Part shown: in pieces, positions 1 to 64,000 of the stretch
Layout of the letters: every line of letters begins with the position of its first letter
Numbering within the stretch: position 1 is the first letter of the stretch
From: Vicinamibacterales bacterium
GTDB lineage: Bacteria; Acidobacteriota; Vicinamibacteria; Vicinamibacterales; UBA8438
Length of the DNA: 64,000 bases
Direction of reading: 5' to 3'
Assembly (NCBI GenBank): GCA_965204175.1
Contig: OZ241978.1
Span: 1,044,103 to 1,108,102, forward strand
The notes under the pieces: generated by a model
Databases searched by the model: none
What the model saw: the letters and a program-made list of their open reading frames with translations, nothing else
What the model was told of the DNA's origin: nothing
Made by a program: the position numbers and the translations under genes

Positions 1-239
1 GCGTTGCGGTCGACGGTGGCCTGCTCGAGGTTGGCGGCCTCCTCCGCGGTCAGGAACTCCTGATCGCCGAGCGTCTCGGGACGCTCCATCGGCGTGATCG
101 TGCGGAAGTCCCAGATGCCCTGCAGGTCGGGCGCACCCCACGGCGTGCGCAACGCTTCGCCCTGGGCGGCGGCCGGCGCCGGGGCCGGCGATACGACCGC
201 GAACGTCGCGAGCAGCAATACAAGATGGCGGGCTCTCAT
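1..239 (-). CDS. hypothetical secreted protein, N-terminal part only (runs off left edge)
   Basis: Minus-strand ATG at 239-237 opens MRARHLVLLLATFAVVSPAPAPAAAQGEALRTPWGAPDLQGIWDF..., a signal-peptide-like N-terminus. The frame stays open to the window edge. Absent from the ORF track because no stop lies in the window. Confidence 0.4.
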   Translation of the reverse strand, partial: MRARHLVLLLATFAVVSPAPAPAAAQGEALRTPWGAPDLQGIWDFRTITPMERPETLGDQEFLTAEEAANLEQATVDRN

Positions 240-321
240 CGGGTCACCTCTCTGGTCATCTGAAGGGAACGCGGTCAATCCGTGCACGTTGAAGGATCGA
301 TCCAATCGCCGGCCGGGTCAA

Positions 322-2049
322 CTAGGAGCCGATCGAGTAGCGAAACAGCAACCGCTGGGCGGTCTGGTTCATGTCGCTCACCCGCGGCAGCCGCAACAGG
401 TCGACCTTGTAGTCCAGCGACAGCTCCGGCGTCAGCCGCCAGCTCAGCGTGCTGCGCCAATCGATCGTCGGCTGGGGCGCCGCGAAGTCGCTGAACAGGT
501 CGAGGGTGGTGTTGTAGAGGAGGAATCGATAGCGGACGGTCGCGACCAGCGTCGTCTCCAGCCCGGTTTCGTGGAAGTTGCCGGCCTCCACGTACTCCAG
601 CTCGGGGGTCGTTTCGTCATCGTTCAGGAAGAAGGCGCCCGCGAACCGGTTCTGCCGGAATCCGGCGCCGACCCGCCAGTCGAGCCGTACCGCCCGCCCC
701 CGCAACAGGCGGGTGTTCAGGCCGATCCCTTCGCGAAACTCGGGCGGGCTGAACGCGTCGCCGGTCGGGAACGTACTGTTGGCCGGCACGACGGTCAGCT
801 CGCGCCGCCCGTCGACGAACTGCCGCGAGATCAGCGTGTCTTCGGTGACGAGCGTGTTCGACTCGAACAGCGATGTCCGCAGCCCGAAGCGGGCGTAGGG
901 CCCAACGCGCGCATTGAGGAATCGGGAATACAACACGTCGCTCCGGAGTCGGTCGTGGGTCTTCTGCCACGGCCGGGCCGCCGACGCCTCCGGCCTGACC
1001 TTCGAGAAACCGGACTCCAGCTCCAGCACGCTGCTGAACAGGTCGCGGTCGCGCTGGTAGGTGACGTAGTTGTCGAAGAACAGGTCCGTGCCGAAACTGG
1101 TCTCGTTGCTCGCGCCGATCACGTTGCGGGTCGACGTGAAGGGGGCCGACAGGCCGATCGCGTAGCGCCGATTCCAGGGGGATGCCTCCGGCGCCTCCCA
1201 GGCAGAAAGGTCGGGCACGACGCCGAGCTCGTCGGGCGTTACCACCCCGGCGCCCCGGAACCGGCCACTGGCGGGATCGATGACCAACCTGTAGTGGACG
1301 AGCCCGCCCTCCGGCACTAGCACGGTCGCGAAATCCGTGCGGGCGCGGTAGGTCGATCCCGACTGCACGATCCGATACAGCCCGGGCGCCATCAACAGGG
1401 TGAGCAGCCGCTCGCCCTGCAGCGTGTCGGCGCCGAAGCCGACCGTGTAGGGTTGGCGGTCCGCGACCCGGATCAGCTCGTACACGCCGCGATGCGGCAG
1501 GTTGCGCTCGTCGACGACCTCGATGCGCAATCCGCCCCACCGCACCGGGACCACGGTCGTTGCGCCACCCTGGACGTCGACGGGGACCGCCACCATCTGG
1601 GATACCGGCCCGCTGCCCACCCGCACGAGATAGGCTCCCGGCTCGACGACGATCCGGGCGCCGTTGGGCCCGCTTGCGACCTGCTCGCCGCCGCGGAACA
1701 CCAGCGCCTGCGGCTCGCTGTCCGGCCCCGCCATGGAGGGCGCCAGGATGGCGCCGTCTCCCGGCGGGATCGCGGTCGTGGCGGCGGCGGCCTGGGTGGC
1801 GGCATCCGGCGTCAGCCACCGGTAGATGTCGGACGCCGCCGTCGTCTGGGCAGCGGTTGCGGCCGGGAAGCCATGGAGCAGGGCGGCCGCGAAGACGAGG
1901 GCTCGCGGCACGCGACGTGCAGGCCCGGCCGCGGCACGAGACGCTCCCGCCTCGGCGGGCCGAGGCTGCGCCCCGCCCGCAGCGTCAGGGTTCGAGCGGT
2001 GATTGCGCATGCAACGGAGCACTGCCGTTGCGCCATGCATGTGAACCAT
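322..2049 (-). CDS. hypothetical exported / outer-membrane-like protein
   Basis: 575-aa ORF with a signal-like segment (ALVFAAALLHGFPAATAAQ) and alternating beta-strand-like C-terminal two thirds. The true start may be the internal Met at 2010. No family recognised by eye. Confidence 0.5.
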   Translation of the reverse strand: MVHMHGATAVLRCMRNHRSNPDAAGGAQPRPAEAGASRAAAGPARRVPRALVFAAALLHGFPAATAAQTTAASDIYRWLTPDAATQAAAATTAIPPGDGAILAPSMAGPDSEPQALVFRGGEQVASGPNGARIVVEPGAYLVRVGSGPVSQMVAVPVDVQGGATTVVPVRWGGLRIEVVDERNLPHRGVYELIRVADRQPYTVGFGADTLQGERLLTLLMAPGLYRIVQSGSTYRARTDFATVLVPEGGLVHYRLVIDPASGRFRGAGVVTPDELGVVPDLSAWEAPEASPWNRRYAIGLSAPFTSTRNVIGASNETSFGTDLFFDNYVTYQRDRDLFSSVLELESGFSKVRPEASAARPWQKTHDRLRSDVLYSRFLNARVGPYARFGLRTSLFESNTLVTEDTLISRQFVDGRRELTVVPANSTFPTGDAFSPPEFREGIGLNTRLLRGRAVRLDWRVGAGFRQNRFAGAFFLNDDETTPELEYVEAGNFHETGLETTLVATVRYRFLLYNTTLDLFSDFAAPQPTIDWRSTLSWRLTPELSLDYKVDLLRLPRVSDMNQTAQRLLFRYSIGS

Positions 2050-2098
2050 GGGAAGTGCCTGCCTTGTGCGGGAGTGAGGGTTCGATCCGGTTGCGCCG

Positions 2099-2908
2099 CT
2101 ACACGAGTTGGCGAACGACGATGGCCAGCCCGGTCAACGCCACGACCGTCAGGACTGCAGGCCGCGTATAGCCGCGGTCCACGTAGGGGGCGATGCGCCG
2201 CGACAGCGCGAGACCGGCGAGCATGCCGGGCAGCATCACCAGGGCCAGCCGCAGTTCGCCGGTCCCGAGGCGGCCGACGAGCCACAGCGCGCCGAGAGAT
2301 ACGACCGTGCCTACCACGAAGAACCCGGATATCGTGCTCCGGATGCGGGCGCCGGGCGCGTCCTGGTAGAGGATGGCCAAAGGGGGACCGCCGACCGCCG
2401 CCACCGTGCCGATGACCCCCGAGATCACGCCGGCCGCAACCAGTGCCCGGTCCGTGGGCTCCAACCGCAGCCCGGATGCGCTCATGGCCACCGCGGCCAG
2501 AATGAAGCACCCGAACAACAGCATGAGCGTGTCCTCCGCCGCCAGCGTCAGGATGCCGCCCGCGACGACCGTTCCCGCGACGCGGCCGGCCAACGCCCAC
2601 TTGATGCCGCGGACGTCTACCGCGTGGCGCTCGCGGTACGTCATCAGCAGCGTGAGCACCAGCGTGCAGAGGAGGATGGGCGCAGGCACGAACCGCGGAT
2701 CCAGCAGGATCAGGAGCGGCGCGGCGAGCAGCCCCATGCCGAAGCCGATGGCGCCCTGCAAGGTCGCCCCGACGAACGTGAGGACCGTCACGAAGGCGAT
2801 GTCGGCGAGGGGCAAAACGGTACAGTGTACAGGCAGGCTCGTACAGGCAGGCTCCAACGTGCCGAAGGTGATTGCGCCGCCGCGTTCCCTCCGAGAGAAG
2901 CGGACCAT
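2099..2908 (-). CDS. TauE/SafE (DUF81) family anion exporter
   Basis: Multi-pass membrane protein with GAIGFGMGLLAAPLL and GTVAAVGGPPLAILY segments typical of this family. The start codon is uncertain and the first ~30 aa may not be coding. Confidence 0.75.
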   Translation of the reverse strand: MVRFSRRERGGAITFGTLEPACTSLPVHCTVLPLADIAFVTVLTFVGATLQGAIGFGMGLLAAPLLILLDPRFVPAPILLCTLVLTLLMTYRERHAVDVRGIKWALAGRVAGTVVAGGILTLAAEDTLMLLFGCFILAAVAMSASGLRLEPTDRALVAAGVISGVIGTVAAVGGPPLAILYQDAPGARIRSTISGFFVVGTVVSLGALWLVGRLGTGELRLALVMLPGMLAGLALSRRIAPYVDRGYTRPAVLTVVALTGLAIVVRQLV

Positions 2909-2941
2909 GCCGCCAGCCCCGCGGGCGTTACACTAAGAGGC

Positions 2942-3628
2942 GTGAGCGACAATCCCGTCGAGCCGAGACGGGCCGCCTCGGTCATGCTGGTCCGCTCCGG
3001 CACGGGCGGCCTGGAGATCCTCTTCCTGCTGCGCAACCCCACGCTGGCGTTCCACGGCGACTACTGGGTGTTTCCCGGCGGCCGGATCGACGCGGACGAC
3101 GCCGATCCCGCCGCGCCGGGCGACGAAGCGGCGGCGGCCCGGCGCGCCGCCGTGCGCGAGGCCCGCGAGGAGGCGGGTGTCGAGGTCACCCCCGGATCGC
3201 TCTCGTTCGCGGTCCACTGGACGACGCCGGCGGTCAGTCCGATCCGTTTCGCTACCTGGTTCTTCATCGCGCCGGCTCCGGAAGACCGCATCACGGTGGA
3301 CGGCGGCGAGATCCACGCGCACCGGTGGCTCTCTCCGGCCGACGCGCTGGCGCGCCAGGCGGCCGGGGAGATCAAGCTGGCCGCGCCCACCTTCGCGCTC
3401 ACCACGCGGATGGCGGACTTCGACGACGTGGATGCGGCGCTCGACGCGGTGGCGTCGTGGCCGGAGGAGCGGCTGCTCGGCGATCTGCTCGACGTGGAAG
3501 GGGGCCAAGTCGCGCTCTACCACCAGGACGCCGCGCACGGAGCCGGTCCCCTGGCGCTGGATCGGCCCGGGCCGCGGCACCGGCTGTGGATGCTGGAGTC
3601 GGGCTGGCGCTACGAGCGGGCGTTCTGA
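2942..3628 (+). CDS. NUDIX hydrolase
   Basis: Nudix-box-like GGRIDADD...AVREAREEAGV. GTG at 2942 was chosen because the upstream part of the 506-aa track ORF is antisense to the TauE gene. Confidence 0.75.
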   Translation: MSDNPVEPRRAASVMLVRSGTGGLEILFLLRNPTLAFHGDYWVFPGGRIDADDADPAAPGDEAAAARRAAVREAREEAGVEVTPGSLSFAVHWTTPAVSPIRFATWFFIAPAPEDRITVDGGEIHAHRWLSPADALARQAAGEIKLAAPTFALTTRMADFDDVDAALDAVASWPEERLLGDLLDVEGGQVALYHQDAAHGAGPLALDRPGPRHRLWMLESGWRYERAF

Positions 3629-3707
3629 GCGGACGCTGCGCCGCGCTCCGAACGGAGCCTGTCCGACGCCTCGGGGGCGCGCCCGAACGCGCCGGCGTCC
3701 CGCCTGA

Positions 3708-4238
3708 CTACTCCGCGTCTTCGGCGTCCAACGGCTCGATCGTGCCGTACATCAGGCCGCCGTACTCGCCGTGGTCCCAGGTGCCCGCGTAGCGGTTGTC
3801 GTAGAAGACCACGCGCGCGCCGAACTCCTCTCCCAGACCGGGAATGGCAAAATCGGTGATGCTGACCATCGGCGTGTCTCCCGCCCAGACCATCGGCACG
3901 ACCACCGGCAGCGTTGCGTCCACGCTCCCGTAGGTCAAGTGCACGTCGAAGCGCCAGCGGTCGCCCTCAAGCTTCGTGACCTCACTGATCGCGTAGCGCT
4001 CGGGCAGGCCGTCACGGCGTTCCCGCCCCTCGATGGTGAAGTGCCCGACGAGGACGACGTTGCGCATCCGTTCCGTGAAATCGCGCTCGAGGTCCGTGAG
4101 CGAGGCGGGGTCCGCTTCCTGTCCGCGTCCCGTGGCCGCGGTCAACCATCCAAGGCCGAACACGAGTATCAGCAGGACGCCGGCCGCGGCGACCTTCATC
4201 ACGGCGCTGGCATTGACGGAATTCGCCTGGGCATGCAT
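3708..4238 (-). CDS. hypothetical membrane-anchored protein
   Basis: N-terminal hydrophobic anchor (MKVAAAGVLLILVFGLGWL) followed by a soluble domain. No recognisable motif. Confidence 0.5.
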   Translation of the reverse strand: MHAQANSVNASAVMKVAAAGVLLILVFGLGWLTAATGRGQEADPASLTDLERDFTERMRNVVLVGHFTIEGRERRDGLPERYAISEVTKLEGDRWRFDVHLTYGSVDATLPVVVPMVWAGDTPMVSITDFAIPGLGEEFGARVVFYDNRYAGTWDHGEYGGLMYGTIEPLDAEDAE

Positions 4239-4447
4239 CGCAGTCGACCTCCCGGAATGTGCGGATTATAGCTTGGGACGGGCCGGTTCGGCGTCGGCGG
4301 CCTCGACGCGGGCCGGAGCCGTAGGGCGACGATTCCCGGGCTGCGCCGCCCGCTTGCCGCTAATCGCTTCACGCAGCCCTTAGAGCAGGCCCTCGACATT
4401 CGCCATCCGCTCGCGCGATTCGACTTCCAGCCTGTGCATCGCTTCGC

Positions 4448-5674
4448 TCAGCGCGCTGATCGGCCGCCGCCCACGGCTCGCCAGCGCAGCCAGTGGTCGG
4501 CCACGACCAGGGCGACCATCGCTTCCGCCATCGGGACGAAGCGGGGGAGCAGGCAGGGGTCGTGGCGTCCCTTCGTCACGATGGTCGTCGGTTCCCCGCC
4601 GCGCGTCACCGTCTCCTGCGGCTGCGGCAGGCTGCTGGTCGGCTTGACGGCGGCCCGCAGCACGATCGGCATCCCGCTGGAGATGCCGCCGAGCATGCCG
4701 CCGTGGCGGTTCGTGCGGGTAGCGATGCTCGGCGCGGCGGATGCCTCTCCGGCAGCGGTCGCTGCCATCCCGGTGCCGCCGGACGCCGCCTCGGCCTCGC
4801 CGGACATCGTCTCGTCGTTGCCGTGCGCCCGCTCGTCGCTGCCGGCGACGTAGAAGATGTCGTTACTCTCGGTGCCGCGCAGCGCGGCGCAGCCGAACCC
4901 GATTCCGTACTCGACCCCGAGGACCGCGGGCAGGCTGAACAGCGCCTTGCCCAGGTCCGCCTTCAGCTTGTCGAATACCGGCTCGCCGAGGCCCGCCGGT
5001 ACGCCGGCGGCGACGATCTCGGCCACGCCGCCGATCGAGTCCTGCTCGCCGCGCATCTTCTCGACGAGCGCCACCATCCGCCCTGCCGCCGCGGCATCGG
5101 GGCAGCGTACGAGGTTCGGCTGGCCGTCGGGCAGGCGTTCCACCTGCTCGAGGGTGACCGCGGCCGGATCCGGAACGTCCGCCACCACGTTGCCGACCTG
5201 CTTCACGTAACCGACGATGCGCCCGCCGAACCGCTCGGCGATCAGCTTCTTCGCCACCGCGCCGGCGGCAACGCGGACCGCCGTTTCTCTCGCGCTCGAC
5301 CGCCCGCCGCCCCGGTAGTCACGGAACCCGTACTTCGCGTCGTAGGTGTGGTCGGCATGCCCCGGGCGGTACTTGTCCTTGATGGCGGAGTAATCTCGGC
5401 TCCGCTGGTCGCGATTCCGAATCAGTATCGCGATGCTCGTGCCGGTCGTCCTGCCCTCGAACACCCCGGAGAGGATCTCCGGTGCGTCCGGCTCGTCGCG
5501 CTGCGTGACGATGGCGCTCTGACCGGGCCGGCGCCGCGCCAGGTCGGGGATCAGATCATCGACGCCAAGCGGCAGTCCCGGCGGGCAACCGTCGACGATG
5601 ACGAGGTTGCCGGGACCGTGCGACTCGCCGGCCGTGGTGATGCGAAACGCCTGCCCGAAGCTGTTGCCCGGCAT
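4448..5674 (-). CDS. aroC: chorismate synthase
   Basis: [23 protein letters not shown]-terminus, [11 protein letters not shown], and the C-terminal [19 protein letters not shown] signature. Confidence 0.95.
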
Positions 5675-5785
5675 CTGGCCGGGGATGGTACCACCCCGAG
5701 TCGGACCGAACCGAGCCCGCCTGCTTGCCTCGCGGCACGAACCGAGCGGGGGCCGACGAGACGCCCGCCCGGTTGGACATCCATG

Positions 5786-6493
5786 TCACGGACTGCCGGG
5801 CGTAAAGACCCAGCCGATGGCGTTCCGGACAACGTCCCCCGGACCGAGGTTCAGCAGGCAGGTCCGGGTGGCTTGGAACCGGAAATTGCCGATCTCGCTG
5901 CTTACAGTCGCACCGCTGCAGGAGAAACGGCCCTCGATGCCGTTGAGAGTGCCGTCGCAGCCGGTGTCCGGATCGCAGTCTCCCGGTCTGGACACCACGT
6001 CGCCCTCCGACACTCGAATGTCGCTCCGATCGAGCGCGACCGTCCCGGCACTCGCGCCATGATCGGCGGCGCTCAGGTTTTCGAGGTTCTGTTGCGCAGT
6101 GGCGTCTCCCTGCTCGGCCGCGCGGCGGAACCAGAGCACGGCAAGCTCATCGTTTCGCTCTACGCCGCTGCCATCGGCATACATGACTCCGAGGTTGTAT
6201 TGCGCGACGGCGTGACCCTGATCAGCAGCTCGACGGAACCAGGACACGGCAAGCTCGTCATTCCGCTCCACGCCGCGACCAGCAACGTACAGGACGCCGA
6301 GGCTGAACTGTGCTTCGGGCTCTCCCCGGTCGGCCGCCTGTCGGAGCCCGGAGAGAGCTGACGTCTGCGCGGTCGATGCCGCCGGCGCCGTCACTGCAAA
6401 CAAGACCAACGCCAGTGGAATAGTGACGACGACAAGCCTTGCAACTCCCATGCCTGTAAGCCTCCTCCGTTCTTGCCATCGGCTAGTCTGCAA
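5786..6493 (-). CDS. Sel1-repeat (TPR-like) secreted protein
   Basis: Three Sel1-like repeats (EAQFSLGVLYVAGRGVERNDELAVSWFRRAADQGH, AVAQYNLGVMYADGSGVERNDELAVLWFRRAAEQGD...), a signal/TM segment and a Cys-containing C-terminal domain. An internal Met at about 6454 is a possible start. Confidence 0.75.
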   Translation of the reverse strand: MQTSRWQERRRLTGMGVARLVVVTIPLALVLFAVTAPAASTAQTSALSGLRQAADRGEPEAQFSLGVLYVAGRGVERNDELAVSWFRRAADQGHAVAQYNLGVMYADGSGVERNDELAVLWFRRAAEQGDATAQQNLENLSAADHGASAGTVALDRSDIRVSEGDVVSRPGDCDPDTGCDGTLNGIEGRFSCSGATVSSEIGNFRFQATRTCLLNLGPGDVVRNAIGWVFTPGSP

Positions 6494-6499
6494 GCCGTC

Positions 6500-7792
6500 C
6501 TACTCGTAGCGGACTGCATCGACCGGCTGCAGCTTCGCAGCCTGCGAGGCGGGATAGATCCCGAAAACGAGCCCGACGAACACCGACACGCCGAATCCGA
6601 GCGTAACGGCCAGAAAGGACACGCTCGTGTTCCAGGTGGCGTACGCGGTGATGGCATACGACGTGGCGACGCCGGCTGCGATGCCGATGCCCCCGCCGGC
6701 CAGCGTCATCATCAGGCTCTCGGTCAGGAACTGCACGACGATGCTGCGGCGCGTCGCACCGACCACGCGTCGCAAGCCGATCTCCCGCGTCCGTTCGAGC
6801 ACGGACGTGAGCATGATGTTCATGATTCCGATGCCGCCGACCAGCAGCGACAGCACTGCCACGCTGCCGACGACGACGTTGAAGGTGCGCTGCGTGCGGA
6901 CACGCTGATTCAGCAGATCCCGCGGCACGACGACATCGAGCGCCTGCCCCGCGCCGTTCGCGCGCGCGAGCGTGCGCTCGATTGAGCGTGCCACGTCCGC
7001 TACGCCGGCGCCGTCGGCGGCCCGAACCCAGATCTCGTCGATCCGTTGCGTCGGGCCCACGGCCGGACTCACCGGAAGCACCCCTGCGATGGCGCCAATC
7101 ACCGCGTTGTCCAGGTCGCGCGAGGCGGCAATCCGTCCGGTGCGCCCGTCGACCGAACGCGGCGCGAGCACGCCGACGACCTCGCACCACGTCCTGTCGA
7201 CCCGCACCGCCTGGCCGACCGGATCCCGATAGCCGAACAGCACGCGTCCAAGTTGCGCGCCGAGCACGCAGACCGGCGCCTGCGTCCGTCGGTCCAGCGG
7301 CGCCAGGAATCGACCGCGGGCGACCTCCAGGTCGAGCACGCGCCCGTACTCCGGATTCACGCCGAGCACCGAGGTGTCCTGGGCACCGACCGGACCGGCT
7401 ACGGTCGCGAAGCGCTCCACCAACGGGCTGACCGACGTCACGCCCGGCAACATGTCGCGCAGGAGCCGGGCGTCCCGCAACCGGAGCGCCGCGTCGTTGC
7501 CGAAGCCCCGGTTGCGTACGATGACGTTGTTGAGGCCAAGCTGCTCCACCTGCCGCAGGACGTCTTCGCGCGCGCCTTCGCCGACCGAGAACATCGCTAT
7601 CACCGCCGCAACGCCCAGCACGATCCCGAGCGTGCTCAGCGCCGTGCGCAGGCGGTAGCGACCGAGCGCCTCGATGCTGATGTCGAGGACCTCGCGCGAC
7701 GTCTCACCCCAGCGAACCAGCTTCGTCGACATCGGCGTCCCGTGACCGTCAGCCGCGTTACCTACCTGCCTCGTGCCCATTGCCGTCCGCAT
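6500..7792 (-). CDS. ABC transporter permease, MacB/FtsX type
   Basis: N-terminal TM, large periplasmic domain, and C-terminal FtsX-like TMs with REIGLRRVVGATRRSIVVQFLTESL. No cognate ATPase gene lies adjacent. Confidence 0.85.
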   Translation of the reverse strand: MRTAMGTRQVGNAADGHGTPMSTKLVRWGETSREVLDISIEALGRYRLRTALSTLGIVLGVAAVIAMFSVGEGAREDVLRQVEQLGLNNVIVRNRGFGNDAALRLRDARLLRDMLPGVTSVSPLVERFATVAGPVGAQDTSVLGVNPEYGRVLDLEVARGRFLAPLDRRTQAPVCVLGAQLGRVLFGYRDPVGQAVRVDRTWCEVVGVLAPRSVDGRTGRIAASRDLDNAVIGAIAGVLPVSPAVGPTQRIDEIWVRAADGAGVADVARSIERTLARANGAGQALDVVVPRDLLNQRVRTQRTFNVVVGSVAVLSLLVGGIGIMNIMLTSVLERTREIGLRRVVGATRRSIVVQFLTESLMMTLAGGGIGIAAGVATSYAITAYATWNTSVSFLAVTLGFGVSVFVGLVFGIYPASQAAKLQPVDAVRYE

Positions 7793-7857
7793 CCGGCGAA
7801 CGATGCCATCGCCCCGGCTTCGAGCGGCCGGCTTCCGGCCTCATGAACGCCGTCGGT

Positions 7858-9300
7858 TCAAGGCACCAGCTCCAGCCTCGGGTCCCCATTGCCGCCGAGC
7901 AGCTTCCCGATCTCGATCTCCATCTCCATCGCCGGCCCGCTGTCTTCCATTGCGCCGGCGACTGCGTCGGCGGCCGGTGGCCGGTCGCCCACCAGCATCA
8001 CTCGATCGCCCGCTGCAACGCCGGCCAGCACTTCGACGAAACGCTGGTTCTGCTCGCCCAGCTCGACCTGCCGCGCCTCGACCCGCCGACCGTGCCGCAC
8101 GTTGACCAGCGTCATGCCGTCGCTCTCGAACACCGCGTTGATCGGCACGCGGACGACGTCCTGCCGGTCTCCCACCAGAATGTCGACGCGCGCCGTCATC
8201 TCCGGACGCAACGCCGCCTCGCTCGGCTCCAACTCCACGGTCACGTCGAACCGCCTGCCGTCGAGCTGTTGGTCGAAGGCGGTGCGTGCGAGTGCGCCCA
8301 CGGTTGCAATCCGGCCGGACAGCTCGAGCTCCGGAAACGCCTCCAGCCGCACCGTCACCTGCTGACCCGGATGGACGCGGTGCACCGATCGCTCGGGGAC
8401 CGAGGCGTCGACCAGCATCCGGCTGACGTCCACCACCCCCACGATCCCCTGGCTCGGCGTCACCCGGTCGCCGAGTCGGACCTTGCGCCGCGGCGACGAG
8501 GCCATGAACTCCTCGTACACCACCAGGCCGGGGCCGTCCGCATAGATGGTGCAACGCTCTATCAGATTGCCCATGTCCGCCACGCGCCGCCGTGCAGCGG
8601 CGAGTCGGCGCTCCACCGCCTGCCGCTGGGCCCGCTTCTGCGCCAACTGCAGTTCGGCCCGCCGCGTCGCGACCGGGTGCGTCTGCTCGACCAGCACGCT
8701 GGCCCGCCGGCGAGCAATCGCCAGGTCCGCCTCGGCCGTTTCCAGCTCGTCGCGCGAGCGCTCGAGCTCGTCGCCGGTGATGAAACCCTGGTCGAGCAGC
8801 GGCTCCAGGCTCTCCACTTCACGGCGCAACCGCTGGACCCGCCGTTCCGCCAAGCCCAGGTTGGTACGGCTTTCCTCGATGGTCAGCGAGCCCTCGCCGT
8901 CGACCGTCGACTCGAGCCCCGCCGTCGCTTCGAGCAACTCCAACTCCGCCACCTGCAGCGCCAGCTCGGCTTCGTGGACGCTGTCGACGGCCTGCCTCAG
9001 CTCGGCCTCCAGGTCGCGCGTCTCCAGGCGAACCAGCAGGTCGCCTTCCCCAACGCGCAGACCTTCCGGAACCAGGTGGACGATCTCCGCTTCCCGGCCG
9101 TTGACCGGCGATCGGTAGGAGGTCGACCGGGCCGCACGAAGCGTACCGGGCGCGGTCAAGACGGCCACGAGGGAACCGCGCTCGACCGTCCACGCCGTGC
9201 CCGCGTTCGCGGCCGAACGGCTGCGAACGGCGAACAGGCCGACGGCCGCGAGCAACGCGAGACCGGCGACGACGAAAACCAGCTTGCGGCGCCTGGACAT
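7858..9300 (-). CDS. HlyD-family efflux adaptor (membrane fusion protein)
   Basis: Start placed at Met 9300 (MSRRRKLVFVVAGLALLAAVGLF TM anchor). It has a coiled-coil hairpin (RDLEAELRQAVDSVHEAELALQVAELELLEA) and beta-barrel-like C-terminal domains. The upstream 91 codons of the track ORF overlap the TolC remnant. Confidence 0.85.
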   Translation of the reverse strand: MSRRRKLVFVVAGLALLAAVGLFAVRSRSAANAGTAWTVERGSLVAVLTAPGTLRAARSTSYRSPVNGREAEIVHLVPEGLRVGEGDLLVRLETRDLEAELRQAVDSVHEAELALQVAELELLEATAGLESTVDGEGSLTIEESRTNLGLAERRVQRLRREVESLEPLLDQGFITGDELERSRDELETAEADLAIARRRASVLVEQTHPVATRRAELQLAQKRAQRQAVERRLAAARRRVADMGNLIERCTIYADGPGLVVYEEFMASSPRRKVRLGDRVTPSQGIVGVVDVSRMLVDASVPERSVHRVHPGQQVTVRLEAFPELELSGRIATVGALARTAFDQQLDGRRFDVTVELEPSEAALRPEMTARVDILVGDRQDVVRVPINAVFESDGMTLVNVRHGRRVEARQVELGEQNQRFVEVLAGVAAGDRVMLVGDRPPAADAVAGAMEDSGPAMEMEIEIGKLLGGNGDPRLELVP

Positions 9301-9308
9301 GGAGGGCC

Positions 9309-9578
9309 TTATCTCACGTCGCGACGCACGTCGAGCGTGCCCAGCACGGCGCGCAGGTCCAGCCGGGCGACGGCCAGGTCCGCGAGCACCGCCAGCCGGC
9401 GGCTGGTCGCGTTCAGCAGGTTCGCCTGGGCATTGACCACGTCGAGGTTGTTCGACAGGCCGCGCTGAAAGCGCAGCGTCGCCAGCTCCACTGTTATGCG
9501 ATGCTCTCCCGCCGGCAGCCCCACGATCTCTGGCGCGGTCAGCCAGATTTCGTGCGGGTACGCGCCCATGCACAGCAA
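9309..9578 (-). pseudogene. C-terminal remnant of a TolC-like outer-membrane factor
   Basis: Only about 60-89 aa remain (LRFQRGLSNNLDVVNAQANLLNATSRRLAVLADLAVARLDLRAVLGTL), typical of the last helix hairpin of OMF proteins, which are normally over 400 aa. Upstream DNA is occupied by the 3' end of the kinase gene. Confidence 0.5.
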
Positions 9579-9629
9579 AGGAGAATCATGTTGCAGAAAC
9601 AGGCAGGCGAGTAGCGAAAAAATTCGGAT

Positions 9630-12356
9630 CTATTTCTTGCCCAGCACCCCGCCAAGCGCATCGGCGAATGCGCCCGCCGTCGCCGGACGTGCGGACCGGG
9701 CAGCCGTCAGCACCGTCGCCGCGAACGCGACCACCGCCGACTGCATCGCCGTGTCCGATGCGGGCCGCGCACGGCGACCGAGGCGTTGGCGCCGAATGCG
9801 GTCGGCCACGTCTTCGACGTCGCCGCCCGCGAACGGGTGGTCGCCCGACACCATCTCGTAGAGGACCACGCACAGCGACCAGACGTCGTCCGCTGCCTCG
9901 GCGGACCGCCCCGACACCACCTCCGGCGACAGATAGCGCAGCGTGCCGCCAGCCACCGCCGCGTTGTTCGCCGGCCGGGCCAGACCGAAGTCCAGCAGCT
10001 TCGGCAAGCCGTCCGCCGTGAACCCGATGTTGCTCGGCTTGACGTCACCGTGCAGATACCCCGCCCGGTGCAACGCCGCCAGCCCCTCGGCGAGCTGGAT
10101 GGCCACGGCAACCGACTGCGGCGCCGCGAGCGGTCCCTCCCCAAGCCGGGCCGCGAGCGTGCCGCCGGGCAGGAACTCGACGACCAGGAACGGGCGCCCG
10201 CGCCACGATTCGACGCCGTAGATCTGAGCCACCGCCGCGTGCGCCACCCGCGCCATGGCCCATGCCTCGGGCTGCAGTCCCATCATCCGCGACACGGACC
10301 TCCCGGCCAGAGTCTTCACCGCCACGTGGCGATCGAGCCGGACTTCGTGCGCCAGATAGGCCGCCCCCATCCCACCGGCGCCCAGCCGCTGCAGCAGTCG
10401 GAACCTGCCCGCCAGCAGCCGCGGAACCTCCGTCTCGACGTACGCCGGCCCGCAGGCGCACCCCGGAGGCTCCTCGGACCCTGCAACGCATCCGCACGCC
10501 GGGCATTCGAGCCCCGGCGGCGGCTCCGACAATCGAGGCGTCGACCCGTCCAACAACCGCAGGCGCATCACCGCCTGCCCCGCGGCCGATGCCAGCACTT
10601 CCAGGAACGTCACGTCCGCAGCGCGCACGATCCGGTCGTCGAATCGCCGCCCCACCACGAGAATGCCGACGACCTCGGCGCCGGGACCGGGAACTGCCAC
10701 AATCACGTCGGCGCCCGTCTCCGCCACCCACGCCGCGTCCCGGGCCGGCAGCAGGCCGAAGAGCGACTTCGGATCGCTCGGGTGGACCCGCAACGACCCG
10801 CCCGCCTCCGTCAGGATGTGCACAATCGCCGAAGTCCGCGACAAGGGAGCGATTGCGGTGTCCGCCGGCTTGAAATCGCACGCGTCCGACTGCGCGTCGT
10901 CCACCACGAGCAGCCTGCCGGGCGAGCCGCAGCCGCGCTTGACCGCCCGCGTCAGCGTCCGGCTGATGGTCGCCACCCGTTCCGCCTTCGCCAGGGCCGC
11001 GGCAGCCACGGCCAGGAGCTGCCGCTGGTCCGATGTCTCGGGATAGACCCAGGCGTCCAGACGACGGAGAAGGCGTTCGCGGTTGATGGCCAGAACCAGC
11101 AGGAGCCCGGCCGCCGCGGTCAGCGACTGCGCCAGCGGACTGGCGACAACCGCGCCCACTTCCTGCTCGGCGTTGCTCCACAGCAGCCAACCGACACCCA
11201 CGAGCGGCGCGACGGCCGCTCCCCCAAGCAGCCCGGGCCTTGCCAACAGCCGTCTGTACCCGGCGCGGACCATCTCGCGGGGGTGGGGCACACGGACTGC
11301 GAGCACCGCGTACCACGCCAGCACCATCCCCGGAAAGCGAAGCGGCTGGATCAGCGCACTGACCGGGCCCGGTTCATAGTTCGACACCCAGGACCCGGGC
11401 GACAGCGCCTCGACGAGGTCGTACGCCGTGCCCAGTCCCACCCACACCAGGAACCCGAAACTGAACACGACGACACGCCGCACCTCGGCGGCCGGGGCCG
11501 TGTGCGCACGCAGCGCGACCACCACCACGGCAGCCAGCGACAGAACGGACGCGCCAGCCGCGGTTCCATCGAAACCCGCCAGGTAGAAGGTTCCACTGAC
11601 CCCGTCGTTGACCAATCCCGCCACGTAGATCGACGCAAGCCCGGCGCACAGGGCGCAACCGACCGCCACGCTGACGGGAACCATCCCGCGCGCGAGGTCG
11701 TCCAGCCGGGTCCGCCGATGGACCCGGGGGCACTCTCTGGCAAACGCCCACAGGAACGCAGGCGATATCGCGAACGCCAGCGGATACGACAAGTGCACGA
11801 ACACGACGGTCGGCAGGGGCACGTCCCAGACGGAAGCCTCCGGCATGGCGAACGGCGGCACCTGCCCCAGGAAGCCCGGAAGCATGTGCAGGGGTGCGAG
11901 CGTGGCCCTGAAGAGGAAGAAGCATCCCAGCAACCAGGTCCGCCGGTCACGACGGCCGGCGAACAGCAGCAGGGCGGCGCCCGCACTGTACCCGGCGAGC
12001 AGGGTCGCCACATAGACCGCGGTATCTCCGTGCGCCCGATGGTAGTCCTCCCATCTCCAGGGCAGCAGCAGCAACGTCGCCGCCACCTGGACCACGGCAA
12101 CGGCCATGAGGACGTGGACGGCGCGGCGAACGAAGGCGCCGGCGCGAAAGCCGGCGGTGGGCTCCAGCGCCGTCGACGGCGCAAGCCCCGCGGCGTCCCT
12201 GCCCGCGAAGATCCGGGAGAGCTCTCGCAGCGTGTCGAGGGCGCGGCGCTCGGCCGGCGTGGCCAGTCTCGCGCACCGCTCCCACTGTACGCCCTGGTCC
12301 AACGTGACGGCGTCCACCGCGTCGCCGACGACGTCCCCGGGAGCGCCTTCAGGCAT
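9630..12356 (-). CDS. membrane-bound Ser/Thr protein kinase with polytopic N-terminal sensor region
   Basis: C-terminal Hanks kinase motifs: LGAGGMGAAYLA..VAVK, HGDVKPSNIG, DFGLAR, GTLRYLSPE. The N-terminal ~400 aa contain many hydrophobic helices. A central GAF-like region and a CPACGC...CAC Cys cluster precede the kinase domain. Confidence 0.9.
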   Translation of the reverse strand: MPEGAPGDVVGDAVDAVTLDQGVQWERCARLATPAERRALDTLRELSRIFAGRDAAGLAPSTALEPTAGFRAGAFVRRAVHVLMAVAVVQVAATLLLLPWRWEDYHRAHGDTAVYVATLLAGYSAGAALLLFAGRRDRRTWLLGCFFLFRATLAPLHMLPGFLGQVPPFAMPEASVWDVPLPTVVFVHLSYPLAFAISPAFLWAFARECPRVHRRTRLDDLARGMVPVSVAVGCALCAGLASIYVAGLVNDGVSGTFYLAGFDGTAAGASVLSLAAVVVVALRAHTAPAAEVRRVVVFSFGFLVWVGLGTAYDLVEALSPGSWVSNYEPGPVSALIQPLRFPGMVLAWYAVLAVRVPHPREMVRAGYRRLLARPGLLGGAAVAPLVGVGWLLWSNAEQEVGAVVASPLAQSLTAAAGLLLVLAINRERLLRRLDAWVYPETSDQRQLLAVAAAALAKAERVATISRTLTRAVKRGCGSPGRLLVVDDAQSDACDFKPADTAIAPLSRTSAIVHILTEAGGSLRVHPSDPKSLFGLLPARDAAWVAETGADVIVAVPGPGAEVVGILVVGRRFDDRIVRAADVTFLEVLASAAGQAVMRLRLLDGSTPRLSEPPPGLECPACGCVAGSEEPPGCACGPAYVETEVPRLLAGRFRLLQRLGAGGMGAAYLAHEVRLDRHVAVKTLAGRSVSRMMGLQPEAWAMARVAHAAVAQIYGVESWRGRPFLVVEFLPGGTLAARLGEGPLAAPQSVAVAIQLAEGLAALHRAGYLHGDVKPSNIGFTADGLPKLLDFGLARPANNAAVAGGTLRYLSPEVVSGRSAEAADDVWSLCVVLYEMVSGDHPFAGGDVEDVADRIRRQRLGRRARPASDTAMQSAVVAFAATVLTAARSARPATAGAFADALGGVLGKK

Positions 12357-13032
12357 TCGACATGCCGTCGACCAGCCTTCTCAACGCCCGTGCCAGCGCC
12401 TTGCGCGCCACCGCCTCGCTGGACAGACGCTCCATGAAAGCGATCTGACGGTAGCTGTATCCGAGCTCCGCGCGCCCGACTATCAGCCGGCGATCGCGGT
12501 CCGTCAAGCGCTTCAGGCCGCTGAGGTAGCGTTTCCGGGTCTCGTCATCGACGAACTGCTGGTGCTGCGGCGCCGCACTGTCGGACAGCGGAGCGGATGC
12601 ATCGGGCATGATCACGTTCAGACGACGCTTGGCGCGCCGCGACTGGTCGTTGATCCGGTTCTGGACAGCACGCAACAGGTATCCCTGGAGCGCCCCGGCG
12701 TGTTTCGACTCGAACGACTCGAGCCTTGCGAAGGTCTGGTGCAGCGCGTCGTGGACTACGTCGCTGGTGTCGATGCCGTCACGCGCCCACGCCGGCAGCC
12801 GGCCCCGCGATCTTCGCCGGAGCCAGGACCTGTATTGCGTGAACAGCGTGTCGATCGCCGACCGGCTGCCCCGCCGTGCCCGCTCGAGGAAACTCCGCTC
12901 CGAGGAGGACTCGCCGGAAGCAGATTCGCTGCCATGCTGCACGGAGTCAGGATTGAGCATGACAGGTCGGATCATACACAGTTGCGGGACCGCGACCTGC
13001 ACGATTGCCGTCTCGCCCGTCTCACCCCGCAT
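12349..13032 (-). CDS. ECF-type sigma-70 family factor
   Basis: Region 2 (DTSDVVHDALHQTFARL) and region 4 HTH (LGYSYRQIAFMERLSSEAVARKALARALRRL). The 8-nt overlap with the downstream kinase start implies co-translation. The true start may be an internal Met. Confidence 0.85.
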   Translation of the reverse strand: MRGETGETAIVQVAVPQLCMIRPVMLNPDSVQHGSESASGESSSERSFLERARRGSRSAIDTLFTQYRSWLRRRSRGRLPAWARDGIDTSDVVHDALHQTFARLESFESKHAGALQGYLLRAVQNRINDQSRRAKRRLNVIMPDASAPLSDSAAPQHQQFVDDETRKRYLSGLKRLTDRDRRLIVGRAELGYSYRQIAFMERLSSEAVARKALARALRRLVDGMSNA

Positions 13033-13203
13033 CTGCCGGTCGACTGCTACGACCCGAGACGCCTTGCCGAGAGCCTCGGGCGAGCGGACGAGCCGTACAT
13101 CCGCGACAAGGCGCGGGCGACTCGGCGTCTCCGTGCGGCGGGAGCTGAACGCATGTATCGCAGAATATCCCCACGAAACAGGGACATCCTGACTGGCTAG
13201 AGA

Positions 13204-14937
13204 CTACTGCGGACCCTGCTCATCTTCAGGCAAGGCGAAGACATACATCGCGTTCGGGGCCCCCGGTACGCGCCCCCCGCCGACCGGGACGGCCAAGTAC
13301 TGCCGGTCGTTGACCGCATAGGTGACGGGGAAGCCCTGCACCGGCGACGGCATCCGGGTGCGGAACAGCACGCCGCCCGTCTCGACGTCCATGATGTAGA
13401 GATAACGATCGCCGTCGGCGGTCACCACCAAGCCGCCGGCCGTGGTCAGGGCGGCGGCGAGCGAGCGCAGACGGGTGGAGTGGCGCCAGCGCACTTCGCC
13501 GGTATCGATGTCCATCGCCACCAGATGGCCGTCGTGGTCGGGGCTCTGCGGGTGGGGCAGCCGTCCCGCCGACTGCCAGCCGGTCCAGCGCGGGTTCCCG
13601 TAGTAGTAGAGGTCGCCCGTCGGATGCGGCTCGCGCGCCACCTCGCTGAACGTGCCCTTGACGCAGGTCGGGTGGATGGGGATGTAGAGCATGCCGGTGC
13701 CGGGGTGATACGCCGACGAGCGCCAGTTGCGGATGCCCTGAAAGTCCGGGCAGAACTCCAGCTCCTCGCCCGGCTCGGGGATCATCTCGGGCCGGTAGGT
13801 GGTCTCGCCGGTGTCGGGGTCGACGTCGACCAGGGTCTGGTAGCCGAGGTCGTGGGCGGCGACGAACGCGCCGGTCTTCCGGTCGAGCTCCCACAGGATG
13901 CCCAGCTTGCCCATCTTGAACAGCGACTGCCGGCCGCGGTGGTCGATGAGCACGCTCTCGAACACGTCGTCGAGGTCGTGGGTCTCGCCCGGCACGAACT
14001 GGTAGTACCAGTCGAGCTCGCCGGTGTCCGGATCGAGGGCGAGCACGCTGTTCGTGTAGAGCGCGTCGCCGTCGGTGCCGCGCGACAGCCGCGCCCACGG
14101 CTTGGCCTGCGACGTGGACCAGAACGTGAGGTTGGTGGCCGGGTCGTAGCTGCCCGGAATCCAGGCGTCGCCGCCGGCGCGGAACATCGCCGGCAGGTCG
14201 CCCCACGTGTCGCCGCCCGGATCGCCCGGCTGGGCGACGGTCGACGTGCGCCACAGCTCCTCGCCGGTCTGCGGGTCGTGGGCGGAGATGAAGCAGGTGC
14301 CGTCCTTGTAGCGCTCGCAGCCGGTCATGCCGGCGACGATCTTCCCGTTGACGACGATCGGCCCGCTCGTGTAGCGGTAGCCGAGCCGATTGTCGGCGAC
14401 CACGTGGTCCCAGACCACCTCGCCGGTCAGCGCGTCGAGGGCGACGATGTGGGCGTCGTTCGTGTTCAGGTAGATCTTGTCGTCGTAGATGGCGATGGAC
14501 CGCGTGCGGGCGCGGAACGAATCGTCGGGCGACCGCTCGAAGCGCTTGCGGTACTCCCAGAGCGGGTCGCCGGTGACCGCATCGAGGGCCTGGACGACGT
14601 TGAGCGGGCCCGGCAGGTACATGATGCCGTCGTAGACGATCGGCGTGGGCTGCGCCAAGCCGGTGGGCATCGTCCACGACCAGACCAGGCCGAGCTGGTG
14701 GACGTTGTCGCGGTCGATCTGGTCGAGCGGGCTGTAGCCCCAGCCGTCCAGCGTCCGCCGCCAGTTGATCCAGTCGGCCGGGTCGGGGTCGGCGAGCAGC
14801 GCGTCGGTGACCGGTGTGAAGTCGCGATCCTGCGCCGCTACGGTGCCTGTGCCGTTGCCGACGGAGACGATGAGCGCCAGCGCGCACATCCGTGACGTTC
14901 GTGCCAGAGAGGTCGTCCACCACGTTTTCGTGCTCAT
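13204..14937 (-). CDS. PQQ-dependent (quinoprotein) dehydrogenase, beta-propeller
   Basis: Signal peptide, N-terminal DPADWINWRRTLDGWGYSPLDQI motif, and repeated Trp-docking propeller blades across 577 aa. Confidence 0.85.
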   Translation of the reverse strand: MSTKTWWTTSLARTSRMCALALIVSVGNGTGTVAAQDRDFTPVTDALLADPDPADWINWRRTLDGWGYSPLDQIDRDNVHQLGLVWSWTMPTGLAQPTPIVYDGIMYLPGPLNVVQALDAVTGDPLWEYRKRFERSPDDSFRARTRSIAIYDDKIYLNTNDAHIVALDALTGEVVWDHVVADNRLGYRYTSGPIVVNGKIVAGMTGCERYKDGTCFISAHDPQTGEELWRTSTVAQPGDPGGDTWGDLPAMFRAGGDAWIPGSYDPATNLTFWSTSQAKPWARLSRGTDGDALYTNSVLALDPDTGELDWYYQFVPGETHDLDDVFESVLIDHRGRQSLFKMGKLGILWELDRKTGAFVAAHDLGYQTLVDVDPDTGETTYRPEMIPEPGEELEFCPDFQGIRNWRSSAYHPGTGMLYIPIHPTCVKGTFSEVAREPHPTGDLYYYGNPRWTGWQSAGRLPHPQSPDHDGHLVAMDIDTGEVRWRHSTRLRSLAAALTTAGGLVVTADGDRYLYIMDVETGGVLFRTRMPSPVQGFPVTYAVNDRQYLAVPVGGGRVPGAPNAMYVFALPEDEQGPQ

Positions 14938-15182
14938 CCTCGTCCCCGTTTCTTGCAGGCAGGTTTTCCGCGGGCCGCAGCCCCGGTGATCGGGAGGCCG
15001 AACGCCCGTTCGCCATCATACCCGTGTTCGCGGTCGTCTACGGGAGCAGGTCGGCGACGGCTATCGTTGCCGCGGGGCGAGCGAGCGGCGCGATCGTCTC
15101 GCCGGCGCAACAGCGGCTGTCGCTGCCGTTTCCGCCGGGGCCGCCGTCCGCTCCGCGATCTCGCGTCGGCGCCTGCGGCGCC

Positions 15183-15188
15183 TATAAT
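15183..15188 (+). promoter_or_regulatory. candidate -10 box (TATAAT) for the MNT/HepT operon
   Basis: Perfect TATAAT lies 24 nt upstream of the GTG start at 15212. No good -35 box was seen. Confidence 0.3.
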
Positions 15189-15211
15189 CGAAATCGAGTC
15201 GGAAGAACGGC

Positions 15212-15607
15212 GTGATCGAACAGCTCGAGCGGTACTTCGCGGCGCACGCGGTTGACGGGAACCCCGTCGCCGCTTATCTCTTCGGCAGCGTCGCGCGTGG
15301 CGACGACGGCGCCCGGAGCGACGTCGACGTGGCGATCCTCTACCGGCGCGATCCGCCGCGGACGTTCGACGCGCTGCCGTTGCGTCTGGAGGGGGAGATC
15401 GAACGGCTCCTGGGCCGGCGCACGGAGGTCGTCTGCCTGAACCTGGCGCCCGTCGACCTGTGCGCCCGCGTGCTGCGTGACGGCGTGCTCCTCCTGGACC
15501 AGGATCCCGCCTTGCGCATCGGATTCGAAGTGCGGACACGCAACCTGTGGTTCGACCTGCAGCCGGTGTTCCGCACGTATCGGCGGTTGGCGGTGCCGGC
15601 CGGATGA
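15212..15607 (+). CDS. mntA: MNT-type nucleotidyltransferase antitoxin
   Basis: GSVARGDDGARSDVDV matches the GSxxRGx(n)SDxD minimal nucleotidyltransferase motif. ATGA overlap with the downstream HepT gene. Confidence 0.8.
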   Translation: MIEQLERYFAAHAVDGNPVAAYLFGSVARGDDGARSDVDVAILYRRDPPRTFDALPLRLEGEIERLLGRRTEVVCLNLAPVDLCARVLRDGVLLLDQDPALRIGFEVRTRNLWFDLQPVFRTYRRLAVPAG

Positions 15608-16017
15608 CCGATCCGGAGCTGGTCGCGAAACGGCTCGCGATCATCGAGACGAGCGTTCGCGAGCTGCGCGAGCTGGCCCGCCCGACGGCGATTCACACCG
15701 ATGTTCGCGAGGCGCGGTTCGTAGAGCACACGCTGCAGATCGCTATCCAGGCGGTCCTCGACACCGCGTCGCACATCGTGTCCGACGAGCGGCTGGGGGA
15801 GCCGCGCACCAACCGGGAGCTGTTCGACCTGCTTGAAGGGGCCGGCTGGATCCCGCCGGCGCTGGCCGGCGCGCTGCGCGACATGGCCGGCTTCCGGAAC
15901 GTCCTCGTGCACGGTTACGACACGGTCGATCTAGAAATCGTCCGCGACGTGGTCGAGCACCATCTCGGCGAGCTTCTGCAGTTCGCCGAGATGGTCCGAA
16001 AGCGCATCGGCGGATGA
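15604..16017 (+). CDS. hepT: HepT (DUF86/HEPN) toxin
   Basis: RNVLVHGY is the Rx4HxY HEPN motif. ATG at 15604 overlaps the MNT stop. The track ORF start at 15547 is an upstream extension. Confidence 0.85.
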   Translation: MTDPELVAKRLAIIETSVRELRELARPTAIHTDVREARFVEHTLQIAIQAVLDTASHIVSDERLGEPRTNRELFDLLEGAGWIPPALAGALRDMAGFRNVLVHGYDTVDLEIVRDVVEHHLGELLQFAEMVRKRIGG

Positions 16018-16273
16018 TGTATACTGCTTCTTTGCCTGCAGGAAGCCTGCCGATGTTCGTGCTTGCCATCTTCGACGCACTTCGCATGCGCGGATAGCTC
16101 CCCGCGTGCGCGGATAGCTTCCGCTCCTTCACGACAGTTCCGCCGTTCGTTCGGTTCGAACCTTCCGCGCGGCGCGGCTGATCTGCTTCCTTCTTCGTTC
16201 GGCTCCGCGGGTCCGTTGCATTCGACGCGGCGTCCCGTTTCGTCGTTTCCGTTCTCTATTTCGTGGTGCACCG

Positions 16274-17710
16274 ATGTCTTTCGTCAACGTGGTTTCCAAC
16301 GGCCGCCGCACTCTGGCGGCCCGCAACGCGCAACTCCGGGCGGACATGCGCGACGCCGTGCGCGCCGTACCCCGCGACTACACCAGCGGCAGCCTCCCGC
16401 GCGCCGTCCTGCTGCTGGCGGTGCCGATGGTCCTCGAAATGGGGATGCAGTCGGTCTTCTCGGTCGTCGACGTCTACTTCGTCGGCCGTCTCGGCCCGGA
16501 GGCGGTGGCCGTTCTCGGCCTGTCGGATTCGCTCATCGCCCTCGTGTTCGCCGTCTCTATCGGCCTCAGCATGGGGGCCACGGCGATGGTGGCCCGGCGC
16601 GTCGGCGAGGGGTCGCCCGAGCGCGCGTCTTCCGCCGCCGTGCAGGCCATCGCCGGCGGCTGCGCCGCGTCGCTCGTGATCGGGGTGGCGGGGATCGTCT
16701 GGGCCTCCGATCTGCTGGTGCTGCTGGGCGCCACGCCTGAGCTGGCGACGAGCGGCCGGACCTTCACCGCGATCATGCTGGGCGGCTGCGTCACGGTGAC
16801 GCTGCTGTTCATGATCAACGGCATCTTCCGCGGCGCGGGCGATCCGGTGCTGGCGATGCGGGCGCTCTGGCTGGCGAACCTCGTCAACATCGTGCTGGAC
16901 CCGATCCTGATCTTCGGCCTGGGACCCATCCCGGCATTCGGGCTCGAGGGGGCGGCGATCGCGACGACGGTGGGGCGCGGCCTGGGCGTTGCCTACCAGC
17001 TCCGGGCGCTCACGAGCGGCAACGGCCGCGTGACCATCGACTGGCGGCGGGCCCGCATCGAGACGCAGACCATGCTGCGCCTGCTGCGCGTCAGCGGCAT
17101 CGGCATCCTGCAGTACCTGGTCGGGACCGCGAGCTTCGTCGGGCTCATCCGCATCCTCGCGCCGTTCGGCGACACGGTGCTGGCGGGCTACACCGTGGCG
17201 GTGCGGATCATCATCTTCGTGCTGCTGCCGGTCTGGGGCGTCGGCAACGCCGCGGCGACCCTGGTGGGGCAGAACCTGGGCGCAGGGCAGCCGGATCGCG
17301 CCGAGCGCGCCGTCTGGTTCACCGCGCGCCTGAACACGGTGCTGCTGGGCATCGTCGGCGTGATCTTCGTGGTCTTCGCCCGGCCCATCGTCGGGCTGCT
17401 GGCGACCGATCCGGCCGTCGTGTCGCTGGCCGCCGCCTGCCTGCGCATCGTCGCCTGCAGCTACGTGTTCTGGGGCTTCGGCCTCGTCACCGTGCTGGCG
17501 TTCAACGGCGCGGGGGATACGACCACGCCGACGTGGATCAACTTCCTCGTCTACTGGCTGGTGCAGCTCCCGCTCGCCTGGGTGCTAGCCGGCCCCGCCG
17601 GTCTGGGGCCGAACGGGGTGTTCGTGACGGTGGCGGTCTGCCAGACGCTGATGGCGGTGGTGGGCGTCCTCGCGTTCCGGCGCGGAGGTTGGAAGAAGCG
17701 GGTGCTGTAA
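16274..17710 (+). CDS. MATE family efflux transporter
   Basis: 478 aa, about 12 TM, with the typical MATE N-terminus (LLLAVPMVLEMGMQSVFSVVDVYFVGRLG) and internal duplication. Confidence 0.9.
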   Translation: MSFVNVVSNGRRTLAARNAQLRADMRDAVRAVPRDYTSGSLPRAVLLLAVPMVLEMGMQSVFSVVDVYFVGRLGPEAVAVLGLSDSLIALVFAVSIGLSMGATAMVARRVGEGSPERASSAAVQAIAGGCAASLVIGVAGIVWASDLLVLLGATPELATSGRTFTAIMLGGCVTVTLLFMINGIFRGAGDPVLAMRALWLANLVNIVLDPILIFGLGPIPAFGLEGAAIATTVGRGLGVAYQLRALTSGNGRVTIDWRRARIETQTMLRLLRVSGIGILQYLVGTASFVGLIRILAPFGDTVLAGYTVAVRIIIFVLLPVWGVGNAAATLVGQNLGAGQPDRAERAVWFTARLNTVLLGIVGVIFVVFARPIVGLLATDPAVVSLAAACLRIVACSYVFWGFGLVTVLAFNGAGDTTTPTWINFLVYWLVQLPLAWVLAGPAGLGPNGVFVTVAVCQTLMAVVGVLAFRRGGWKKRVL

Positions 17711-17807
17711 GGGGAAAAAGCCGGGTGCTGTAGGGGAAGCAGGCCGGTTCGGGTGCGTGTGCGGCTGACGACGCGTGTCTCGGCCCGTTCCGCCGGCACA
17801 TGCTGAA

Positions 17808-17845
17808 TCGTTCCGGCGGCGTCGTTCCGGCGGCGTCGTTCCGGC
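17808..17845. repeat. 14-bp tandem repeat (TCGTTCCGGCGGCG x about 2.7)
   Basis: Direct reading of 17808-17845 in the MATE downstream intergenic region. Confidence 0.7.
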
Positions 17846-17868
17846 TCGCGCCGGCGGCGCCCGTCGGC

Positions 17869-18033
17869 CTACGCAGCCGGCTTCTTCCAGCGCGACAACG
17901 TGTAGGTGAGCACGGCCAGCAAAGTCTCGTCGAGGAACGGAATCGGGTCCGGGATGAGCAGATCGATGACGAGCAGCGCGGCGGCCAGGACGAAGAGCTG
18001 CCAGGAGCGGAGGCCTTCGAGGAACGTGATCAT
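17869..18033 (-). CDS. small hypothetical membrane protein (about 55 aa)
   Basis: MITFLEGLRSWQLFVLAAALLVIDLLIPDPIPFLDETLLAVLTYTLSRWKKPAA has one or two hydrophobic helices. Weak evidence only. Confidence 0.3.
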   Translation of the reverse strand: MITFLEGLRSWQLFVLAAALLVIDLLIPDPIPFLDETLLAVLTYTLSRWKKPAA

Positions 18034-18079
18034 GAGGGCGTCGTTGCCAGGGGATACATGCATTATGCATACTATGCGT

Positions 18080-18328
18080 ATGTCCAGCAAGACCATATCG
18101 CTCCGGGAGGAAGCGTACGAACGGCTGCGTACGGCCCGCCGCTATCCCGGCGAGTCGTTCAGCGCCGTCGTCCTGCGAGCGACGTGGCCGGAGACGACGA
18201 CGACCGGCAAGGCGTTCCTGGACATCTGCAGGGAACGGGGAGCCGTCTTCGATGCCGCGGCGCTCGACCGGGTGGAGGCGCTCAAGCGCGATGACGCCCC
18301 GGCGATCGACAAATGGAGCACGCGCTGA
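18080..18328 (+). CDS. vapB: VapB-type antitoxin
   Basis: MSSKTISLREEAYERLRTARR... N-terminus typical of small VapB-like antitoxins. 16-nt overlap with the downstream PIN gene. Confidence 0.7.
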   Translation: MSSKTISLREEAYERLRTARRYPGESFSAVVLRATWPETTTTGKAFLDICRERGAVFDAAALDRVEALKRDDAPAIDKWSTR

Positions 18329-18732
18329 TCCTCGAAACGACCTTCCTGATCGACCTCGAACGCGAGCTCGTCAAGGGTGAGCATGGTCCCGCGCAACGCT
18401 TCCTGGAGTCTCACGCGACCTGTCGTCTGTTCATAACCCCGACTATTGCCGGGGAGTTGGCTGCCGGTACGAGTCTCGCCGAACGGGGGCGCTGGGAGCG
18501 GTTCCTGAGTCCGTTCCGCGTTCTGCCGATTACCGACGACGTCAGTTGGGAATACGGACGCGCGTCCCGCTACCTGCGGGACAACGGCGCCATGATCGGC
18601 GGCAACGATCTCTGGATCGCGGCGACCGCGGTGGCGCACGGCGTGCCGGTGGTGACGCGCAACACGAGACACTATCGCCGTGTGCCGGATCTCGACGTCA
18701 GGGGTTACTCGACTGAAGACGCACGAGCGTGA
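18313..18732 (+). CDS. vapC: VapC PIN-domain toxin
   Basis: PIN acidic residues (ILETTFLIDLERE; GGNDLWIAATAVAHGVPVVTRNTRHYRRVPDL). Confidence 0.85.
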   Translation: MEHALILETTFLIDLERELVKGEHGPAQRFLESHATCRLFITPTIAGELAAGTSLAERGRWERFLSPFRVLPITDDVSWEYGRASRYLRDNGAMIGGNDLWIAATAVAHGVPVVTRNTRHYRRVPDLDVRGYSTEDARA

Positions 18733-18742
18733 ACACTCTCCA

Positions 18743-20194
18743 ATGAACGCAACGCAGCAGCGGCCGGCGATTCTGCTGACCGGCGCGACCGGCTGCATCG
18801 GGGGACGGCTGCTCGCCGTGCTGGAAGCGCGCGGGCACCGGGTCCGCTGCCTGACGCGGCGCCCCGCGGCGCTGGACCAACGCGTGGGTCCGTACACCGG
18901 CGTCGTCCGCGGCGACTGCCTCGACCCGGCTTCGCTGCAGGGTGCCTTCGCGGGTGTCGCCACCGCGTACTATCTCGTCCACTCGATGGGGAGCGGGGTC
19001 GACTTCGAGGCGCAGGACCGCGCCGCGGCCTGCAACTTCGGGGAGGCGGCGCGGGCCGCCGGCGTGCGCCGCATCGTGTACATGGGCGGGCTCGGCGCGT
19101 CCGCCGGCCTCTCGCGGCACCTGCGGAGCCGACACGAGACCGGTGAGGTGCTGCGGGCGTCCGGCGTGCCGGTCATCGAGTTCCGCAGCGCCGTCGTGCT
19201 CGGGGCGGGCAGCCTCTCGTTCGAGCTGATCCGCGCCCTGGTCGAGCGGCTGCCGGTGATGATCTGCCCCTCGTGGGTCCGCACGCCGACGCAGCCGATC
19301 GCGCTCGCGGACCTGGTCGCGTATCTAGCGGCGGCGCTCTACCTGCCCCACGGCGGCAGCCGCGTCTTCGAGGTGGGCGGAGCGGACGTGGTGTCGTACG
19401 GCGGAATCATGCAGGAGTACGCCCGCCAGCGCGGCCTCCGGCGCCGGCTGATCCCGGTGCCGCTGCTGACGCCGCGCCTGTCGAGCCTCTGGCTCGGCCT
19501 GACCACGCCGGTCTACGCCCGCGTCGGCCGCGAGCTGATCGACGGGCTTCGCACGGCTACCGTGGTGAACGACGCCGCCGCACGCACGGCGTTCCGGGTC
19601 CGGCCCCGCGGGTTGCGGCAGGCCATCGCCGGGGCGCTGGAGGAAGAGGACGCCGCGTTCGCCGCCGGCCCATGGACGGAGACGGCGCTACAGGCCGGGA
19701 CGGGCCTGCGCTGGGGAGGCGTCCGTATCCGGACCCGGCTGATCCACTCGTGCGCCGCCGACGTGCCGGCGGCGCCGGCTGCCGCATTCGCGCCCATCCG
19801 GCGCATCGGCGGCGACAACGGCTGGTACTACGGCGACTGGCTGTGGCGTCTGCGCGGCCTCGTCGACCGGTTGCTCGGTGGGGTGGGTATGAGTCGTGGC
19901 CGGCGCGACCCGGAGCGGCTGGCGGAGGGCGACGTGCTGGACTGCTGGCGGGTGGAGGAGTACGAGCCCGATGCCCGCTTGCGGTTGGCCGCCGAAATGA
20001 AGGTGCCCGGCCGCGCCTGGCTGCAGTTCGACGTCACGCCGCGCGAAGGCGGAACCTGCACGGTGCGCCAGACCGCCGTCTTCGACGCGAGGGGGCTCTG
20101 GGGGCGCTTCTACTGGCACGCCCTGTACCCGGTGCACGTCGTTCTTTTCCGGGGGCTGGTCCAGAGCATCGCCCGGCGCGCGGTCGGCGCCTGA
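18743..20194 (+). CDS. NAD(P)-binding SDR-like protein with DUF2867-like C-terminal domain
   Basis: Rossmann motif LLTGATGCIGGRLL. ATG at 18743 was chosen because the track ORF start at 18680 overlaps vapC. Confidence 0.75.
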   Translation: MNATQQRPAILLTGATGCIGGRLLAVLEARGHRVRCLTRRPAALDQRVGPYTGVVRGDCLDPASLQGAFAGVATAYYLVHSMGSGVDFEAQDRAAACNFGEAARAAGVRRIVYMGGLGASAGLSRHLRSRHETGEVLRASGVPVIEFRSAVVLGAGSLSFELIRALVERLPVMICPSWVRTPTQPIALADLVAYLAAALYLPHGGSRVFEVGGADVVSYGGIMQEYARQRGLRRRLIPVPLLTPRLSSLWLGLTTPVYARVGRELIDGLRTATVVNDAAARTAFRVRPRGLRQAIAGALEEEDAAFAAGPWTETALQAGTGLRWGGVRIRTRLIHSCAADVPAAPAAAFAPIRRIGGDNGWYYGDWLWRLRGLVDRLLGGVGMSRGRRDPERLAEGDVLDCWRVEEYEPDARLRLAAEMKVPGRAWLQFDVTPREGGTCTVRQTAVFDARGLWGRFYWHALYPVHVVLFRGLVQSIARRAVGA

Positions 20195-20308
20195 GACAAC
20201 AACTCGACCGACTTTCGGCGGAAGAGGCAGGCCTGCTTCGGCGTATCGTCACGGACATGTACGGCGAATGAGTAACCATGAAAAATACTATCCCATGCGA
20301 GTATTATC

Positions 20309-21577
20309 ATGGTTTCTGTGGCGATTCACTTGATCCCCCGCGTTGCACAGGATCTGGTCATCCAGGCGCTTCGACGTTCCCCGGTCGTCGCCATCGTCGG
20401 GCCGCGCCAGTGCGGCAAGACCACGCTGGCGCGCCGGCTCGTGCCGGCCGATTCGCCCAACTACTTCGACCTCGAAGATCCCGTCAGCCTGGCCCGGTTG
20501 GACCAGCGGCTGACCGCGCTTCGCGACCTCACCGGCATCGTCGTCATCGACGAGGTGCAGCACCAGCCCGATTTGTTTCCGGCCCTGCGGGTGCTGGCTG
20601 ACCGCGACGACAACCCGGCCCGGTTCCTCGTGCTCGGCAGCGCCAGCCCCAACCTGCTGCGGCAGAGCGCCGAGTCGCTGGCCGGCCGCATCGAGTACAT
20701 CGAACTGGGCGGCTTCCAGCTCGCCGAGGTCGGTCCTGCGCAGATGTCGCGCCTCTGGATCCGGGGCGGGTTCCCGAGATCGTTCCTGGCCGCCGACGAC
20801 GCCGACAGCGCGGCGTGGCGGAAGGCGTTCGTCCGCACGTTCGTCGAGCGGGACCTGCCGCAGTTCGGCGCCGAGCTCCGGGCCCCGGCACTGCACCGGC
20901 TCCTGGCCATGCTGGCGCACTACCACGGGCAGATCCTCAACGTCGCCGAGCTGTCGACCGCGCTGAACGTCGCCCAGGCCACGGTGCGCAGATACCTGGA
21001 CCTGCTGGAGCAGCTCTTCCTGATTCGGCAGTTGCACCCGTGGCACGAAAACCTCCGCAAGCGGCAGGTCAAGCGCCCCAAGCTCTACGTTCGGGATCCC
21101 GGCCTGTATCACCACCTGATCGGCGTCGGCACGATGGATGCGCTGCAGACCCACCCGCGCATCGGCGCCTCGTGGGAGGGATTCATTCTCGAGAAGATGA
21201 TCGCCGAGTCCGCGCCGGACGAGGCTTACTTCTGGGCGACGCACAACGGCGCGGAGCTCGATCTGCTGCTGTTGGTCGAGGGACGGAGAGTGGGCGTCGA
21301 GATCAAGCGCGTGGACGCGCCCGGGCGCACCCGCTCGATGGCGGTTGCCTTGAACGACCTGCGGCTGGATGCCCTCTACGTGGCCTATCCGGGAGACGTG
21401 CGATACGTCATCGACGACCGCATCGCCGCGGTTCCGGCCGGTGTGCCCTTCTCGATGTTGGATACGCCGCAGGAACGCGTACTCGGACGTTATCGCGATC
21501 GTGACGGTGACGTGCCGGACTCGGTATTCGAACCGCTGACCGGGGTCGAGCTGGCTCCATGGGAAGGTGACGGATGA
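20309..21577 (+). CDS. AAA ATPase with DUF4143-like C-terminal domain
   Basis: Walker A GPRQCGKTT and Walker B VVIDEVQ. The last ~35 aa (…DVPDSVFEPLTGVELAPWEGDG) look like an antitoxin C-terminal tail rather than part of this family (see findings). Confidence 0.8.
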   Translation: MVSVAIHLIPRVAQDLVIQALRRSPVVAIVGPRQCGKTTLARRLVPADSPNYFDLEDPVSLARLDQRLTALRDLTGIVVIDEVQHQPDLFPALRVLADRDDNPARFLVLGSASPNLLRQSAESLAGRIEYIELGGFQLAEVGPAQMSRLWIRGGFPRSFLAADDADSAAWRKAFVRTFVERDLPQFGAELRAPALHRLLAMLAHYHGQILNVAELSTALNVAQATVRRYLDLLEQLFLIRQLHPWHENLRKRQVKRPKLYVRDPGLYHHLIGVGTMDALQTHPRIGASWEGFILEKMIAESAPDEAYFWATHNGAELDLLLLVEGRRVGVEIKRVDAPGRTRSMAVALNDLRLDALYVAYPGDVRYVIDDRIAAVPAGVPFSMLDTPQERVLGRYRDRDGDVPDSVFEPLTGVELAPWEGDG

Positions 21578-21959
21578 ACCTGCTGCTGGACACGTGCGCG
21601 TTGCTGTGGGCGTGGGGGCAGCCCGAGAAGCTCAACCGCCGGCGGCAGGGGTTGCTGCGCGATCCGCACAACCAGGTTTGGGTAAGTGCCGCGAGCGCCT
21701 GGGAACTGGCGACCAAGCATCGCGTCGGCAAGTTCCCGCACGGTGGACACATCGTCGCCGAGTGGGACGAGTGCATCGCACGGGATGGATTTCGCCAACT
21801 GGCCATCGCGTTCAGCCACGCGTTGCGAGCCGGCTCGATACCTGGCCGCATCGCGATCCGTTCGACCGCATGATCGCCGCCCAGGGCCTGATCGAGACGC
21901 TTCGCATCGCGACTCCGGATCCGGAAATCGCCGCTCTCGGCGCGGACACCATCTGGTGA
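21574..21959 (+). pseudogene. vapC: vapC-like PIN toxin gene with a -1 frameshift near 21830
   Basis: The N-terminal part reads MNLLLDTCALLWAW...VWVSAASAWELATKHRVGKF...SHALRAG in one frame. The conserved C-terminal part LDTWPHRDPFDRMIAAQGLIETLRIATPDPEIAALGADTIW continues in another frame. This is either a true frameshift or an assembly error. Confidence 0.7.
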
Positions 21960-22091
21960 AGCTCGCGGCGGCGTTCCGGGCCCGGAGACTATCGAACTCG
22001 TCCGCCGCGACCATGACGACCGCGTTCCGGCCGCGAGCCGAAAACGCCTTGCGGCCGACCGGCTGCTGCGAGTCGGACGGTACAAGGCAGA

Positions 22092-22200
22092 CACGGAATG
22101 AGGCCGCGGTCCAGAGGACCGCGGAACAGTTGCCGCCCCCCTTCGGAGCCAGGGGCCGTCGCAGACCTTTAATGAGGCCGCGGGTATTCCCGCGGAAGAG
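22092..22200 (-). CRISPR. degenerate mini-CRISPR: two repeat-like units flanking one 36-nt spacer
   Basis: On the minus strand, 22200->22166 reads CTCTTCCGCGGGAATACCCGCGGCCTCATTAAAGG and 22129->22092 reads CTGTTCCGCGGTCCTCTGGACCGCGGCCTCATTCCGTG. The array repeat is GTCTTCCGCGGGGAATACCCGCGGCCTCATTGAAGC. The spacing between the two units is exactly 36 nt. Confidence 0.6.
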
Positions 22201-22262
22201 GGATCCCGTGCCCGAGCCTTCTTCAAATGAGGGGCACAAAGTAGAATTCATCGACCTATCTG

Positions 22263-22282
22263 TTATCTGCTACGGCCCCTGG
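22263..22282 (+). promoter_or_regulatory. candidate Cascade-binding operator: TTA + 17-nt partial protospacer matching the mini-array spacer
   Basis: The + strand reads TTA|TCTGCTACGGCCCCTGG. The mini-array spacer 5' end is TCTGCGACGGCCCCTGG. Identity is 16/17 with the mismatch at position 6. The site lies in the AT-rich intergenic region upstream of the module 2 cas operon. Confidence 0.45.
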
Positions 22283-22398
22283 AGGAAATTATGTTATCAT
22301 GCCGGTCGAACGTGCGGTGAGCAGTTGCCCGGCGCCGGGAGGTCATCAGCGCGGCAACTCGCGCCAATCGAGTTCATCATTTCACGTGAGGAAGAGCG

Positions 22399-22587
22399 AT
22401 GACACGACGACTCATCATCGAGCAAACGGAGATCCGTTCGGAGACCTTACAGACCCGCTTCGATCTGTTGATCGACGATCCGCCGTCCGACAGCGGCACG
22501 ACGGCACCACCGGTCGCGCGCCGCGCGATGCCGGTTCCTGGATTCGACGCGCCAGCGAGCCTCGGTGAAACGGAGCACAATCGATGA
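22399..22587 (+). CDS. 62-aa hypothetical protein, first gene of the module 2 cas operon
   Basis: GAGGAAG Shine-Dalgarno lies about 7 nt upstream of the ATG. The stop overlaps the csb1 start (ATGA). My hand count of third-position GC is about 71% in this frame versus about 53% in the competing 89-aa frame (22299..22568). No family recognised. Confidence 0.5.
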   Translation: MTRRLIIEQTEIRSETLQTRFDLLIDDPPSDSGTTAPPVARRAMPVPGFDAPASLGETEHNR

Positions 22588-23894
22588 GCATGACGTTGAC
22601 GGCGTCGGTACTGATCGAGGCCATTGCCGAGCACGCGGCGTTTCGCCGGATCCAGCGTCTTCAGCCGGTCGGAGGGGCGGGGGACAAGCTTTTTCCGCCG
22701 ACCTACCCGCCGCCACCGGGGGCTCGACGGGACGCGCCGCCCCGACACGTGTTCGAACGGCGGCGCGTGAACGACGGCGACGTCTGGTGCGTGCTCATCG
22801 ACAGCGTGCAGAGTCAGGCCAACCGGTTGGAAGAAGCGCTGTTGTCGGCGGCCGAACGCGGTGGGATCCGGATCCCGTACGTGACGGTCGATTTTCGAGC
22901 CGCCGGCCTGGAACCACTGGAGCGGATCACGTCGCTCGATGCGCCGCACCGGGTCTACGACGCCATCTTGCGTGACAGCCTCATGGACGGTGCGCCTTTC
23001 ATGCAGAGCCAAGTGGGCAGGCGTCTGGCGGCCGCGAAGCCCGCCGACGCCACCGCGTTGCTGGAACTGTCGCCGACGGCGCTGTTGTTCGGAGCTTGGC
23101 ACAGCCAGGGCGAGGGCGGGGGCCTCGGCGCGAAGTTCCCGCGTGCGCTCGTCTCGGAGATCATGGGCATCGATACACCGGTTGAGGGAGTTCCCAATCA
23201 ACGCGAGCGCGAGGTGGCGCGGATCAGGTTGCACGATGGTGCTCAGATCATGGTCGACGAAGTTCCCAGGCCGCGAGCAGGTGAGTTGGAGCCGCGCACG
23301 GCCGGCCGGCGTACCGGGAGTCGGATCGATCCCTTGGGCGTACTCAGAAAGGTAGAGGTCTTCAAGGGGGGGTCGGGTTGGAGTCCCGATCCGAAGGAAG
23401 CCGGAACGCGCGCGAAGAAGGTGCGCCCGTCCGAGATCAATCACGGCAACATCGCGCCGACCGTCCAACCCTTGGGCGTCACATGCGCGTACGCTGAGCA
23501 TCGCGCAGTCATCACGCTGGCAGGCCTCAGACGGCTGCGGTTCGGCAGCGACGAGCGGACCGAGGCGGGACGGGCCCTGCTCGCGGCCCTCGGCCTCGTC
23601 GCATTGGTGGAGCAGGACGCAGGCGGCTACTCCTTGCGGTCGCGCTGCGATCTCGTCTGCGACGGTCCTGCACCGCTGGAGCTCGTACGAGCAGACGGCT
23701 CGACCGAAACCGTCGATCTCCATCGTGACGAGGCGCGGGCACTGTACACAGAAACGTACGCCCGCGCCGAGTCGGCAGGTTTTCGATTCGAGTCAATCGT
23801 GCTGACTCCACAGGACAAGCTGGTCGAGATCGTCCGGTGCAGCCGAGAGCTGGCGCTTGAGGGTGCCGGCGGCGAGGAGCCCGACAACTCATGA
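22584..23894 (+). CDS. csb1: type I-G/I-U Cas7 homolog (Csb1-like), module 2
   Basis: The N-terminal pattern RLQPVGGAGDKLFPPTY...VLIDSVQSQANRLEEAL parallels [17 protein letters not shown]...[16 protein letters not shown] in the module 1 Cas7. ELSPTALLFGAWHSQ parallels [14 protein letters not shown]. At 436 aa it is about 120 aa longer than the module 1 paralog. Confidence 0.8.
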   Translation: MSMTLTASVLIEAIAEHAAFRRIQRLQPVGGAGDKLFPPTYPPPPGARRDAPPRHVFERRRVNDGDVWCVLIDSVQSQANRLEEALLSAAERGGIRIPYVTVDFRAAGLEPLERITSLDAPHRVYDAILRDSLMDGAPFMQSQVGRRLAAAKPADATALLELSPTALLFGAWHSQGEGGGLGAKFPRALVSEIMGIDTPVEGVPNQREREVARIRLHDGAQIMVDEVPRPRAGELEPRTAGRRTGSRIDPLGVLRKVEVFKGGSGWSPDPKEAGTRAKKVRPSEINHGNIAPTVQPLGVTCAYAEHRAVITLAGLRRLRFGSDERTEAGRALLAALGLVALVEQDAGGYSLRSRCDLVCDGPAPLELVRADGSTETVDLHRDEARALYTETYARAESAGFRFESIVLTPQDKLVEIVRCSRELALEGAGGEEPDNS

Positions 23895-25330
23895 GTCTCG
23901 TTCTCGAGGTCGAATTCCTGACCGGCGCGTGCCGCGCGGCGCGAAGTCCGGCGAGCGAGGCGCCCGATTGGCCGCCGCAACCCGACCGCGTCTTCTCGGC
24001 GCTGGTCTGCGCGTGGGCCGTTCGAGGCGGCCGCCGGGACGAGCGACAGGCACTGGAGTGGTTGGAGGCACAGCCCGCGCCAGCCGTTCACGCCAGTAGT
24101 CACGCCGCCAGAACGGCGCCCGACGTCTTCGTGCCGCCGAATGACCTCAAGTTCTCGAAGACGGCGAAGACGTACATCAAGGTGATGCCGGACGCACGCC
24201 CGCGCCAGCCGCGCCGGTTTCCCGTTGCTCGTCCGGACGATCCGGTAATGGCCATCGTCTGGCCGGAAGCTCCCGGTCCCGATCTGCGCGAGTCGCTGGA
24301 CGGGGTCGCACGTGACGTCGCCTATCTGGGACACTCGACAAGCCTGGTGCGTTGTCGGTTTCTTCCGGGCGCCTCGGCGACGCTTACCCACCCTGGTGCA
24401 CCCGCGCGTCGCACCGTCTACCCCGGGCGCTTGGCGGAGTTGGAAGCAGCGTATCGGGCGAACCCGGTGCGCCCCGTGATTCGGCCGGGCGCCTCCGCGT
24501 CCCGGGCGCCTGCGATGTCGACGGGCGAACCGTCGGCCGAATGGCTGGTGCTCGAAGCGATTGAGGGACAGACGCCGGATCTCCGCGCCTCCGCGTTGGT
24601 CTGCCGCGCTCTGCGGCGAGCGCTGATGGGCGGCTACCGGCGTGCTGGCATGGGCGATGTGATTCCCGAGATCGTCTCGGGACATACAGCCGATCGCAGC
24701 CCGACCCGACTGCCCCATTTGGCGATCGTGCCGCTGGCTTTCGCCGGCTATCCGCATGCCGACGGCCGCGTGTTCGGTTTCGCCCTGGTGCCGCCTGCCG
24801 GCACGAACCTGCGGGCCGTCCCCGGTTTCGTTCGGGCCTTCGAAGAGGTTGCGCCCTACGATCCAGGGCAGGAGCGTCGCGTCCTGAAGCTGGAGGGAGC
24901 GCCGCTCGGCAAGCCGCTTCATCTCGCGCCCGCCGGCGCGACGACGACCCGCTCGCTCTCGCCGGCGCCGTACACGGAGTCGGCGCAGGTGTGGGCGAGC
25001 GTCACGCCGATTGTGCTCGACCGGCACCTGAAACGGAACGGCGACCGGGAGATCCGCGAGATCATCGCCGGCGCTTGCGAGAACGCCGGCTTGCCGCGTC
25101 CAGATCCGGATCGCGTTCAGGTCGGGAAGCACTCCGCCATCGAAGGTGCGCCGCCGGCGCGGCCGCCTGCCGGCGCGCCGCCCTGGACCCGCTGGAAGAC
25201 GCCCGAATCGCTCGCCACACGCTCGCTGGTTCATGTGATCGTCGATTTCGGACGCGCCACGACGGGCCCGGTACTGCTGGGTGCCGGCCGGTTCGCCGGC
25301 CTGGGGCTGTGCCGTCGCCTGGGGAGTTGA
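23891..25330 (+). CDS. csb2: type I-G/I-U Cas5-family protein (Csb2-like), module 2
   Basis: The N-terminus MSLVLEVEFLTGACRAA...DWPPQPDRVFSALVCAW parallels MFALAFRFPAGRYHATPW...AWPPEPWRLLRALIAAW of the module 1 Csb2. C-terminal glycine-rich RAMP loop GRFAGLGL. ATGA overlap with csb1. Confidence 0.75.
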   Translation: MSLVLEVEFLTGACRAARSPASEAPDWPPQPDRVFSALVCAWAVRGGRRDERQALEWLEAQPAPAVHASSHAARTAPDVFVPPNDLKFSKTAKTYIKVMPDARPRQPRRFPVARPDDPVMAIVWPEAPGPDLRESLDGVARDVAYLGHSTSLVRCRFLPGASATLTHPGAPARRTVYPGRLAELEAAYRANPVRPVIRPGASASRAPAMSTGEPSAEWLVLEAIEGQTPDLRASALVCRALRRALMGGYRRAGMGDVIPEIVSGHTADRSPTRLPHLAIVPLAFAGYPHADGRVFGFALVPPAGTNLRAVPGFVRAFEEVAPYDPGQERRVLKLEGAPLGKPLHLAPAGATTTRSLSPAPYTESAQVWASVTPIVLDRHLKRNGDREIREIIAGACENAGLPRPDPDRVQVGKHSAIEGAPPARPPAGAPPWTRWKTPESLATRSLVHVIVDFGRATTGPVLLGAGRFAGLGLCRRLGS

Positions 25331-25332
25331 TC

Positions 25333-28300
25333 GTGGACCTTGGCGCCGCCGACTTCGGGATCTTCTTTCGTGCGATCCACGGAGACCCGCCTTTTCCGTG
25401 GCAGCAGCGTCTGGTCGACTTGCTGGCGAAAGACGACGAATGGCCCGATGTGCTGGACTTGCCCACGGGTTCGGGCAAGACCGCGGCGTTGGACGCGGCC
25501 GTCTTTCACTTGGCGTTGCGTTTCGAGTGTCCGGCGCGTGCCGCGTTGAGGATTGCCCTGGTCGTCGATCGACGCCTCGTGGTGGACGATGCCTACGAAC
25601 GCGCGACGAAGATCGAGAAGGCCCTCGACGAGGCGGCTCGCGCGGCGAAAGCGGAGTGTGGAGTTCCGCCGCTCTACGGGCCCGTGGTCGAGGTAGCCCG
25701 TCGCCTGCAACGTCTGGCCGGTGATGGAGAGCCGCCGCTCGTCGCGCGCCGACTTCGCGGAGGCGCGCCACTGGAGTCCGATTGGGCGCGGACGCCGACG
25801 CAGCCGACCATTCTCTGCTCGACCGTCGATCAGGTCGGTTCGCGGCTGCTGTTTCGGGGTTACGGCGTGTCGGATCGCATGAAGCCGGTTCACGCCGGAC
25901 TGTTCGGCCGGCACAGCCTGATCCTGCTGGACGAGGCCCATCTGTCGGAACCGTTTCGGCAGACCCTCCACGCCGTGCAGGAGATTGGCAGGGCTGAAGT
26001 GCGGACCGTCCTGCTCTCTGCGACACCGGGCATTGAACCGACGCGCCCTTTCGGACTGAGGCAAGATGACTACGCCAACCTTGAACTGAAACGTCGACTC
26101 GAAGCGCCCAAGCCCGCCAAGTTGAGTGTCGCCCACGGCGATCCGGGCGGAGCCTTCTTAAAGGCTGCCCGTGAGACCGCGGAACGGTTGCAGGGCCAGG
26201 GTGTGTCGAATCCGGCCGTCGGCGTCATCGTTAATCGAGTCGGCCTCGCGCGCGAGATCTTCGAGAAGCTGAGGGTCTTGGAGGAGGAAACAGGTTTCGA
26301 CTCCGTGCTGTTGATCGGCCGCTCGCGTCATGTCGGACGGGCTCGGATCGTCGAGAAGCTGAGCCCCTTTCGAACTGGCGAACCACGCGAATCGCCATCG
26401 TCCGCGCCTGCACGCGAGGGCACGGACGATGGGCAGCTCTCGCTCCTGCACGAGCGTCCCGGCGAATCGAATGTTCGACCACTGTTCGTGGTCGCCACGC
26501 AGTGTCTCGAGGTGGGAGTCGATCTCGATCTGGACGGGCTCGTCACGCAGGCTGCGTCGTTCGACGCACTCCGGCAGCGCTTCGGCCGGTTGAATCGAGC
26601 CGGGCGGCCGGTGTCTGCCAGCGGTGCGATTATCGCCCTCGCCGCGGACGTCGCCAAGAACGCCGACGACGCTGTCTATGGTGACCGGATAGCCAGGACC
26701 TGGGAGACGCTCCAGCGGATTGCACGTGACGATGAAGTGGACTTCGGCATCACGGCGCTGAAACAGAATCTGGCGAAAACCAAAGCGGGCGTGACCGAAC
26801 TGGCGATGCCCGGGGCGCGGGTGCCCACACTGATGCCCGCCTACGTCGATCTCTGGTCGCAGACCTCACCGCCGCCGTCCGCGGACCCCGACGTAGGGCT
26901 GTTTCTGCACGGCGTCGAGCGGACGTCCGCAGGCGTGTCGCTCGTCTGGCGCAGCGATATCACTACCGACGACTTGAGGGGCGACTGGGACCCGGCGCCC
27001 CTGCTGCAACTTGTTCCGCCGCGTGCCGCCGAGATGATCGAAGTACCGCTGTGGTCGGTGAGAGCGTGGCTGGGTGGGAGCCGGAACACGGAGCGACTGA
27101 CGAGCATGTCGGACACGGCCGAACATGGCGGTGACGAGGCGGCGTACGAGACAGGCGGAAGTGAACGCTCGGTGTTCCGTTGGGCCGGCGCCGGCGATCC
27201 GCGTACCGGGCGCGTGTCGCCGGATGCGCTACGCCCGGGTGACGTGCTGGTGGTGCCGGCCGACTACGGCGGCTGCGACGAGTTCGGGTGGGCCCCGGCT
27301 TCCGACAAGCAAGTCGCGGACCCGGCTTTCGACAAGGGGGTCAAGTGGGTCACCGACGTAGCCGACGAGGCGGCGCTGCCTTCTCGGAGACGGCGCCACG
27401 CAGTTCGGGTGGCTCGCGACGTCGTGGCGCACGACGACCAGTGGGACCGTCTTCGCGACGTTCTCGCGGATGACAGCCTCACCGGCCGCGACTTGGCAGA
27501 CCGGCTTCTGGAGGTGCTGCCGGTCGAATCACCGTCGGACTCGGACGATGAGAACGAAGGCGTCTCGCGCAGGCGCGCGGTACGCGAGCCATTGGAAGCA
27601 CTACTACGGCATGCAAAGGTACGGAACGGCATCAGCACGGACTTTCCGTATGCCGGCGGTCGTAGTGGAGGAACAGTGCTCGTTGCGCTCCATGGGGTGT
27701 GGGAACCCGGCGCAATCGAAGCGCGGAAACCTGATGGGCGACCGGTAACCGAAGACGACCGGCTTTCGCGTGCTGCACGGAACCCCGTGAGCATCGACGC
27801 ACACACGGCTCATGTCGTCGCGAACGTGGATCGCATCGTGCAGACACTCTGGGATCCCGATCTGCCCGTCGCCGGCGACCTGAAGCTCGCCGCGTTTTTG
27901 CATGATGCCGGGAAGGCGGATCCGCGCTTCCAGAACCTGTTGTCGGGCGGCGACCCGTGGAATCGTCCGGACGGTCCCGCAATGGCCAAGAGCGGCAACC
28001 GGTCTCCGAAGGGCGCCTGGGAACAGGCAGGTCTTCCGAGAGGATGGCGTCATGAGGCCCTTTCCGTGCGGATGGCGCAGGCGCATCCACGATTTGCGGA
28101 AGCCAACGATCCGGCCCTCGTGCTGTGGTTGATTGGTACGCACCACGGATTCGGACGGCCGTTCTTCGATTTCGCCGACCCGCACGATGGCGGTTTGGGT
28201 CACGAGGGAGTATTCGCTTGTCTCGACGTCGAGTGCTGGCGGCTTGCTTCTCGATCCGCACCGCAATCGATGGCCTTCGACCTCGATGGCGCCGACTGGC

Positions 28301-28416
28301 CGGCGATGTACGAGCAACTCAAGCAACGGTACGGAACCTGGGGATTGGCCCACCTGGAAGCGGTCCTGCGTCTGGCGGACCATCGTGCATCGGAGTCCGA
28401 GCAACACGATGACTGA
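25333..28416 (+). CDS. cas3: Cas3 helicase with C-terminal HD nuclease domain, module 2
   Basis: Walker A LPTGSGKT and DEAH box (LLDEAHLS). The C-terminal HD motifs are IDAHTAHV, AAFLHDAGKADPRFQ, WRHEALS and IGTHHGFGRP. A C-terminal HD is the I-U/I-G arrangement. The GTG at 25333 is approximate, and the upstream part of the 1141-aa track ORF overlaps csb2. Confidence 0.9.
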   Translation: MDLGAADFGIFFRAIHGDPPFPWQQRLVDLLAKDDEWPDVLDLPTGSGKTAALDAAVFHLALRFECPARAALRIALVVDRRLVVDDAYERATKIEKALDEAARAAKAECGVPPLYGPVVEVARRLQRLAGDGEPPLVARRLRGGAPLESDWARTPTQPTILCSTVDQVGSRLLFRGYGVSDRMKPVHAGLFGRHSLILLDEAHLSEPFRQTLHAVQEIGRAEVRTVLLSATPGIEPTRPFGLRQDDYANLELKRRLEAPKPAKLSVAHGDPGGAFLKAARETAERLQGQGVSNPAVGVIVNRVGLAREIFEKLRVLEEETGFDSVLLIGRSRHVGRARIVEKLSPFRTGEPRESPSSAPAREGTDDGQLSLLHERPGESNVRPLFVVATQCLEVGVDLDLDGLVTQAASFDALRQRFGRLNRAGRPVSASGAIIALAADVAKNADDAVYGDRIARTWETLQRIARDDEVDFGITALKQNLAKTKAGVTELAMPGARVPTLMPAYVDLWSQTSPPPSADPDVGLFLHGVERTSAGVSLVWRSDITTDDLRGDWDPAPLLQLVPPRAAEMIEVPLWSVRAWLGGSRNTERLTSMSDTAEHGGDEAAYETGGSERSVFRWAGAGDPRTGRVSPDALRPGDVLVVPADYGGCDEFGWAPASDKQVADPAFDKGVKWVTDVADEAALPSRRRRHAVRVARDVVAHDDQWDRLRDVLADDSLTGRDLADRLLEVLPVESPSDSDDENEGVSRRRAVREPLEALLRHAKVRNGISTDFPYAGGRSGGTVLVALHGVWEPGAIEARKPDGRPVTEDDRLSRAARNPVSIDAHTAHVVANVDRIVQTLWDPDLPVAGDLKLAAFLHDAGKADPRFQNLLSGGDPWNRPDGPAMAKSGNRSPKGAWEQAGLPRGWRHEALSVRMAQAHPRFAEANDPALVLWLIGTHHGFGRPFFDFADPHDGGLGHEGVFACLDVECWRLASRSAPQSMAFDLDGADWPAMYEQLKQRYGTWGLAHLEAVLRLADHRASESEQHDD

Positions 28417-29455
28417 AAGCTCCACGCATCGTCTGGCGGGTCTGGAACCCGACAACCTGTTGGCCTTCCTGGCTCTGCTGGGTATGCTGCGCACGCTCGA
28501 ACATGTGCGATCCGCATGGCGCCCACGCGTGGCGTGGACGGTCGACACGCCGCCTGTCCGGCCGACGTTGACCGTCGCCACGCGGGCGACGGAGGACGGG
28601 ATCATTGCCGCGGTCTCGGAGGGGCTGGCGGATCTGGCCGACCGCCACGACTTCAATCGACTCAAGGACCTGAAGCTCTCTCCGAAGGAGGCAGCCGAGA
28701 GACTCCGAATGGCCGTGACCCGGGACCGGTACACGTCCGACCTGTGGGCAGCTCTGACCAGCGATGCCGCGGTTCGTGAAAAGAACAAGGTGCAAGAGGC
28801 GGAACCGACGCCTCTTTGTCTCCTGTTCGGCCAGGGACATATGCACTTCATGTCCCGCTTGGCATCCGTTCCGCAGGAATCGGTCCCGCCGGCCAGGGGT
28901 GCCGGCCGCAAGAAGATCGCCATTGGGGAAACGGACTGTCTGCGCGAAGCGCTGCTCGAGCCCTGGACACGCCCGGACGCGACGTTCTCGTTCCGATGGG
29001 ACCCGCACGAGGACGTGCGCTACGCGTTGCGCGCCACCGACCCGACGGATTCCAAGACCAAGGAGACGACGCAGCACGGAGCCAACCGGCTGGCCGCCAT
29101 CGGCCTCTCCACGCTGACTGTGGTTCCGCGGCTGCGTGGCGCGACCGCTCGGCTCGCCGTTATCGGCGGAATGCGTGAACGGGGCGGCGGTTTCGCCTTC
29201 ACGTGGCCGATCTGGCGTCACCCGATCAGTCTTGCGACGATTCGATCTCTGCTTGGCCACACTGGACTCGACAAGCGGGCCACCTGGGATGCGCTGAGTA
29301 TTCTCGAGTTGCGGCGAGCGCGCCGAATCTCGGTTGGCAAGTTCATGAACTTCACGAGGGCTGAGTCGATTGGCGAGCCGGAGGCAGAGACGCGGGCTTC
29401 CCGCAACGGCTCGGTTGTGGCTTCACGCCCAGGGTCGCCCGGTGGGGCCGCGTAG
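28409..29455 (+). CDS. short Cas8u-like protein (Csb3/Csx17-N-like), module 2
   Basis: The N-terminus HRLAGLEPDNLLAFLALLGMLRTL resembles LALHGCAPTPLASYLKALGVLRLV of the module 1 Csx17. The ATG overlaps the cas3 stop by 8 nt. At 348 aa it is far shorter than the 845-aa Csx17. Assignment rests on position and this weak N-terminal similarity only. Confidence 0.55.
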   Translation: MTESSTHRLAGLEPDNLLAFLALLGMLRTLEHVRSAWRPRVAWTVDTPPVRPTLTVATRATEDGIIAAVSEGLADLADRHDFNRLKDLKLSPKEAAERLRMAVTRDRYTSDLWAALTSDAAVREKNKVQEAEPTPLCLLFGQGHMHFMSRLASVPQESVPPARGAGRKKIAIGETDCLREALLEPWTRPDATFSFRWDPHEDVRYALRATDPTDSKTKETTQHGANRLAAIGLSTLTVVPRLRGATARLAVIGGMRERGGGFAFTWPIWRHPISLATIRSLLGHTGLDKRATWDALSILELRRARRISVGKFMNFTRAESIGEPEAETRASRNGSVVASRPGSPGGAA

Positions 29456-29470
29456 AGCCGGGCAGCGTGG

Positions 29471-29615
29471 CCGATGACCAGACGCAAACTGCCGATCGGC
29501 ATCCAGACGTTCCGGAAGATCAGGGAAGGGAACTACTACTGCGTCGACAAGACCCCTACATCGCGCGGCTGATCGACGAGGGCAAGCACTACGTCCTCTC
29601 GCGCCCCGGGTGTTT
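29471..29615 (+). pseudogene. N-terminal remnant of an AAA-ATPase/PD-(D/E)XK (DUF1703-like) gene
   Basis: MTRRKLPIGIQTFRKIREGNYYCVDKTP, then after a frameshift YIARLIDEGKHYVLSRPG. This matches the very conserved N-terminus of the family (KLPIGIQ.F..IRE.NY.YVDKT.YI..LI..GKYYFLSRPRRFGK). Only about 48 codons remain. Confidence 0.5.
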
Positions 29616-29695
29616 AGCAGGCGCGGCTCCTGACCGCGTTCCGCCCGAAAAGCTAAAATCCGCGCAACGCGAAAAGCTAACGGGAGCGCGTCGCG

Positions 29696-31237
29696 ATGCC
29701 CCCCCCGTCGGAGAAGCTGGCCGGTTCCCTGGACGCCCTGCGGTCCCTGCAGGAGCGCGGCGTCGTCGCCGTGCGCGCTGCGGCTCTCCCGCGATCGCAC
29801 CGCGAGCGGCTCGTCCGGCACGGGTTCCTGTTGCCGGTCATGAAGGGCTGGTACGTCGCCGGCTCGCCGGACCGGCAAGCGGGCGACAGCACGGCGTGGT
29901 ACGCGTCGTTCTGGCGGTTCTGCGCCGGCTACCTGCACGCCCGCTTCGGCGAGGCCTGGTGCCTGTCGCCGGAGCAGTCCCTCTTGCTGCAGGCTGGCAA
30001 TCGAACGGTGCCGGAGCAGCTCCTTGTCCGGGCGCCGAGGGGGCGCAACCGCGTCACTCCCTTGCTTCACGGAACGTCCCTGCTGGAAGTCCGCGCGGCG
30101 ATGCCCGCAGCCGGAGACGTCGTGGAGGTGGACGGTATGCGCGCGTTCAGTCCGGCCGCCGCGCTGATCGCCTGCCCGGCCCGGTTCTTCCAGCGGCATC
30201 CGGTCGATGCGCGGGCGGCGCTCGCCCTCGTGGGCGACGCGTCGGATGTGCTGCCCCGTCTTCTCGACGGGGGCCACGGCACGGTCGCCGGCCGTCTCGC
30301 CGCCGCCTTCCGCGACGTCGGTCGGGACGGGATAGCGAACGAGATCGTCGAGACGATGCGGGCGGCCGACTTCGGTGTCCGGGAATCCAGTCCCTTCGCG
30401 ACGGCGTCCCCCGCGCGGCCGATCCGGCGCGACGTCTCTCCGGTGGCTCGGCGGCTGCATCTGATCCGGGACGCCACGCGAGGCCGCGTCCTCGACCGCT
30501 TTCCCCGCCCGCCCGGCCGCCCCGCCGAGGTCGAGGTCGTGCTCGCCCGGATCGAGGACGTCTACGCTACCGATGCATACCACTCGCTCTCCATCGAGGG
30601 CTATCGCGTCAGTCCGACCCTGATCGCCCGCGTGCGCAGCGGTGATTGGAACCCGGAGCGTCAGCCGGCGGACCGGGTCCACCGCGACGCGCTGGCCGCC
30701 CGCGGCTACTGGCAGGCCTACCAGGCCGTGCGCAACAGCGTCCGCCGCGCGGTTGCGGGCGAGCCTCCCGGCGCCGTCGCCGAAGCGGATCACCGGACCT
30801 GGTACCGCGAGCTGTTCGCGCCGAGCGTCGCCGCCGGCCTCGTCCGCCCGGCCGATCTCGCCGGTTACCGCGACGCGCCCGTCTTCATCCAGCGCTCGAT
30901 GCACGTACCGCCGAGCCCGCGCGCCGTCCGCGACGCGATGCCGGCGCTGTTCGGGCTGCTGCGGGAAGAGCCGGACCCGGCGGTGCGCGCCGTGCTCGGG
31001 CACTTCCTGTTCGTCTACGTCCATCCCTACCCGGACGGCAACGGCCGCATCGGCCGGTTCCTGATGAACCTGATGCTGACGGCCGCCGGCTATCCCTGGA
31101 CGGTGATCCCGGTCGAGCGCCGGGATGCGTACATGGCGGCGCTCGAAGCGGCGAGCGTGCGGCACGACATCGGTCCGTTCACCGATTTTCTGGCCGGGTT
31201 GGTGGGTGAAGGGGCGATTACAGCCGGGTTTGGGTAG
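29696..31237 (+). CDS. Fic/DOC family protein with AbiEi-like N-terminal wHTH domain
   Basis: Fic motif HPYPDGNGRIGR (HxFx[D/E]GNGRxxR). The N-terminal LRSLQERGVVAVRAAALPRSHRERLVRHGFLLPVMKGWYV resembles AbiEi-type antitoxin domains. Confidence 0.85.
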   Translation: MPPPSEKLAGSLDALRSLQERGVVAVRAAALPRSHRERLVRHGFLLPVMKGWYVAGSPDRQAGDSTAWYASFWRFCAGYLHARFGEAWCLSPEQSLLLQAGNRTVPEQLLVRAPRGRNRVTPLLHGTSLLEVRAAMPAAGDVVEVDGMRAFSPAAALIACPARFFQRHPVDARAALALVGDASDVLPRLLDGGHGTVAGRLAAAFRDVGRDGIANEIVETMRAADFGVRESSPFATASPARPIRRDVSPVARRLHLIRDATRGRVLDRFPRPPGRPAEVEVVLARIEDVYATDAYHSLSIEGYRVSPTLIARVRSGDWNPERQPADRVHRDALAARGYWQAYQAVRNSVRRAVAGEPPGAVAEADHRTWYRELFAPSVAAGLVRPADLAGYRDAPVFIQRSMHVPPSPRAVRDAMPALFGLLREEPDPAVRAVLGHFLFVYVHPYPDGNGRIGRFLMNLMLTAAGYPWTVIPVERRDAYMAALEAASVRHDIGPFTDFLAGLVGEGAITAGFG

Positions 31238-31270
31238 GCGCCGCGAGTGCCTGGGAGCTGGCGACCGGCA
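31224..31270 (+). repeat. 47-nt vapC-derived fragment, imperfect direct repeat of 21673-21719
   Basis: CCGGGTTTGGGTAGGCGCCGCGAGTGCCTGGGAGCTGGCGACCGGCA versus CAGGTTTGGGTAAGTGCCGCGAGCGCCTGGGAACTGGCGACCAAGCA, roughly 80-85% identical. It would encode VWVGAASAWELAT, compared with VWVSAASAWELAT in the vapC pseudogene. Confidence 0.55.
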
Positions 31271-31285
31271 GGCGTTCTCTCCTTG

Positions 31286-31993
31286 TCAGGGGCCGTACTG
31301 GAGAGCGAAGGCCGGTGCGAGACGGGCGGCCAGTTTCTCGGCGCGTCGAGTGCGGGCGATGTCGTTCGGTTCCTGGAGCAGCGCCTCCAGGTCTCCCGGT
31401 CGGAGACCGGGCACCGCGGCCGACTCGTCGGTTTCGCGCCACCCGTCCTGCCCGGCGACGAAGATGGTCGCGGCGCCCTGCGGTTGGGCTTCCGAGCCGC
31501 CGGTACGGCTCCAGACCCACAGCTCCGGTACGCCGAGTCGCCGGTAGGCTGCCAGGCGGGCTTCGAACCGTTCCCGGCTCAGCAGCGTGGTGTCGATTTC
31601 CACGACGAGGTCGGGAACCGGCGCAGGGCGGACCGCCGTCTCGAGCGCCTTGAGCTTGGCCGGGGAGACGAAGAGCTGCGCGTCCGGATGGCGCCGGTCG
31701 TCTTCGCCGCCTTCGACCGGTGCGGTTGCGCCGACATGGGCCGGCGCACCGGATGTGCGGCGCAACTCCGTCAGGAGCTCGGTCACGGCGAAGGCTCTCG
31801 GGTCGTGGTATCGACCGTTGGGCACGGCGTCCACCTCCAGCGTGCGCCGGGGACCGTTGTACGAGGAACCGCGCGGCAGGCTCTCGCTGTCCATCAGACG
31901 GTCGTAGCATTCCACGGGCATGGGGAAGATCAATGCCCCGTGCTCGACGCGCACGTCCGAGTGCTGATTGAAGATCGCCGTCGCGGCGGCCAT
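31286..31993 (-). CDS. Uma2-family (DUF820) putative endonuclease
   Basis: PD-(D/E)XK-like core PDLVVEIDTT...RFEARLAAYRRLGVPELWVWS typical of Uma2 proteins. Confidence 0.75.
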   Translation of the reverse strand: MAAATAIFNQHSDVRVEHGALIFPMPVECYDRLMDSESLPRGSSYNGPRRTLEVDAVPNGRYHDPRAFAVTELLTELRRTSGAPAHVGATAPVEGGEDDRRHPDAQLFVSPAKLKALETAVRPAPVPDLVVEIDTTLLSRERFEARLAAYRRLGVPELWVWSRTGGSEAQPQGAATIFVAGQDGWRETDESAAVPGLRPGDLEALLQEPNDIARTRRAEKLAARLAPAFALQYGP

Positions 31994-32096
31994 GCCGGCA
32001 GCCTACTCCACTTCAGGCGCGGACAGGTAGTGATCGGGGAGAAGCCGGCCGGACCTTCGCGGCCACGGGCGCGCTAGCATTACGGCATGGAAGGCC

Positions 32097-32864
32097 GTGG
32101 CGTGCGCCCGACCCGTCCGGCGCCGAGGGCGGGCGCAGGAACCCTGCTGCCGTTCGATCCCGATCGCCTTGCACGGCCGCACGAACTGCATTTCCGCGGC
32201 CTGCGTCACGGCATCTGGCTGCATCCGGCGGTGTCGGCCCACCGCGCCCGACGACCTGAACGACGACATCGCCGGGCGGCCCTGGACGGACGCGCAGATC
32301 CGGCTCGTGGAAGACGAGCGGCCGGTCTGCCTTATCCTCGGCCGGCCGGGCTCGGGCAAGACGACCGTGCTCTGGAAGGCGGTCGAGGCCAGGAGCGGCC
32401 AGCGCATTCTGTACCTCACGTGGTCGAGCGCCCTGACGAACCACGCCGAGGAACGCTTCGCGTCGTTCGCCCCCACCGACGTCGAGGTCGTCGCCCGCGA
32501 CTTCGCGACGTTCGTCGGGGAAATCTGCGGGACCGATGTTCCCCGGCAGGCTCTGGCCGCCAGCCGCAACCGGTTCGACGGCGCCCTCACCCGGCTCGGC
32601 CGCGACATGGCCGGACCGTGGAAGAACCGGCGCGATGCGCTGCACGCCGAGTTGCGCGCCATCCTCTTCGGGCGGGCGATACCCGGCGCGCCTGCTCGTC
32701 GACGGTCCGCCCGACGGGGTGCAGCGCCGCGATCAGCGTCCCTCGATCTCGTTGCGGGCGGCGCTGGAGAGGAACGCCGAGCGGGTCATGCCGCGCCGCT
32801 TCGCCTCTTCGTCGATGGCGCGCAGCAGGCCGAAGTCCAGAGAGACGTTGATGCGGCGCGGTGA
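32097..32864 (+). pseudogene. truncated P-loop NTPase (UvrD/AAA-like N-terminal fragment)
   Basis: Walker A LILGRPGSGKTTVLW followed by about 130 aa of helicase-like sequence. The reading frame then runs antisense into the hicB gene, and no helicase motifs beyond the first domain are present. Confidence 0.4.
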
Positions 32865-33137
32865 GCCCTTGTCGAGAATGAGCGGGACGAACGCGATGGT
32901 CGCTCCGTCCCGCCAGTCGGCCAGACTCTCGTCGGCCTTGATGGCGTGGAGGGAGCGCGGCTCGGGAACCGGTTCTCCGTCGGCCAGCATGCCTTCGACG
33001 TGAAACGAGAGCGCCTCGGCCCCGCGCCGGAGCGCGTGGTCGGCGGTGTCGCCATCGGAGACGCAGCCGGGGAAGTCGGGAAAGCTGACGCCGAATCCGG
33101 GCTCGTCGTCGTCGTGAAGGAATGCCACGTAACGCAT
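32733..33137 (-). CDS. hicB: HicB-family antitoxin with C-terminal RHH domain
   Basis: MRYVAFLHDDDEPGFGVSFPDFPGCVSDGDTADHALRRGAEAL (HicB/UPF0150 fold) plus a CopG-like C-terminus SLDFGLLRAIDEEAKRRGMTRSAFL. Confidence 0.85.
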   Translation of the reverse strand: MRYVAFLHDDDEPGFGVSFPDFPGCVSDGDTADHALRRGAEALSFHVEGMLADGEPVPEPRSLHAIKADESLADWRDGATIAFVPLILDKGSPRRINVSLDFGLLRAIDEEAKRRGMTRSAFLSSAARNEIEGR

Positions 33138-33140
33138 CTC

Positions 33141-33284
33141 AGTCTTTCCGTCGGACCCAGCCCGCCTGCCGGTAGGAGATCGGCCCGTTCGCTGAATTCT
33201 GGCGGGATTGGTGATGCACGGAGTGAGGCGGGGAAGGTGAGTCGCCCGACCAACGCCGTTCAGGCTGACACCTGCACTTCAAAG
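33141..33284 (-). pseudogene. possible degenerate HicA toxin remnant (about 47 codons, below track cutoff)
   Basis: The minus-strand frame ends ...PPHSVHHQSRQNSANGPISYRQAGWVRRKD* with its TGA overlapping the hicB ATG (TGAGATG). The tail resembles the HicA C-terminus (…G.L.SI.KQAGL). There is no ATG, only a possible TTG start, and the N-terminal half is missing or degenerate. Confidence 0.25.
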
Positions 33285-33402
33285 AGGCCCCGCCCCACGG
33301 CTACAGTATGCCATAAATTCGGTTCGCAGGCGTAAGCCTGAAAGATGTAGTGGGCCGCTTGTTTTTCTCGTGTCTGATGGCCAAAACTCTTTTCTTCGAT
33401 TC

Positions 33403-33431
33403 TTGACCAGGCTTTCCTCAACGAGTACTTT
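33403..33431 (+). promoter_or_regulatory. candidate sigma-70 promoter for hicBA
   Basis: TTGACC (33403-33408), a 17-nt spacer, then TACTTT (33426-33431). A GGAGGGAGGGG SD and the ATG at 33456 follow. Confidence 0.35.
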
Positions 33432-33455
33432 CGTTCTGGAGGGAGGGGACAAGAG

Positions 33456-33758
33456 ATGAAGATCAGGGTGTCTGTCGTCGTTGAGCCTGACGGCGGCGGA
33501 TTCCATGCGTACTGTCCAGCGTTCAAGGGTCTGCACATCGATGGGGAGACGCAGCAGGACGCGATTGAGCGAACCTGCCGAGCTTTGGAGTGGTACCTGG
33601 ATTCTCTTGAGCGGCACGGCGACCCGCTTCCGGTTGGGCCGGACTGCGTTGTGGAAGACGGCCGCCCGCGAATTCCCGTCCACTCGGTGCCCCCCGGGGC
33701 CATCCTGAAGAATGTTGAGGTTCCGTGGCCGTCTCAAGAAGCGTTTGGAACCAACTGA
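33456..33758 (+). CDS. hicB: HicB-like antitoxin (UPF0150)
   Basis: MKIRVSVVVEPDGGGFHAYCPAFKGLHIDGETQQDAIERTCRALEWYL is a typical HicB N-terminal domain. Confidence 0.8.
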   Translation: MKIRVSVVVEPDGGGFHAYCPAFKGLHIDGETQQDAIERTCRALEWYLDSLERHGDPLPVGPDCVVEDGRPRIPVHSVPPGAILKNVEVPWPSQEAFGTN

Positions 33759-33997
33759 AGGCGATAACGGCAGATGAACTGATTCGTGCTCTCGAGAAAG
33801 ACGGGTGGGTCGACGAGGATCGTCGTGGGGCAACGCGAGGCTTCGTGAAGAACATACATGGCGGCGGTCGGCAGCGAGTTGTCATCCACTACCATCCGGG
33901 CAAGACCTATGGCCAGAAACTTCTCAAGGCGCTGCTTGATTCCACAGCATGGACCGACGACGATCTCAAGAGACTCAAACTGATCAAGAGAGCATAA
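33725..33997 (+). CDS. hicA: HicA-like toxin (YcfA family)
   Basis: LKAITADELIRALEKDGWVDEDRRG...RVVIHYHPGKTYGQKLLKALLDSTAWTDDDLKRL. GTG start overlaps the hicB 3' end. Confidence 0.7.
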   Translation: MAVSRSVWNQLKAITADELIRALEKDGWVDEDRRGATRGFVKNIHGGGRQRVVIHYHPGKTYGQKLLKALLDSTAWTDDDLKRLKLIKRA

Positions 33998-34097
33998 CAA
34001 GACGCATTTGAAGGGCTGCTTGTGCGTCCTGAATGTCTTGAACGCCAAAACGCCGTCGAGCAACGCGCGTTCCTGCCTGGCAATCACGAATTTCGTC

Positions 34098-35747
34098 TCA
34101 GGCCGAGGGAGGGGGAGCGAACACTCCCAGGCCGAAATGACTGCCGTACCCGACGGCCAGCGGCCCCTCAATGGCTTCGGGCAGCACGACGTCGAGCAGC
34201 GCGCCGGCCGCGTCCGGCTGGACCTCCCGGCCGCGGGAACGGAAGCGGTGAAAGTGGATTGCACGGCGAGGCGTCCCGCCGACGTCGATGGTCTTCCGCA
34301 GCTTGACGTCCACATCCGTCGCATCCAGCCCGCGCCGTTTCAGCAACCGGCGCACCTCGCCCGGGTAGCCGGCCGCCTTCAAGTGTCCGGACGCCAGGAA
34401 CGGCGTCACGCTCCGCCAGCGCCTCGACGTGCCGAAGATGCGCGCGCCGCCGGCGAAGTTGGCCGGTTCGCCGAAGCCCTCCAGCGCCAGCCGCCATTCC
34501 TTTACGCCGCCTGCCTCGGCATCGACTTCTTCGGATCGCTGCTTCGGCGCCAGCCAGAGCCGGGTGATGCGGTCCAGGCCGGCCTGGACCTCGCCGGTCA
34601 TGCCGCCGGCGACGAACACGGACACGTGATCGATCCAGCCGTCCCCGTCCGCATCCTCAGGGAGCCAGAACGCGTGCCGGTGGAACGGGTCCTTGAGCGG
34701 CTTCCCGTCGGCGTCGCGGCCTGAAATCTCCCACGGCGCCAGTGGTACCGGGTGATCGTTCGCCTCGTCGCGTCGCCAACCGAACTGCGCGAGGGCCGCC
34801 CGGCGCATCAGCTCGCCGATTCTGACCGCGTCCTCGATGCGGGGAAGCGGCCGGCCGGCGAGCAGAAAGCGGGCGACGGTGGGCAGATGGCGTGCGGCTC
34901 GGTTCGGGAGGCGGACAAGGCGGGCAATTACGCCCGGCGCGGCTTCCGGTGCCCGCGCGTAGACGACCTCGCGGGCGGCGGGCGGGCGGCTCCAGCCCCG
35001 GTCCTGGTAGTCGGCCGTGTCCAGAGCGAGCGCATCGACGAGGCGCTCGGGCAGCGTGTGCGCCTGTCTTCCCTTGCTCTTCAGTGCCTTGTCGAGTTGC
35101 TTCTCGACCGCGCCCTCCGTGGGTGGTTTCCCGGGCGCCGCGAGCATCTGATGCTTGATGTCGTCCATGATTCGCTGCCGCTCGGCTCTGTAGTCGCCGG
35201 GCGTGTGCGGGGCCAGCAGCCGCACGGGATCTCCTTCCGGCGCGCCGTCGAGCGGCCGGCAATTCGCGGCGCCGTCCCACTCTGCGAGCGCTTCACACTC
35301 CGTCCAGCTCTCGGCCCGGCCGAGGTAACCGATGGCGAGGGCGAGATCCGCGGCGAACCCGAACGCTTCCGCGTCCAGCGTCACGCGCGGCCACGCGGCG
35401 ACCAGGGTCGAGCGGGCGGGGAGCCGCACGAACGCGTCGAAGACGAGCGTGGTCTTCGGCCGTCCCTTGTCCAGACCGCCGGTCGGCATGTAGTGACGCG
35501 TGTGGGCATGGATGACGCCCTCCGGCAGGCTGTACTCCGGCAGGGTCTCGGCGAGCGTGTCGATCAGTCGCGCGAGGTCGTCCTCTGACCAGCGCGCCCG
35601 GTCGCCCTTGCGCCACCAAGCGGCGATGAGGGCGCGCAGCAGACGCCACGGCTCCGGCGGCCAAGCAACGTCGGCCTCGTTGACGTTGCGGCCCCACGGC
35701 GTCGCGTGGTAGCGACCGGCGGGGAAGCGGAAGGCGAGTGCGAACAT
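34098..35747 (-). CDS. csb2: type I-G Csb2 (Cas5-Cas6 fusion, GSU0054-like), module 1
   Basis: 549 aa. N-terminus MFALAFRFPAGRYHATPWGRNVNEADVAWPPEPWRLLRALIAAW, C-terminal RAMP glycine loop GYGSHFGLGVF. Last gene of the minus-strand effector operon. Confidence 0.85.
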   Translation of the reverse strand: MFALAFRFPAGRYHATPWGRNVNEADVAWPPEPWRLLRALIAAWWRKGDRARWSEDDLARLIDTLAETLPEYSLPEGVIHAHTRHYMPTGGLDKGRPKTTLVFDAFVRLPARSTLVAAWPRVTLDAEAFGFAADLALAIGYLGRAESWTECEALAEWDGAANCRPLDGAPEGDPVRLLAPHTPGDYRAERQRIMDDIKHQMLAAPGKPPTEGAVEKQLDKALKSKGRQAHTLPERLVDALALDTADYQDRGWSRPPAAREVVYARAPEAAPGVIARLVRLPNRAARHLPTVARFLLAGRPLPRIEDAVRIGELMRRAALAQFGWRRDEANDHPVPLAPWEISGRDADGKPLKDPFHRHAFWLPEDADGDGWIDHVSVFVAGGMTGEVQAGLDRITRLWLAPKQRSEEVDAEAGGVKEWRLALEGFGEPANFAGGARIFGTSRRWRSVTPFLASGHLKAAGYPGEVRRLLKRRGLDATDVDVKLRKTIDVGGTPRRAIHFHRFRSRGREVQPDAAGALLDVVLPEAIEGPLAVGYGSHFGLGVFAPPPSA

Positions 35748-35751
35748 GCGC

Positions 35752-39224
<3,473 letters not shown>

Positions 39225-39235
<11 letters not shown>

Positions 39236-41837
39236 TCCGGTCTCCGCCGCGCTCCTTGGCCGACGCCCGCCAGTCGGCGACCCGCAGGAGTGTTTCCAGC
39301 CAGGCGAGCCGGAACGGCCCGAGCCGTGCGAGCAACTCGCGCGTGCGCTCCGTCCAGCTCTCGCGGGAGACGTCGTCCCAGCCCAGCTCCATGATCGACA
39401 GCAGCAGGTCGCCGCCCGCCCAGTGCTCGCCGCCGTCCAGATCGAAGGGAGGCAACTGGTCGCCCTCCCACACGCCGCGGGCGAAGCGCACGCCGGCGCG
39501 GTCGTCCTTCGGCGGCGTTTCGCGGGGCAGGGCGCGCAGGTTCATCCGCACCTTTCCGTGGTGGGCGGCGATCAGGTAGGCGACGACATCGGCATCGCGC
39601 GACCAGCGCTCGTGGGCCAGAAACGCCAGGGCCGAGGCGAGCTCGTGGCGGAAATAGGCCCTGCGGTGGCGCGTCTGCTTCGCGGTCTTGGCGAGCAACG
39701 CGTCGGGCTCTGCCGCCTGGCCGGCGAGGCCGCGGCGCATCGTGTCCTGAAAGACCTCGTGCGCCTTGCCGAGATCGTGCCAGCGGGCCGCGCGCACGAC
39801 GGCCGCCCGCGCGGCCGGCTCCACGTCGAAGGCGGCGCACAACGACTCGGCTTCGGCGGCAACGTGCCGGAGATGATCGGCCAGCGGCACGATCGCATCC
39901 GCCCCGCTGAGGGGGTCCTCATCGTGTCCATCGGCTTCGTGCTGCGCCGTAGCATCGGGATGGTTCGTCGCGCTGCCGGTCCCGGACTGCGCCGTCGGAC
40001 CGGAGGTCGGCTCGGGCACGTCCTTCGGATCGCCGGTGAATCCGGAGGTCTTGCGGTAGCCGCCCGCCTCCGGATACGCCAGGAGGACGAGGCCCGGCCA
40101 CGGCTGGCCCTGCAACGGCATCCATCCGGGTGGGGCCGTCCCGGCCCGCCCGTCGCGGCGCCGCCACTGCGGGTCACGCTGGAACAGGAGGTTTCTCCCC
40201 TTGCCGGGCAGCTTCGAGATCCACGTCCCGGCCGTGCCGATCGACACCGCGCACAACTCTTCTCGGCCGGGGCGCGGCGGATCGTCTCCGGCTTCCAGGG
40301 GATTCCGCCAGAAGACACGGATATCCGTGTCTTCGGCATCGCGCACGTACGGCGACACGTCCACGTCGAAGCCGGTCAAGTCCGGATCGGTGTCGAAGAG
40401 ATCGTCGAGGTCCTTGCGGCGGATCACCCGATGCGGCCGGTCGATGTCGTCCGGCGGGGGAAGATGCACCGGCGCCACGTCGTTCAACCCGCTCAACCGA
40501 TCCCGCGCGGCCTGCAGCTCGGCGGTCTCGTAGGGCCTCGCCAGCTCCTCGGCGTTCCTGTCGGATGCCGCGCCGTCCGTTGCCGGAGGCAGCAGATCGA
40601 TCCAGTGCACGTCTGCCCCGTCCGGCAGCTTCGCGTAGCGGTTGGCGCGGCCGAAGCGCTGGACCAGCGAGGACCAGGGCGCGAGCTCGGTGAACAGGAT
40701 CGCGGCGGAGATGTCCATCCCGGCCTCGACCGCCTGCGTGGCGACCACGATGCGGCCGTGCGGATTCGCGTCATCCGCTCCGAGCACCTTCGCCATCTCC
40801 CGTGCGCGGTCGGCGGGACGGAAGCGGGAGTGGACGAGGGACAGCGTCGGCGCCGCCGGCAGACGCCTGGAGAGGCGTTTCTCCAGCGCGTCGCGGAGTG
40901 TCTGCGCGCGGTCCACGCGGTTGACGATGGCCAGGGTCATCAGTCCGGCGCGGTGCGCATCCAGGATCGCGTCGGCCATGCGCCCGAGGTAGTCGGCGAG
41001 GTCGGCCTTCTTCGCCGACGCTGGCGTGATCGGCGAACGGACAAGTCTCTTGGTCGCCTGTGCCAAGCGTGCGAGCCTGCCGTCCGCCGCCTCCGGATCG
41101 ACCCGGACGACCGCCGAAGCGGGCGGCTCTGGATGGTCGACGGTGGCGACCCAACGCGGATCGAGCGTGGCCGATATCCAGAGGCTGCGGGACGGTGTGC
41201 CGACCGCGCGGTCGTCACGGCGGGCGCGATCGGATTCCGCCTGCCGGAACGCGTCGAGCTGCGCGGATGTCGCGCGGCCGGCGCCCATGAGCTGCACTTC
41301 GTCGAACACCCACTGCGCGTCATCGTGCAGGAGGGCGAACTCCATCGGCCACAGCGCACGCGAAGAGGCATAGCCGCGCATCAGCGCACGGCTCAGCAAC
41401 ATGTCCTGCGTGCCGACGAGCACCGCCGGACGCTCCGGCCGGTCCAGCCAGCCGTCGGCGTCCACGCCGCCCATGAGCAGGTGCACGTCCTCCGGCCGGG
41501 GGAGGCGGTGCGCGCTGTCCGTTTCCGGCGCGAGCCTGCCGAACCACTCCCTGACGGCATCGGCGGTCTGCTCGACCAGCGTCCGCATCGGCAGGCACCA
41601 GACCAGCCGCCGGGGCGTGGCGCCGGGGCTCCGCAGGCGGTGGGCGGCCCAGCCGAGCGTCACCGCCGCGGTCTTGCCCGAACCCGTTGGGGCGATCAGG
41701 ACGCGCGGCCACGCGTCGGTGGCCAACGCGGCCTGCCACGCGTCGGGCTGCCGATCGGCGCCGAGCGCCAGCCGGTAGAGGGTCGTGGCGTTCACGTGGA
41801 GATTCGTGACGGGACTGCCCGAAAACCGTCGGATCAT
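39225..41837 (-). CDS. cas3: Cas3 helicase with C-terminal HD domain, module 1
   Basis: Walker A APTGSGKT and DEVQ box (FDEVQLMG). The C-terminal HD motifs are LADHLRHVA, ARWHDLGKA, FRHELASALA and IAAHHGKVR. The start is placed at Met 41837 because the 32 upstream codons of the track ORF are translations of intergenic direct repeats. Confidence 0.9.
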
Positions 41838-41840
41838 ACC

Positions 41841-42025
41841 GGACGCGATTCGAGTGTCCACGTTCGACGCGCGGATCCACGACGCGCGGCTGTCATGTCC
41901 GGCTCTCCTGACGGACGCGATTCGAGTGTCCACGTTCGGCGTGCGGATGGACTCGTCTCACCCTGAAGGCCCGGTGCGTCCTCCGGTGCGTCCCTGGAGT
42001 GCACCTACCGCCGCGCGGCGGATCG
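41841..42025. repeat. three ~38-nt direct repeats phased at 72 bp in the divergent cas3 / cas4-cas1 intergenic region
   Basis: GGACGCGATTCGAGTGTCCACGTTCG(A/G)CG(C/T)GCGGAT occurs at 41841 and 41913, with the first 26 nt identical. A much weaker third copy sits at 41985 (GG..GAGTG..CAC...GCGCGG..ATC). The intervening 34-nt segments are unrelated. Confidence 0.55.
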
Positions 42026-42068
42026 TCCGAAACGATCCCTTGCCGCCGAAAAACGGGAGGTTGCCGCC

Positions 42069-43778
42069 GTGTCAGCTCCGGAACTTCGCGAGCCGCCGGT
42101 CCAGCCCGTCTCCGCCGACGCCCCGCCGCTGGTGCCGGCGCGCATGGTCAACGAGTACGTCTACTGCCCCCGGCTGGCCTACCTGGAATGGGTGCAGGGC
42201 GAGTGGGTCGATTCGTCCGACACCGTCGAGGGACGTCACGCGCACCGGCGGGTCAACCGCGACGGCGGGAAGCTGCCGCCGCCCGCCGACGTCGACAAGG
42301 CCGAGAAGCTGCACGCGCGCTCGATCACCCTTTCGTCGGAGCGCCTGGGCCTCATCGCCCGCATGGATCTGATCGAATCGGACGGCGACAAGGTCACCCC
42401 GGTCGACTACAAGCGCGGCAAGCGACCCCACATCGAGCGCGGGGCCTACGACCCCGAGCGCGTGCAGCTCTGCGTGCAGGGGCTCCTGCTGCGCGAGCAC
42501 GGCTATGCGTGCGACGAGGGCGTCCTCTATTTCGTCGGCAGCCGCGAACGGGTGCGCGTCGCCTTCGACGACGAGCTCGTGGCCCTCACGCGTCAGGCGG
42601 TCGAGGGGTTGCGCGGCGTCGCCGCGGAGGGCGTCATTCCGCCGCCGCTCGAGGACAGTCCCAAGTGTCCGCGCTGCTCGCTGGTCGAGGTCTGCCTGCC
42701 GGACGAGGTCCACCATCTGAAGGGCGCCGATGTCGCGCCGCGCCCGATTGCCGTGCCCTGCACCGAGGCGCTGCCGCTCTACGTCCAGGCCCGCCGCGCG
42801 AAGGTCTCCAAGTCGGGCGAGACCCTGGTCGTGACGGTGGAGGACGCCGAGCTGGCGACGGCCCGGCTGGAGGAGACCTCGCAGGTGGTCGTCATGGGCA
42901 ACGTCTACCTGACCACGCCCACCCTGCACGAGCTGATGTGGCGCGGCATTCCCGTCACCTGGCACAGCTACGGCGGCTGGTTCTTCGGCCACACCGTGGG
43001 CAACGGCCACAAGAACGTCGAGCTGCGGACCGCGCAGTATCGGGCGAGCTTCGACGAGCGGACGTGCCTGCGGTTCGCCCGGGGACTGGTGACGGCGAAG
43101 ATCCAGAACTGCCGCACGTTGCTGCGCCGCAACTGGAAGCGGGCGGAGAGCAGCAATCCCGTTCTGGTCGATCTGCGCGGCGACAGCCTGCGCGCGGGCC
43201 GGGCGACCTCGCTGCCGGAGCTGCTCGGGGTCGAAGGGACCGCCGCGGCGCGCTATTTCCGCTCCTTCGGCGCCATGCTGAACAAGTCGGAGTCTGACGG
43301 CGAGTTCGGGTTCGACTTCGAGACGCGGAACCGCCGGCCTCCGAAGGATCCGGTCAACGCACTCCTGTCCCTCGCCTACTCGCTGCTGGTCCGAGCCTGG
43401 ACGGTCACGCTGGCCGCGGTCGGGTTCGACGCGTATCGCGGCCTCTACCATCAACCCCGCTACGGCCGCCCGGCGCTCGCGCTCGACCTGATGGAGCCGT
43501 TCCGCCCGCTGGTGGCCGACTCCGTCGTCGTGCAGGCGATCAACAACGGCGAGGTCAAGCCGACCGATTTCAAGTCCGTGGCCGGCAGCGTCAACCTGGA
43601 CGCCGCCGGCCGGCGGCGGTTCATCTCGACCTTCGAGCGCCGTCTCGGGCACGAGGTCGTGCACCCGCTGTTCGGCTACCGCGTCAGCTACCGCCGCCTG
43701 ATGGAGATGCAGGCCCGCCTGTTCGGGCGCTTTCTCCTGGGCGAGCTTCCCGAATATCCCAACTTCAACACGCGGTGA
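42069..43778 (+). CDS. cas1: Cas4-Cas1 fusion protein
   Basis: N-terminal Cas4 nuclease (YVYCPRLAYLEW, DYKRGK, CPRCSLVEVC Cys cluster) fused to Cas1 (NALLSLAYSLL, DLMEPFRPLVADSVV), as is usual for type I-G/I-U. Confidence 0.9.
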   Translation: MSAPELREPPVQPVSADAPPLVPARMVNEYVYCPRLAYLEWVQGEWVDSSDTVEGRHAHRRVNRDGGKLPPPADVDKAEKLHARSITLSSERLGLIARMDLIESDGDKVTPVDYKRGKRPHIERGAYDPERVQLCVQGLLLREHGYACDEGVLYFVGSRERVRVAFDDELVALTRQAVEGLRGVAAEGVIPPPLEDSPKCPRCSLVEVCLPDEVHHLKGADVAPRPIAVPCTEALPLYVQARRAKVSKSGETLVVTVEDAELATARLEETSQVVVMGNVYLTTPTLHELMWRGIPVTWHSYGGWFFGHTVGNGHKNVELRTAQYRASFDERTCLRFARGLVTAKIQNCRTLLRRNWKRAESSNPVLVDLRGDSLRAGRATSLPELLGVEGTAAARYFRSFGAMLNKSESDGEFGFDFETRNRRPPKDPVNALLSLAYSLLVRAWTVTLAAVGFDAYRGLYHQPRYGRPALALDLMEPFRPLVADSVVVQAINNGEVKPTDFKSVAGSVNLDAAGRRRFISTFERRLGHEVVHPLFGYRVSYRRLMEMQARLFGRFLLGELPEYPNFNTR

Positions 43779-43782
43779 TCCC

Positions 43783-44070
43783 GTGGAGCACCTCTACATC
43801 GTCGTCTACGACATCAGCGACCCCAAGCGGTGGAGGCGGGTATTCAAGTTGATGAAGGGATACGGCGAATGGGTGCAACTCTCCGTCTTCCAATGCCGTC
43901 TGAGCCGGCGCCGCCACGCCGATCTGGTTGCACGGCTCGACGCGATGATCGATCATGCCGAGGATCACGTCGTGCTGGTCGACATCGGCGTCGCCGACGG
44001 CGTGGAGCCGCGCTTCGTGAGTCTGGGGAAGAAGTTCCAGGCCGTGCGCCGGGAGCCGGTCATCGTCTGA
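43783..44070 (+). CDS. cas2: Cas2
   Basis: LYIVVYDISDPKRWRRVFKLMKGYGEWVQLSVFQC...VVLVDIG. GTG start 5 nt after cas4/1. Confidence 0.9.
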   Translation: MEHLYIVVYDISDPKRWRRVFKLMKGYGEWVQLSVFQCRLSRRRHADLVARLDAMIDHAEDHVVLVDIGVADGVEPRFVSLGKKFQAVRREPVIV

Positions 44071-44162
44071 GGCATTCCGCCGCGCTGGAGCGAGCGCTCC
44101 GGTGCCGCTCTGCATGCCGGGGAGTGCTCGAATCGCCGGTAGATCCTTGAAAACTGAAGAGT

Positions 44163-44168
44163 TATAAT
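44163..44168 (+). promoter_or_regulatory. candidate leader promoter -10 (TATAAT)
   Basis: Perfect TATAAT in the relatively AT-rich part of the 210-nt cas2-array leader (44071-44280), about 113 nt upstream of repeat 1. Only a weak -35 (TAGATC at 17 nt). Confidence 0.35.
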
Positions 44169-44280
44169 GCAACCCGTGTTCGGTCGAGCCGTTGTGAGCA
44201 TCGTTCGTGCCGCCCGGATTCCGGACCTCTCGCGATCCGGTGCTGAACACCTTTGGATCGCAACAGGTTGCGAGCGGTGC

Positions 44281-47200
44281 GTCTTCCGCGGGGAATACCC
44301 GCGGCCTCATTGAAGCCTCATTGCCCGTAAGGCCGGTGGGAGTCTTCCGCGGGGAATACCCGCGGCCTCATTGGCGTCGCCTGGCGTCTTCCGCGGGGAA
44401 TACCCGCGGCCTCATTGAAGTGAGCAGGCGTCTTCCGCGGGGAATACCCGCGGCCTCATTGAAGCGCGGCGGCGCTGGTTACGCCCAGGCTGGCGACGCG
44501 TCTTCCGCGGGGAATACCCGCGGCCTCATTGAAGCGTGCAAAAACCGGCGTGGTATCGTGGAGCGTTCCCGGGTGTCTTCCGCGGGGAATACCCGCGGCC
44601 TCATTGAAGCCTGCTGCCCTGCTGCAGCGCGATGGCCGCGCCGGACGTCTTCCGCGGGGAATACCCGCGGCCTCATTGAAGCCGCGCCAGGCGGGGATGC
44701 ACCATCCGCCGCCACCGGGTCTTCCGCGGGGAATACCCGCGGCCTCATTGAAGCGGCGGGAAGTGGGTGTTCCACCACGGGTCGTCGACGTCTTCCGCGG
44801 GGAATACCCGCGGCCTCATTGAAGCCGACTGGCGCCGCGTCGCCAATCGTGCATCTGGACCGTCTTCCGCGGGGAATACCCGCGGCCTCATTGAAGCACC
44901 TACGAGCTTCCGTATGGTGACTATCGTGTGGTCGTCTTCCGCGGGGAATACCCGCGGCCTCATTGAAGCAGGAGCATGGTGAGAACGTCGCGGTTGGCGT
45001 CCGTCTGTCTTCCGCGGGGAATACCCGCGGCCTCATTGAAGCGGAACACCCGGCCGGGCCGGGGAAAGGAATGAGGCAGTCTTCCGCGGGGAATACCCGC
45101 GGCCTCATTGAAGCACAAGTTCTACGACCACCGGGGCGGCGGCTTCCGCGAGTCTTCCGCGGGGAATACCCGCGGCCTCATTGAAGCGTAGCCAAGGCGC
45201 ACATCGTGGATGGTGGCCTGGAGAGTCTTCCGCGGGGAATACCCGCGGCCTCATTGAAGCGCCTCAGCGCCGCTGCGGATGCCGTCCGCCGCCGCGTCTT
45301 CCGCGGGGAATACCCGCGGCCTCATTGAAGCGCGACGGTGGCGGAGAATCTGATACTGGCCGGCGTGTCTTCCGCGGGGAATACCCGCGGCCTCATTGAA
45401 GCGGGTCCTCGACAGTGAGAGTCACCGTGTTCGATTCCGTCTTCCGCGGGGAATACCCGCGGCCTCATTGAAGCTGGTTGGCGGCCATCCGGGACGACGT
45501 GCTCGCCTGGTCTTCCGCGGGGAATACCCGCGGCCTCATTGAAGCCGTTCGGTCAGCATGGCCGAGTGGAAGCAGCGCAGCGTCTTCCGCGGGGAATACC
45601 CGCGGCCTCATTGAAGCCAGCCAGGCCGCCGACGCGTGCTTACCTCCCGGCGCGTCTTCCGCGGGGAATACCCGCGGCCTCATTGAAGCGTTGTAGGCAG
45701 GCACGAATATCGCGCCAGACGCGCGTCTTCCGCGGGGAATACCCGCGGCCTCATTGAAGCTGGATTGTAGCCTGAGCCTGAGCCTGTTTCGCCGGAGTCT
45801 TCCGCGGGGAATACCCGCGGCCTCATTGAAGCGTGATCGGCACCAGCCGGCGCCACGACGAACCGATGGTCTTCCGCGGGGAATACCCGCGGCCTCATTG
45901 AAGCGCTACCTTGCTGTTCCAGCCTGCGATACAGCGCTTGCGTCTTCCGCGGGGAATACCCGCGGCCTCATTGAAGCGTAAGGAACGATACGGACCGCAT
46001 CGGTAGGTATTCGGTCTTCCGCGGGGAATACCCGCGGCCTCATTGAAGCCTCAGAATGTGCGTAAGCACCTGGTCCCGCACGCCGTCTTCCGCGGGGAAT
46101 ACCCGCGGCCTCATTGAAGCGTCGTCGACCAGGAACGCCATCCTGCCCCGGGCGCCGGACGTCTTCCGCGGGGAATACCCGCGGCCTCATTGAAGCACGA
46201 ACTGGAGGTAGATCGACCCGTTGTTGGGCACGACGTCTTCCGCGGGGAATACCCGCGGCCTCATTGAAGCGGGGACGCGGAAGAGGTCGAGATGCCCTCT
46301 CCCAGCGAGTCTTCCGCGGGGAATACCCGCGGCCTCATTGAAGCGACACCCTGACGGGACAACTGCAGGCGGTGAACGCCGTCTTCCGCGGGGAATACCC
46401 GCGGCCTCATTGAAGCACGGACCGGGAACCGGCGCCGGCGTGCGGGGCGCCGCGTCTTCCGCGGGGAATACCCGCGGCCTCATTGAAGCCAGCACTACAG
46501 CGACACGCCGCCGGAGCTGGCCGAGGTCTTCCGCGGGGAATACCCGCGGCCTCATTGAAGCTGCGTTGGCTGTGCTCGCCGCCGCGGTGCTTCAGGGGTC
46601 TTCCGCGGGGAATACCCGCGGCCTCATTGAAGCAGCCCGAAGAGCGAGGGCTGCAGACCCATCGCGCCGAGTCTTCCGCGGGGAATACCCGCGGCCTCAT
46701 TGAAGCGGGTCGCGGCGGTAGCCCTCCGGCGGGTCCGCCGCGTCTTCCGCGGGGAATACCCGCGGCCTCATTGAAGCCGGCCCACGAAGTCCATGCCCTC
46801 GCTCAGGGCCTCGGGTCTTCCGCGGGGAATACCCGCGGCCTCATTGAAGCTTGACTCGGTAGTAGGCGTGCGCCCGATCCAGGTCGTCTTCCGCGGGGAA
46901 TACCCGCGGCCTCATTGAAGCCCGGTCGCGGGCGTGCTCCCGACGCCGCAAGGCACGTCTTCCGCGGGGAATACCCGCGGCCTCATTGAAGCGTGGAGCA
47001 GCAAGGCTTCGGGGCGCTACGGTCTACGATGGGGTCTTCCGCGGGGAATACCCGCGGCCTCATTGAAGCAAGACCTGCCGAGCACGCCGTTCGCCGGCAT
47101 GCTCGAAGTCTTCCGCGGGGAATACCCGCGGCCTCATTGAAGCAAGGACGGGGCGCCGCGGCGGGTCGCCTGGGTGCTGCAGGTCTTCCGCGGGGAATAC

Positions 47201-50200
47201 CCGCGGCCTCATTGAAGCGACTGGCACTTCAATGTGTATTGGTCGATTTCCAAGTCTTCCGCGGGGAATACCCGCGGCCTCATTGAAGCTCATTGCTTCG
47301 AATGCTTCGTCGGTGGTTCCGGCGGGTCTTCCGCGGGGAATACCCGCGGCCTCATTGAAGCAATATTGCCAGTGGAACCACAGTTACAGCAGCCATTACG
47401 TCTTCCGCGGGGAATACCCGCGGCCTCATTGAAGCGCCTCCGACCGGGACCAGGCGGGGATCGTGCTCAAGTCTTCCGCGGGGAATACCCGCGGCCTCAT
47501 TGAAGCGGCGCCGAGCACACGCACCGCGTCCTGCTACCCGGGTCTTCCGCGGGGAATACCCGCGGCCTCATTGAAGCGACGAGATCAACCCCAGGTCGTA
47601 GGACGCGTAGTCCGTCTTCCGCGGGGAATACCCGCGGCCTCATTGAAGCTGTGGGTTCGCCCGCAGTATCAGCAACGGAACGGGGAAGTCTTCCGCGGGG
47701 AATACCCGCGGCCTCATTGAAGCACGCCGTGCGTAGCGAGCTTCCCCCGCGTGGGAGCGTCTTCCGCGGGGAATACCCGCGGCCTCATTGAAGCGTGAAG
47801 TCGCCGAATGGCCTTGTCGGTGCCGAGCTGCGTCTTCCGCGGGGAATACCCGCGGCCTCATTGAAGCCGGTCGGCTGTGGCCGCCTCCTGGCGCGCTATG
47901 CCGGTCTTCCGCGGGGAATACCCGCGGCCTCATTGAAGCTCCGAGGCCGACCTCTACGGCGAGGCATTCCTGCGCGTGTCTTCCGCGGGGAATACCCGCG
48001 GCCTCATTGAAGCGGCGTGCGCGATGCGTTGCGCTATCAAGAGCCTGAAGTCTTCCGCGGGGAATACCCGCGGCCTCATTGAAGCCTCTGCAAGGCGGCG
48101 GTTCTCTTCCATCTCCCGCTTAGCGTCTTCCGCGGGGAATACCCGCGGCCTCATTGAAGCGCATGTCCGTCGATCAGGTCAGTGGCCCAGTGCCCATGTC
48201 TTCCGCGGGGAATACCCGCGGCCTCATTGAAGCAGCAGCTACCCGCCGCCAGAGACAGCCTACGGCTCCGAGTCTTCCGCGGGGAATACCCGCGGCCTCA
48301 TTGAAGCGGTAGCAATTCGAGTTCATATCAACGAAGCACCCGGTTGTCTTCCGCGGGGAATACCCGCGGCCTCATTGAAGCCAGCGATGCGGGAGTGGCG
48401 GGTAACATCCGAGTCTTGGAGTCTTCCGCGGGGAATACCCGCGGCCTCATTGAAGCTGAGGCTCGCTCTGACCCTCATACAGCCCCTCCTGAGTCTTCCG
48501 CGGGGAATACCCGCGGCCTCATTGAAGCCGGGCAGGCGTCGATTTCGCCTCGCAGGCGTGCACCGTCTTCCGCGGGGAATACCCGCGGCCTCATTGAAGC
48601 TCGGTTCGAGCGCAGCATCATGCGCGCCTGCTCGCGCTGTCTTCCGCGGGGAATACCCGCGGCCTCATTGAAGCCTGGTCGCCGCGGTCTTCGCCGGGCT
48701 GTCGCTGGTCGTCTTCCGCGGGGAATACCCGCGGCCTCATTGAAGCTGCGCAAGGGGAAGGATCTTGGGCAGTGGGAAACGAGTCTTCCGCGGGGAATAC
48801 CCGCGGCCTCATTGAAGCCACCTTCCGTGCCTTCTGCAGGTGACGGCGCGGGTTGTCTTCCGCGGGGAATACCCGCGGCCTCATTGAAGCGCCTCATTCC
48901 GCAGGGAGATGAGCTCGGCGTCCTGCGTCTTCCGCGGGGAATACCCGCGGCCTCATTGAAGCCATTCGTCTACCGTGTCCCATTCTTCCCATTCCTTGTC
49001 TTCCGCGGGGAATACCCGCGGCCTCATTGAAGCCAGCCGTCGATGTTCGGGCTCAAGGAGACCTCCGGGTCTTCCGCGGGGAATACCCGCGGCCTCATTG
49101 AAGCGACCAACTGGCCGGCCACGGGCGTCAACTGGAGCTTTGTCTTCCGCGGGGAATACCCGCGGCCTCATTGAAGCCTCTCCTTGATGTGCCGGCGAGC
49201 CGTGTCGAACGTGTCTTCCGCGGGGAATACCCGCGGCCTCATTGAAGCGCGACCACGCGGAAGCAGGTCAACCTGCTCGTGGGCGTCTTCCGCGGGGAAT
49301 ACCCGCGGCCTCATTGAAGCCTGGCGCGGTTGCTGTCCTCAGACAGCGCCGAGTCCGTCTTCCGCGGGGAATACCCGCGGCCTCATTGAAGCTTCCAGGG
49401 CAAAGGGAGGCGTCGCATGGACAACAAGTCTTCCGCGGGGAATACCCGCGGCCTCATTGAAGCAGCACGTCTATGCTGATGGTCGACCTGTCCACGCCGC
49501 GTCTTCCGCGGGGAATACCCGCGGCCTCATTGAAGCGTCGGTGCGGGCGGACCTCCTGGAATACCGCCAGCCGTCTTCCGCGGGGAATACCCGCGGCCTC
49601 ATTGAAGCCCGCCAGCTGGCGCAGCGCCGCGGCGCTGTCCGCCAGGTCTTCCGCGGGGAATACCCGCGGCCTCATTGAAGCTCGAACATGCGGTCAAGGC
49701 CAATCGAGATCACCTCGGGTCTTCCGCGGGGAATACCCGCGGCCTCATTGAAGCAGAGGCATGATGAGAAACAGACGGCGTAGTAGTAGGGTGTCTTCCG
49801 CGGGGAATACCCGCGGCCTCATTGAAGCCGCGTCTTGTTTCCCCATGGCGTCTTGACTTCGACGGTCTTCCGCGGGGAATACCCGCGGCCTCATTGAAGC
49901 GGCGGCCGGTCCGCAGACGCTCCGGTCCTGGCCGGGTCTTCCGCGGGGAATACCCGCGGCCTCATTGAAGCCCCGTTTCGGTTCCAGCGGAAGGTCCCGG
50001 AGCGTCTGTCTTCCGCGGGGAATACCCGCGGCCTCATTGAAGCTCCGCCTTGACCGCCGTCGTCCCGGCCGGCGCCGCGTCTTCCGCGGGGAATACCCGC
50101 GGCCTCATTGAAGCGATGGCAAGCAGGGATTCCTGAAGGCGTTGCCATCATGTCTTCCGCGGGGAATACCCGCGGCCTCATTGAAGCACGGCGCTCCGCG

Positions 50201-51425
50201 AGAAGCCGACGATCGGCGTGCCGCGTCTTCCGCGGGGAATACCCGCGGCCTCATTGAAGCGCGGACGCCCACGCGACCGGGTCCGATGGGACGATCCGTC
50301 TTCCGCGGGGAATACCCGCGGCCTCATTGAAGCGTGACTAACCATGTCGCAACCTCTCTATCGTTCGATAGTCTTCCGCGGGGAATACCCGCGGCCTCAT
50401 TGAAGCGTCGGCGTGCTGAGCACGATGTAGCGGTCCAGGTCCGAGTCTTCCGCGGGGAATACCCGCGGCCTCATTGAAGCGCGAGGATCGTCATGGCTCA
50501 GTTTTTGCGGACCCTGCGTCTTCCGCGGGGAATACCCGCGGCCTCATTGAAGCAGCCGCGACGTCGCACGCCACAGGACGCCCGGCGTGGGTCTTCCGCG
50601 GGGAATACCCGCGGCCTCATTGAAGCTCTGCGGACGCCGTCTACGGCGCCGACACCCTCGCGGTCTTCCGCGGGGAATACCCGCGGCCTCATTGAAGCGG
50701 TCAGTCCTGCCGTGAGCGTCCCCGACAGCAACGCGTCTTCCGCGGGGAATACCCGCGGCCTCATTGAAGCACGCGCCCGGTCAGGTAGCGGCTGGCGGCC
50801 ACCTTGTCTTCCGCGGGGAATACCCGCGGCCTCATTGAAGCATGCTGAACGCGTGGTTCCGCGGGGTCGGCGCGGGGCCGTCTTCCGCGGGGAATACCCG
50901 CGGCCTCATTGAAGCAGTGCGATATCTGCGACCGGTTGCGCGTGTATTGGCGCGTCTTCCGCGGGGAATACCCGCGGCCTCATTGAAGCCGCAGGTCTCG
51001 CACGACTTCCGTGCCCGTGCGCCCTGTCTTCCGCGGGGAATACCCGCGGCCTCATTGAAGCCGCATGATTACTCGCGTCCAACCGGCAGCACCCGACCAG
51101 TCTTCCGCGGGGAATACCCGCGGCCTCATTGAAGCCCCGTCAGCTTGTTCTGGTCGGCCGCGGACGCGTCCGTCTTCCGCGGGGAATACCCGCGGCCTCA
51201 TTGAAGCACCCCCTGCGGCGTCGGCAGCACGCCGGCGACCGGCGTCTTCCGCGGGGAATACCCGCGGCCTCATTGAAGCGAGGTGGTCGAGAACGACGCG
51301 GACCAGCGCCAGGCGAGTCTTCCGCGGGGAATACCCGCGGCCTCATTGAAGCTGCAAGACCACGCCCGCGAATGCGGGCAATAACCGTCGTCTTCCGCGG
51401 GGAATACCCGCGGCCTCATTGCTAT
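44281..51425 (+). CRISPR. CRISPR array, 100 copies of a 36-nt repeat, 99 spacers
   Basis: Repeat GTCTTCCGCGGGGAATACCCGCGGCCTCATTGAAGC has an internal hairpin CCGCGGG-GAATA-CCCGCGG. The 3' ATTGAAGC end and the cas2-proximal leader suggest + strand transcription. My manual parse gives repeat starts from 44281 to 51390. Spacers 4-99 are 34-41 nt. The last repeat degenerates after nt 32 (…CATTGCTAT). Confidence 0.98.
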
Positions 51426-53186
51426 GACGCTACGCTCCCGTGCGGACATACGAGAGGCGTAACCGCGGATCGGCAGGGCGCGGTCCAAATGACGTGCGAC
51501 GAATCCTTGCGGATGCGCCGATCCGACCGGGCAGCCCCCGCTATGGCCCTGAGCGGAATCGACGGTCCGCGCAACTGTCCAGCTCAGGTGTGCAGGGCGC
51601 GCACCTCCTCCAGTAGCCCGTGACGGTTCAACGCGCGGATCCAGCGCGGCGCGCCGCGGTCGATGCCCAGGCGCACGTAGTCGATGCCCGGGTCCACGTA
51701 CGGTCGGTCGGTGCGCAGCACCGCATGGATCACGCGCAACAGCTTGTGGGCAGTGCATAGCACGGCTCGCTTGTAGCCGAGCCGGTCGGCCAGCCGCCGA
51801 TGGTGGCGATGAAACTGCGAGCTCGTGCTTCGCGCGGCGCCGTGGGCGCACTCGGTCAGCGTGGCACGCAGCGTGCGGTTCCCGGCGCGTACCGGCGTCG
51901 CGCGGTGCCGGCCGGCGCTCGATCGGTTGCCCGGGGCCACACCCGCCCAGGCGGCGAGACCGCGCGATCCGTTGAAGACCGCGATGTCCGGGCCCAGCTC
52001 CACGAAGATCGCACGGGCGCTGACGAGATCGATGCCCGGAATCGTCTGCAGCAGCCGCAGGGGTCGTTGGTAGCCCGACAGCGCGGTCTCGATGCGCTCG
52101 TCCAGGGTGGTCAGTGCGGCATCCGCCCGGTCCACAGACTCCAATTGCAGTTGCAGGTTCACCAGCGCGAGCGGGTCGAGACGCGCGGCCAGCGCTGCGC
52201 GCAGGGGCGCCGCCTTGCTTCGCACGTGGCGAGTCAAGGCGGAGAGGATGCGAGAGGGCGCTTCCCCGGCCACGAGGCCGTCGAGGATGCGCCGGCCGTT
52301 GGTTCCAAAGACATCCGACAACACCCCGCCGAGTCGCAGGCCGTCGTGGTCCAGCGTCTTGTGGACCCGGTTGCGGGCGCGGCTGCGCTCGGCCACGAGC
52401 GTTCGGCGGTAGCGGGTCAATTGGCGAAGCTGTCGGAAGTGCCGCGGCGGGACATGGCTCGGCGAGGCGAGGCCGAATTGACAGACGTGAGCGAGCCAGA
52501 GACTGTCGTTGGTGTCCGTCTTCCTGCCGCGAACGTGCCTGACGTGCTCGGCGTGGTGCAGGGCAGGCTGTATGCCGGCGTTCTCGAGCGCTTCGAGCGG
52601 GGCCTTCCAATACACGCCGGTGCTCTCCAGCGCCGCCGCGGTGACGGCGTGCGCATGGAGCCAGTCGGTCATTGCGCGCAGGTCGTGCGGCGCCGTGCCG
52701 AACTCGCGAACGGTGACGCGCGGCGGCCCGCCGCCGGCTTCGCAGATGCGCACCGCGGCGGTGATGCGCAGCTTGTGGACGTCGAGGCCGGCCGCACGTG
52801 GGCAGACCACGTGCATGGCATCGGTGCGCAGGTCGATCGAACTTTTGCAGACGGAGCTCATATGGGTCCTCCCGAGGGTGGCGGAAGCGGGATGCGGCCC
52901 GGCGTGCATCCCACCGTCGGGTGGGTTCGCATTGCTACGCGTCCACGGCCCGCGGCCGGGTACGATTCGGGGGCTCGATGTCGGGCGCGCCACGTCGGCT
53001 TGAAGACGGGGACGGCATGGCCGCCGCCGGTTGAGAGGTACGACGAAGTGTCCCGCTTCCGCAAGCCACAGGATGCCACGACGGCCGTGACGCGATGCGG
53101 TGCGTGCGTCGCCGGGGCCGCGTTCACGGCAAGTGTGCGGCAGCGCCGGGCGCGCCCAGGCCAAGCGATGTGCTAACCTGCCGGGC
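51426..53186 (-). mobile_element. IS110-family insertion sequence (boundaries not determined)
   Basis: Contains the DEDD transposase gene with 158 nt downstream and 325 nt upstream non-coding sequence. IS110 elements lack obvious inverted repeats, so the ends cannot be read directly. Confidence 0.45.
51584..52861 (-). CDS. IS110-family DEDD transposase
   Basis: AAGLDVHK, ESTGVYW, GRKTDTNDS and the C-terminal LQTIPGIDLVSARAIFVELG motifs. Start at Met 52861 (or 52816). The longer track ORF to 53188 is an upstream extension. Confidence 0.9.
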   Translation of the reverse strand: MSSVCKSSIDLRTDAMHVVCPRAAGLDVHKLRITAAVRICEAGGGPPRVTVREFGTAPHDLRAMTDWLHAHAVTAAALESTGVYWKAPLEALENAGIQPALHHAEHVRHVRGRKTDTNDSLWLAHVCQFGLASPSHVPPRHFRQLRQLTRYRRTLVAERSRARNRVHKTLDHDGLRLGGVLSDVFGTNGRRILDGLVAGEAPSRILSALTRHVRSKAAPLRAALAARLDPLALVNLQLQLESVDRADAALTTLDERIETALSGYQRPLRLLQTIPGIDLVSARAIFVELGPDIAVFNGSRGLAAWAGVAPGNRSSAGRHRATPVRAGNRTLRATLTECAHGAARSTSSQFHRHHRRLADRLGYKRAVLCTAHKLLRVIHAVLRTDRPYVDPGIDYVRLGIDRGAPRWIRALNRHGLLEEVRALHT

Positions 53187-54017
53187 ATGGAGATTCAGAC
53201 GATCCTGGACTGTCTCAACTCGGTCGCGGTGCGGGCCACCTACGGGGCCGTCGGCGAGGTGCTGGGCGTCCGGCCGCAAGTTCTGCCGCGCCTGCTCGGT
53301 GCACGCCGGCCGGAGGCCTCCTGGGTCGTGAACGGCACTACCGGCGAGCCGACCGGCTATGCGCCGGAGGAAGTGGATCCGCGCCTGCCCGGGACGCACG
53401 TCATCCGCACGGGCGCTGAACTTCGGGCATGCCTCGATGGGGCCGTTCCCGCGGCGCCCGAGGCCGTTCCCGCGGCGCCCGAGGCCGTTCCCGCCGCGCC
53501 CGAGGCCGCTTCGCCAGAGGCGGTTCCCGTCGTCAACGCCGCGGCCGGCCCCGCGATGCCGGAATCCGAGCCCTTCGGCATGAACAGTGACGCGCGGTGG
53601 ATCATCGGCACCCTCGTTCCGGTCTTCCTGCTGGTGGCCGGCCTGCTCGCGGCGCAGATCGCCAGCGTGAACCGCGGTCTCAACACGCGCATCGACGAGG
53701 TGCACGATCGCATCGACGACCTCATGGAGAACGTCGCCGCGGTGGACACTCGCGTGGACGACGTGCGCACCGGGCTCCGGGACGAGATTGCCGTGCTGCG
53801 CAGCGACCTGGACAGCATCGCCGCGCGGCTGCCCGGCGCTGACCCGGCGCCGCCCGCGACCGGCGCTGACGCGGGCGCGCAGGCCGTGGATCCCGACGCG
53901 CCGGAGGCTGCTTCCGAATCGCCGGACGCTGCACCGGAGCCCGCTGCCGAGCCGCAACCGGAGCCTGCAGCCGACCCCGACGCATCCGAGGCGGCTCCGG
54001 CTCCGCCCGGCGAGTGA
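53187..54017 (+). CDS. hypothetical membrane protein with coiled-coil and Pro/Ala-rich repeats
   Basis: ATG at 53187. The N-terminal ~60 aa weakly resemble an MGMT/ATL-like DNA-binding domain lacking the PCHR cysteine (TYGAVGEVLGV...EASWVVNGTTGEPTGY). These are followed by AVPAAPE x3, one TM helix (WIIGTLVPVFLLVAGLLAAQI) and a coiled-coil. Confidence 0.55.
   Translation: MEIQTILDCLNSVAVRATYGAVGEVLGVRPQVLPRLLGARRPEASWVVNGTTGEPTGYAPEEVDPRLPGTHVIRTGAELRACLDGAVPAAPEAVPAAPEAVPAAPEAASPEAVPVVNAAAGPAMPESEPFGMNSDARWIIGTLVPVFLLVAGLLAAQIASVNRGLNTRIDEVHDRIDDLMENVAAVDTRVDDVRTGLRDEIAVLRSDLDSIAARLPGADPAPPATGADAGAQAVDPDAPEAASESPDAAPEPAAEPQPEPAADPDASEAAPAPPGE
53441..53503 (+). repeat. 21-bp tandem repeat x3 (GGCCGTTCCCGCGGCGCCCGA), encodes AVPAAPE
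   Basis: Direct reading. The third copy has one substitution and a partial fourth copy follows. Confidence 0.8.
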
Positions 54018-54039
54018 CAGCGGCACGCGCCGCGGGCCC

Positions 54040-55410
54040 ATGAAGCACCGCATCGTGGTCATCGACGACGAGGTCGCGATCCGCGACTCGCTGAAGATGA
54101 TCCTGGAGTACGACGGCTACGAGTGCCTGCTCGCGCCGAGCGGGCAGGCAGGGCTCGCCTGCGTCGCGCGCGAGAGTCCGGATCTCGTGTTTCTCGACGT
54201 CAAGATGCCGGGCATGGACGGCATCGAGGTGCTGCGCAAGATCCGCGCGATCGACGAGCTGTTGCCGGTCGTCATCATCTCCGGGCACGGCACCGTGAGC
54301 ACGGCCGTGGAGGCGACCCGGTTGGGGGCGTTCGACTTCCTCGAGAAACCGCTGTCGACGGATCGCGTGAGCGTCACCATCCGCAACGCGCTGCGCCAGC
54401 GACAGCTTCGGGCGGAGAACCGGAACTGGCGGCGGGCGGCCGAAGCGCGCCACGAGATGGTCGGAGAGAGCCGCGCGCTGCAGGCGCTGACCGACGAGAT
54501 CCGCCGTGCCGCGCCGGTGCGGAGCGCCGTGCTCGTCCGGGGCGAGAGCGGCGTCGGCAAGGAGCTGGTCGCGCGCGCCATCCACCGCAACAGCCCGCGC
54601 GTCCGCGAGCGGTTCGTGCAGGTCAACTGCGCGGCCATCCCCGACGACTTGATCGAGTCGGAGCTGTTCGGGCACGAGAAGGGGTCGTTCACCGGCGCGA
54701 CCGAGAAGCAGATCGGCAAGTTCGAACAGGCGGATCGCGGCACCATCTTCCTGGACGAGATCGGCGACATGTCGTTGAAGACGCAGGCCAAGGTGCTGCG
54801 CGTGCTGCAGGAGGGGGAGGTGGAGCGGCTGGGATCGGCCCGCACCATCCGCGTGGACGTACGCGTCCTGGCCGCGACGCACCGGAACCTGGAGCAGGCA
54901 ATCGAGGCGGGCGAGTTCCGCGAGGACCTGTATTTCCGCCTCAGCGTTCTCCCTGTCCACGTGCCGCCGCTGCGCGAGCGGCCGGAGGACATTCCGGTGC
55001 TCGTGCGACACTTCGCGGCGATGTTCGCCCGCGAGAACAACTTCAAGCCGAAGCCGTTCGGCGACGACGCGCTCGACGCGCTCGCGCGGCACCACTGGCG
55101 CGGCAACGTGCGCGAGCTGCGGAACTCGGTCGAGCGCCTGCTGGTGATGGTGCCGGGGCAGTCGATTACCCTGGCCGACGTGCATACGGTGCTGAGACTC
55201 GACGACCGGTCGGTCGCGCCGGGCGCCGCGGGGGCGTCGGCACGCACCCTGCGGGAGTTCAAGGAGGCCAGCGAGCGCAGCTTCCTGGTCTCTAGACTGC
55301 GCCGGTCGGACTGGAACATCTCCCGGACCGCGGAAGAGATCGATACGCCGCGTAGTAACCTCTACAAGAAGCTGGAGCAGTACCGCATCAGTCAGGAGAC
55401 TGACGGATAG
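54040..55410 (+). CDS. sigma-54-dependent response regulator (NtrC family)
   Basis: REC domain (VVIDDE...FLDVKMPGMDG), AAA+ sigma-54 activator core (GESGVGKE, ESELFGHEKGSFTGA, RVDVRVLAAT) and a C-terminal Fis-type HTH (NISRTAEEIDTPRSNLYKKL). Confidence 0.9.
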   Translation: MKHRIVVIDDEVAIRDSLKMILEYDGYECLLAPSGQAGLACVARESPDLVFLDVKMPGMDGIEVLRKIRAIDELLPVVIISGHGTVSTAVEATRLGAFDFLEKPLSTDRVSVTIRNALRQRQLRAENRNWRRAAEARHEMVGESRALQALTDEIRRAAPVRSAVLVRGESGVGKELVARAIHRNSPRVRERFVQVNCAAIPDDLIESELFGHEKGSFTGATEKQIGKFEQADRGTIFLDEIGDMSLKTQAKVLRVLQEGEVERLGSARTIRVDVRVLAATHRNLEQAIEAGEFREDLYFRLSVLPVHVPPLRERPEDIPVLVRHFAAMFARENNFKPKPFGDDALDALARHHWRGNVRELRNSVERLLVMVPGQSITLADVHTVLRLDDRSVAPGAAGASARTLREFKEASERSFLVSRLRRSDWNISRTAEEIDTPRSNLYKKLEQYRISQETDG

Positions 55411-55483
55411 AATCTGCGCTGCAGGCGTCGTGCCCGGCGCAGACGACAGTGGGTCAGGGTAGCAGACGTTCTTTGATATTCCG

Positions 55484-55884
55484 CCGCAGTCGGCCGGGCG
55501 GCCGCTGCATCGGGCGGGGCTCCGGCCGCGATCCGATGGGGAGGAAAGTCCGAACTCCGCAGGGCAGTGCGCCGGGTAACGCCCGGTCAGGGCGACCTGA
55601 AGGAAAGTGGCACAGAAAACATACCGCCTCGCGCTCGGCGCGGGGTAAGGGTGAAAAGGTGCGGTAAGAGCGCACCGCGTCCGCCGCAAGGGGGATGGCA
55701 GGCTAAACCCCGCACGGAGCAAGACCAAATAGGGAGGCGCCACAGGGCGGCCCGTCCGAGGCCTCCGGGTAGGTTGCTCGATCCCGCCAGCGATGGCGGG
55801 GCTAGAGGAATGGCCGCCACCGCGGGCCGTCGCGCCTCGGCGCGAGGCTCGGGGTACAGAATTCGGCTTACGGTCCGGCTGCGG
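55484..55884 (+). ncRNA. rnpB: RNase P RNA, bacterial type A
   Basis: Universally conserved blocks are present: GGGGAGGAAAGTCCGAACTCC, ACAGAAAACATACCGCC, GGTAAGGGTGAAAAGGTGCGGTAAGAGCGCACCG, GCTAAACCCCGCACGGAGCAAGACCAAATAGG and ACAGAATTCGGCTTAC. P1 pairing is CCGCAGTCGG / CCGGCTGCGG. Ends are approximate to +/-10 nt. Confidence 0.9.
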
Positions 55885-55906
55885 CGGAATGACTTGCGGA
55901 GGTGGA

Positions 55907-57049
55907 ATGCGACGACGCTGGGTCTGGATCGCGGGGGCGCTGGCGGCGCTCGTCGTGGTCGTGTCGGTGATCGTGGCGCAGGCGCAACGCGGTCGCGGAC
56001 CGCGAACCGGCGAGCCGGCCTTGCGCGTGGAGGACTACACCCCGCGCTCGACGCTGGTGGTCGACGCCAACCCGGTACCCCGTGCGCGCTTCCCGGTAGT
56101 CGACGTGCACAGCCATCACCGGCCCGGGTTCTCATCCCGGCGCGTCGACGAGATCGCCGCCGAGATGGATGCGCTGAATCTGGCGGTGCTCGTCAATCTC
56201 AGCGGCGGCTCCGGCGCCACCCTGCGGCGCTGCGTCGACACGGTCGCCGGGAGCCGGCATCCCGGCCGGATGCTCTGTTTCGCGAACCTCGATTTCCGGG
56301 GCGGCGTCGAGCCCGGCTTCGGCCGGCGCGCGGCCCGCCAGCTCGAACGGGACGTGGCGGCCGGCGCCGTCGGGCTGAAGTTCTTCAAGAACTTCGGCAT
56401 CGACGTCCGCGACCGGAGCGGGGCCCGGGTGCCGGTGGATCACCCCGAGCTGGACCCCGTCTTCGAGACGGCGGGGCGTCTCGGCATCCCGGTGCTGATG
56501 CACGTGGGGGAGCCGCAGTCGTTCTACGAGCCGGTGGATCGCTTCAACGAGCGCTGGCTCGAGCTGACGCTGCTGCCCGAGCGCCGGCTGCCGGCGGACC
56601 GCTATCCGTCCTTCGAGACGATGATGGCCGAGCGCGACCGCCGCTTCGCCCGGCACCCCGACACGACGTTCATCGCCGCCCACATGGGCTGGCACGCCAA
56701 CGACCTCGGCCGGCTCGGCGCCTTGCTCGACCGGCTGCCGAACGTCTACGCCGAGACCGGGGCCATCCTGTACGAGCTGGGCCGGCAGCCGCGGACCGCG
56801 CGGGCGTTCTTCGAGCAGTACCAGGACCGGATTCTGTTCGGCAAGGACCGCTACGCGCCGGAGGAGTTCCCGTACTACTGGCGCACGTTCGAGACCGAGG
56901 ACGAGTACTTCGATTACTACCGGCGGTATCACGCCTTCTGGAAGATGTACGGCATGGGGTTGCCCGACGACGTGCTGCGCAAGGTGTACTACCGGAACGC
57001 GCTCGACGTGATCCCAGGCATCGATCGCTCGCCGTTTCCGGCGCGCTGA
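55907..57049 (+). CDS. amidohydrolase-family (TIM-barrel metal-dependent hydrolase) protein
   Basis: N-terminal TM/signal (WVWIAGALAALVVVVSVIVA), metal-binding VDVHSH motif, and later MHVGE and AAHMG segments. The start at ATG 55907 avoids overlap with rnpB. Confidence 0.75.
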   Translation: MRRRWVWIAGALAALVVVVSVIVAQAQRGRGPRTGEPALRVEDYTPRSTLVVDANPVPRARFPVVDVHSHHRPGFSSRRVDEIAAEMDALNLAVLVNLSGGSGATLRRCVDTVAGSRHPGRMLCFANLDFRGGVEPGFGRRAARQLERDVAAGAVGLKFFKNFGIDVRDRSGARVPVDHPELDPVFETAGRLGIPVLMHVGEPQSFYEPVDRFNERWLELTLLPERRLPADRYPSFETMMAERDRRFARHPDTTFIAAHMGWHANDLGRLGALLDRLPNVYAETGAILYELGRQPRTARAFFEQYQDRILFGKDRYAPEEFPYYWRTFETEDEYFDYYRRYHAFWKMYGMGLPDDVLRKVYYRNALDVIPGIDRSPFPAR

Positions 57050-57056
57050 CGCCAAC

Positions 57057-58034
57057 ATGGCACGCTACCTGGTCACCGGCGGCGCAGGGTTCATCGGATC
57101 CCACGTCGTCGACGCCCTGGCCGCCCGCAACGACGCTGTCCGCGTCGTCGACGACCTGTCGACCGGCCGCCGCGAGAACCTCTCCGGCCACCCGGACATC
57201 GAGATGATCGAGGCCGATCTGGGGGAGCGGCAGGTCGCGGAGCAGGCCGTGGCCGGCATCGACTGCGTCATCCACCTGGCCGCGATCCCTTCGGTGCCGC
57301 GCTCGGTTCGGGAGCCGCGCCGCTCCCACCGCGCCAACGTGGAGGCGACGCACGGGCTGCTGCTCGCCGCCCGCGATGCCGGCGTCGGGCGCGTCGTGCT
57401 GGCGAGCTCGTCATCGGTCTACGGCGAGTCGGAGACGCTGCCCAAGCACGAGGACATGCGACCCGCACCGCTGTCGCCGTATGCGCTGCACAAGCTGATC
57501 GGCGAGCAGTACGCCGCCCTCTTCAGCCGGTTGTACGGGCTCGAGACCGTGGCCCTGCGCTTCTTCAACGTGTTCGGGCCGCGGCAGTCGCCGCAGTCGC
57601 AGTACTCGGGCGTCATCTCGCTCTTCACCGCGGCGCTGCTCGCCGGACAGGCGCCGGCGATCTACGGGGACGGCGAGCAGACGCGCGATTTCACGTACGT
57701 CTCGGACGTGGCGCGCGGCGTGCTGCAGGCCTGCGATGCGCCGGCGGCGTCGGGCCGGGCCGTCAACCTGGCGCGCGGCGGCCGGATGTCGGTGAACGCC
57801 CTGTACGCCGTCTTGCAGCGGGCGACCGGCGTTTCGGTGGCAGCGCGCTACGCGGAGCCTCGGCGCGGCGACGTCCGGCACTCCCAGGCTGACGTATCGC
57901 TTGCCCGCGAGCTGCTCGGTTTCGTGCCGGTGGTGCCGGTCGAAGAGGGACTCGCACGGACGGTCGATTGGCAGCGGCAGCAGGCGGAGGCGGGTCGGCC
58001 TGCGAGCCCGGGCGTCGCCGAAGCCGGCGCCTGA
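57057..58034 (+). CDS. NAD-dependent epimerase/dehydratase (UDP-sugar 4-epimerase-like SDR)
   Basis: VTGGAGFIGSH Rossmann motif and catalytic SPYALHK (YxxxK). Confidence 0.9.
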   Translation: MARYLVTGGAGFIGSHVVDALAARNDAVRVVDDLSTGRRENLSGHPDIEMIEADLGERQVAEQAVAGIDCVIHLAAIPSVPRSVREPRRSHRANVEATHGLLLAARDAGVGRVVLASSSSVYGESETLPKHEDMRPAPLSPYALHKLIGEQYAALFSRLYGLETVALRFFNVFGPRQSPQSQYSGVISLFTAALLAGQAPAIYGDGEQTRDFTYVSDVARGVLQACDAPAASGRAVNLARGGRMSVNALYAVLQRATGVSVAARYAEPRRGDVRHSQADVSLARELLGFVPVVPVEEGLARTVDWQRQQAEAGRPASPGVAEAGA

Positions 58035-58050
58035 GCCCCGGGATGGCCGT

Positions 58051-58479
58051 TCAGGAGGGTGCGGAACGCGCGTCCGCCTCGGGGGCGGCGTGTCGGACGG
58101 CCAGAATCAGGCCCTTGGCGCCGACGACCTCCACCGTCAGGTTCGGTGCGATGGGTGTCGCATCGCTCGCGCGGGCTCTCCACAGCTCGCCCCCGATGCG
58201 CACGTAGCCGGACGGCGCCAGGGGCTCGACGGCCACGCCGCGGCGTCCTATGAGCCGCTCGACCGGAGGCGCTTCGTTCACCTCGTACGCGCTGCGCAGC
58301 AGCGGATAGAGCGCCATGTCCTTGACGACCCATGCCGCCAGGAGCCCGGGGGCGACCCAGGCGGACGTATCGAACGACGTGTGGATCCACCAGCCGACGG
58401 CCAGGGCGAGGACCCACCCGGGCACCTGCAGCGCGGTGTAGCGCCGGAACGGCGAGCGGCGCGGGGACACCACACCCAT
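58051..58479 (-). CDS. NfeD-family membrane protein
   Basis: Two N-terminal TM helices plus the C-terminal OB-fold pattern GRRGVAVEPLAPSGYVRIGGELWRARA. Start at Met 58479. Confidence 0.65.
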   Translation of the reverse strand: MGVVSPRRSPFRRYTALQVPGWVLALAVGWWIHTSFDTSAWVAPGLLAAWVVKDMALYPLLRSAYEVNEAPPVERLIGRRGVAVEPLAPSGYVRIGGELWRARASDATPIAPNLTVEVVGAKGLILAVRHAAPEADARSAPS

Positions 58480-58528
58480 ATAATCAGTTGGCTCTCGCGC
58501 GGGCAAGGGATGTTCGGGGAAGGGGCGC

Positions 58529-59656
58529 TTGATGAGGATCGCGTTCAACGGATCGCCGCGTCCGACCATCGGGGTCGAGCTGGAGCTGCAGCTCCTCGAC
58601 CCCGAGACGATGAACCTGGTCGCCGGCGCGCCGGCGATTCTGGCGCGGACCGCGGATGTCTCGCACGTCAAGGCGGAGCTCATCGAGTCGACGATCGAGC
58701 TGAACACGGATGTCTGCGAGGACGTCGCGGCCGTGCGCCGCGATCTGACCGAGCGCATCGCTCAACTCCTGGCAGTTGCCGACGGGCTGGGTTACCAGGT
58801 GGCGTGCGTCGGCACCCATCCCTTCTCGAAGTGGGCGGAGCAGCGCATCACGGACTCGGAGCGGTATCGCCGGCTCGTCGATCAGTGCCAGTGGCCGGCG
58901 CGCCGCCTGATGATCTTCGGCGTCCACGTCCACGTCGGCATCGAGAGCGGCGAGAAGGCCATCGCGATCAGCAACGGTCTGACCACCTATCTGCCGCACC
59001 TGCTGGCGCTTTCCGCGAGCTCTCCGTTCTTCAATGCCACCGACACGGGACTGGCGTCCTGCCGCAGCAAGATCTTCGAGAGCCTGCCGACCGCCGGCCT
59101 GCCGTACCGCCTGCTCAACTGGGCGGAGTTCCAGCGGTTGATGATCACCCTGGTCAGCGCCAAGGCGATCGAGTCGATTCGCGAGATCTGGTGGGATGTC
59201 CGTCCGCATCCCAATTTCGGCACCATCGAGGTGCGCATCTGCGACGGCCTGCCGACGCTGGACGAGACGATGGCGGTCACCGCCCTGATTCAGGCGCTGG
59301 TCGTGTGGCTGGGCGACCAGTACGACGAAGGGATGTACCTGCCGCTGCACCGGCACTGGATCGTGCGCGAGAACAAATGGCGGGCGGCCCGCTGGGCAAC
59401 CGAGGCGGAGATCATCGTCGACGAGGACGGCAATCTGGAACGTCTGGACGAGAGCCTGGCCAGGCTCGTGGAAGCGGTTGCGCCGGTGGCCAGGCGTCTC
59501 GGCAGCGACGGGGAGCTGCAGCGGGTCGGCACGATGCTCGCCGGGGACTTGAGCTATCGCCGCCAGCGGCGCATCTACGAGGAGACCAGGGACTATACGG
59601 CGGTGATGCAGGCGATAGTCCGGGAGTTTCGCGAGAACGCGCCGGTGCAACCCTGA
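58529..59656 (+). CDS. carboxylate-amine ligase, YbdK/GCS2 family
   Basis: IGVELELQLLD N-terminal motif, THPF, and family-typical length of 375 aa. Confidence 0.85.
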   Translation: MMRIAFNGSPRPTIGVELELQLLDPETMNLVAGAPAILARTADVSHVKAELIESTIELNTDVCEDVAAVRRDLTERIAQLLAVADGLGYQVACVGTHPFSKWAEQRITDSERYRRLVDQCQWPARRLMIFGVHVHVGIESGEKAIAISNGLTTYLPHLLALSASSPFFNATDTGLASCRSKIFESLPTAGLPYRLLNWAEFQRLMITLVSAKAIESIREIWWDVRPHPNFGTIEVRICDGLPTLDETMAVTALIQALVVWLGDQYDEGMYLPLHRHWIVRENKWRAARWATEAEIIVDEDGNLERLDESLARLVEAVAPVARRLGSDGELQRVGTMLAGDLSYRRQRRIYEETRDYTAVMQAIVREFRENAPVQP

Positions 59657-59666
59657 ACGGCAGGAC

Positions 59667-60455
59667 TCACTCGCCCCAGGCCATCCAGCGGCCGTCCTGT
59701 CGCGCCAGCGCCAGCCGGAGCCCGAAGCAGCGCGAGAGGTTATCCGCCGTCAACGTGTCGGCAATCGGCCCTTGGGCCGCTACCTTTCCGCCGGCAAGCA
59801 TGAGCACGTGCGTGAAACCGCGCGGAATCTCGTCCACGTGGTGGGTGACGAGAACGATCGCCGCCGTGGCCCGGTCGGCGGCCACGTCCGCCAGCATGGC
59901 GACCAGTTGCTCCCGGCCGGCGAGGTCGAGTCCCGCCGCCGGCTCGTCGAGCAGGAGCAGCGGCGGATCGGCCATGAGGGCGCGCGCCAGCAGCACCCGC
60001 TGGCGCTCGCCGGCGGAGAGGGTGGCGTAGCGCGCCCGGGCGAGGCCGGCGCATCCGAATCGCGCGAGCAACACCGTCGCACGCTCGCGGTCCGCGTCTT
60101 CGTAGCGGTGCCAGTACGGCGCCAGGGCTGCGTTGCGGCCCGTCATCACGAGATCGACCGCCGGCAGCCCCGGCCGGAGCATGTCGGCGAGGGCCTGGCT
60201 CGTCATGCCCAGCCGGGTGCGGAGCTCCCGAACGTCGGTGCGTCCGAGGCGCTTGCCCAACACGTCGACGTCGCCCTGCGTCGGGTGCAGGTAGAGCCCG
60301 GCGAGGCGGCAGAGCGACGTCTTGCCGGAGCCGTTCGGTCCGAGGACGATCCAGCGCTCCTCCGGAGCGACCCGCCAGTCGATGCCGTCGAGAATGGTGC
60401 GCCCGTCGCGGACGAGCGAGACGCCGGTCAGGGCGAGCACGGGTTCGGTCGGCAT
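59667..60455 (-). CDS. ABC transporter ATP-binding protein
   Basis: Walker A GPNGSGKTS, signature LSAGERQRV, Walker B LLLLDEP. Start at Met 60455. The 562-aa track ORF is an upstream extension antisense to the GT9 gene. Confidence 0.9.
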   Translation of the reverse strand: MPTEPVLALTGVSLVRDGRTILDGIDWRVAPEERWIVLGPNGSGKTSLCRLAGLYLHPTQGDVDVLGKRLGRTDVRELRTRLGMTSQALADMLRPGLPAVDLVMTGRNAALAPYWHRYEDADRERATVLLARFGCAGLARARYATLSAGERQRVLLARALMADPPLLLLDEPAAGLDLAGREQLVAMLADVAADRATAAIVLVTHHVDEIPRGFTHVLMLAGGKVAAQGPIADTLTADNLSRCFGLRLALARQDGRWMAWGE

Positions 60456-60473
60456 GCGGAGAGAATATAGACC

Positions 60474-61535
60474 GTGAGCCCCACGCGTCTGCTCGTGCGC
60501 CTGCCGAACTGGGTGGGGGACATCCTGATGGCGCGTCCGGCGGTGCAGGCGCTCCGCGCGCGCTGGCCGGAGGCGCACGTCGTGGGGATGGCCCGCGCGC
60601 AGCACATCGCGCTGGTCGAGCGCTTCGGCGCGTTCGACCTGATCGTCGAGGCGCCGGGTGGATCCGGTCCGCGGCGGGCCGCCGACGTCTGGGCCGCGGC
60701 GCGGAGGCTGCGGTTGCGGCGGCTGGACACGGCGGTCGTTCTGGCCCCGTCCTTCGAGGCGGCATTGATCCCCTGGCTGGCCGGCATCGGGCGGCGGATC
60801 GGCCACGACACCGATCGCCGGCGTCGGCTGTTGACCGACCCGGTCGCGCCGCGACCCGGAGCGCACCGTGCGGACGGGTATCTCGACCTCGTGCGGGTCC
60901 TGGATGCCTTCGCTCTGCCGACTGCAGTCCTGCCGCTGGCGCTGACCGCCGCGGATCGGGTTTACGCGGACCGGCTGTTCGAAGCGCTGGCGTGGGACGA
61001 GCACAGCCGCCCGCTGTTCGTGAATCCCGCCGCCGCGAAGACGCCGCGCGCCTGGTCGGCAGAGAGATTTCGGGCCCTGGTGGAGCGGCTGTCCGGCACG
61101 GGCCGCCCGGTCATAGTGCATGACCGCCCGCCGTTCGCCGCGCGGCCGGACTGCGCCGGCGAGCCCCGCACGGTGCTTGTCCGCGACGCGACGCTGCCGG
61201 AACTGGCGGCACTGCTCGAACGCTGCGCGCTCTATGTGGGGAACGACAGCGGCCCGGCGCACCTTGCGGCGGCGGTCGGGATTCCGACCGTCACCATCCA
61301 CGGGCCGTCGTCGCCGGGGCGGACCGTGCCGCGCGGCGCCGGCGGGGGATCGCACGTAGCCGTGTCGGCCGCGTTCCCCTGTTCTCCCTGCCGGGAGCGC
61401 TTCTTCGACGAGTGCCCTTCGCCGCCGTCCGCGGACGGAAGACCCCCCTGCCTCGTTGCGGTCACCGTGGACGAGGTCGCTGCCGCCGTGCAGCAGGTCC
61501 TTGGAGGGACGCTCACTCGTCGAGCTTCGCCTTGA
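60474..61535 (+). CDS. glycosyltransferase family 9 (LPS heptosyltransferase-like)
   Basis: RLPNWVGDILMARPAVQAL N-terminus and GNDSGPAHLAAAVGIPTVTI C-terminal motif. Confidence 0.85.
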   Translation: MSPTRLLVRLPNWVGDILMARPAVQALRARWPEAHVVGMARAQHIALVERFGAFDLIVEAPGGSGPRRAADVWAAARRLRLRRLDTAVVLAPSFEAALIPWLAGIGRRIGHDTDRRRRLLTDPVAPRPGAHRADGYLDLVRVLDAFALPTAVLPLALTAADRVYADRLFEALAWDEHSRPLFVNPAAAKTPRAWSAERFRALVERLSGTGRPVIVHDRPPFAARPDCAGEPRTVLVRDATLPELAALLERCALYVGNDSGPAHLAAAVGIPTVTIHGPSSPGRTVPRGAGGGSHVAVSAAFPCSPCRERFFDECPSPPSADGRPPCLVAVTVDEVAAAVQQVLGGTLTRRASP

Positions 61536-62541
61536 GGGCGTCGAGCTCCGCGCGCAGATTGGCTATCTCGGTCGCCATGCGAGGCAGCCGGTGAATGTAG
61601 CCCTGCTGCTTCTTGATGTCCTTGAGCGGTCGTGCGGGCGTGCCCCAGAAGGGCTGGCCGGCCGGGACGCGCTTCCGCGACGGGATGCCGCACTGTGCGC
61701 CGACGATGCCGTGGTCGTCGACACGGCAGTAGTCCGCAATGCCCACCTGCCCGCCGATGACGGCCTCCCGGCCGACGGTCGAGCTGCCGGCGATCCCCGT
61801 CTGGGCCGAGATGACCGAGTGGTTCCCGATCCGCACGTTGTGTCCGAGGTGGCAGAGGTTGTCGATCTTCACGCCGTCCGCGATGATCGTCTCGTCGAGG
61901 GCGCCGCGGTCGATGCACGCGTTGGCGCCGATCTCGACGTCGTCGCCGATCTGGGCGCGCCCCACCTGCGGCACCTTGATCTGCCGCTCCCCGTCGAAGA
62001 CGAAACCGAAGCCGTCGGAGCCGATGACGACCCCGGCGTGGAGGATGACGCGATCACCTACCGCCGTTCCCGGATAGAGCACTACCCGCGGATAGAGAAT
62101 GCAGTGCGCGCCGACGGTGGCGCCCGCGCCGACGTAGCCGCCGGGAAACACCACGGTGCCGGCGCCGATGGCCGCTCCCGCCTCGACGATCGTCCAGGCG
62201 CCGATCGAGACGTCGGTGCCGAGGGTGGCGTCCGGGGCCACGAGCGCGGTCTCGTGCACGCCGGGCGCCGGCAGCCGCGCCGGCAGCAGCCATTGCGCGG
62301 CGCGGGCGAACGCCACGCGGGGGCTGGCGACGACGATGACGGTGCGATCGGGCGGATCGATGTCCGGGATGAGCACGCACGATGCCTCGGTCGCGGACAC
62401 CTTGCTCAGGTGCTTGCCCTCCGCGTAGGCGAGCGTCCCGGGGGTGGCCCGCTCCAGGCTGCCGACGGTTCGGATTCCAACCGCGCCGTCGCCATGGACG
62501 CGACCACCCACGAGGTCCGCGATTTCCTGCACCGTCTTCAT
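61513..62541 (-). CDS. lpxD: UDP-3-O-acylglucosamine N-acyltransferase
   Basis: The N-terminal domain (MKTVQEIADLVGGRVHGDG...) is followed by a long left-handed beta-helix of hexapeptide repeats and a C-terminal helix. Confidence 0.9.
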   Translation of the reverse strand: MKTVQEIADLVGGRVHGDGAVGIRTVGSLERATPGTLAYAEGKHLSKVSATEASCVLIPDIDPPDRTVIVVASPRVAFARAAQWLLPARLPAPGVHETALVAPDATLGTDVSIGAWTIVEAGAAIGAGTVVFPGGYVGAGATVGAHCILYPRVVLYPGTAVGDRVILHAGVVIGSDGFGFVFDGERQIKVPQVGRAQIGDDVEIGANACIDRGALDETIIADGVKIDNLCHLGHNVRIGNHSVISAQTGIAGSSTVGREAVIGGQVGIADYCRVDDHGIVGAQCGIPSRKRVPAGQPFWGTPARPLKDIKKQQGYIHRLPRMATEIANLRAELDALKAKLDE

Positions 62542-62584
62542 CGGCTCTCCCGCGGGGCGCCGCCGCCGGACGACGGACCGCCGA

Positions 62585-63283
62585 TCAACTGCCGCCGAGG
62601 GTCAGCTCCGTCGCCCCCGGCCCGATCGTGACCGCGTGACGGGTGCGCTCGGCGCCGGCATGCACCACGGCGGTATACGAGCCGGCAGCCACGCCGTCGA
62701 ACACGAAGCTCCCGTCGCGCGCCGCCACGGCGGCGTGGGGCGACGACGTCACGACGACGCTGGCGCCCATGGCGGGGTGAATGTCGCACGCGACACGATA
62801 GGTGCCGGCGGTGTCGAAATGGTGCTCGTAGGTGCCGCCGATCGGGGTCGATATGTTGAACGCGGTTTCCCGCGTGTCGATGTTGTAGACCCGAACATTG
62901 TGCAGGATGTCCTCGCTGTTGTGAAAATGCACCGGTTGGCCGACGTTCGCCAGCAGCACCGGGGGCAGGAACTCCATGCCCAGTTGATCCATCTGCACCG
63001 GGTCTTCAGGGGGCTCGAACACGGTGGCGGGCACGGGCTCGAGAAACACCACGGTGAGCGAGCCGTCCAGCGACGTCGGTGCGGCGCCGGTCACGCGCAG
63101 TCCCGCGCCGGCGGGCGCGCTCGGGGCCGCGGCGGCCGGAGCCTCCGCCACGGCCGCCGTTTCGGGCGGCCCGCTTCCGCAGGCGGCGCCGGCCGCGATC
63201 GCGACGACGCAAGCCGCCCGCCGCAGGCGACCCCGGTTGCGTCGAGTCGGGAAGCCGCTCTGACCACGGTTCATTGCGAACAC
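62585..63283 (-). CDS. cupredoxin-like (plastocyanin/azurin family) lipoprotein
   Basis: Lipobox-like AAGAACGS. Candidate type-1 copper ligands lie in VHFHNSEDILHNV and YRVACDIHPAMGA (H...C..H..M). Confidence 0.65.
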   Translation of the reverse strand: MFAMNRGQSGFPTRRNRGRLRRAACVVAIAAGAACGSGPPETAAVAEAPAAAAPSAPAGAGLRVTGAAPTSLDGSLTVVFLEPVPATVFEPPEDPVQMDQLGMEFLPPVLLANVGQPVHFHNSEDILHNVRVYNIDTRETAFNISTPIGGTYEHHFDTAGTYRVACDIHPAMGASVVVTSSPHAAVAARDGSFVFDGVAAGSYTAVVHAGAERTRHAVTIGPGATELTLGGS

Positions 63284-63381
63284 TCCTGCGGGAATTATAC
63301 GGACATGGGAACGGCCGGTCCTGCCGGCGGCCTTGCGTGCGCTTCCGGCGCCGGGCCGGATCGGACCGGTAGAATGGAGAC

Positions 63382-64000
63382 ATGTGGCAGAGAATCCCGA
63401 GCGTCGTTCAGATTCTGTTCTTCGCAGGAGTTGTACCGGTCGGGGCGCAGGAGGCCCGCATCGCGGTCGAGGTCGAGCGCGTCACGGAGCGCATCACCGA
63501 GCTCCGCCATCGGATCCACGAGTACCCGGAGCTCGGCAACCGCGAGTTCGAGACCGCCCGTCTCGTCGCCGACCACCTGGTCGGTCTCGGATTCGACGAC
63601 GTGCGGACCGGGGTGGCCCATACCGGGGTGGTGGCGGTACTGCGCGGCGGACGTCCGGGACCGGTCGTCGCCGTGCGCGCGGACATGGACGCGCTGCCGG
63701 TGACCGAGGACACCGACCTGCCGTTCGCGTCGACGGTGCGCACGACCTACCTCGGCCAGGAGGTCGGGGTGATGCACGCCTGCGGCCACGATATCCACGT
63801 GGCGGTGCAGCTCGGCGTGGCCTCGGTGCTCAGGGCGCTGCAGCCGGAGCTGCCCGGCACGGTGGTGTTTCTCTTCCAGCCGGCCGAGGAGGGCCCTCCG
63901 CCCGGGGAGGAAGGCGGCGCGGCGCTGATGCTCGACGAAGGCGTGTTCGACGAGTTCCAGCCTGAAGTGATCTTCGGTCTGCATGCGCGGGCGGGCCTGG
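63382..64000 (+). CDS. M20-family amidohydrolase (peptidase M20D), N-terminal part, runs off right edge
   Basis: Signal-like N-terminus, then RHRIHEYPELGNREFETARLVADHL, RADMDALP and MHACGHDIH motifs. The frame is open to the window end. Confidence 0.85.
   Translation, partial: MWQRIPSVVQILFFAGVVPVGAQEARIAVEVERVTERITELRHRIHEYPELGNREFETARLVADHLVGLGFDDVRTGVAHTGVVAVLRGGRPGPVVAVRADMDALPVTEDTDLPFASTVRTTYLGQEVGVMHACGHDIHVAVQLGVASVLRALQPELPGTVVFLFQPAEEGPPPGEEGGAALMLDEGVFDEFQPEVIFGLHARAGL

Follow-up and report, generated by a model that had tools for sequence, protein, structure and literature searches.

Our analysis of a 64,000-nucleotide stretch of DNA from a Vicinamibacterales bacterium, called the window throughout this text, revealed a pair of degenerate repeat units and a single guide upstream of a type I-G cas operon, and this element is most probably a CreR-type mini-CRISPR that autorepresses the operon, a variant of type I-G devoid of Cas8g. 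The first-pass annotation of this DNA had described a mini-CRISPR whose strand is opposite to that of the cas operon, and this part of its interpretation stands; it was incomplete, since it overlooked a PAM-flanked partial target of the guide. It is this target that would give the element its function.

The element is located in a 440-nt gap, with a frameshifted PIN gene on one side and a 62-aa ORF on the other, and its three parts, PsiR1, the 36-nt PsiS and PsiR2, precede the first gene of the operon by about 200 nt. Read on the minus strand, PsiR1 (22166..22200, from 22200 to 22166; CTCTTCCGCGGGAATACCCGCGGCCTCATTAAAGG) contains a 7-bp hairpin formed by 22195-22189 with 22184-22178, followed by CCTC and by an 8-nt 5' handle, ATTAAAGG, at 22173-22166. 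PsiS (22130..22165, from 22165 to 22130) is the 36-nt guide TCTGCGACGGCCCCTGGCTCCGAAGGGGGGCGGCAA, whose match to the target is limited to positions 1-17, and PsiR2 (22092..22129, from 22129 to 22092; CTGTTCCGCGGTCCTCTGGACCGCGGCCTCATTCCGTG) contains a 9-bp hairpin formed by 22124-22116 with 22112-22104, then CCTC, ATT and a degenerate tail. A truncated repeat 3' end, R0' (22221..22234, minus strand; CCCCTCATTTGAAG), is located about where transcription of the mini-array is predicted to start and is common to the window, locus L001 and the close relatives L081 and L082. It is separated from PsiR1 by 20 nt (22201..22220, minus strand; AAGGCTCGGGCACGGGATCC), probably a collapsed spacer; this remnant is kept in L081 and L082, while L001 has full-length spacers at the same place.

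Comparison of PsiR1 with the repeat of the large array of the window showed that it differs by a G to C substitution at position 1, the deletion of one G, a G to A substitution at the fourth of the eight handle bases and a C to G substitution at position 36. Rfam matched PsiR1 to CRISPR-DR16 over its full length and on the minus strand, with a score below the threshold. The 13-mer CCGCGGCCTCATT was found in the window only in the array and at two minus-strand sites of the mini-array, while 0.33 occurrences per window are expected by chance when up to one mismatch is accepted. The sequences and coordinates previously given for PsiR1, the spacer, PsiR2 and the partial repeat proved exact, base for base, and the 36 nt between the two units, described at that time as the canonical spacer length of this locus, are indeed the modal spacer length of the array. 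The claim that no ORF explains the conservation of the region also holds, since the three mechanical ORFs that overlap the mini-array have neither a coding-like GC3 pattern nor a Pfam match, and gene callers placed no gene in the corresponding interval of four close relatives. The element is distinct from a bona fide CRISPR array in that it has one spacer, its units are unlike each other and unlike the repeat, and the adjoining operon, as the first-pass annotation had stated, is devoid of the adaptation genes cas1, cas2 and cas4.

The first gene behind the putative targeted promoter is the 62-aa ORF (22399..22587, plus strand), which has no Pfam match and whose stop codon overlaps the csb1 start (ATGA). 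About 30 residues at its N terminus are conserved and its tail is rich in proline; it was called as a gene in the four closer relatives L081-L084, and it keeps its position at the csb1 start in distant loci. The following genes, all on the plus strand, are a csb1/cas7g variant (22584..23894; 436 aa; TIGR02570, E = 5.5e-19), csb2, a Cas5-Cas6 fusion and the candidate processing enzyme (23891..25330; TIGR02165, E = 3.8e-87), cas3g (25330..28416; TIGR02621, E = 3.4e-218), the start of which is approximate (mechanical ORF from 24991), and a gene of the type I-G Cas3-extension family (28413..29455), with an approximate start as well. The combination of Csb1/Cas7g, Csb2 and Cas3g that defines type I-G is thus present, while neither Cas8g/Csx17 nor a Cas4-Cas1 fusion was found in the operon (22399-29455), cas8g and cas4/1 being confined in the window to a canonical system. 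By its gene content, the operon is a Cas8g-less variant of type I-G. Its nearest relatives are found in Vicinamibacterales (Acidobacteriota) genomes, and in mycobacteria the csb1-csb2-cas3-hypothetical architecture has been described as atypical.

The canonical type I-G system of the window is encoded on the minus strand (from 41933 to 34098) and comprises cas3g, cas8g/csx17, csb1 and csb2, with Cas8g-Csb1-Csb2 at 34098-39235 and csb2 at 34098-35747. Its cas4/1 and cas2 genes (42069-44070) are next to the large array (44281-51420, plus strand), which has about 100 copies of the repeat GTCTTCCGCGGGGAATACCCGCGGCCTCATTGAAGC. In canonical type I-G systems, Cas8g is thought to read the PAM and to recruit Cas3. 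Local alignments of the two Csb1/Csb2 sets of the window gave no more than about 25-36% identity. The intergenic region between cas3g and cas4/1 of the canonical system was also searched, and no repeat-like unit was found in it.

The predicted folds showed that the hairpin is kept in both units. The stem has 7 bp and -15.4 kcal/mol in the array repeat, 7 bp and -14.5 kcal/mol in PsiR1, and 9 bp and -17.8 kcal/mol (z = -4.3) in PsiR2, in line with the previous remark that the second copy still folds in spite of its altered loop. The array repeat is laid out as CCGCGGG-GAATA-CCCGCGG followed by CCTC and, after the cleavage point, ATTGAAGC. According to Shangguan et al., the cleavage site of the type I-G Csb2 is 4 nt 3' of a stem of 7 bp, and an 8-nt 5' handle remains after the cut; the repeat and the CCTC|ATT retained in the mini-array fit this published rule. 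Csb2 is predicted to cut PsiR1 between 22174 and 22173 and PsiR2 between 22100 and 22099; the predicted mature RNA would therefore be 74 nt long (from 22173 to 22100) and consist of ATTAAAGG, PsiS, the PsiR2 hairpin and CCUC. The handle of the window is identical to ATTGAAGC at six of eight bases (two substitutions), and ATTGAAGC is also the consensus of the 8 nt that precede the guide in 18 curated loci. In all 18 of these loci, PsiR2 has a hairpin of 6-9 bp, 4 nt and (A/T)TT, and is degenerate 3' of that point. The stems vary by lineage while their complementarity is kept (CCGCGG.., CCGCGA../..TCGCGG, CCGGGCC, CCCCGGC and CCACAGAG). The first-pass annotation had argued that the parts recognised by a Cas6-type activity are retained while the rest drifts, as is not expected of a random relic, and, at the level of sequence, the conservation of the handle and of the PsiR2 hairpin across the 18 loci bears this out.

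The 5' end of PsiS, TCTGCGACGGCCCCTGG, is identical at 16 of 17 positions to the target seed TCTGCTACGGCCCCTGG (22266..22282, plus strand), the only mismatch being at position 6; the match ends after position 17, and the full-length protospacer would extend over 22266-22301. The target is directly preceded by TTA (22263..22265, plus strand), a PAM of the TTN type, which is the PAM reported for type I-G in the literature. The target is 100 nt away from the guide, in an AT-rich region of putative divergent promoters. When seed-type matches of PsiS were searched on both strands of the window (128 kb), the site at 22266 on the plus strand was the best, with 15 contiguous non-sixth positions, versus 10 for the runners-up, none of which has a TT PAM. 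PsiS and the 22266 site are the only combination of a handle-plus-guide and a TTN-flanked target in the window, and no spacer of the large array is self-targeting by a match to the window.

A sigma-70 scan of the intergenic region of the window called no promoter, and the two putative -10 elements come from alignments with relatives. For the cas operon, the putative promoter element is an extended -10, TGTTATCAT, at 22292..22300 on the plus strand, which corresponds to positions 27-35 of the protospacer. In seven aligned Vicinamibacterales loci, the window included, the T..TA...T core is invariant (7/7), the extended form TGnTAnnnT is found in 6/7, and the motif aligns 22-42 nt into the protospacer; the two Ts of the PAM are invariant as well. 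On the minus strand, a putative -10 of the mini-array promoter, TCTACT, is located at 22240..22245, just beyond the PAM, and has -10-like counterparts in relatives (TGATATCCT, TATCCT, TATACT and TATAAT); the -35 region of this promoter would overlap the PAM and the seed. In two other loci the same scan did call promoters. In L019 it found TTGACA-18-TATCGT on the plus strand, whose -35 occupies protospacer positions 26-31, as well as a minus-strand promoter wholly within the protospacer, and in L078 it found TTGACA-17-TATCTT, with the -35 at protospacer positions 27-32. TTGACA-like hexamers were seen by eye at the same place in L009, L015, L055 and L074. Since putative promoters are found on both strands at the PAM and protospacer, a bound complex would cover both divergent promoters, from which transcripts are predicted to start near 22307 on the plus strand and near 22234 on the minus strand.

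We fetched 80 loci with relatives of the Csb1 variant (54-83% identity) out of about 7,700 homologues of this variant, and the counts of pairs are given over 81 loci. The sample includes Acidobacteriota, Alpha- and Gammaproteobacteria, Chloroflexota, Binatia, Bacillota and other groups. With a periodic criterion that ignores positions 6 and 12, a guide/target pair was found in 23 of the 81 loci and in none of the cross-locus and reversed-sequence controls. With a criterion blind to the position of mismatches (at least 14 of 18 positions identical), a pair was found in 27 of the 81 loci versus 0 of 405 cross-locus controls. The mismatches of these 27 pairs were found at positions 6 (20 loci), 12 (17), 18 (21) and 9 (9), with three or fewer at each of the other positions. 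A mismatch after every five paired positions, as seen here, is the signature of Cascade-type pairing. When PAM dinucleotides other than TT were used with the periodic criterion, 0-2 pairs were found, so that the enrichment before targets is limited to TT. In the 18 curated loci, the PAM is TTA in nine, TTT in four, TTG in three and TTC in two, and guide:target identity past position 18 is at chance level.

The position of the pair is also kept. The guide starts at about -330 to -420 relative to the csb1 start (-331 to -372 in most loci) and the target at -276 to -318 in most loci. OY761475.2, CBDEVO010000003.1 and OY760734.1 are among the genomes with the element. The first-pass annotation had proposed homologous csb1-csb2-cas3 loci as the place where its reading could fail, and the same element was found there in the same register. 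No pair was found in about two thirds of the 81 loci, some of which have too little upstream sequence and some of which have a full array in the place of the mini-array. L001 retains three spacers. PsiR1 is much more degenerate in the relatives than in the window, and in L055 the guide and the target are on the same strand. We found cas8g within 4 kb of csb1 in none of the 80 related loci, 13 of which have a divergent cas4/1-cas2.

Comparison of guides and targets among loci showed that they change together. Of 22 rows, 14 were aligned in register and used for the covariation count, the other eight having been displaced by MAFFT (seven of them by exactly 3 columns). In these 14 loci, 16 of the 18 guide:target positions vary on both sides, and the covariation score was 0.813 versus 0.215 after shuffling, a value reached by 0 of 500 shuffles, for loci that had been chosen by the guide/target match itself. 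The four closer relatives (88-98% Csb1 identity) showed the same on a shorter scale. The seed of L081 is that of the window, the differences of L082 (98% Csb1 identity) are limited to target position 12 and the third base of the PAM, and L084 (..ATGGTCCTTGG instead of ..ACGGCCCCTGG in the window) has three coordinated C to T changes, in the guide and in the target alike. The upstream neighbours of these close relatives differ and sequence similarity starts at PsiR2, which argues that the element belongs to the cas module.

These observations are consistent with the following mechanism, which is a prediction at every step. The mini-array would be transcribed on the minus strand from the promoter adjoining the PAM, and Csb2 would cleave 4 nt 3' of each hairpin, releasing a 74-nt crRNA-like RNA made of the handle, the 36-nt PsiS and the PsiR2 hairpin, which would assemble with Csb1 and Csb2. 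The complex would bind the TTA-flanked site at 22266-22282, with pairing limited to guide positions 1-5, 7-11 and 13-17. Since pairing would end at position 17, the R-loop would be incomplete, and the DNA would be bound and not degraded by Cas3. Once bound, the complex would cover both back-to-back promoters, that of the cas operon and that of the mini-array itself, and so repress them, in a negative autoregulation. Repression would be lifted when the complex is titrated by the crRNAs of the 100-spacer array or blocked by anti-CRISPRs.

Other explanations of the element were weighed against autorepression by the variant complex. The guide could be loaded by another effector, the neighbouring canonical Cas8g-Csb1-Csb2 Cascade (34098-39235), which would then repress the csb1-csb2-cas3 operon as an accessory one. 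PsiR1 of the window is a near-copy of the main-array repeat, loop included, and is closer to a repeat than the PsiR1 of the relatives; the regulated operon has no Cas8g, array or adaptation genes of its own; and the TTN PAM is documented for type I-G systems that contain Cas8g. These points favour canonical loading, but it is the variant operon that the element accompanies from phylum to phylum, in loci devoid of a nearby cas8g and sometimes provided with their own divergent cas4/1-cas2, and the low identity of the two Csb1/Csb2 sets means that shared RNA recognition is not to be assumed. We consider this explanation unlikely. We are equally hesitant about its extension, in which the guide links two co-resident type I-G systems, the canonical Cascade processing and loading the RNA while the crRNAs of the array arm both effectors. 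If the Cas8g-less complex itself reads TTN, the PAM would be recognised by a subunit other than Cas8g. The element could also be the CreA antitoxin of an addiction module of the CreTA/CrePA type, with the 62-aa ORF or an unrecognised small RNA as the toxin, so that loss or inhibition of Cascade would arrest the cell. Type I-F offers a documented case of a small protein toxin repressed by CreA, the 103-aa CreP; the 62-aa ORF, conserved and without a known domain, comes first after the targeted promoter; and a strong SD is followed by ATG-TTA-TCA, with rare codons, at 22291-22320. The 62-aa ORF, however, overlaps the csb1 start, a position at which it is also found in distant loci, as expected of a member of the operon, and there is no separate toxin gene between the guide and the target. 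The CreT-like mini-ORF (GGAGG-N5-ATG TTA TCA), which overlaps the protospacer, is absent from all relatives and upstream of the conserved predicted -10, and we rejected it as a coincidence. An addiction module appears improbable.

The element could be a neutrally decaying relic, the trailer end of a former array of the operon, whose match in the leader region would be accidental, for example an old self-acquired spacer. R0' and the 20-nt remnant do resemble a collapsed array, and the three spacers of L001 and the full arrays at the same place in some relatives point the same way; the mini-array probably does originate from a former array of the operon. Neutral decay, however, would not leave all paired positions (15 of 15) intact with positions 6, 12 and 18 at chance level, nor would it produce coordinated double changes of guide and target or preserve the TT PAM, the handle and the PsiR2 hairpin across phyla, and we give it very little weight. 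The guide and the target, on opposite strands and 100 nt apart, could finally be a plain inverted repeat (22149-22165 with 22266-22282), that is a protein operator, the terminal repeats of a small mobile element or a long-range RNA stem. None of these would give a mismatch at every sixth position, or require that one arm alone have TT and the other an ATTGAAGC handle, and the guide and the target are on the same strand in some loci. The periodic mismatches and the asymmetric PAM and handle make this last explanation very improbable, and we rejected it.

Autorepression by a CreR-type element has precedents in other subtypes. CreR mini-CRISPRs have been demonstrated for types I-B, I-E and V-A (Liu et al., bioRxiv 10.1101/2023.03.10.532045), and creA-like elements of type I-U (now I-G), found manually, receive a one-line mention in connection with Fig. 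S7 of the same preprint. Like CreR, the element of the window has the PsiR1-PsiS-PsiR2 architecture, with a 5' handle in PsiR1 and a 3' handle or hairpin in PsiR2; the match of its PsiS is limited to the PAM-proximal part of a site with the PAM of the subtype, predicted to lie in or next to the promoter of the effector cas genes; and no toxin gene is evident. What identifies CreR at the level of sequence is found here, namely two units and a spacer beside cas genes, a kept handle and hairpin, a partial PAM-flanked match, and conservation with covariation. It differs from CreR in that it accompanies a Cas8g-less type I-G variant, has a 17-nt match in which positions 6 and 12 are free, and has a guide predicted to be transcribed divergently, from putative back-to-back promoters that overlap the protospacer. 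The remnants of the array (R0' and the 20-nt stub) are still attached.

Regulatory mini-arrays and standalone repeat units, with the terminal unit of an array as their proposed origin, were described by Shmakov et al. (bioRxiv 10.1101/2023.03.03.530964). These mini-arrays share with the present element two repeat-like units, a spacer partly complementary to a cas promoter, the correct PAM and the tolerance of a mismatch at position 6. They have targets upstream of cas8, cas10d or cas6, while the first regulated genes would here be the 62-aa ORF and csb1. The main text of that preprint treats types I-B, I-D, I-E, I-F1 and V-A and makes no mention of I-G or I-U, and neither name appears in the main text of two later preprints on crRNA-like RNAs. 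CreTA and CrePA have in common with the element the architecture of the guide and the logic of repression, the -35 of CrePA being immediately downstream of the CreA target. They differ from it in that no toxin is recognisable here and the transcript predicted to be repressed is the cas operon itself. The tracr-L or scaRNA of Cas9 is another natural guide derived from a repeat, which through limited complementarity sends an effector to a promoter that is repressed rather than cut. That system has a class 2 single-protein effector and guides derived from the tracrRNA, and no Cascade with a mini-array processed by Csb2. The canonical type I-G array of the window shares with the mini-array its repeat family, hairpin, CCTC|ATTGAAGC cleavage context and 36-nt spacer length. 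It differs in having about 100 exact repeats, unique spacers and a leader by cas4/1-cas2, whereas the guide of the mini-array is single, flanked by degenerate units and directed at a self target.

An odd degenerate repeat pair becomes a testable regulatory circuit in the least-studied type I subtype, with good support from comparative genomics. The pairs from 27 loci amount to an in-silico readout of the rules of the Cas8g-less variant, with counts for the PAM and the handle that come from the 18 loci checked by hand. These rules would be a TTN PAM, of which TTA is the commonest, a 5+1 periodicity of pairing, and the tolerance of 17 nt of pairing without self-destruction. The element would also mark the position of the cas promoter, which would be useful for expressing or derepressing such systems. 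It suggests, too, that two adjacent type I-G systems may share one array, and if the guide does link them, one CRISPR-Cas system would control how strongly a second, accessory effector module is expressed.

[quoted passage not shown] A mismatch at position 9, which falls outside this predicted periodicity, was found repeatedly, in nine of the 27 loci with a guide/target pair (L008, L009, L018, L019, L034, L035, L036, L055 and L068), the guides of which are otherwise unrelated in sequence; that of L035 is mismatched at positions 6, 9, 15, 18, 21 and 24. A T-rich tail was also observed after the hairpin of PsiR2, the second repeat-like unit of the mini-array, in proteobacterial relatives. Because this tail was terminator-like in our scan of L019 (1200-1217, minus strand) and L078 (3803-3820, minus strand), PsiR2 may also serve to terminate transcription of the guide RNA; in the window's own PsiR2 the T run is only weak.

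The protospacer is overlapped by a mini-ORF of nine codons (ATG TTA TCA TGC CGG TCG AAC GTG CGG TGA), which is located behind a strong Shine-Dalgarno sequence, GGAGG (22281-22320 for both together, plus strand), and opens with codons that are rare for a genome of 69% GC. No conservation of this mini-ORF was seen in the relatives. A second small ORF, of 62 aa (22399-22587, plus strand), is conserved and lies directly 5' of csb1, with a stop/start overlap (ATGA). Its conservation is found in about 30 N-terminal residues, MTRRLIIEQTEIRSETFRTRFDLLIDDPPSD, which are followed by a proline-rich tail. It gave no match in Pfam; it is annotated as a gene by callers in four relatives, and ORFs of 60-70 aa are found at the equivalent position in distant proteobacterial loci. 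The 62-aa ORF could encode an unrecognised subunit of the effector, which lacks Cas8g, or else a toxin resembling CreP, the CreA-repressed small protein of CrePA.

A gene for a PIN-domain (VapC-like) protein is located upstream of the mini-array (21574-21959, plus strand) and appears to be frameshifted, its N-terminal part (21574-21873) and its C-terminal HRDPFDRM... motif (ending at 21959) being in different frames. The variant operon is followed by a gene for a 513-aa Fic-domain protein (29696-31237, plus strand), and a Fic protein of 513 aa is also encoded a short way upstream of the mini-array in the relative L083 (1-404). PhdYeFM/PIN toxin-antitoxin genes are found beside the mini-array in L082, L083 and L084. 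The cas module seems to be located within a defence island rich in toxin-antitoxin genes.

The large array has an aberrant leader-proximal end (44281-44465, plus strand), where the first three inter-repeat intervals are 25, ~8 and ~8 nt rather than the usual ~36 nt and repeat 2 deviates from the others at its 3' end (..CATTGGCGT). Elsewhere in the window, Tandem Repeats Finder reported a 108-nt tandem duplication (~2 copies, 76-79% identity; 6082-6302, plus strand).

In the regulated operon (22584-29455, plus strand), a variant of type I-G, Cas8g/Csx17 is absent, Csb1 is longer (436 aa versus 318 aa) and the Cas3-extension family member is a separate gene. Since the variant operon lies beside its own divergent cas4/1-cas2 in 13 of the 80 related loci and is accompanied by a full array in several, it is, outside the window, a system that stands alone.

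Follow-up and report, generated by a model that had tools for sequence, protein, structure and literature searches.

CreR, the described system closest to the element reported here, is a degenerate two-repeat mini-CRISPR within a cas locus, proven for types I-B, I-E and V-A (Liu et al. 2023, bioRxiv 10.1101/2023.03.10.532045). Its complementarity to the target is PAM-proximal only, the PAM is valid, the target lies in or beside the promoter of effector genes, and no obvious toxin is involved. CreA of the haloarchaeal type I-B CreTA modules (PMC9458426, PMC10120712) is a crRNA-like RNA with typically degenerate repeats, which by seed-only pairing guides Cascade to a promoter, by definition that of a toxin gene (creT). 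The regulatory mini-arrays of types I-F1 (where they are proven), I-E, I-D and I-B carry a spacer that pairs in part with a cas promoter, with the correct PAM and with mismatches at every sixth position, and their named targets are cas8 (I-E, I-F1), cas10d (I-D) and cas6 (I-B) (PMC10120712). In Streptococcus pyogenes, the natural short-match guide tracr-L (11 bp) makes Cas9 repress a cas promoter without cleavage (PMC10120712). Finally, RNA anti-CRISPRs (Racrs) and phage crRNA-like RNAs (PMC10651486; bioRxiv 10.1101/2024.10.29.618823) are small RNAs that derive from repeats, are encoded apart from ordinary arrays and interact with Cas proteins. Self-repression of cas genes by guides is experimentally established for types I-B, I-E, I-F1, V-A and II-A, whereas type I-G, which has been studied less than any other type I subtype, has received only passing mention.

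The locus described here lies in a 64-kb window (the whole stretch of DNA that was analysed) and shares with CreR the traits just listed, a place beside the effector promoter being probable from its relatives, with CreA the degenerate repeats and seed-only pairing, and with the regulatory mini-arrays the sixth-position mismatches. It differs from CreR in its subtype, I-G, in a fixed three-segment match of 17 nt, in that the first gene under the proposed control is a small ORF followed by cas7g and not cas8, and in that the targeted operon has neither an array nor adaptation genes of its own. The gene behind the target also sets it apart from the regulatory mini-arrays, and in contrast to CreA a toxin is not established. 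Tracr-L is tracrRNA-derived, serves a class 2 single-protein effector and pairs without 6-nt periodicity; Racrs and the phage RNAs are encoded by mobile elements and counter the system of their host, whereas the present element is chromosomal, fixed beside the operon that it targets and conserved across phyla. From the sequence and its comparison among relatives, we propose that the mini-array is very probably a CreR-type autoregulatory guide, that is, a self-repressor of cas expression, of a type I-G system. Its parts are:

22166-22200, minus strand: 5' (upstream) repeat, CTCTTCCGCGGGAATACCCGCGGCCTCATTAAAGG, the reverse complement of 22166-22200
22130-22165, minus strand: spacer of 36 nt, TCTGCGACGGCCCCTGGCTCCGAAGGGGGGCGGCAA; its pairing part, positions 1-17, is 22149-22165
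22092-22129, minus strand: 3' (downstream) repeat, CTGTTCCGCGGTCCTCTGGACCGCGGCCTCATTCCGTG, the reverse complement of 22092-22129
22219-22240, minus strand: possible decayed third repeat (...GTGCCCCTCATTTGAAGAAGG), read by eye and kept in the close relatives L081 and L082
22263-22265, plus strand: TTA as PAM, 5' to the protospacer-like site and on the strand that is not the target
22266-22282, plus strand: target of 17 nt, TCTGCTACGGCCCCTGG, identical to spacer positions 1-17 save position 6

The earlier note had taken this mini-array for a genuine minus-strand CRISPR derivative, and its anatomy bears this out. Both repeats, one on either side of the 36-nt spacer, retain a hairpin followed by CCTCATT when compared with GTCTTCCGCGGGGAATACCCGCGGCCTCATTGAAGC, the repeat of the main array of the window. 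The 3' repeat is predicted to fold into a 9-bp stem, different from the canonical 7-bp stem and compensated; its processing region, CGCGGCCTCATT, is conserved and its final 5 nt are degenerate. The sole Rfam hit is CRISPR-DR16, which the 5' repeat resembles weakly, at 22.6 bits and thus short of the gathering score; this repeat would yield the 8-nt 5' handle AUUAAAGG (22166-22173). Since this handle departs from the canonical AUUGAAGC at 2 of 8 positions, guide loading could be weakened. A mini-array of four repeats, with which the possible third-repeat remnant can be compared, is found in locus L001 (loci are cited by our L numbers); its other two spacers have no target inside that locus.

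A repeat search returned the inverted repeat 22149-22165 / 22266-22282, of 17 nt and 94% complementary, with its arms 100 nt apart. When the TTA and the following TCTGCTACGGCCCCTGG are set against the spacer, 16 of 17 positions match, the exception being position 6 (G versus T), whereas beyond position 17 only 2 of 19 positions (18-36) match the flank of the target, for a total of 18/36. The match is therefore confined to the seed, with its mismatch at a flipped position, and TTA agrees with TTN, which has been reported as the I-G PAM with reference to in vivo interference work (PMC9638904), so that both claims made earlier for this site hold. In the whole 64-kb window, TCTGCNACGGCCCCTGG is present at two sites only, the spacer and the target, and the next-best sites have three mismatches. 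From base composition, we estimate the chance of a TTN-flanked match of 15 positions within 1 kb at about 5e-7. The main array offers a control from within the locus: of its 96 normal-length spacers, not one had a TTN-flanked seed match of at least 13/15 anywhere in the window, where the mini-array spacer scores 15/15; a single exception in this control is an artefact within the array itself. A second target of the guide, for instance around the promoter of the window's second I-G system, was sought as well, and no other TTN-flanked site of at least 12/15 was found in the window. The pattern CCTGGNTCCGANGGGGGNCGGCA, which stands for a full-length protospacer, had no match in viral_contigs, nor had the whole main array, searched for the PAM of this strain, any match among the INPHARED phages; the full-length target for which the earlier note had suggested a search was not found in these viral and phage collections.

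We collected 80 loci of the same I-G variant (cas7g-csb2-cas3g-'Cas3-extension'), for which at least 7,755 Cas7g-variant homologues exist. They span Acidobacteriota, Alpha- and Gammaproteobacteria, Rhodothermales, Binatia and Alicyclobacillus. In each of them, the stretch of 1 kb that precedes the homologous cas7g was scanned with the sole requirement of at least 14/15 matches at positions 1-5, 7-11 and 13-17, ignoring PAM and repeat. The same arrangement was found in 17 of the 80 loci besides the window, with the spacer side preceded by a ATTGAAGC-like handle, and TTN stands 5' of the target in all 18 instances. Extended scans and four close relatives brought the set to 26 loci, counting the window, the other 25 belonging to several phyla.

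Among 21 loci, chosen on the 15 paired positions, so that the unbiased part of the comparison consists of positions 6, 12, 18 and beyond and of the PAM from the 80-locus scan, positions 1-5, 7, 8, 10, 11 and 13 match in 20-21 loci, whereas position 6 (4/21), position 12 (6/21), position 18 (2/21) and positions 19-30 (1-7/21) are at background. As the earlier note had asked to be checked, homologous loci keep the architecture while their spacer and target sequences differ and co-vary: the seeds vary among loci, changing together with their targets, and each paired position shows 3-4 pair types across the 26 loci. True spacer/target pairs average 14.4/15 matches, versus 5.4 for cross-locus pairs (maximum 13), and the covariation score over the 26 loci is 0.882, versus 0.212 in shuffles (none of 500 reaches 0.882) and at most 0.254 with slid partners. 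Of the close relatives, L081 (98% Cas7g identity) departs in its target at position 12 alone, with T for C, and in its PAM at the N, with TTG for TTA; in L081 and L082, the spacer seed is invariant and the non-seed 3' part carries 5 substitutions.

These comparisons bear on two readings that do without a guide. The first takes the inverted repeat for a nucleic-acid structure or a protein operator (a transcript hairpin, a cruciform or a palindromic factor site), with no part for Cascade. Both arms would indeed be included in the transcript if the minus strand start lies to the right of 22282. Such a structure would conserve all 17 pairs alike and require no motif beside them. In the loci, however, TTN is invariant, matching at positions 6, 12 and 18 is at background, and one arm without exception comprises precisely the 17 nt that follow a crRNA handle. 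We regard this reading as highly improbable. The second denies any function, by chance, as terminal inverted repeats of a MITE, or through decay of a full-length self-targeting spacer, and we give it almost no credence: it would account for the bare existence of an inverted repeat and for nothing beyond, although 26 loci that differ in sequence share the architecture, against the chance expectation given above, and although nearly all of them show a sharp end of the match at position 17, which decay would not yield. In the window and in its two closest relatives (L081, L082), the 17-mer occurs only at spacer and target. A MITE or other dispersed repeat, which the earlier note had named as the finding that would speak against its proposal, was rejected, the 17-mer being found nowhere else in the window or in the loci examined. 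At the level of sequence, the sixth-position periodicity together with the end of pairing at position 17 is the signature of Cascade, and not that of a hairpin, an operator or a MITE.

We then considered where the target lies with respect to promoters. A scan of 21900-22650 for consensus promoters and terminators called no sigma-70 site and no terminator; promoters of Acidobacteriota are poorly characterised. Since no consensus promoter was called, the placement in the window is drawn from the relatives and from reading by eye, which suggests two elements:

22292-22300, plus strand: putative extended -10 of the cas operon promoter, TGTTATCAT, 10 nt downstream of the target
22291-22299, minus strand: putative extended -10 of a divergent mini-array promoter, TGATAACAT

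If right, the first places the target at about -41 to -25, and in L002, L004, L005, L008 and L080 analogous TGnTAnnnT elements follow the start of the target at a distance of 21-33 nt. A transcript from the second would begin at about the target's edge. Where sigma-70 promoters can be recognised in relatives, the target abuts or overlaps the -35 or -10 of the cas promoter. In promoters called by program, TTGACA-17-TATCTT starts 10 nt past the last target base in L078, TTGACA-18-TATCGT starts 9 nt past it in L019, and the target of L065 fits exactly between TTGACC and TATAAT. Divergent promoters were called by program in both L019 and L065, the minus strand promoter of L019 having its -10 inside the target. 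By eye, the layout is the same in L006, L009, L015, L018, L022, L036 and L074.

Behind the targeted promoter lies the following operon:

22399-22587, plus strand: small ORF of 62 aa, MTRRLIIEQTEIRSETLQTRFDLLIDDPPS...ETEHNR, the first gene behind the promoter, called as a gene in relatives
22584-23894, plus strand: cas7g (Csb1), 436-aa variant (TIGR02570, 69 bits; PF09617)
23891-25330, plus strand: csb2, a Cas5-Cas6 fusion and the pre-crRNA processing enzyme (TIGR02165, 293 bits)
25333-28416, plus strand: cas3g helicase-nuclease with a GTG start at 25333 (TIGR02621, 727 bits; gene calls in relatives)
28409-29455, plus strand: type I-G 'Cas3-extension family' protein (NF049934, 154 bits)

The three hallmark genes csb2, cas7g/csb1 and cas3g are all present, with TIGR02165, TIGR02570 and TIGR02621 scores above the curated cut-offs. 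The cas operon that the earlier note had described as lacking adaptation genes is therefore of type I-G, without cas1, cas2 or cas4; neither these genes nor an array are found in 22584-29455 and nearby, and those at 42069-51425 belong to the second system. In other genomes, the same I-G variant carries cas4/1, cas2 and an array. A link between the mini-array and the loss of adaptation genes was rejected, as carriers are found both with and without cas4/1-cas2. The 'Cas3-extension' protein, which has no Pfam match and no sequence match in the PDB, sits where the large subunit is expected, and I-G variants with smaller large subunits have been noted (PMC9638904). No Csx17/Cas8g1 was recognised in this operon, so that the PAM-reading subunit of the variant is uncertain.

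The small ORF raises the question of addiction. As in CreTA, the 62-aa product could be a toxin silenced by the guide, so that loss or inhibition of the effector would kill or arrest the cell, which would explain the retention of an operon without adaptation genes. The retention of the operon, which the earlier note had suggested such a circuit could explain, would require a toxin, and the 62-aa ORF is the sole candidate here. Protein toxins under CRISPR repression have been reported (bioRxiv 10.1101/2024.01.05.574328), and the ORF matches no Pfam family and no other known family, with only 11 close homologues. Moreover, an alignable small ORF lies between target and cas7g in most mini-array loci, with weak similarity outside Vicinamibacterales, and it is absent from most loci without a mini-array (e.g., L003). 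This co-occurrence may, however, merely reflect shared ancestry, and L078, L065 and L074 carry the mini-array without the small ORF. The stop of the ORF overlaps the start of cas7g (ATGA), which points to co-translation with the Cas proteins, as for a subunit or a leader ORF, and its product is mostly poorly conserved and proline-rich, without a membrane segment or toxin-like domain. We consider a toxin very unlikely.

The targeted operon is not isolated, since a complete I-G system with cas4/1, cas2 and an array of 100 repeats lies 12-22 kb away:

34098-41933, minus strand: second complete I-G effector module
34098-35747, minus strand: second csb2
35752-36708, minus strand: second cas7g
36698-39235, minus strand: cas8g1/csx17
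39225 to about 41840, minus strand: second cas3g
42069-44070, plus strand: cas4/cas1 fusion (42069-43778) and cas2 (43783-44070) of the second system
44281-51425, plus strand: main CRISPR array, 100 repeats of GTCTTCCGCGGGGAATACCCGCGGCCTCATTGAAGC, a competing source of crRNA and the reference for the mini-array repeats

The mini-array and this array have nearly the same repeat, and with a complete second system nearby, either I-G effector could load the guide. It is conceivable, if rather doubtful, that the guide is loaded mainly by the second, Csx17-type effector (34098-41933), which would then silence the operon without adaptation genes; such inter-system repression is a variant of the autoregulatory explanation and compatible with it. 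Such cross-control agrees with the repeat type of the mini-array, which matches that of the array beside the second system. First-variant arrays in other genomes also end in the same GGCCTCATTGAAGC, so that both Csb2 enzymes probably accept the RNA. In many loci, though, the pair is kept beside the first variant with no Csx17-type module within 8 kb, which indicates that mini-array and target travel with the operon that is targeted.

Under the autoregulatory explanation, minus-strand transcription of the mini-array would start in the intergenic region that it shares with the cas operon, and Csb2 would cut both repeats at the base of the hairpin, as suggested by the biochemistry of type I-G (PMC9638904). 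The product would be a crRNA-like RNA made of the 8-nt handle AUUAAAGG, the 36-nt spacer and a 3' stem-loop. Assembled with Cas7g, Csb2 and the remaining effector components (type I-G uses a TTN PAM, an 8-nt handle and seven Cas7 subunits; PMC9638904), this RNA would read the TTA at 22263-22265 and pair with the minus strand of 22266-22282 in three 5-nt segments (1-5, 7-11, 13-17), positions 6, 12 and 18 being flipped out and needing no pairing; the match, its periodicity and its conservation are the observed part of this step. Because pairing stops at 17 of 36 positions, the R-loop could not be completed and Cas3 would not be licensed to cut, in keeping with type I behavior and with the CreA/CreR precedent. 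We count against this step a report that in type I-G Cas3 is stably bound within the effector and that tight binding to DNA depends on it (PMC9638904); a 17-bp R-loop may not be both stable and safe. The bound complex would sit on the divergent promoter region, as its placement in the relatives suggests, and reduce expression, at the level of transcription, of the small ORF, of cas7g-csb2-cas3g-'extension' and probably of the mini-array itself. By analogy to CreR, repression would ease when abundant crRNAs, such as those of the 100-repeat array, titrate the effector, or when anti-CRISPRs block it.

A broader proposal unites these elements. The mini-array, the TTN-flanked three-segment target and the 62-aa ORF could form one conserved control module of the Csx17-less I-G variant, with the ORF either a guide-held toxin, as in CreTA, or a new effector or regulatory subunit, and the 100-spacer array of the second system could also set expression of the first by competing for the protein partners of the guide. 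Taken as a whole, we deem this combination unlikely.

The window locus and its 25 relatives provide a clean and testable case, with a defined PAM and a three-segment pairing of 17 nt, in which the unconstrained sixth positions serve as a natural mutational scan. With Cas3 reported in the resting I-G effector, guide binding without cutting would mark the extent of R-loop tolerated before the nuclease is licensed, which is useful both for mechanism and for the design of I-G-based gene silencing. Two I-G variants with one common repeat type also offer a natural setting for crRNA competition and cross-regulation.

The circuit is of a known kind and is little documented before in type I-G. The earlier note was not aware of any description for this subtype; prior documentation is indeed scant, but creA-like elements of type I-U, the old name of I-G, had been found by hand, without experiments (Liu et al. 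2023, bioRxiv 10.1101/2023.03.10.532045, Fig. S7). A further trace is a table line that gives mini-arrays in 4% of 235 I-G loci (Shmakov et al. 2023, PMC10120712), as compared with at least about a quarter of the sampled loci of the present I-G variant.

The sequence at 21800-22700, read together with a repeat search, contains a 17-nt inverted repeat with one mismatch (22149-22165 / 22266-22282), which bears out the seed match that the earlier note had described. On the minus strand, two repeat-like sequences enclose a 36-nt spacer (22165 down to 22130), whose 5' end forms the left arm, 22149-22165. The right arm is the target, which reads on the plus strand TTA (the PAM) followed by TCTGCTACGGCCCCTGG; it is identical to spacer positions 1-17, counted from the repeat-proximal end, except at position 6, and beyond this seed positions 18-36 agree at 2/19 only. 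The 5' repeat of the mini-array, CTCTTCCGCGGGAATACCCGCGGCCTCATTAAAGG, has a stem one base shorter than the main-array repeat and the handle ATTAAAGG, versus ATTGAAGC in the main array. In the 3' repeat, CTGTTCCGCGGTCCTCTGGACCGCGGCCTCATTCCGTG, the stem differs yet remains self-complementary; CGCGGCCTCATT is intact and the tail degenerate. Hairpins of both repeats appear in the predicted fold, and the 5' repeat matches CRISPR-DR16 in an Rfam search, below threshold. A third repeat-like stretch, decayed (GTGCCCCTCATTTGAAGAAGG; 22219-22240, minus strand), lies between mini-array and target and is kept in the homologous loci L081 and L082. It suggests that the mini-array formerly had more units, as in the version of locus L001 (7380-7720), with four repeats and three spacers; there, only the promoter-distal third spacer has a TTA-flanked seed match, and the other two have no target in the 17-kb locus.

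With N at position 6, the 17-mer occurs twice in the window, as spacer and as target, and the next-best sites have three mismatches. From base composition, we estimate the chance of a TTN-flanked match at 15 constrained positions within 1 kb at about 5e-7. As an internal control, the 96 normal-length spacers of the main array were scanned against both window strands for TTN-flanked seed matches of at least 13/15: save one artefact inside the array, 0/96 had such a match in the window, and the mini-array spacer scored 15/15 in the same scan.

The genes downstream of the target, the second I-G system and the main array are arranged as follows:

Cas loci of the window
22399-22587, plus strand, 62-aa ORF, first of five genes downstream of the target
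22584-23894, plus strand, cas7g/csb1 of the adjacent operon
23891-25330, plus strand, csb2 of the adjacent operon
25333-28416, plus strand, cas3g of the adjacent operon
28409-29455, plus strand, 'type I-G Cas3-extension family' protein of the adjacent operon
34098-44070, second, complete I-G system (minus strand: csb2, cas7g, csx17 and cas3g; plus strand: cas4/1 and cas2)
44281-51425, plus strand, main CRISPR array of 100 repeats of GTCTTCCGCGGGGAATACCCGCGGCCTCATTGAAGC, after the second I-G system, leader beside cas2

The adjacent operon had been described as devoid of adaptation genes, and rightly so: cas1, cas2 and cas4 are absent, as are csx17 and an array. The operon is not alone, however, since a full I-G system accompanies it at 34098-44070. 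The transcribed strand of the repeat is fixed by the main array, which lies on the plus strand with its leader beside cas2 and its last repeat degenerate. Two unlike type I-G variants are thereby found less than 12 kb apart (22584-29455 versus 34098-41933): the first has the small 'Cas3-extension' protein and lacks adaptation genes, and the second has Csx17/Cas8g1, cas4/1-cas2 and the array. One repeat type is common to both, and the guide could be loaded mainly by the second effector and silence the adjacent operon, which we regard as unlikely given that the mini-array module accompanies the targeted operon in other loci.

The Cas7g of this operon comes from a family that is both large and well conserved (at least 7,755 matches at E<=1e-10; identity 55-98% across phyla). 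We fetched 80 genomic loci, the nearest from Vicinamibacterales MAGs and further ones from Alpha- and Gammaproteobacteria, Chloroflexota, Rhodothermales, Binatia, Alicyclobacillus and other groups. By tblastn, the gene order cas7g-csb2-cas3g-extension is found everywhere in the fetched loci, and cas4/1-cas2 with an array lies before or after that operon in many genomes; the repeats of arrays attached to first-variant operons elsewhere end in GGCCTCATTGAAGC. The constant order and the attached cas4/1-cas2-arrays indicate a regular I-G variant, of which the window copy merely lacks the adaptation part. From Acidobacteriota to Bacillota, its Cas7g keeps 55-83% identity, an unusual degree of conservation across phyla that suggests frequent horizontal transfer.

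For each locus, 1 kb upstream of cas7g was scanned, with no PAM or repeat filter, for inverted pairs matching at 14/15 or more of positions 1-5, 7-11 and 13-17. One arm followed a ATTGAAGC-like handle in 17 loci and in the window, and the other arm was preceded by TTN (TTA, TTT, TTG, TTC) in 18/18; among handle-less background matches the combination of handle and TTN was never seen. A second scan allowing other orientations brought the set to 21 loci, and four close relatives (exact protein look-up) plus L012 brought it to 26. These 26 loci were chosen on the paired positions; free of selection are positions 6, 12, 18 and beyond, and the PAM of the filter-free scan.

Agreement of spacer and target by position, 21 loci
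Positions 1-5, 7, 8, 10, 11, 13: match in 20-21/21 loci (selected on)
Position 9: match in 15/21 loci (selected on)
Position 6: match in 4/21 loci (unselected)
Position 12: match in 6/21 loci (unselected)
Position 18: match in 2/21 loci (unselected)
Positions 19-30: match in 1-7/21 loci (unselected)

Three paired 5-nt blocks, with freely evolving positions between them and a sharp stop, are the pattern predicted for a Cas7 backbone flipping every sixth base; no such pattern is expected of hairpins, operators or transposon ends. The periodicity of the mismatches, the constancy of TTN and the adjacency of the handle contradict a structure-only or operator element. They also contradict chance and the ends of a MITE, which the earlier note had named as a finding that would refute its reading, and the 17-mer has no dispersed copies in the window or the loci. 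Position 9 is mismatched in 6/26 loci with otherwise intact seeds (L008, L009, L018, L019, L036, L055), which may reflect inheritance from a common seed ancestor or a position tolerated in I-G.

The seeds themselves vary among loci (mean 6.1/17 identical). A spacer agrees with its own target at a mean of 14.4/15, versus 5.4 (maximum 13) with the targets of other loci. Spacer and target indeed co-vary in homologous loci, a check already proposed: the covariation score is 0.882 (26 spacer/target pairs, ungapped alignment) versus 0.212 in shuffles, 0/500 of which reached the observed value, and slid partners of the 26 pairs give at most 0.254. Each paired position shows 3-4 pair types across the 26 pairs. 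Many seeds share descent, and the 26 loci are thus not 26 independent events, though compensatory changes are numerous. Between L081 (98% Cas7g identity) and the window, the target differs in two places only, position 12 and the PAM's N, and the spacer seed of L081, like that of L082, is identical to the window's; among close relatives, five substitutions fall in the spacer's 3' part, which does not pair.

The target lies 276-318 nt upstream of cas7g in 14/21 loci. A consensus promoter scan of the window region called nothing; by eye, there is a putative extended -10, TGTTATCAT (22292-22300), relative to which the target would span about -41 to -25, and its minus-strand mirror image, TGATAACAT, may serve as a promoter element of the mini-array. 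Promoters were tool-called in relatives from groups with sigma-70-like promoters. TTGACA-17-TATCTT begins 10 nt past the last base of the target in L078, and TTGACA-18-TATCGT 9 nt past it in L019, where a minus-strand promoter has its -10 within the target. In L065 (Alicyclobacillus), TTGACC and TATAAT exactly bracket PAM and target, and a divergent promoter points towards the mini-array. By eye, seven more loci show this kind of layout. The mini-array of L037 (7420-7560) and L006 (6900-7050) heads a cas4/1-cas2-array transcription unit divergent from cas7g; there, one bound complex could act on adaptation genes and array as well.

Anatomy, PAM, periodic pairing and covariation are established here, and promoter placement in the relatives. 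Type I-G uses a TTN PAM; Csb2 processes the repeat into an 8-nt 5' handle and a 3' stem-loop, and the guide is bound by seven Cas7 subunits, with Cas3 a stable component of the complex (PMC9638904). Seed-only guides cause repression without cutting by Cascade or Cas9/Cas12, as with CreA, CreR, the I-F1 mini-array and tracr-L (bioRxiv 10.1101/2023.03.10.532045; PMC10120712). We suggest that the mini-array RNA would be made and loaded into the effector, forming a 17-bp R-loop that would be stable yet not license Cas3g; the bound complex would reduce transcription of operon and mini-array, and crRNA excess or anti-CRISPRs would lift the repression.

The first gene behind the targeted promoter is the 62-aa ORF (22399-22587), whose stop codon and the start codon of cas7g overlap in ATGA. 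Small ORFs that can be aligned occur in most mini-array loci and in few mini-array-less ones, with about 25 conserved N-terminal residues, a variable, proline-rich middle and an acidic end, ...E.E.DR. A Pfam search of the ORF found no family, and its close homologues number 11 only; the NCBIfam scan at this site covered another frame. Co-occurrence with the mini-array and the lack of a known family would suit a toxin under guide control, as in CreTA, but translational coupling to cas7g and the absence of toxin features make this improbable.

Elements of this kind are already known. CreR has been demonstrated for I-B, I-E and V-A, and similar elements found by hand are stated for I-D, I-C, I-E, I-F and I-U (Liu et al., bioRxiv 10.1101/2023.03.10.532045). 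In the work of Shmakov et al., a mini-array is demonstrated for I-F1, and targets are named for I-E, I-F1, I-D and I-B; I-G appears in a table only, with 235 loci, 4% of them with a mini-array (PMC10120712). Our literature search found no publication analysing or testing a type I-G case, and we therefore file the locus under the known kind as a further case. Three points are added here: broad conservation within a single I-G variant, a strict three-segment rule, and association with a small ORF of no known family.

The leader-proximal end of the main array (44317-44429, plus strand) is abnormal: its first 'spacers' measure 25, 8 and 8 nt, later ones all 34-41 nt, and in two of the first three repeats the 3' end is altered (...CATTGGCGT, ...GAAGT). 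Between cas3g and cas4/1 of the second system, the divergent region holds 37-bp direct repeats (41840-41876 and 41912-41948, plus strand; 95% identical, 72 bp apart), with CRISPR-like spacing and a sequence that does not resemble the repeat. Possibly these are operator sites, and the true start of the cas3g ORF, annotated as long, is probably downstream of both. Defence- or mobile-type genes surround the cas loci (20309-21959, 29696-31237, 51584-53188), among them a DUF4143 AAA ATPase and a Fic-domain protein, and an IS110 transposase lies immediately beyond the main array. A possible PIN toxin ORF also flanks them; a Pfam search of it gave no match, and L081 has PhdYeFM/PIN gene calls at the corresponding place. 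Unrelated to the mini-array are a 108-nt tandem duplication (6067-6282, 74% identical) and three 21-nt tandem repeats (53441-53508).
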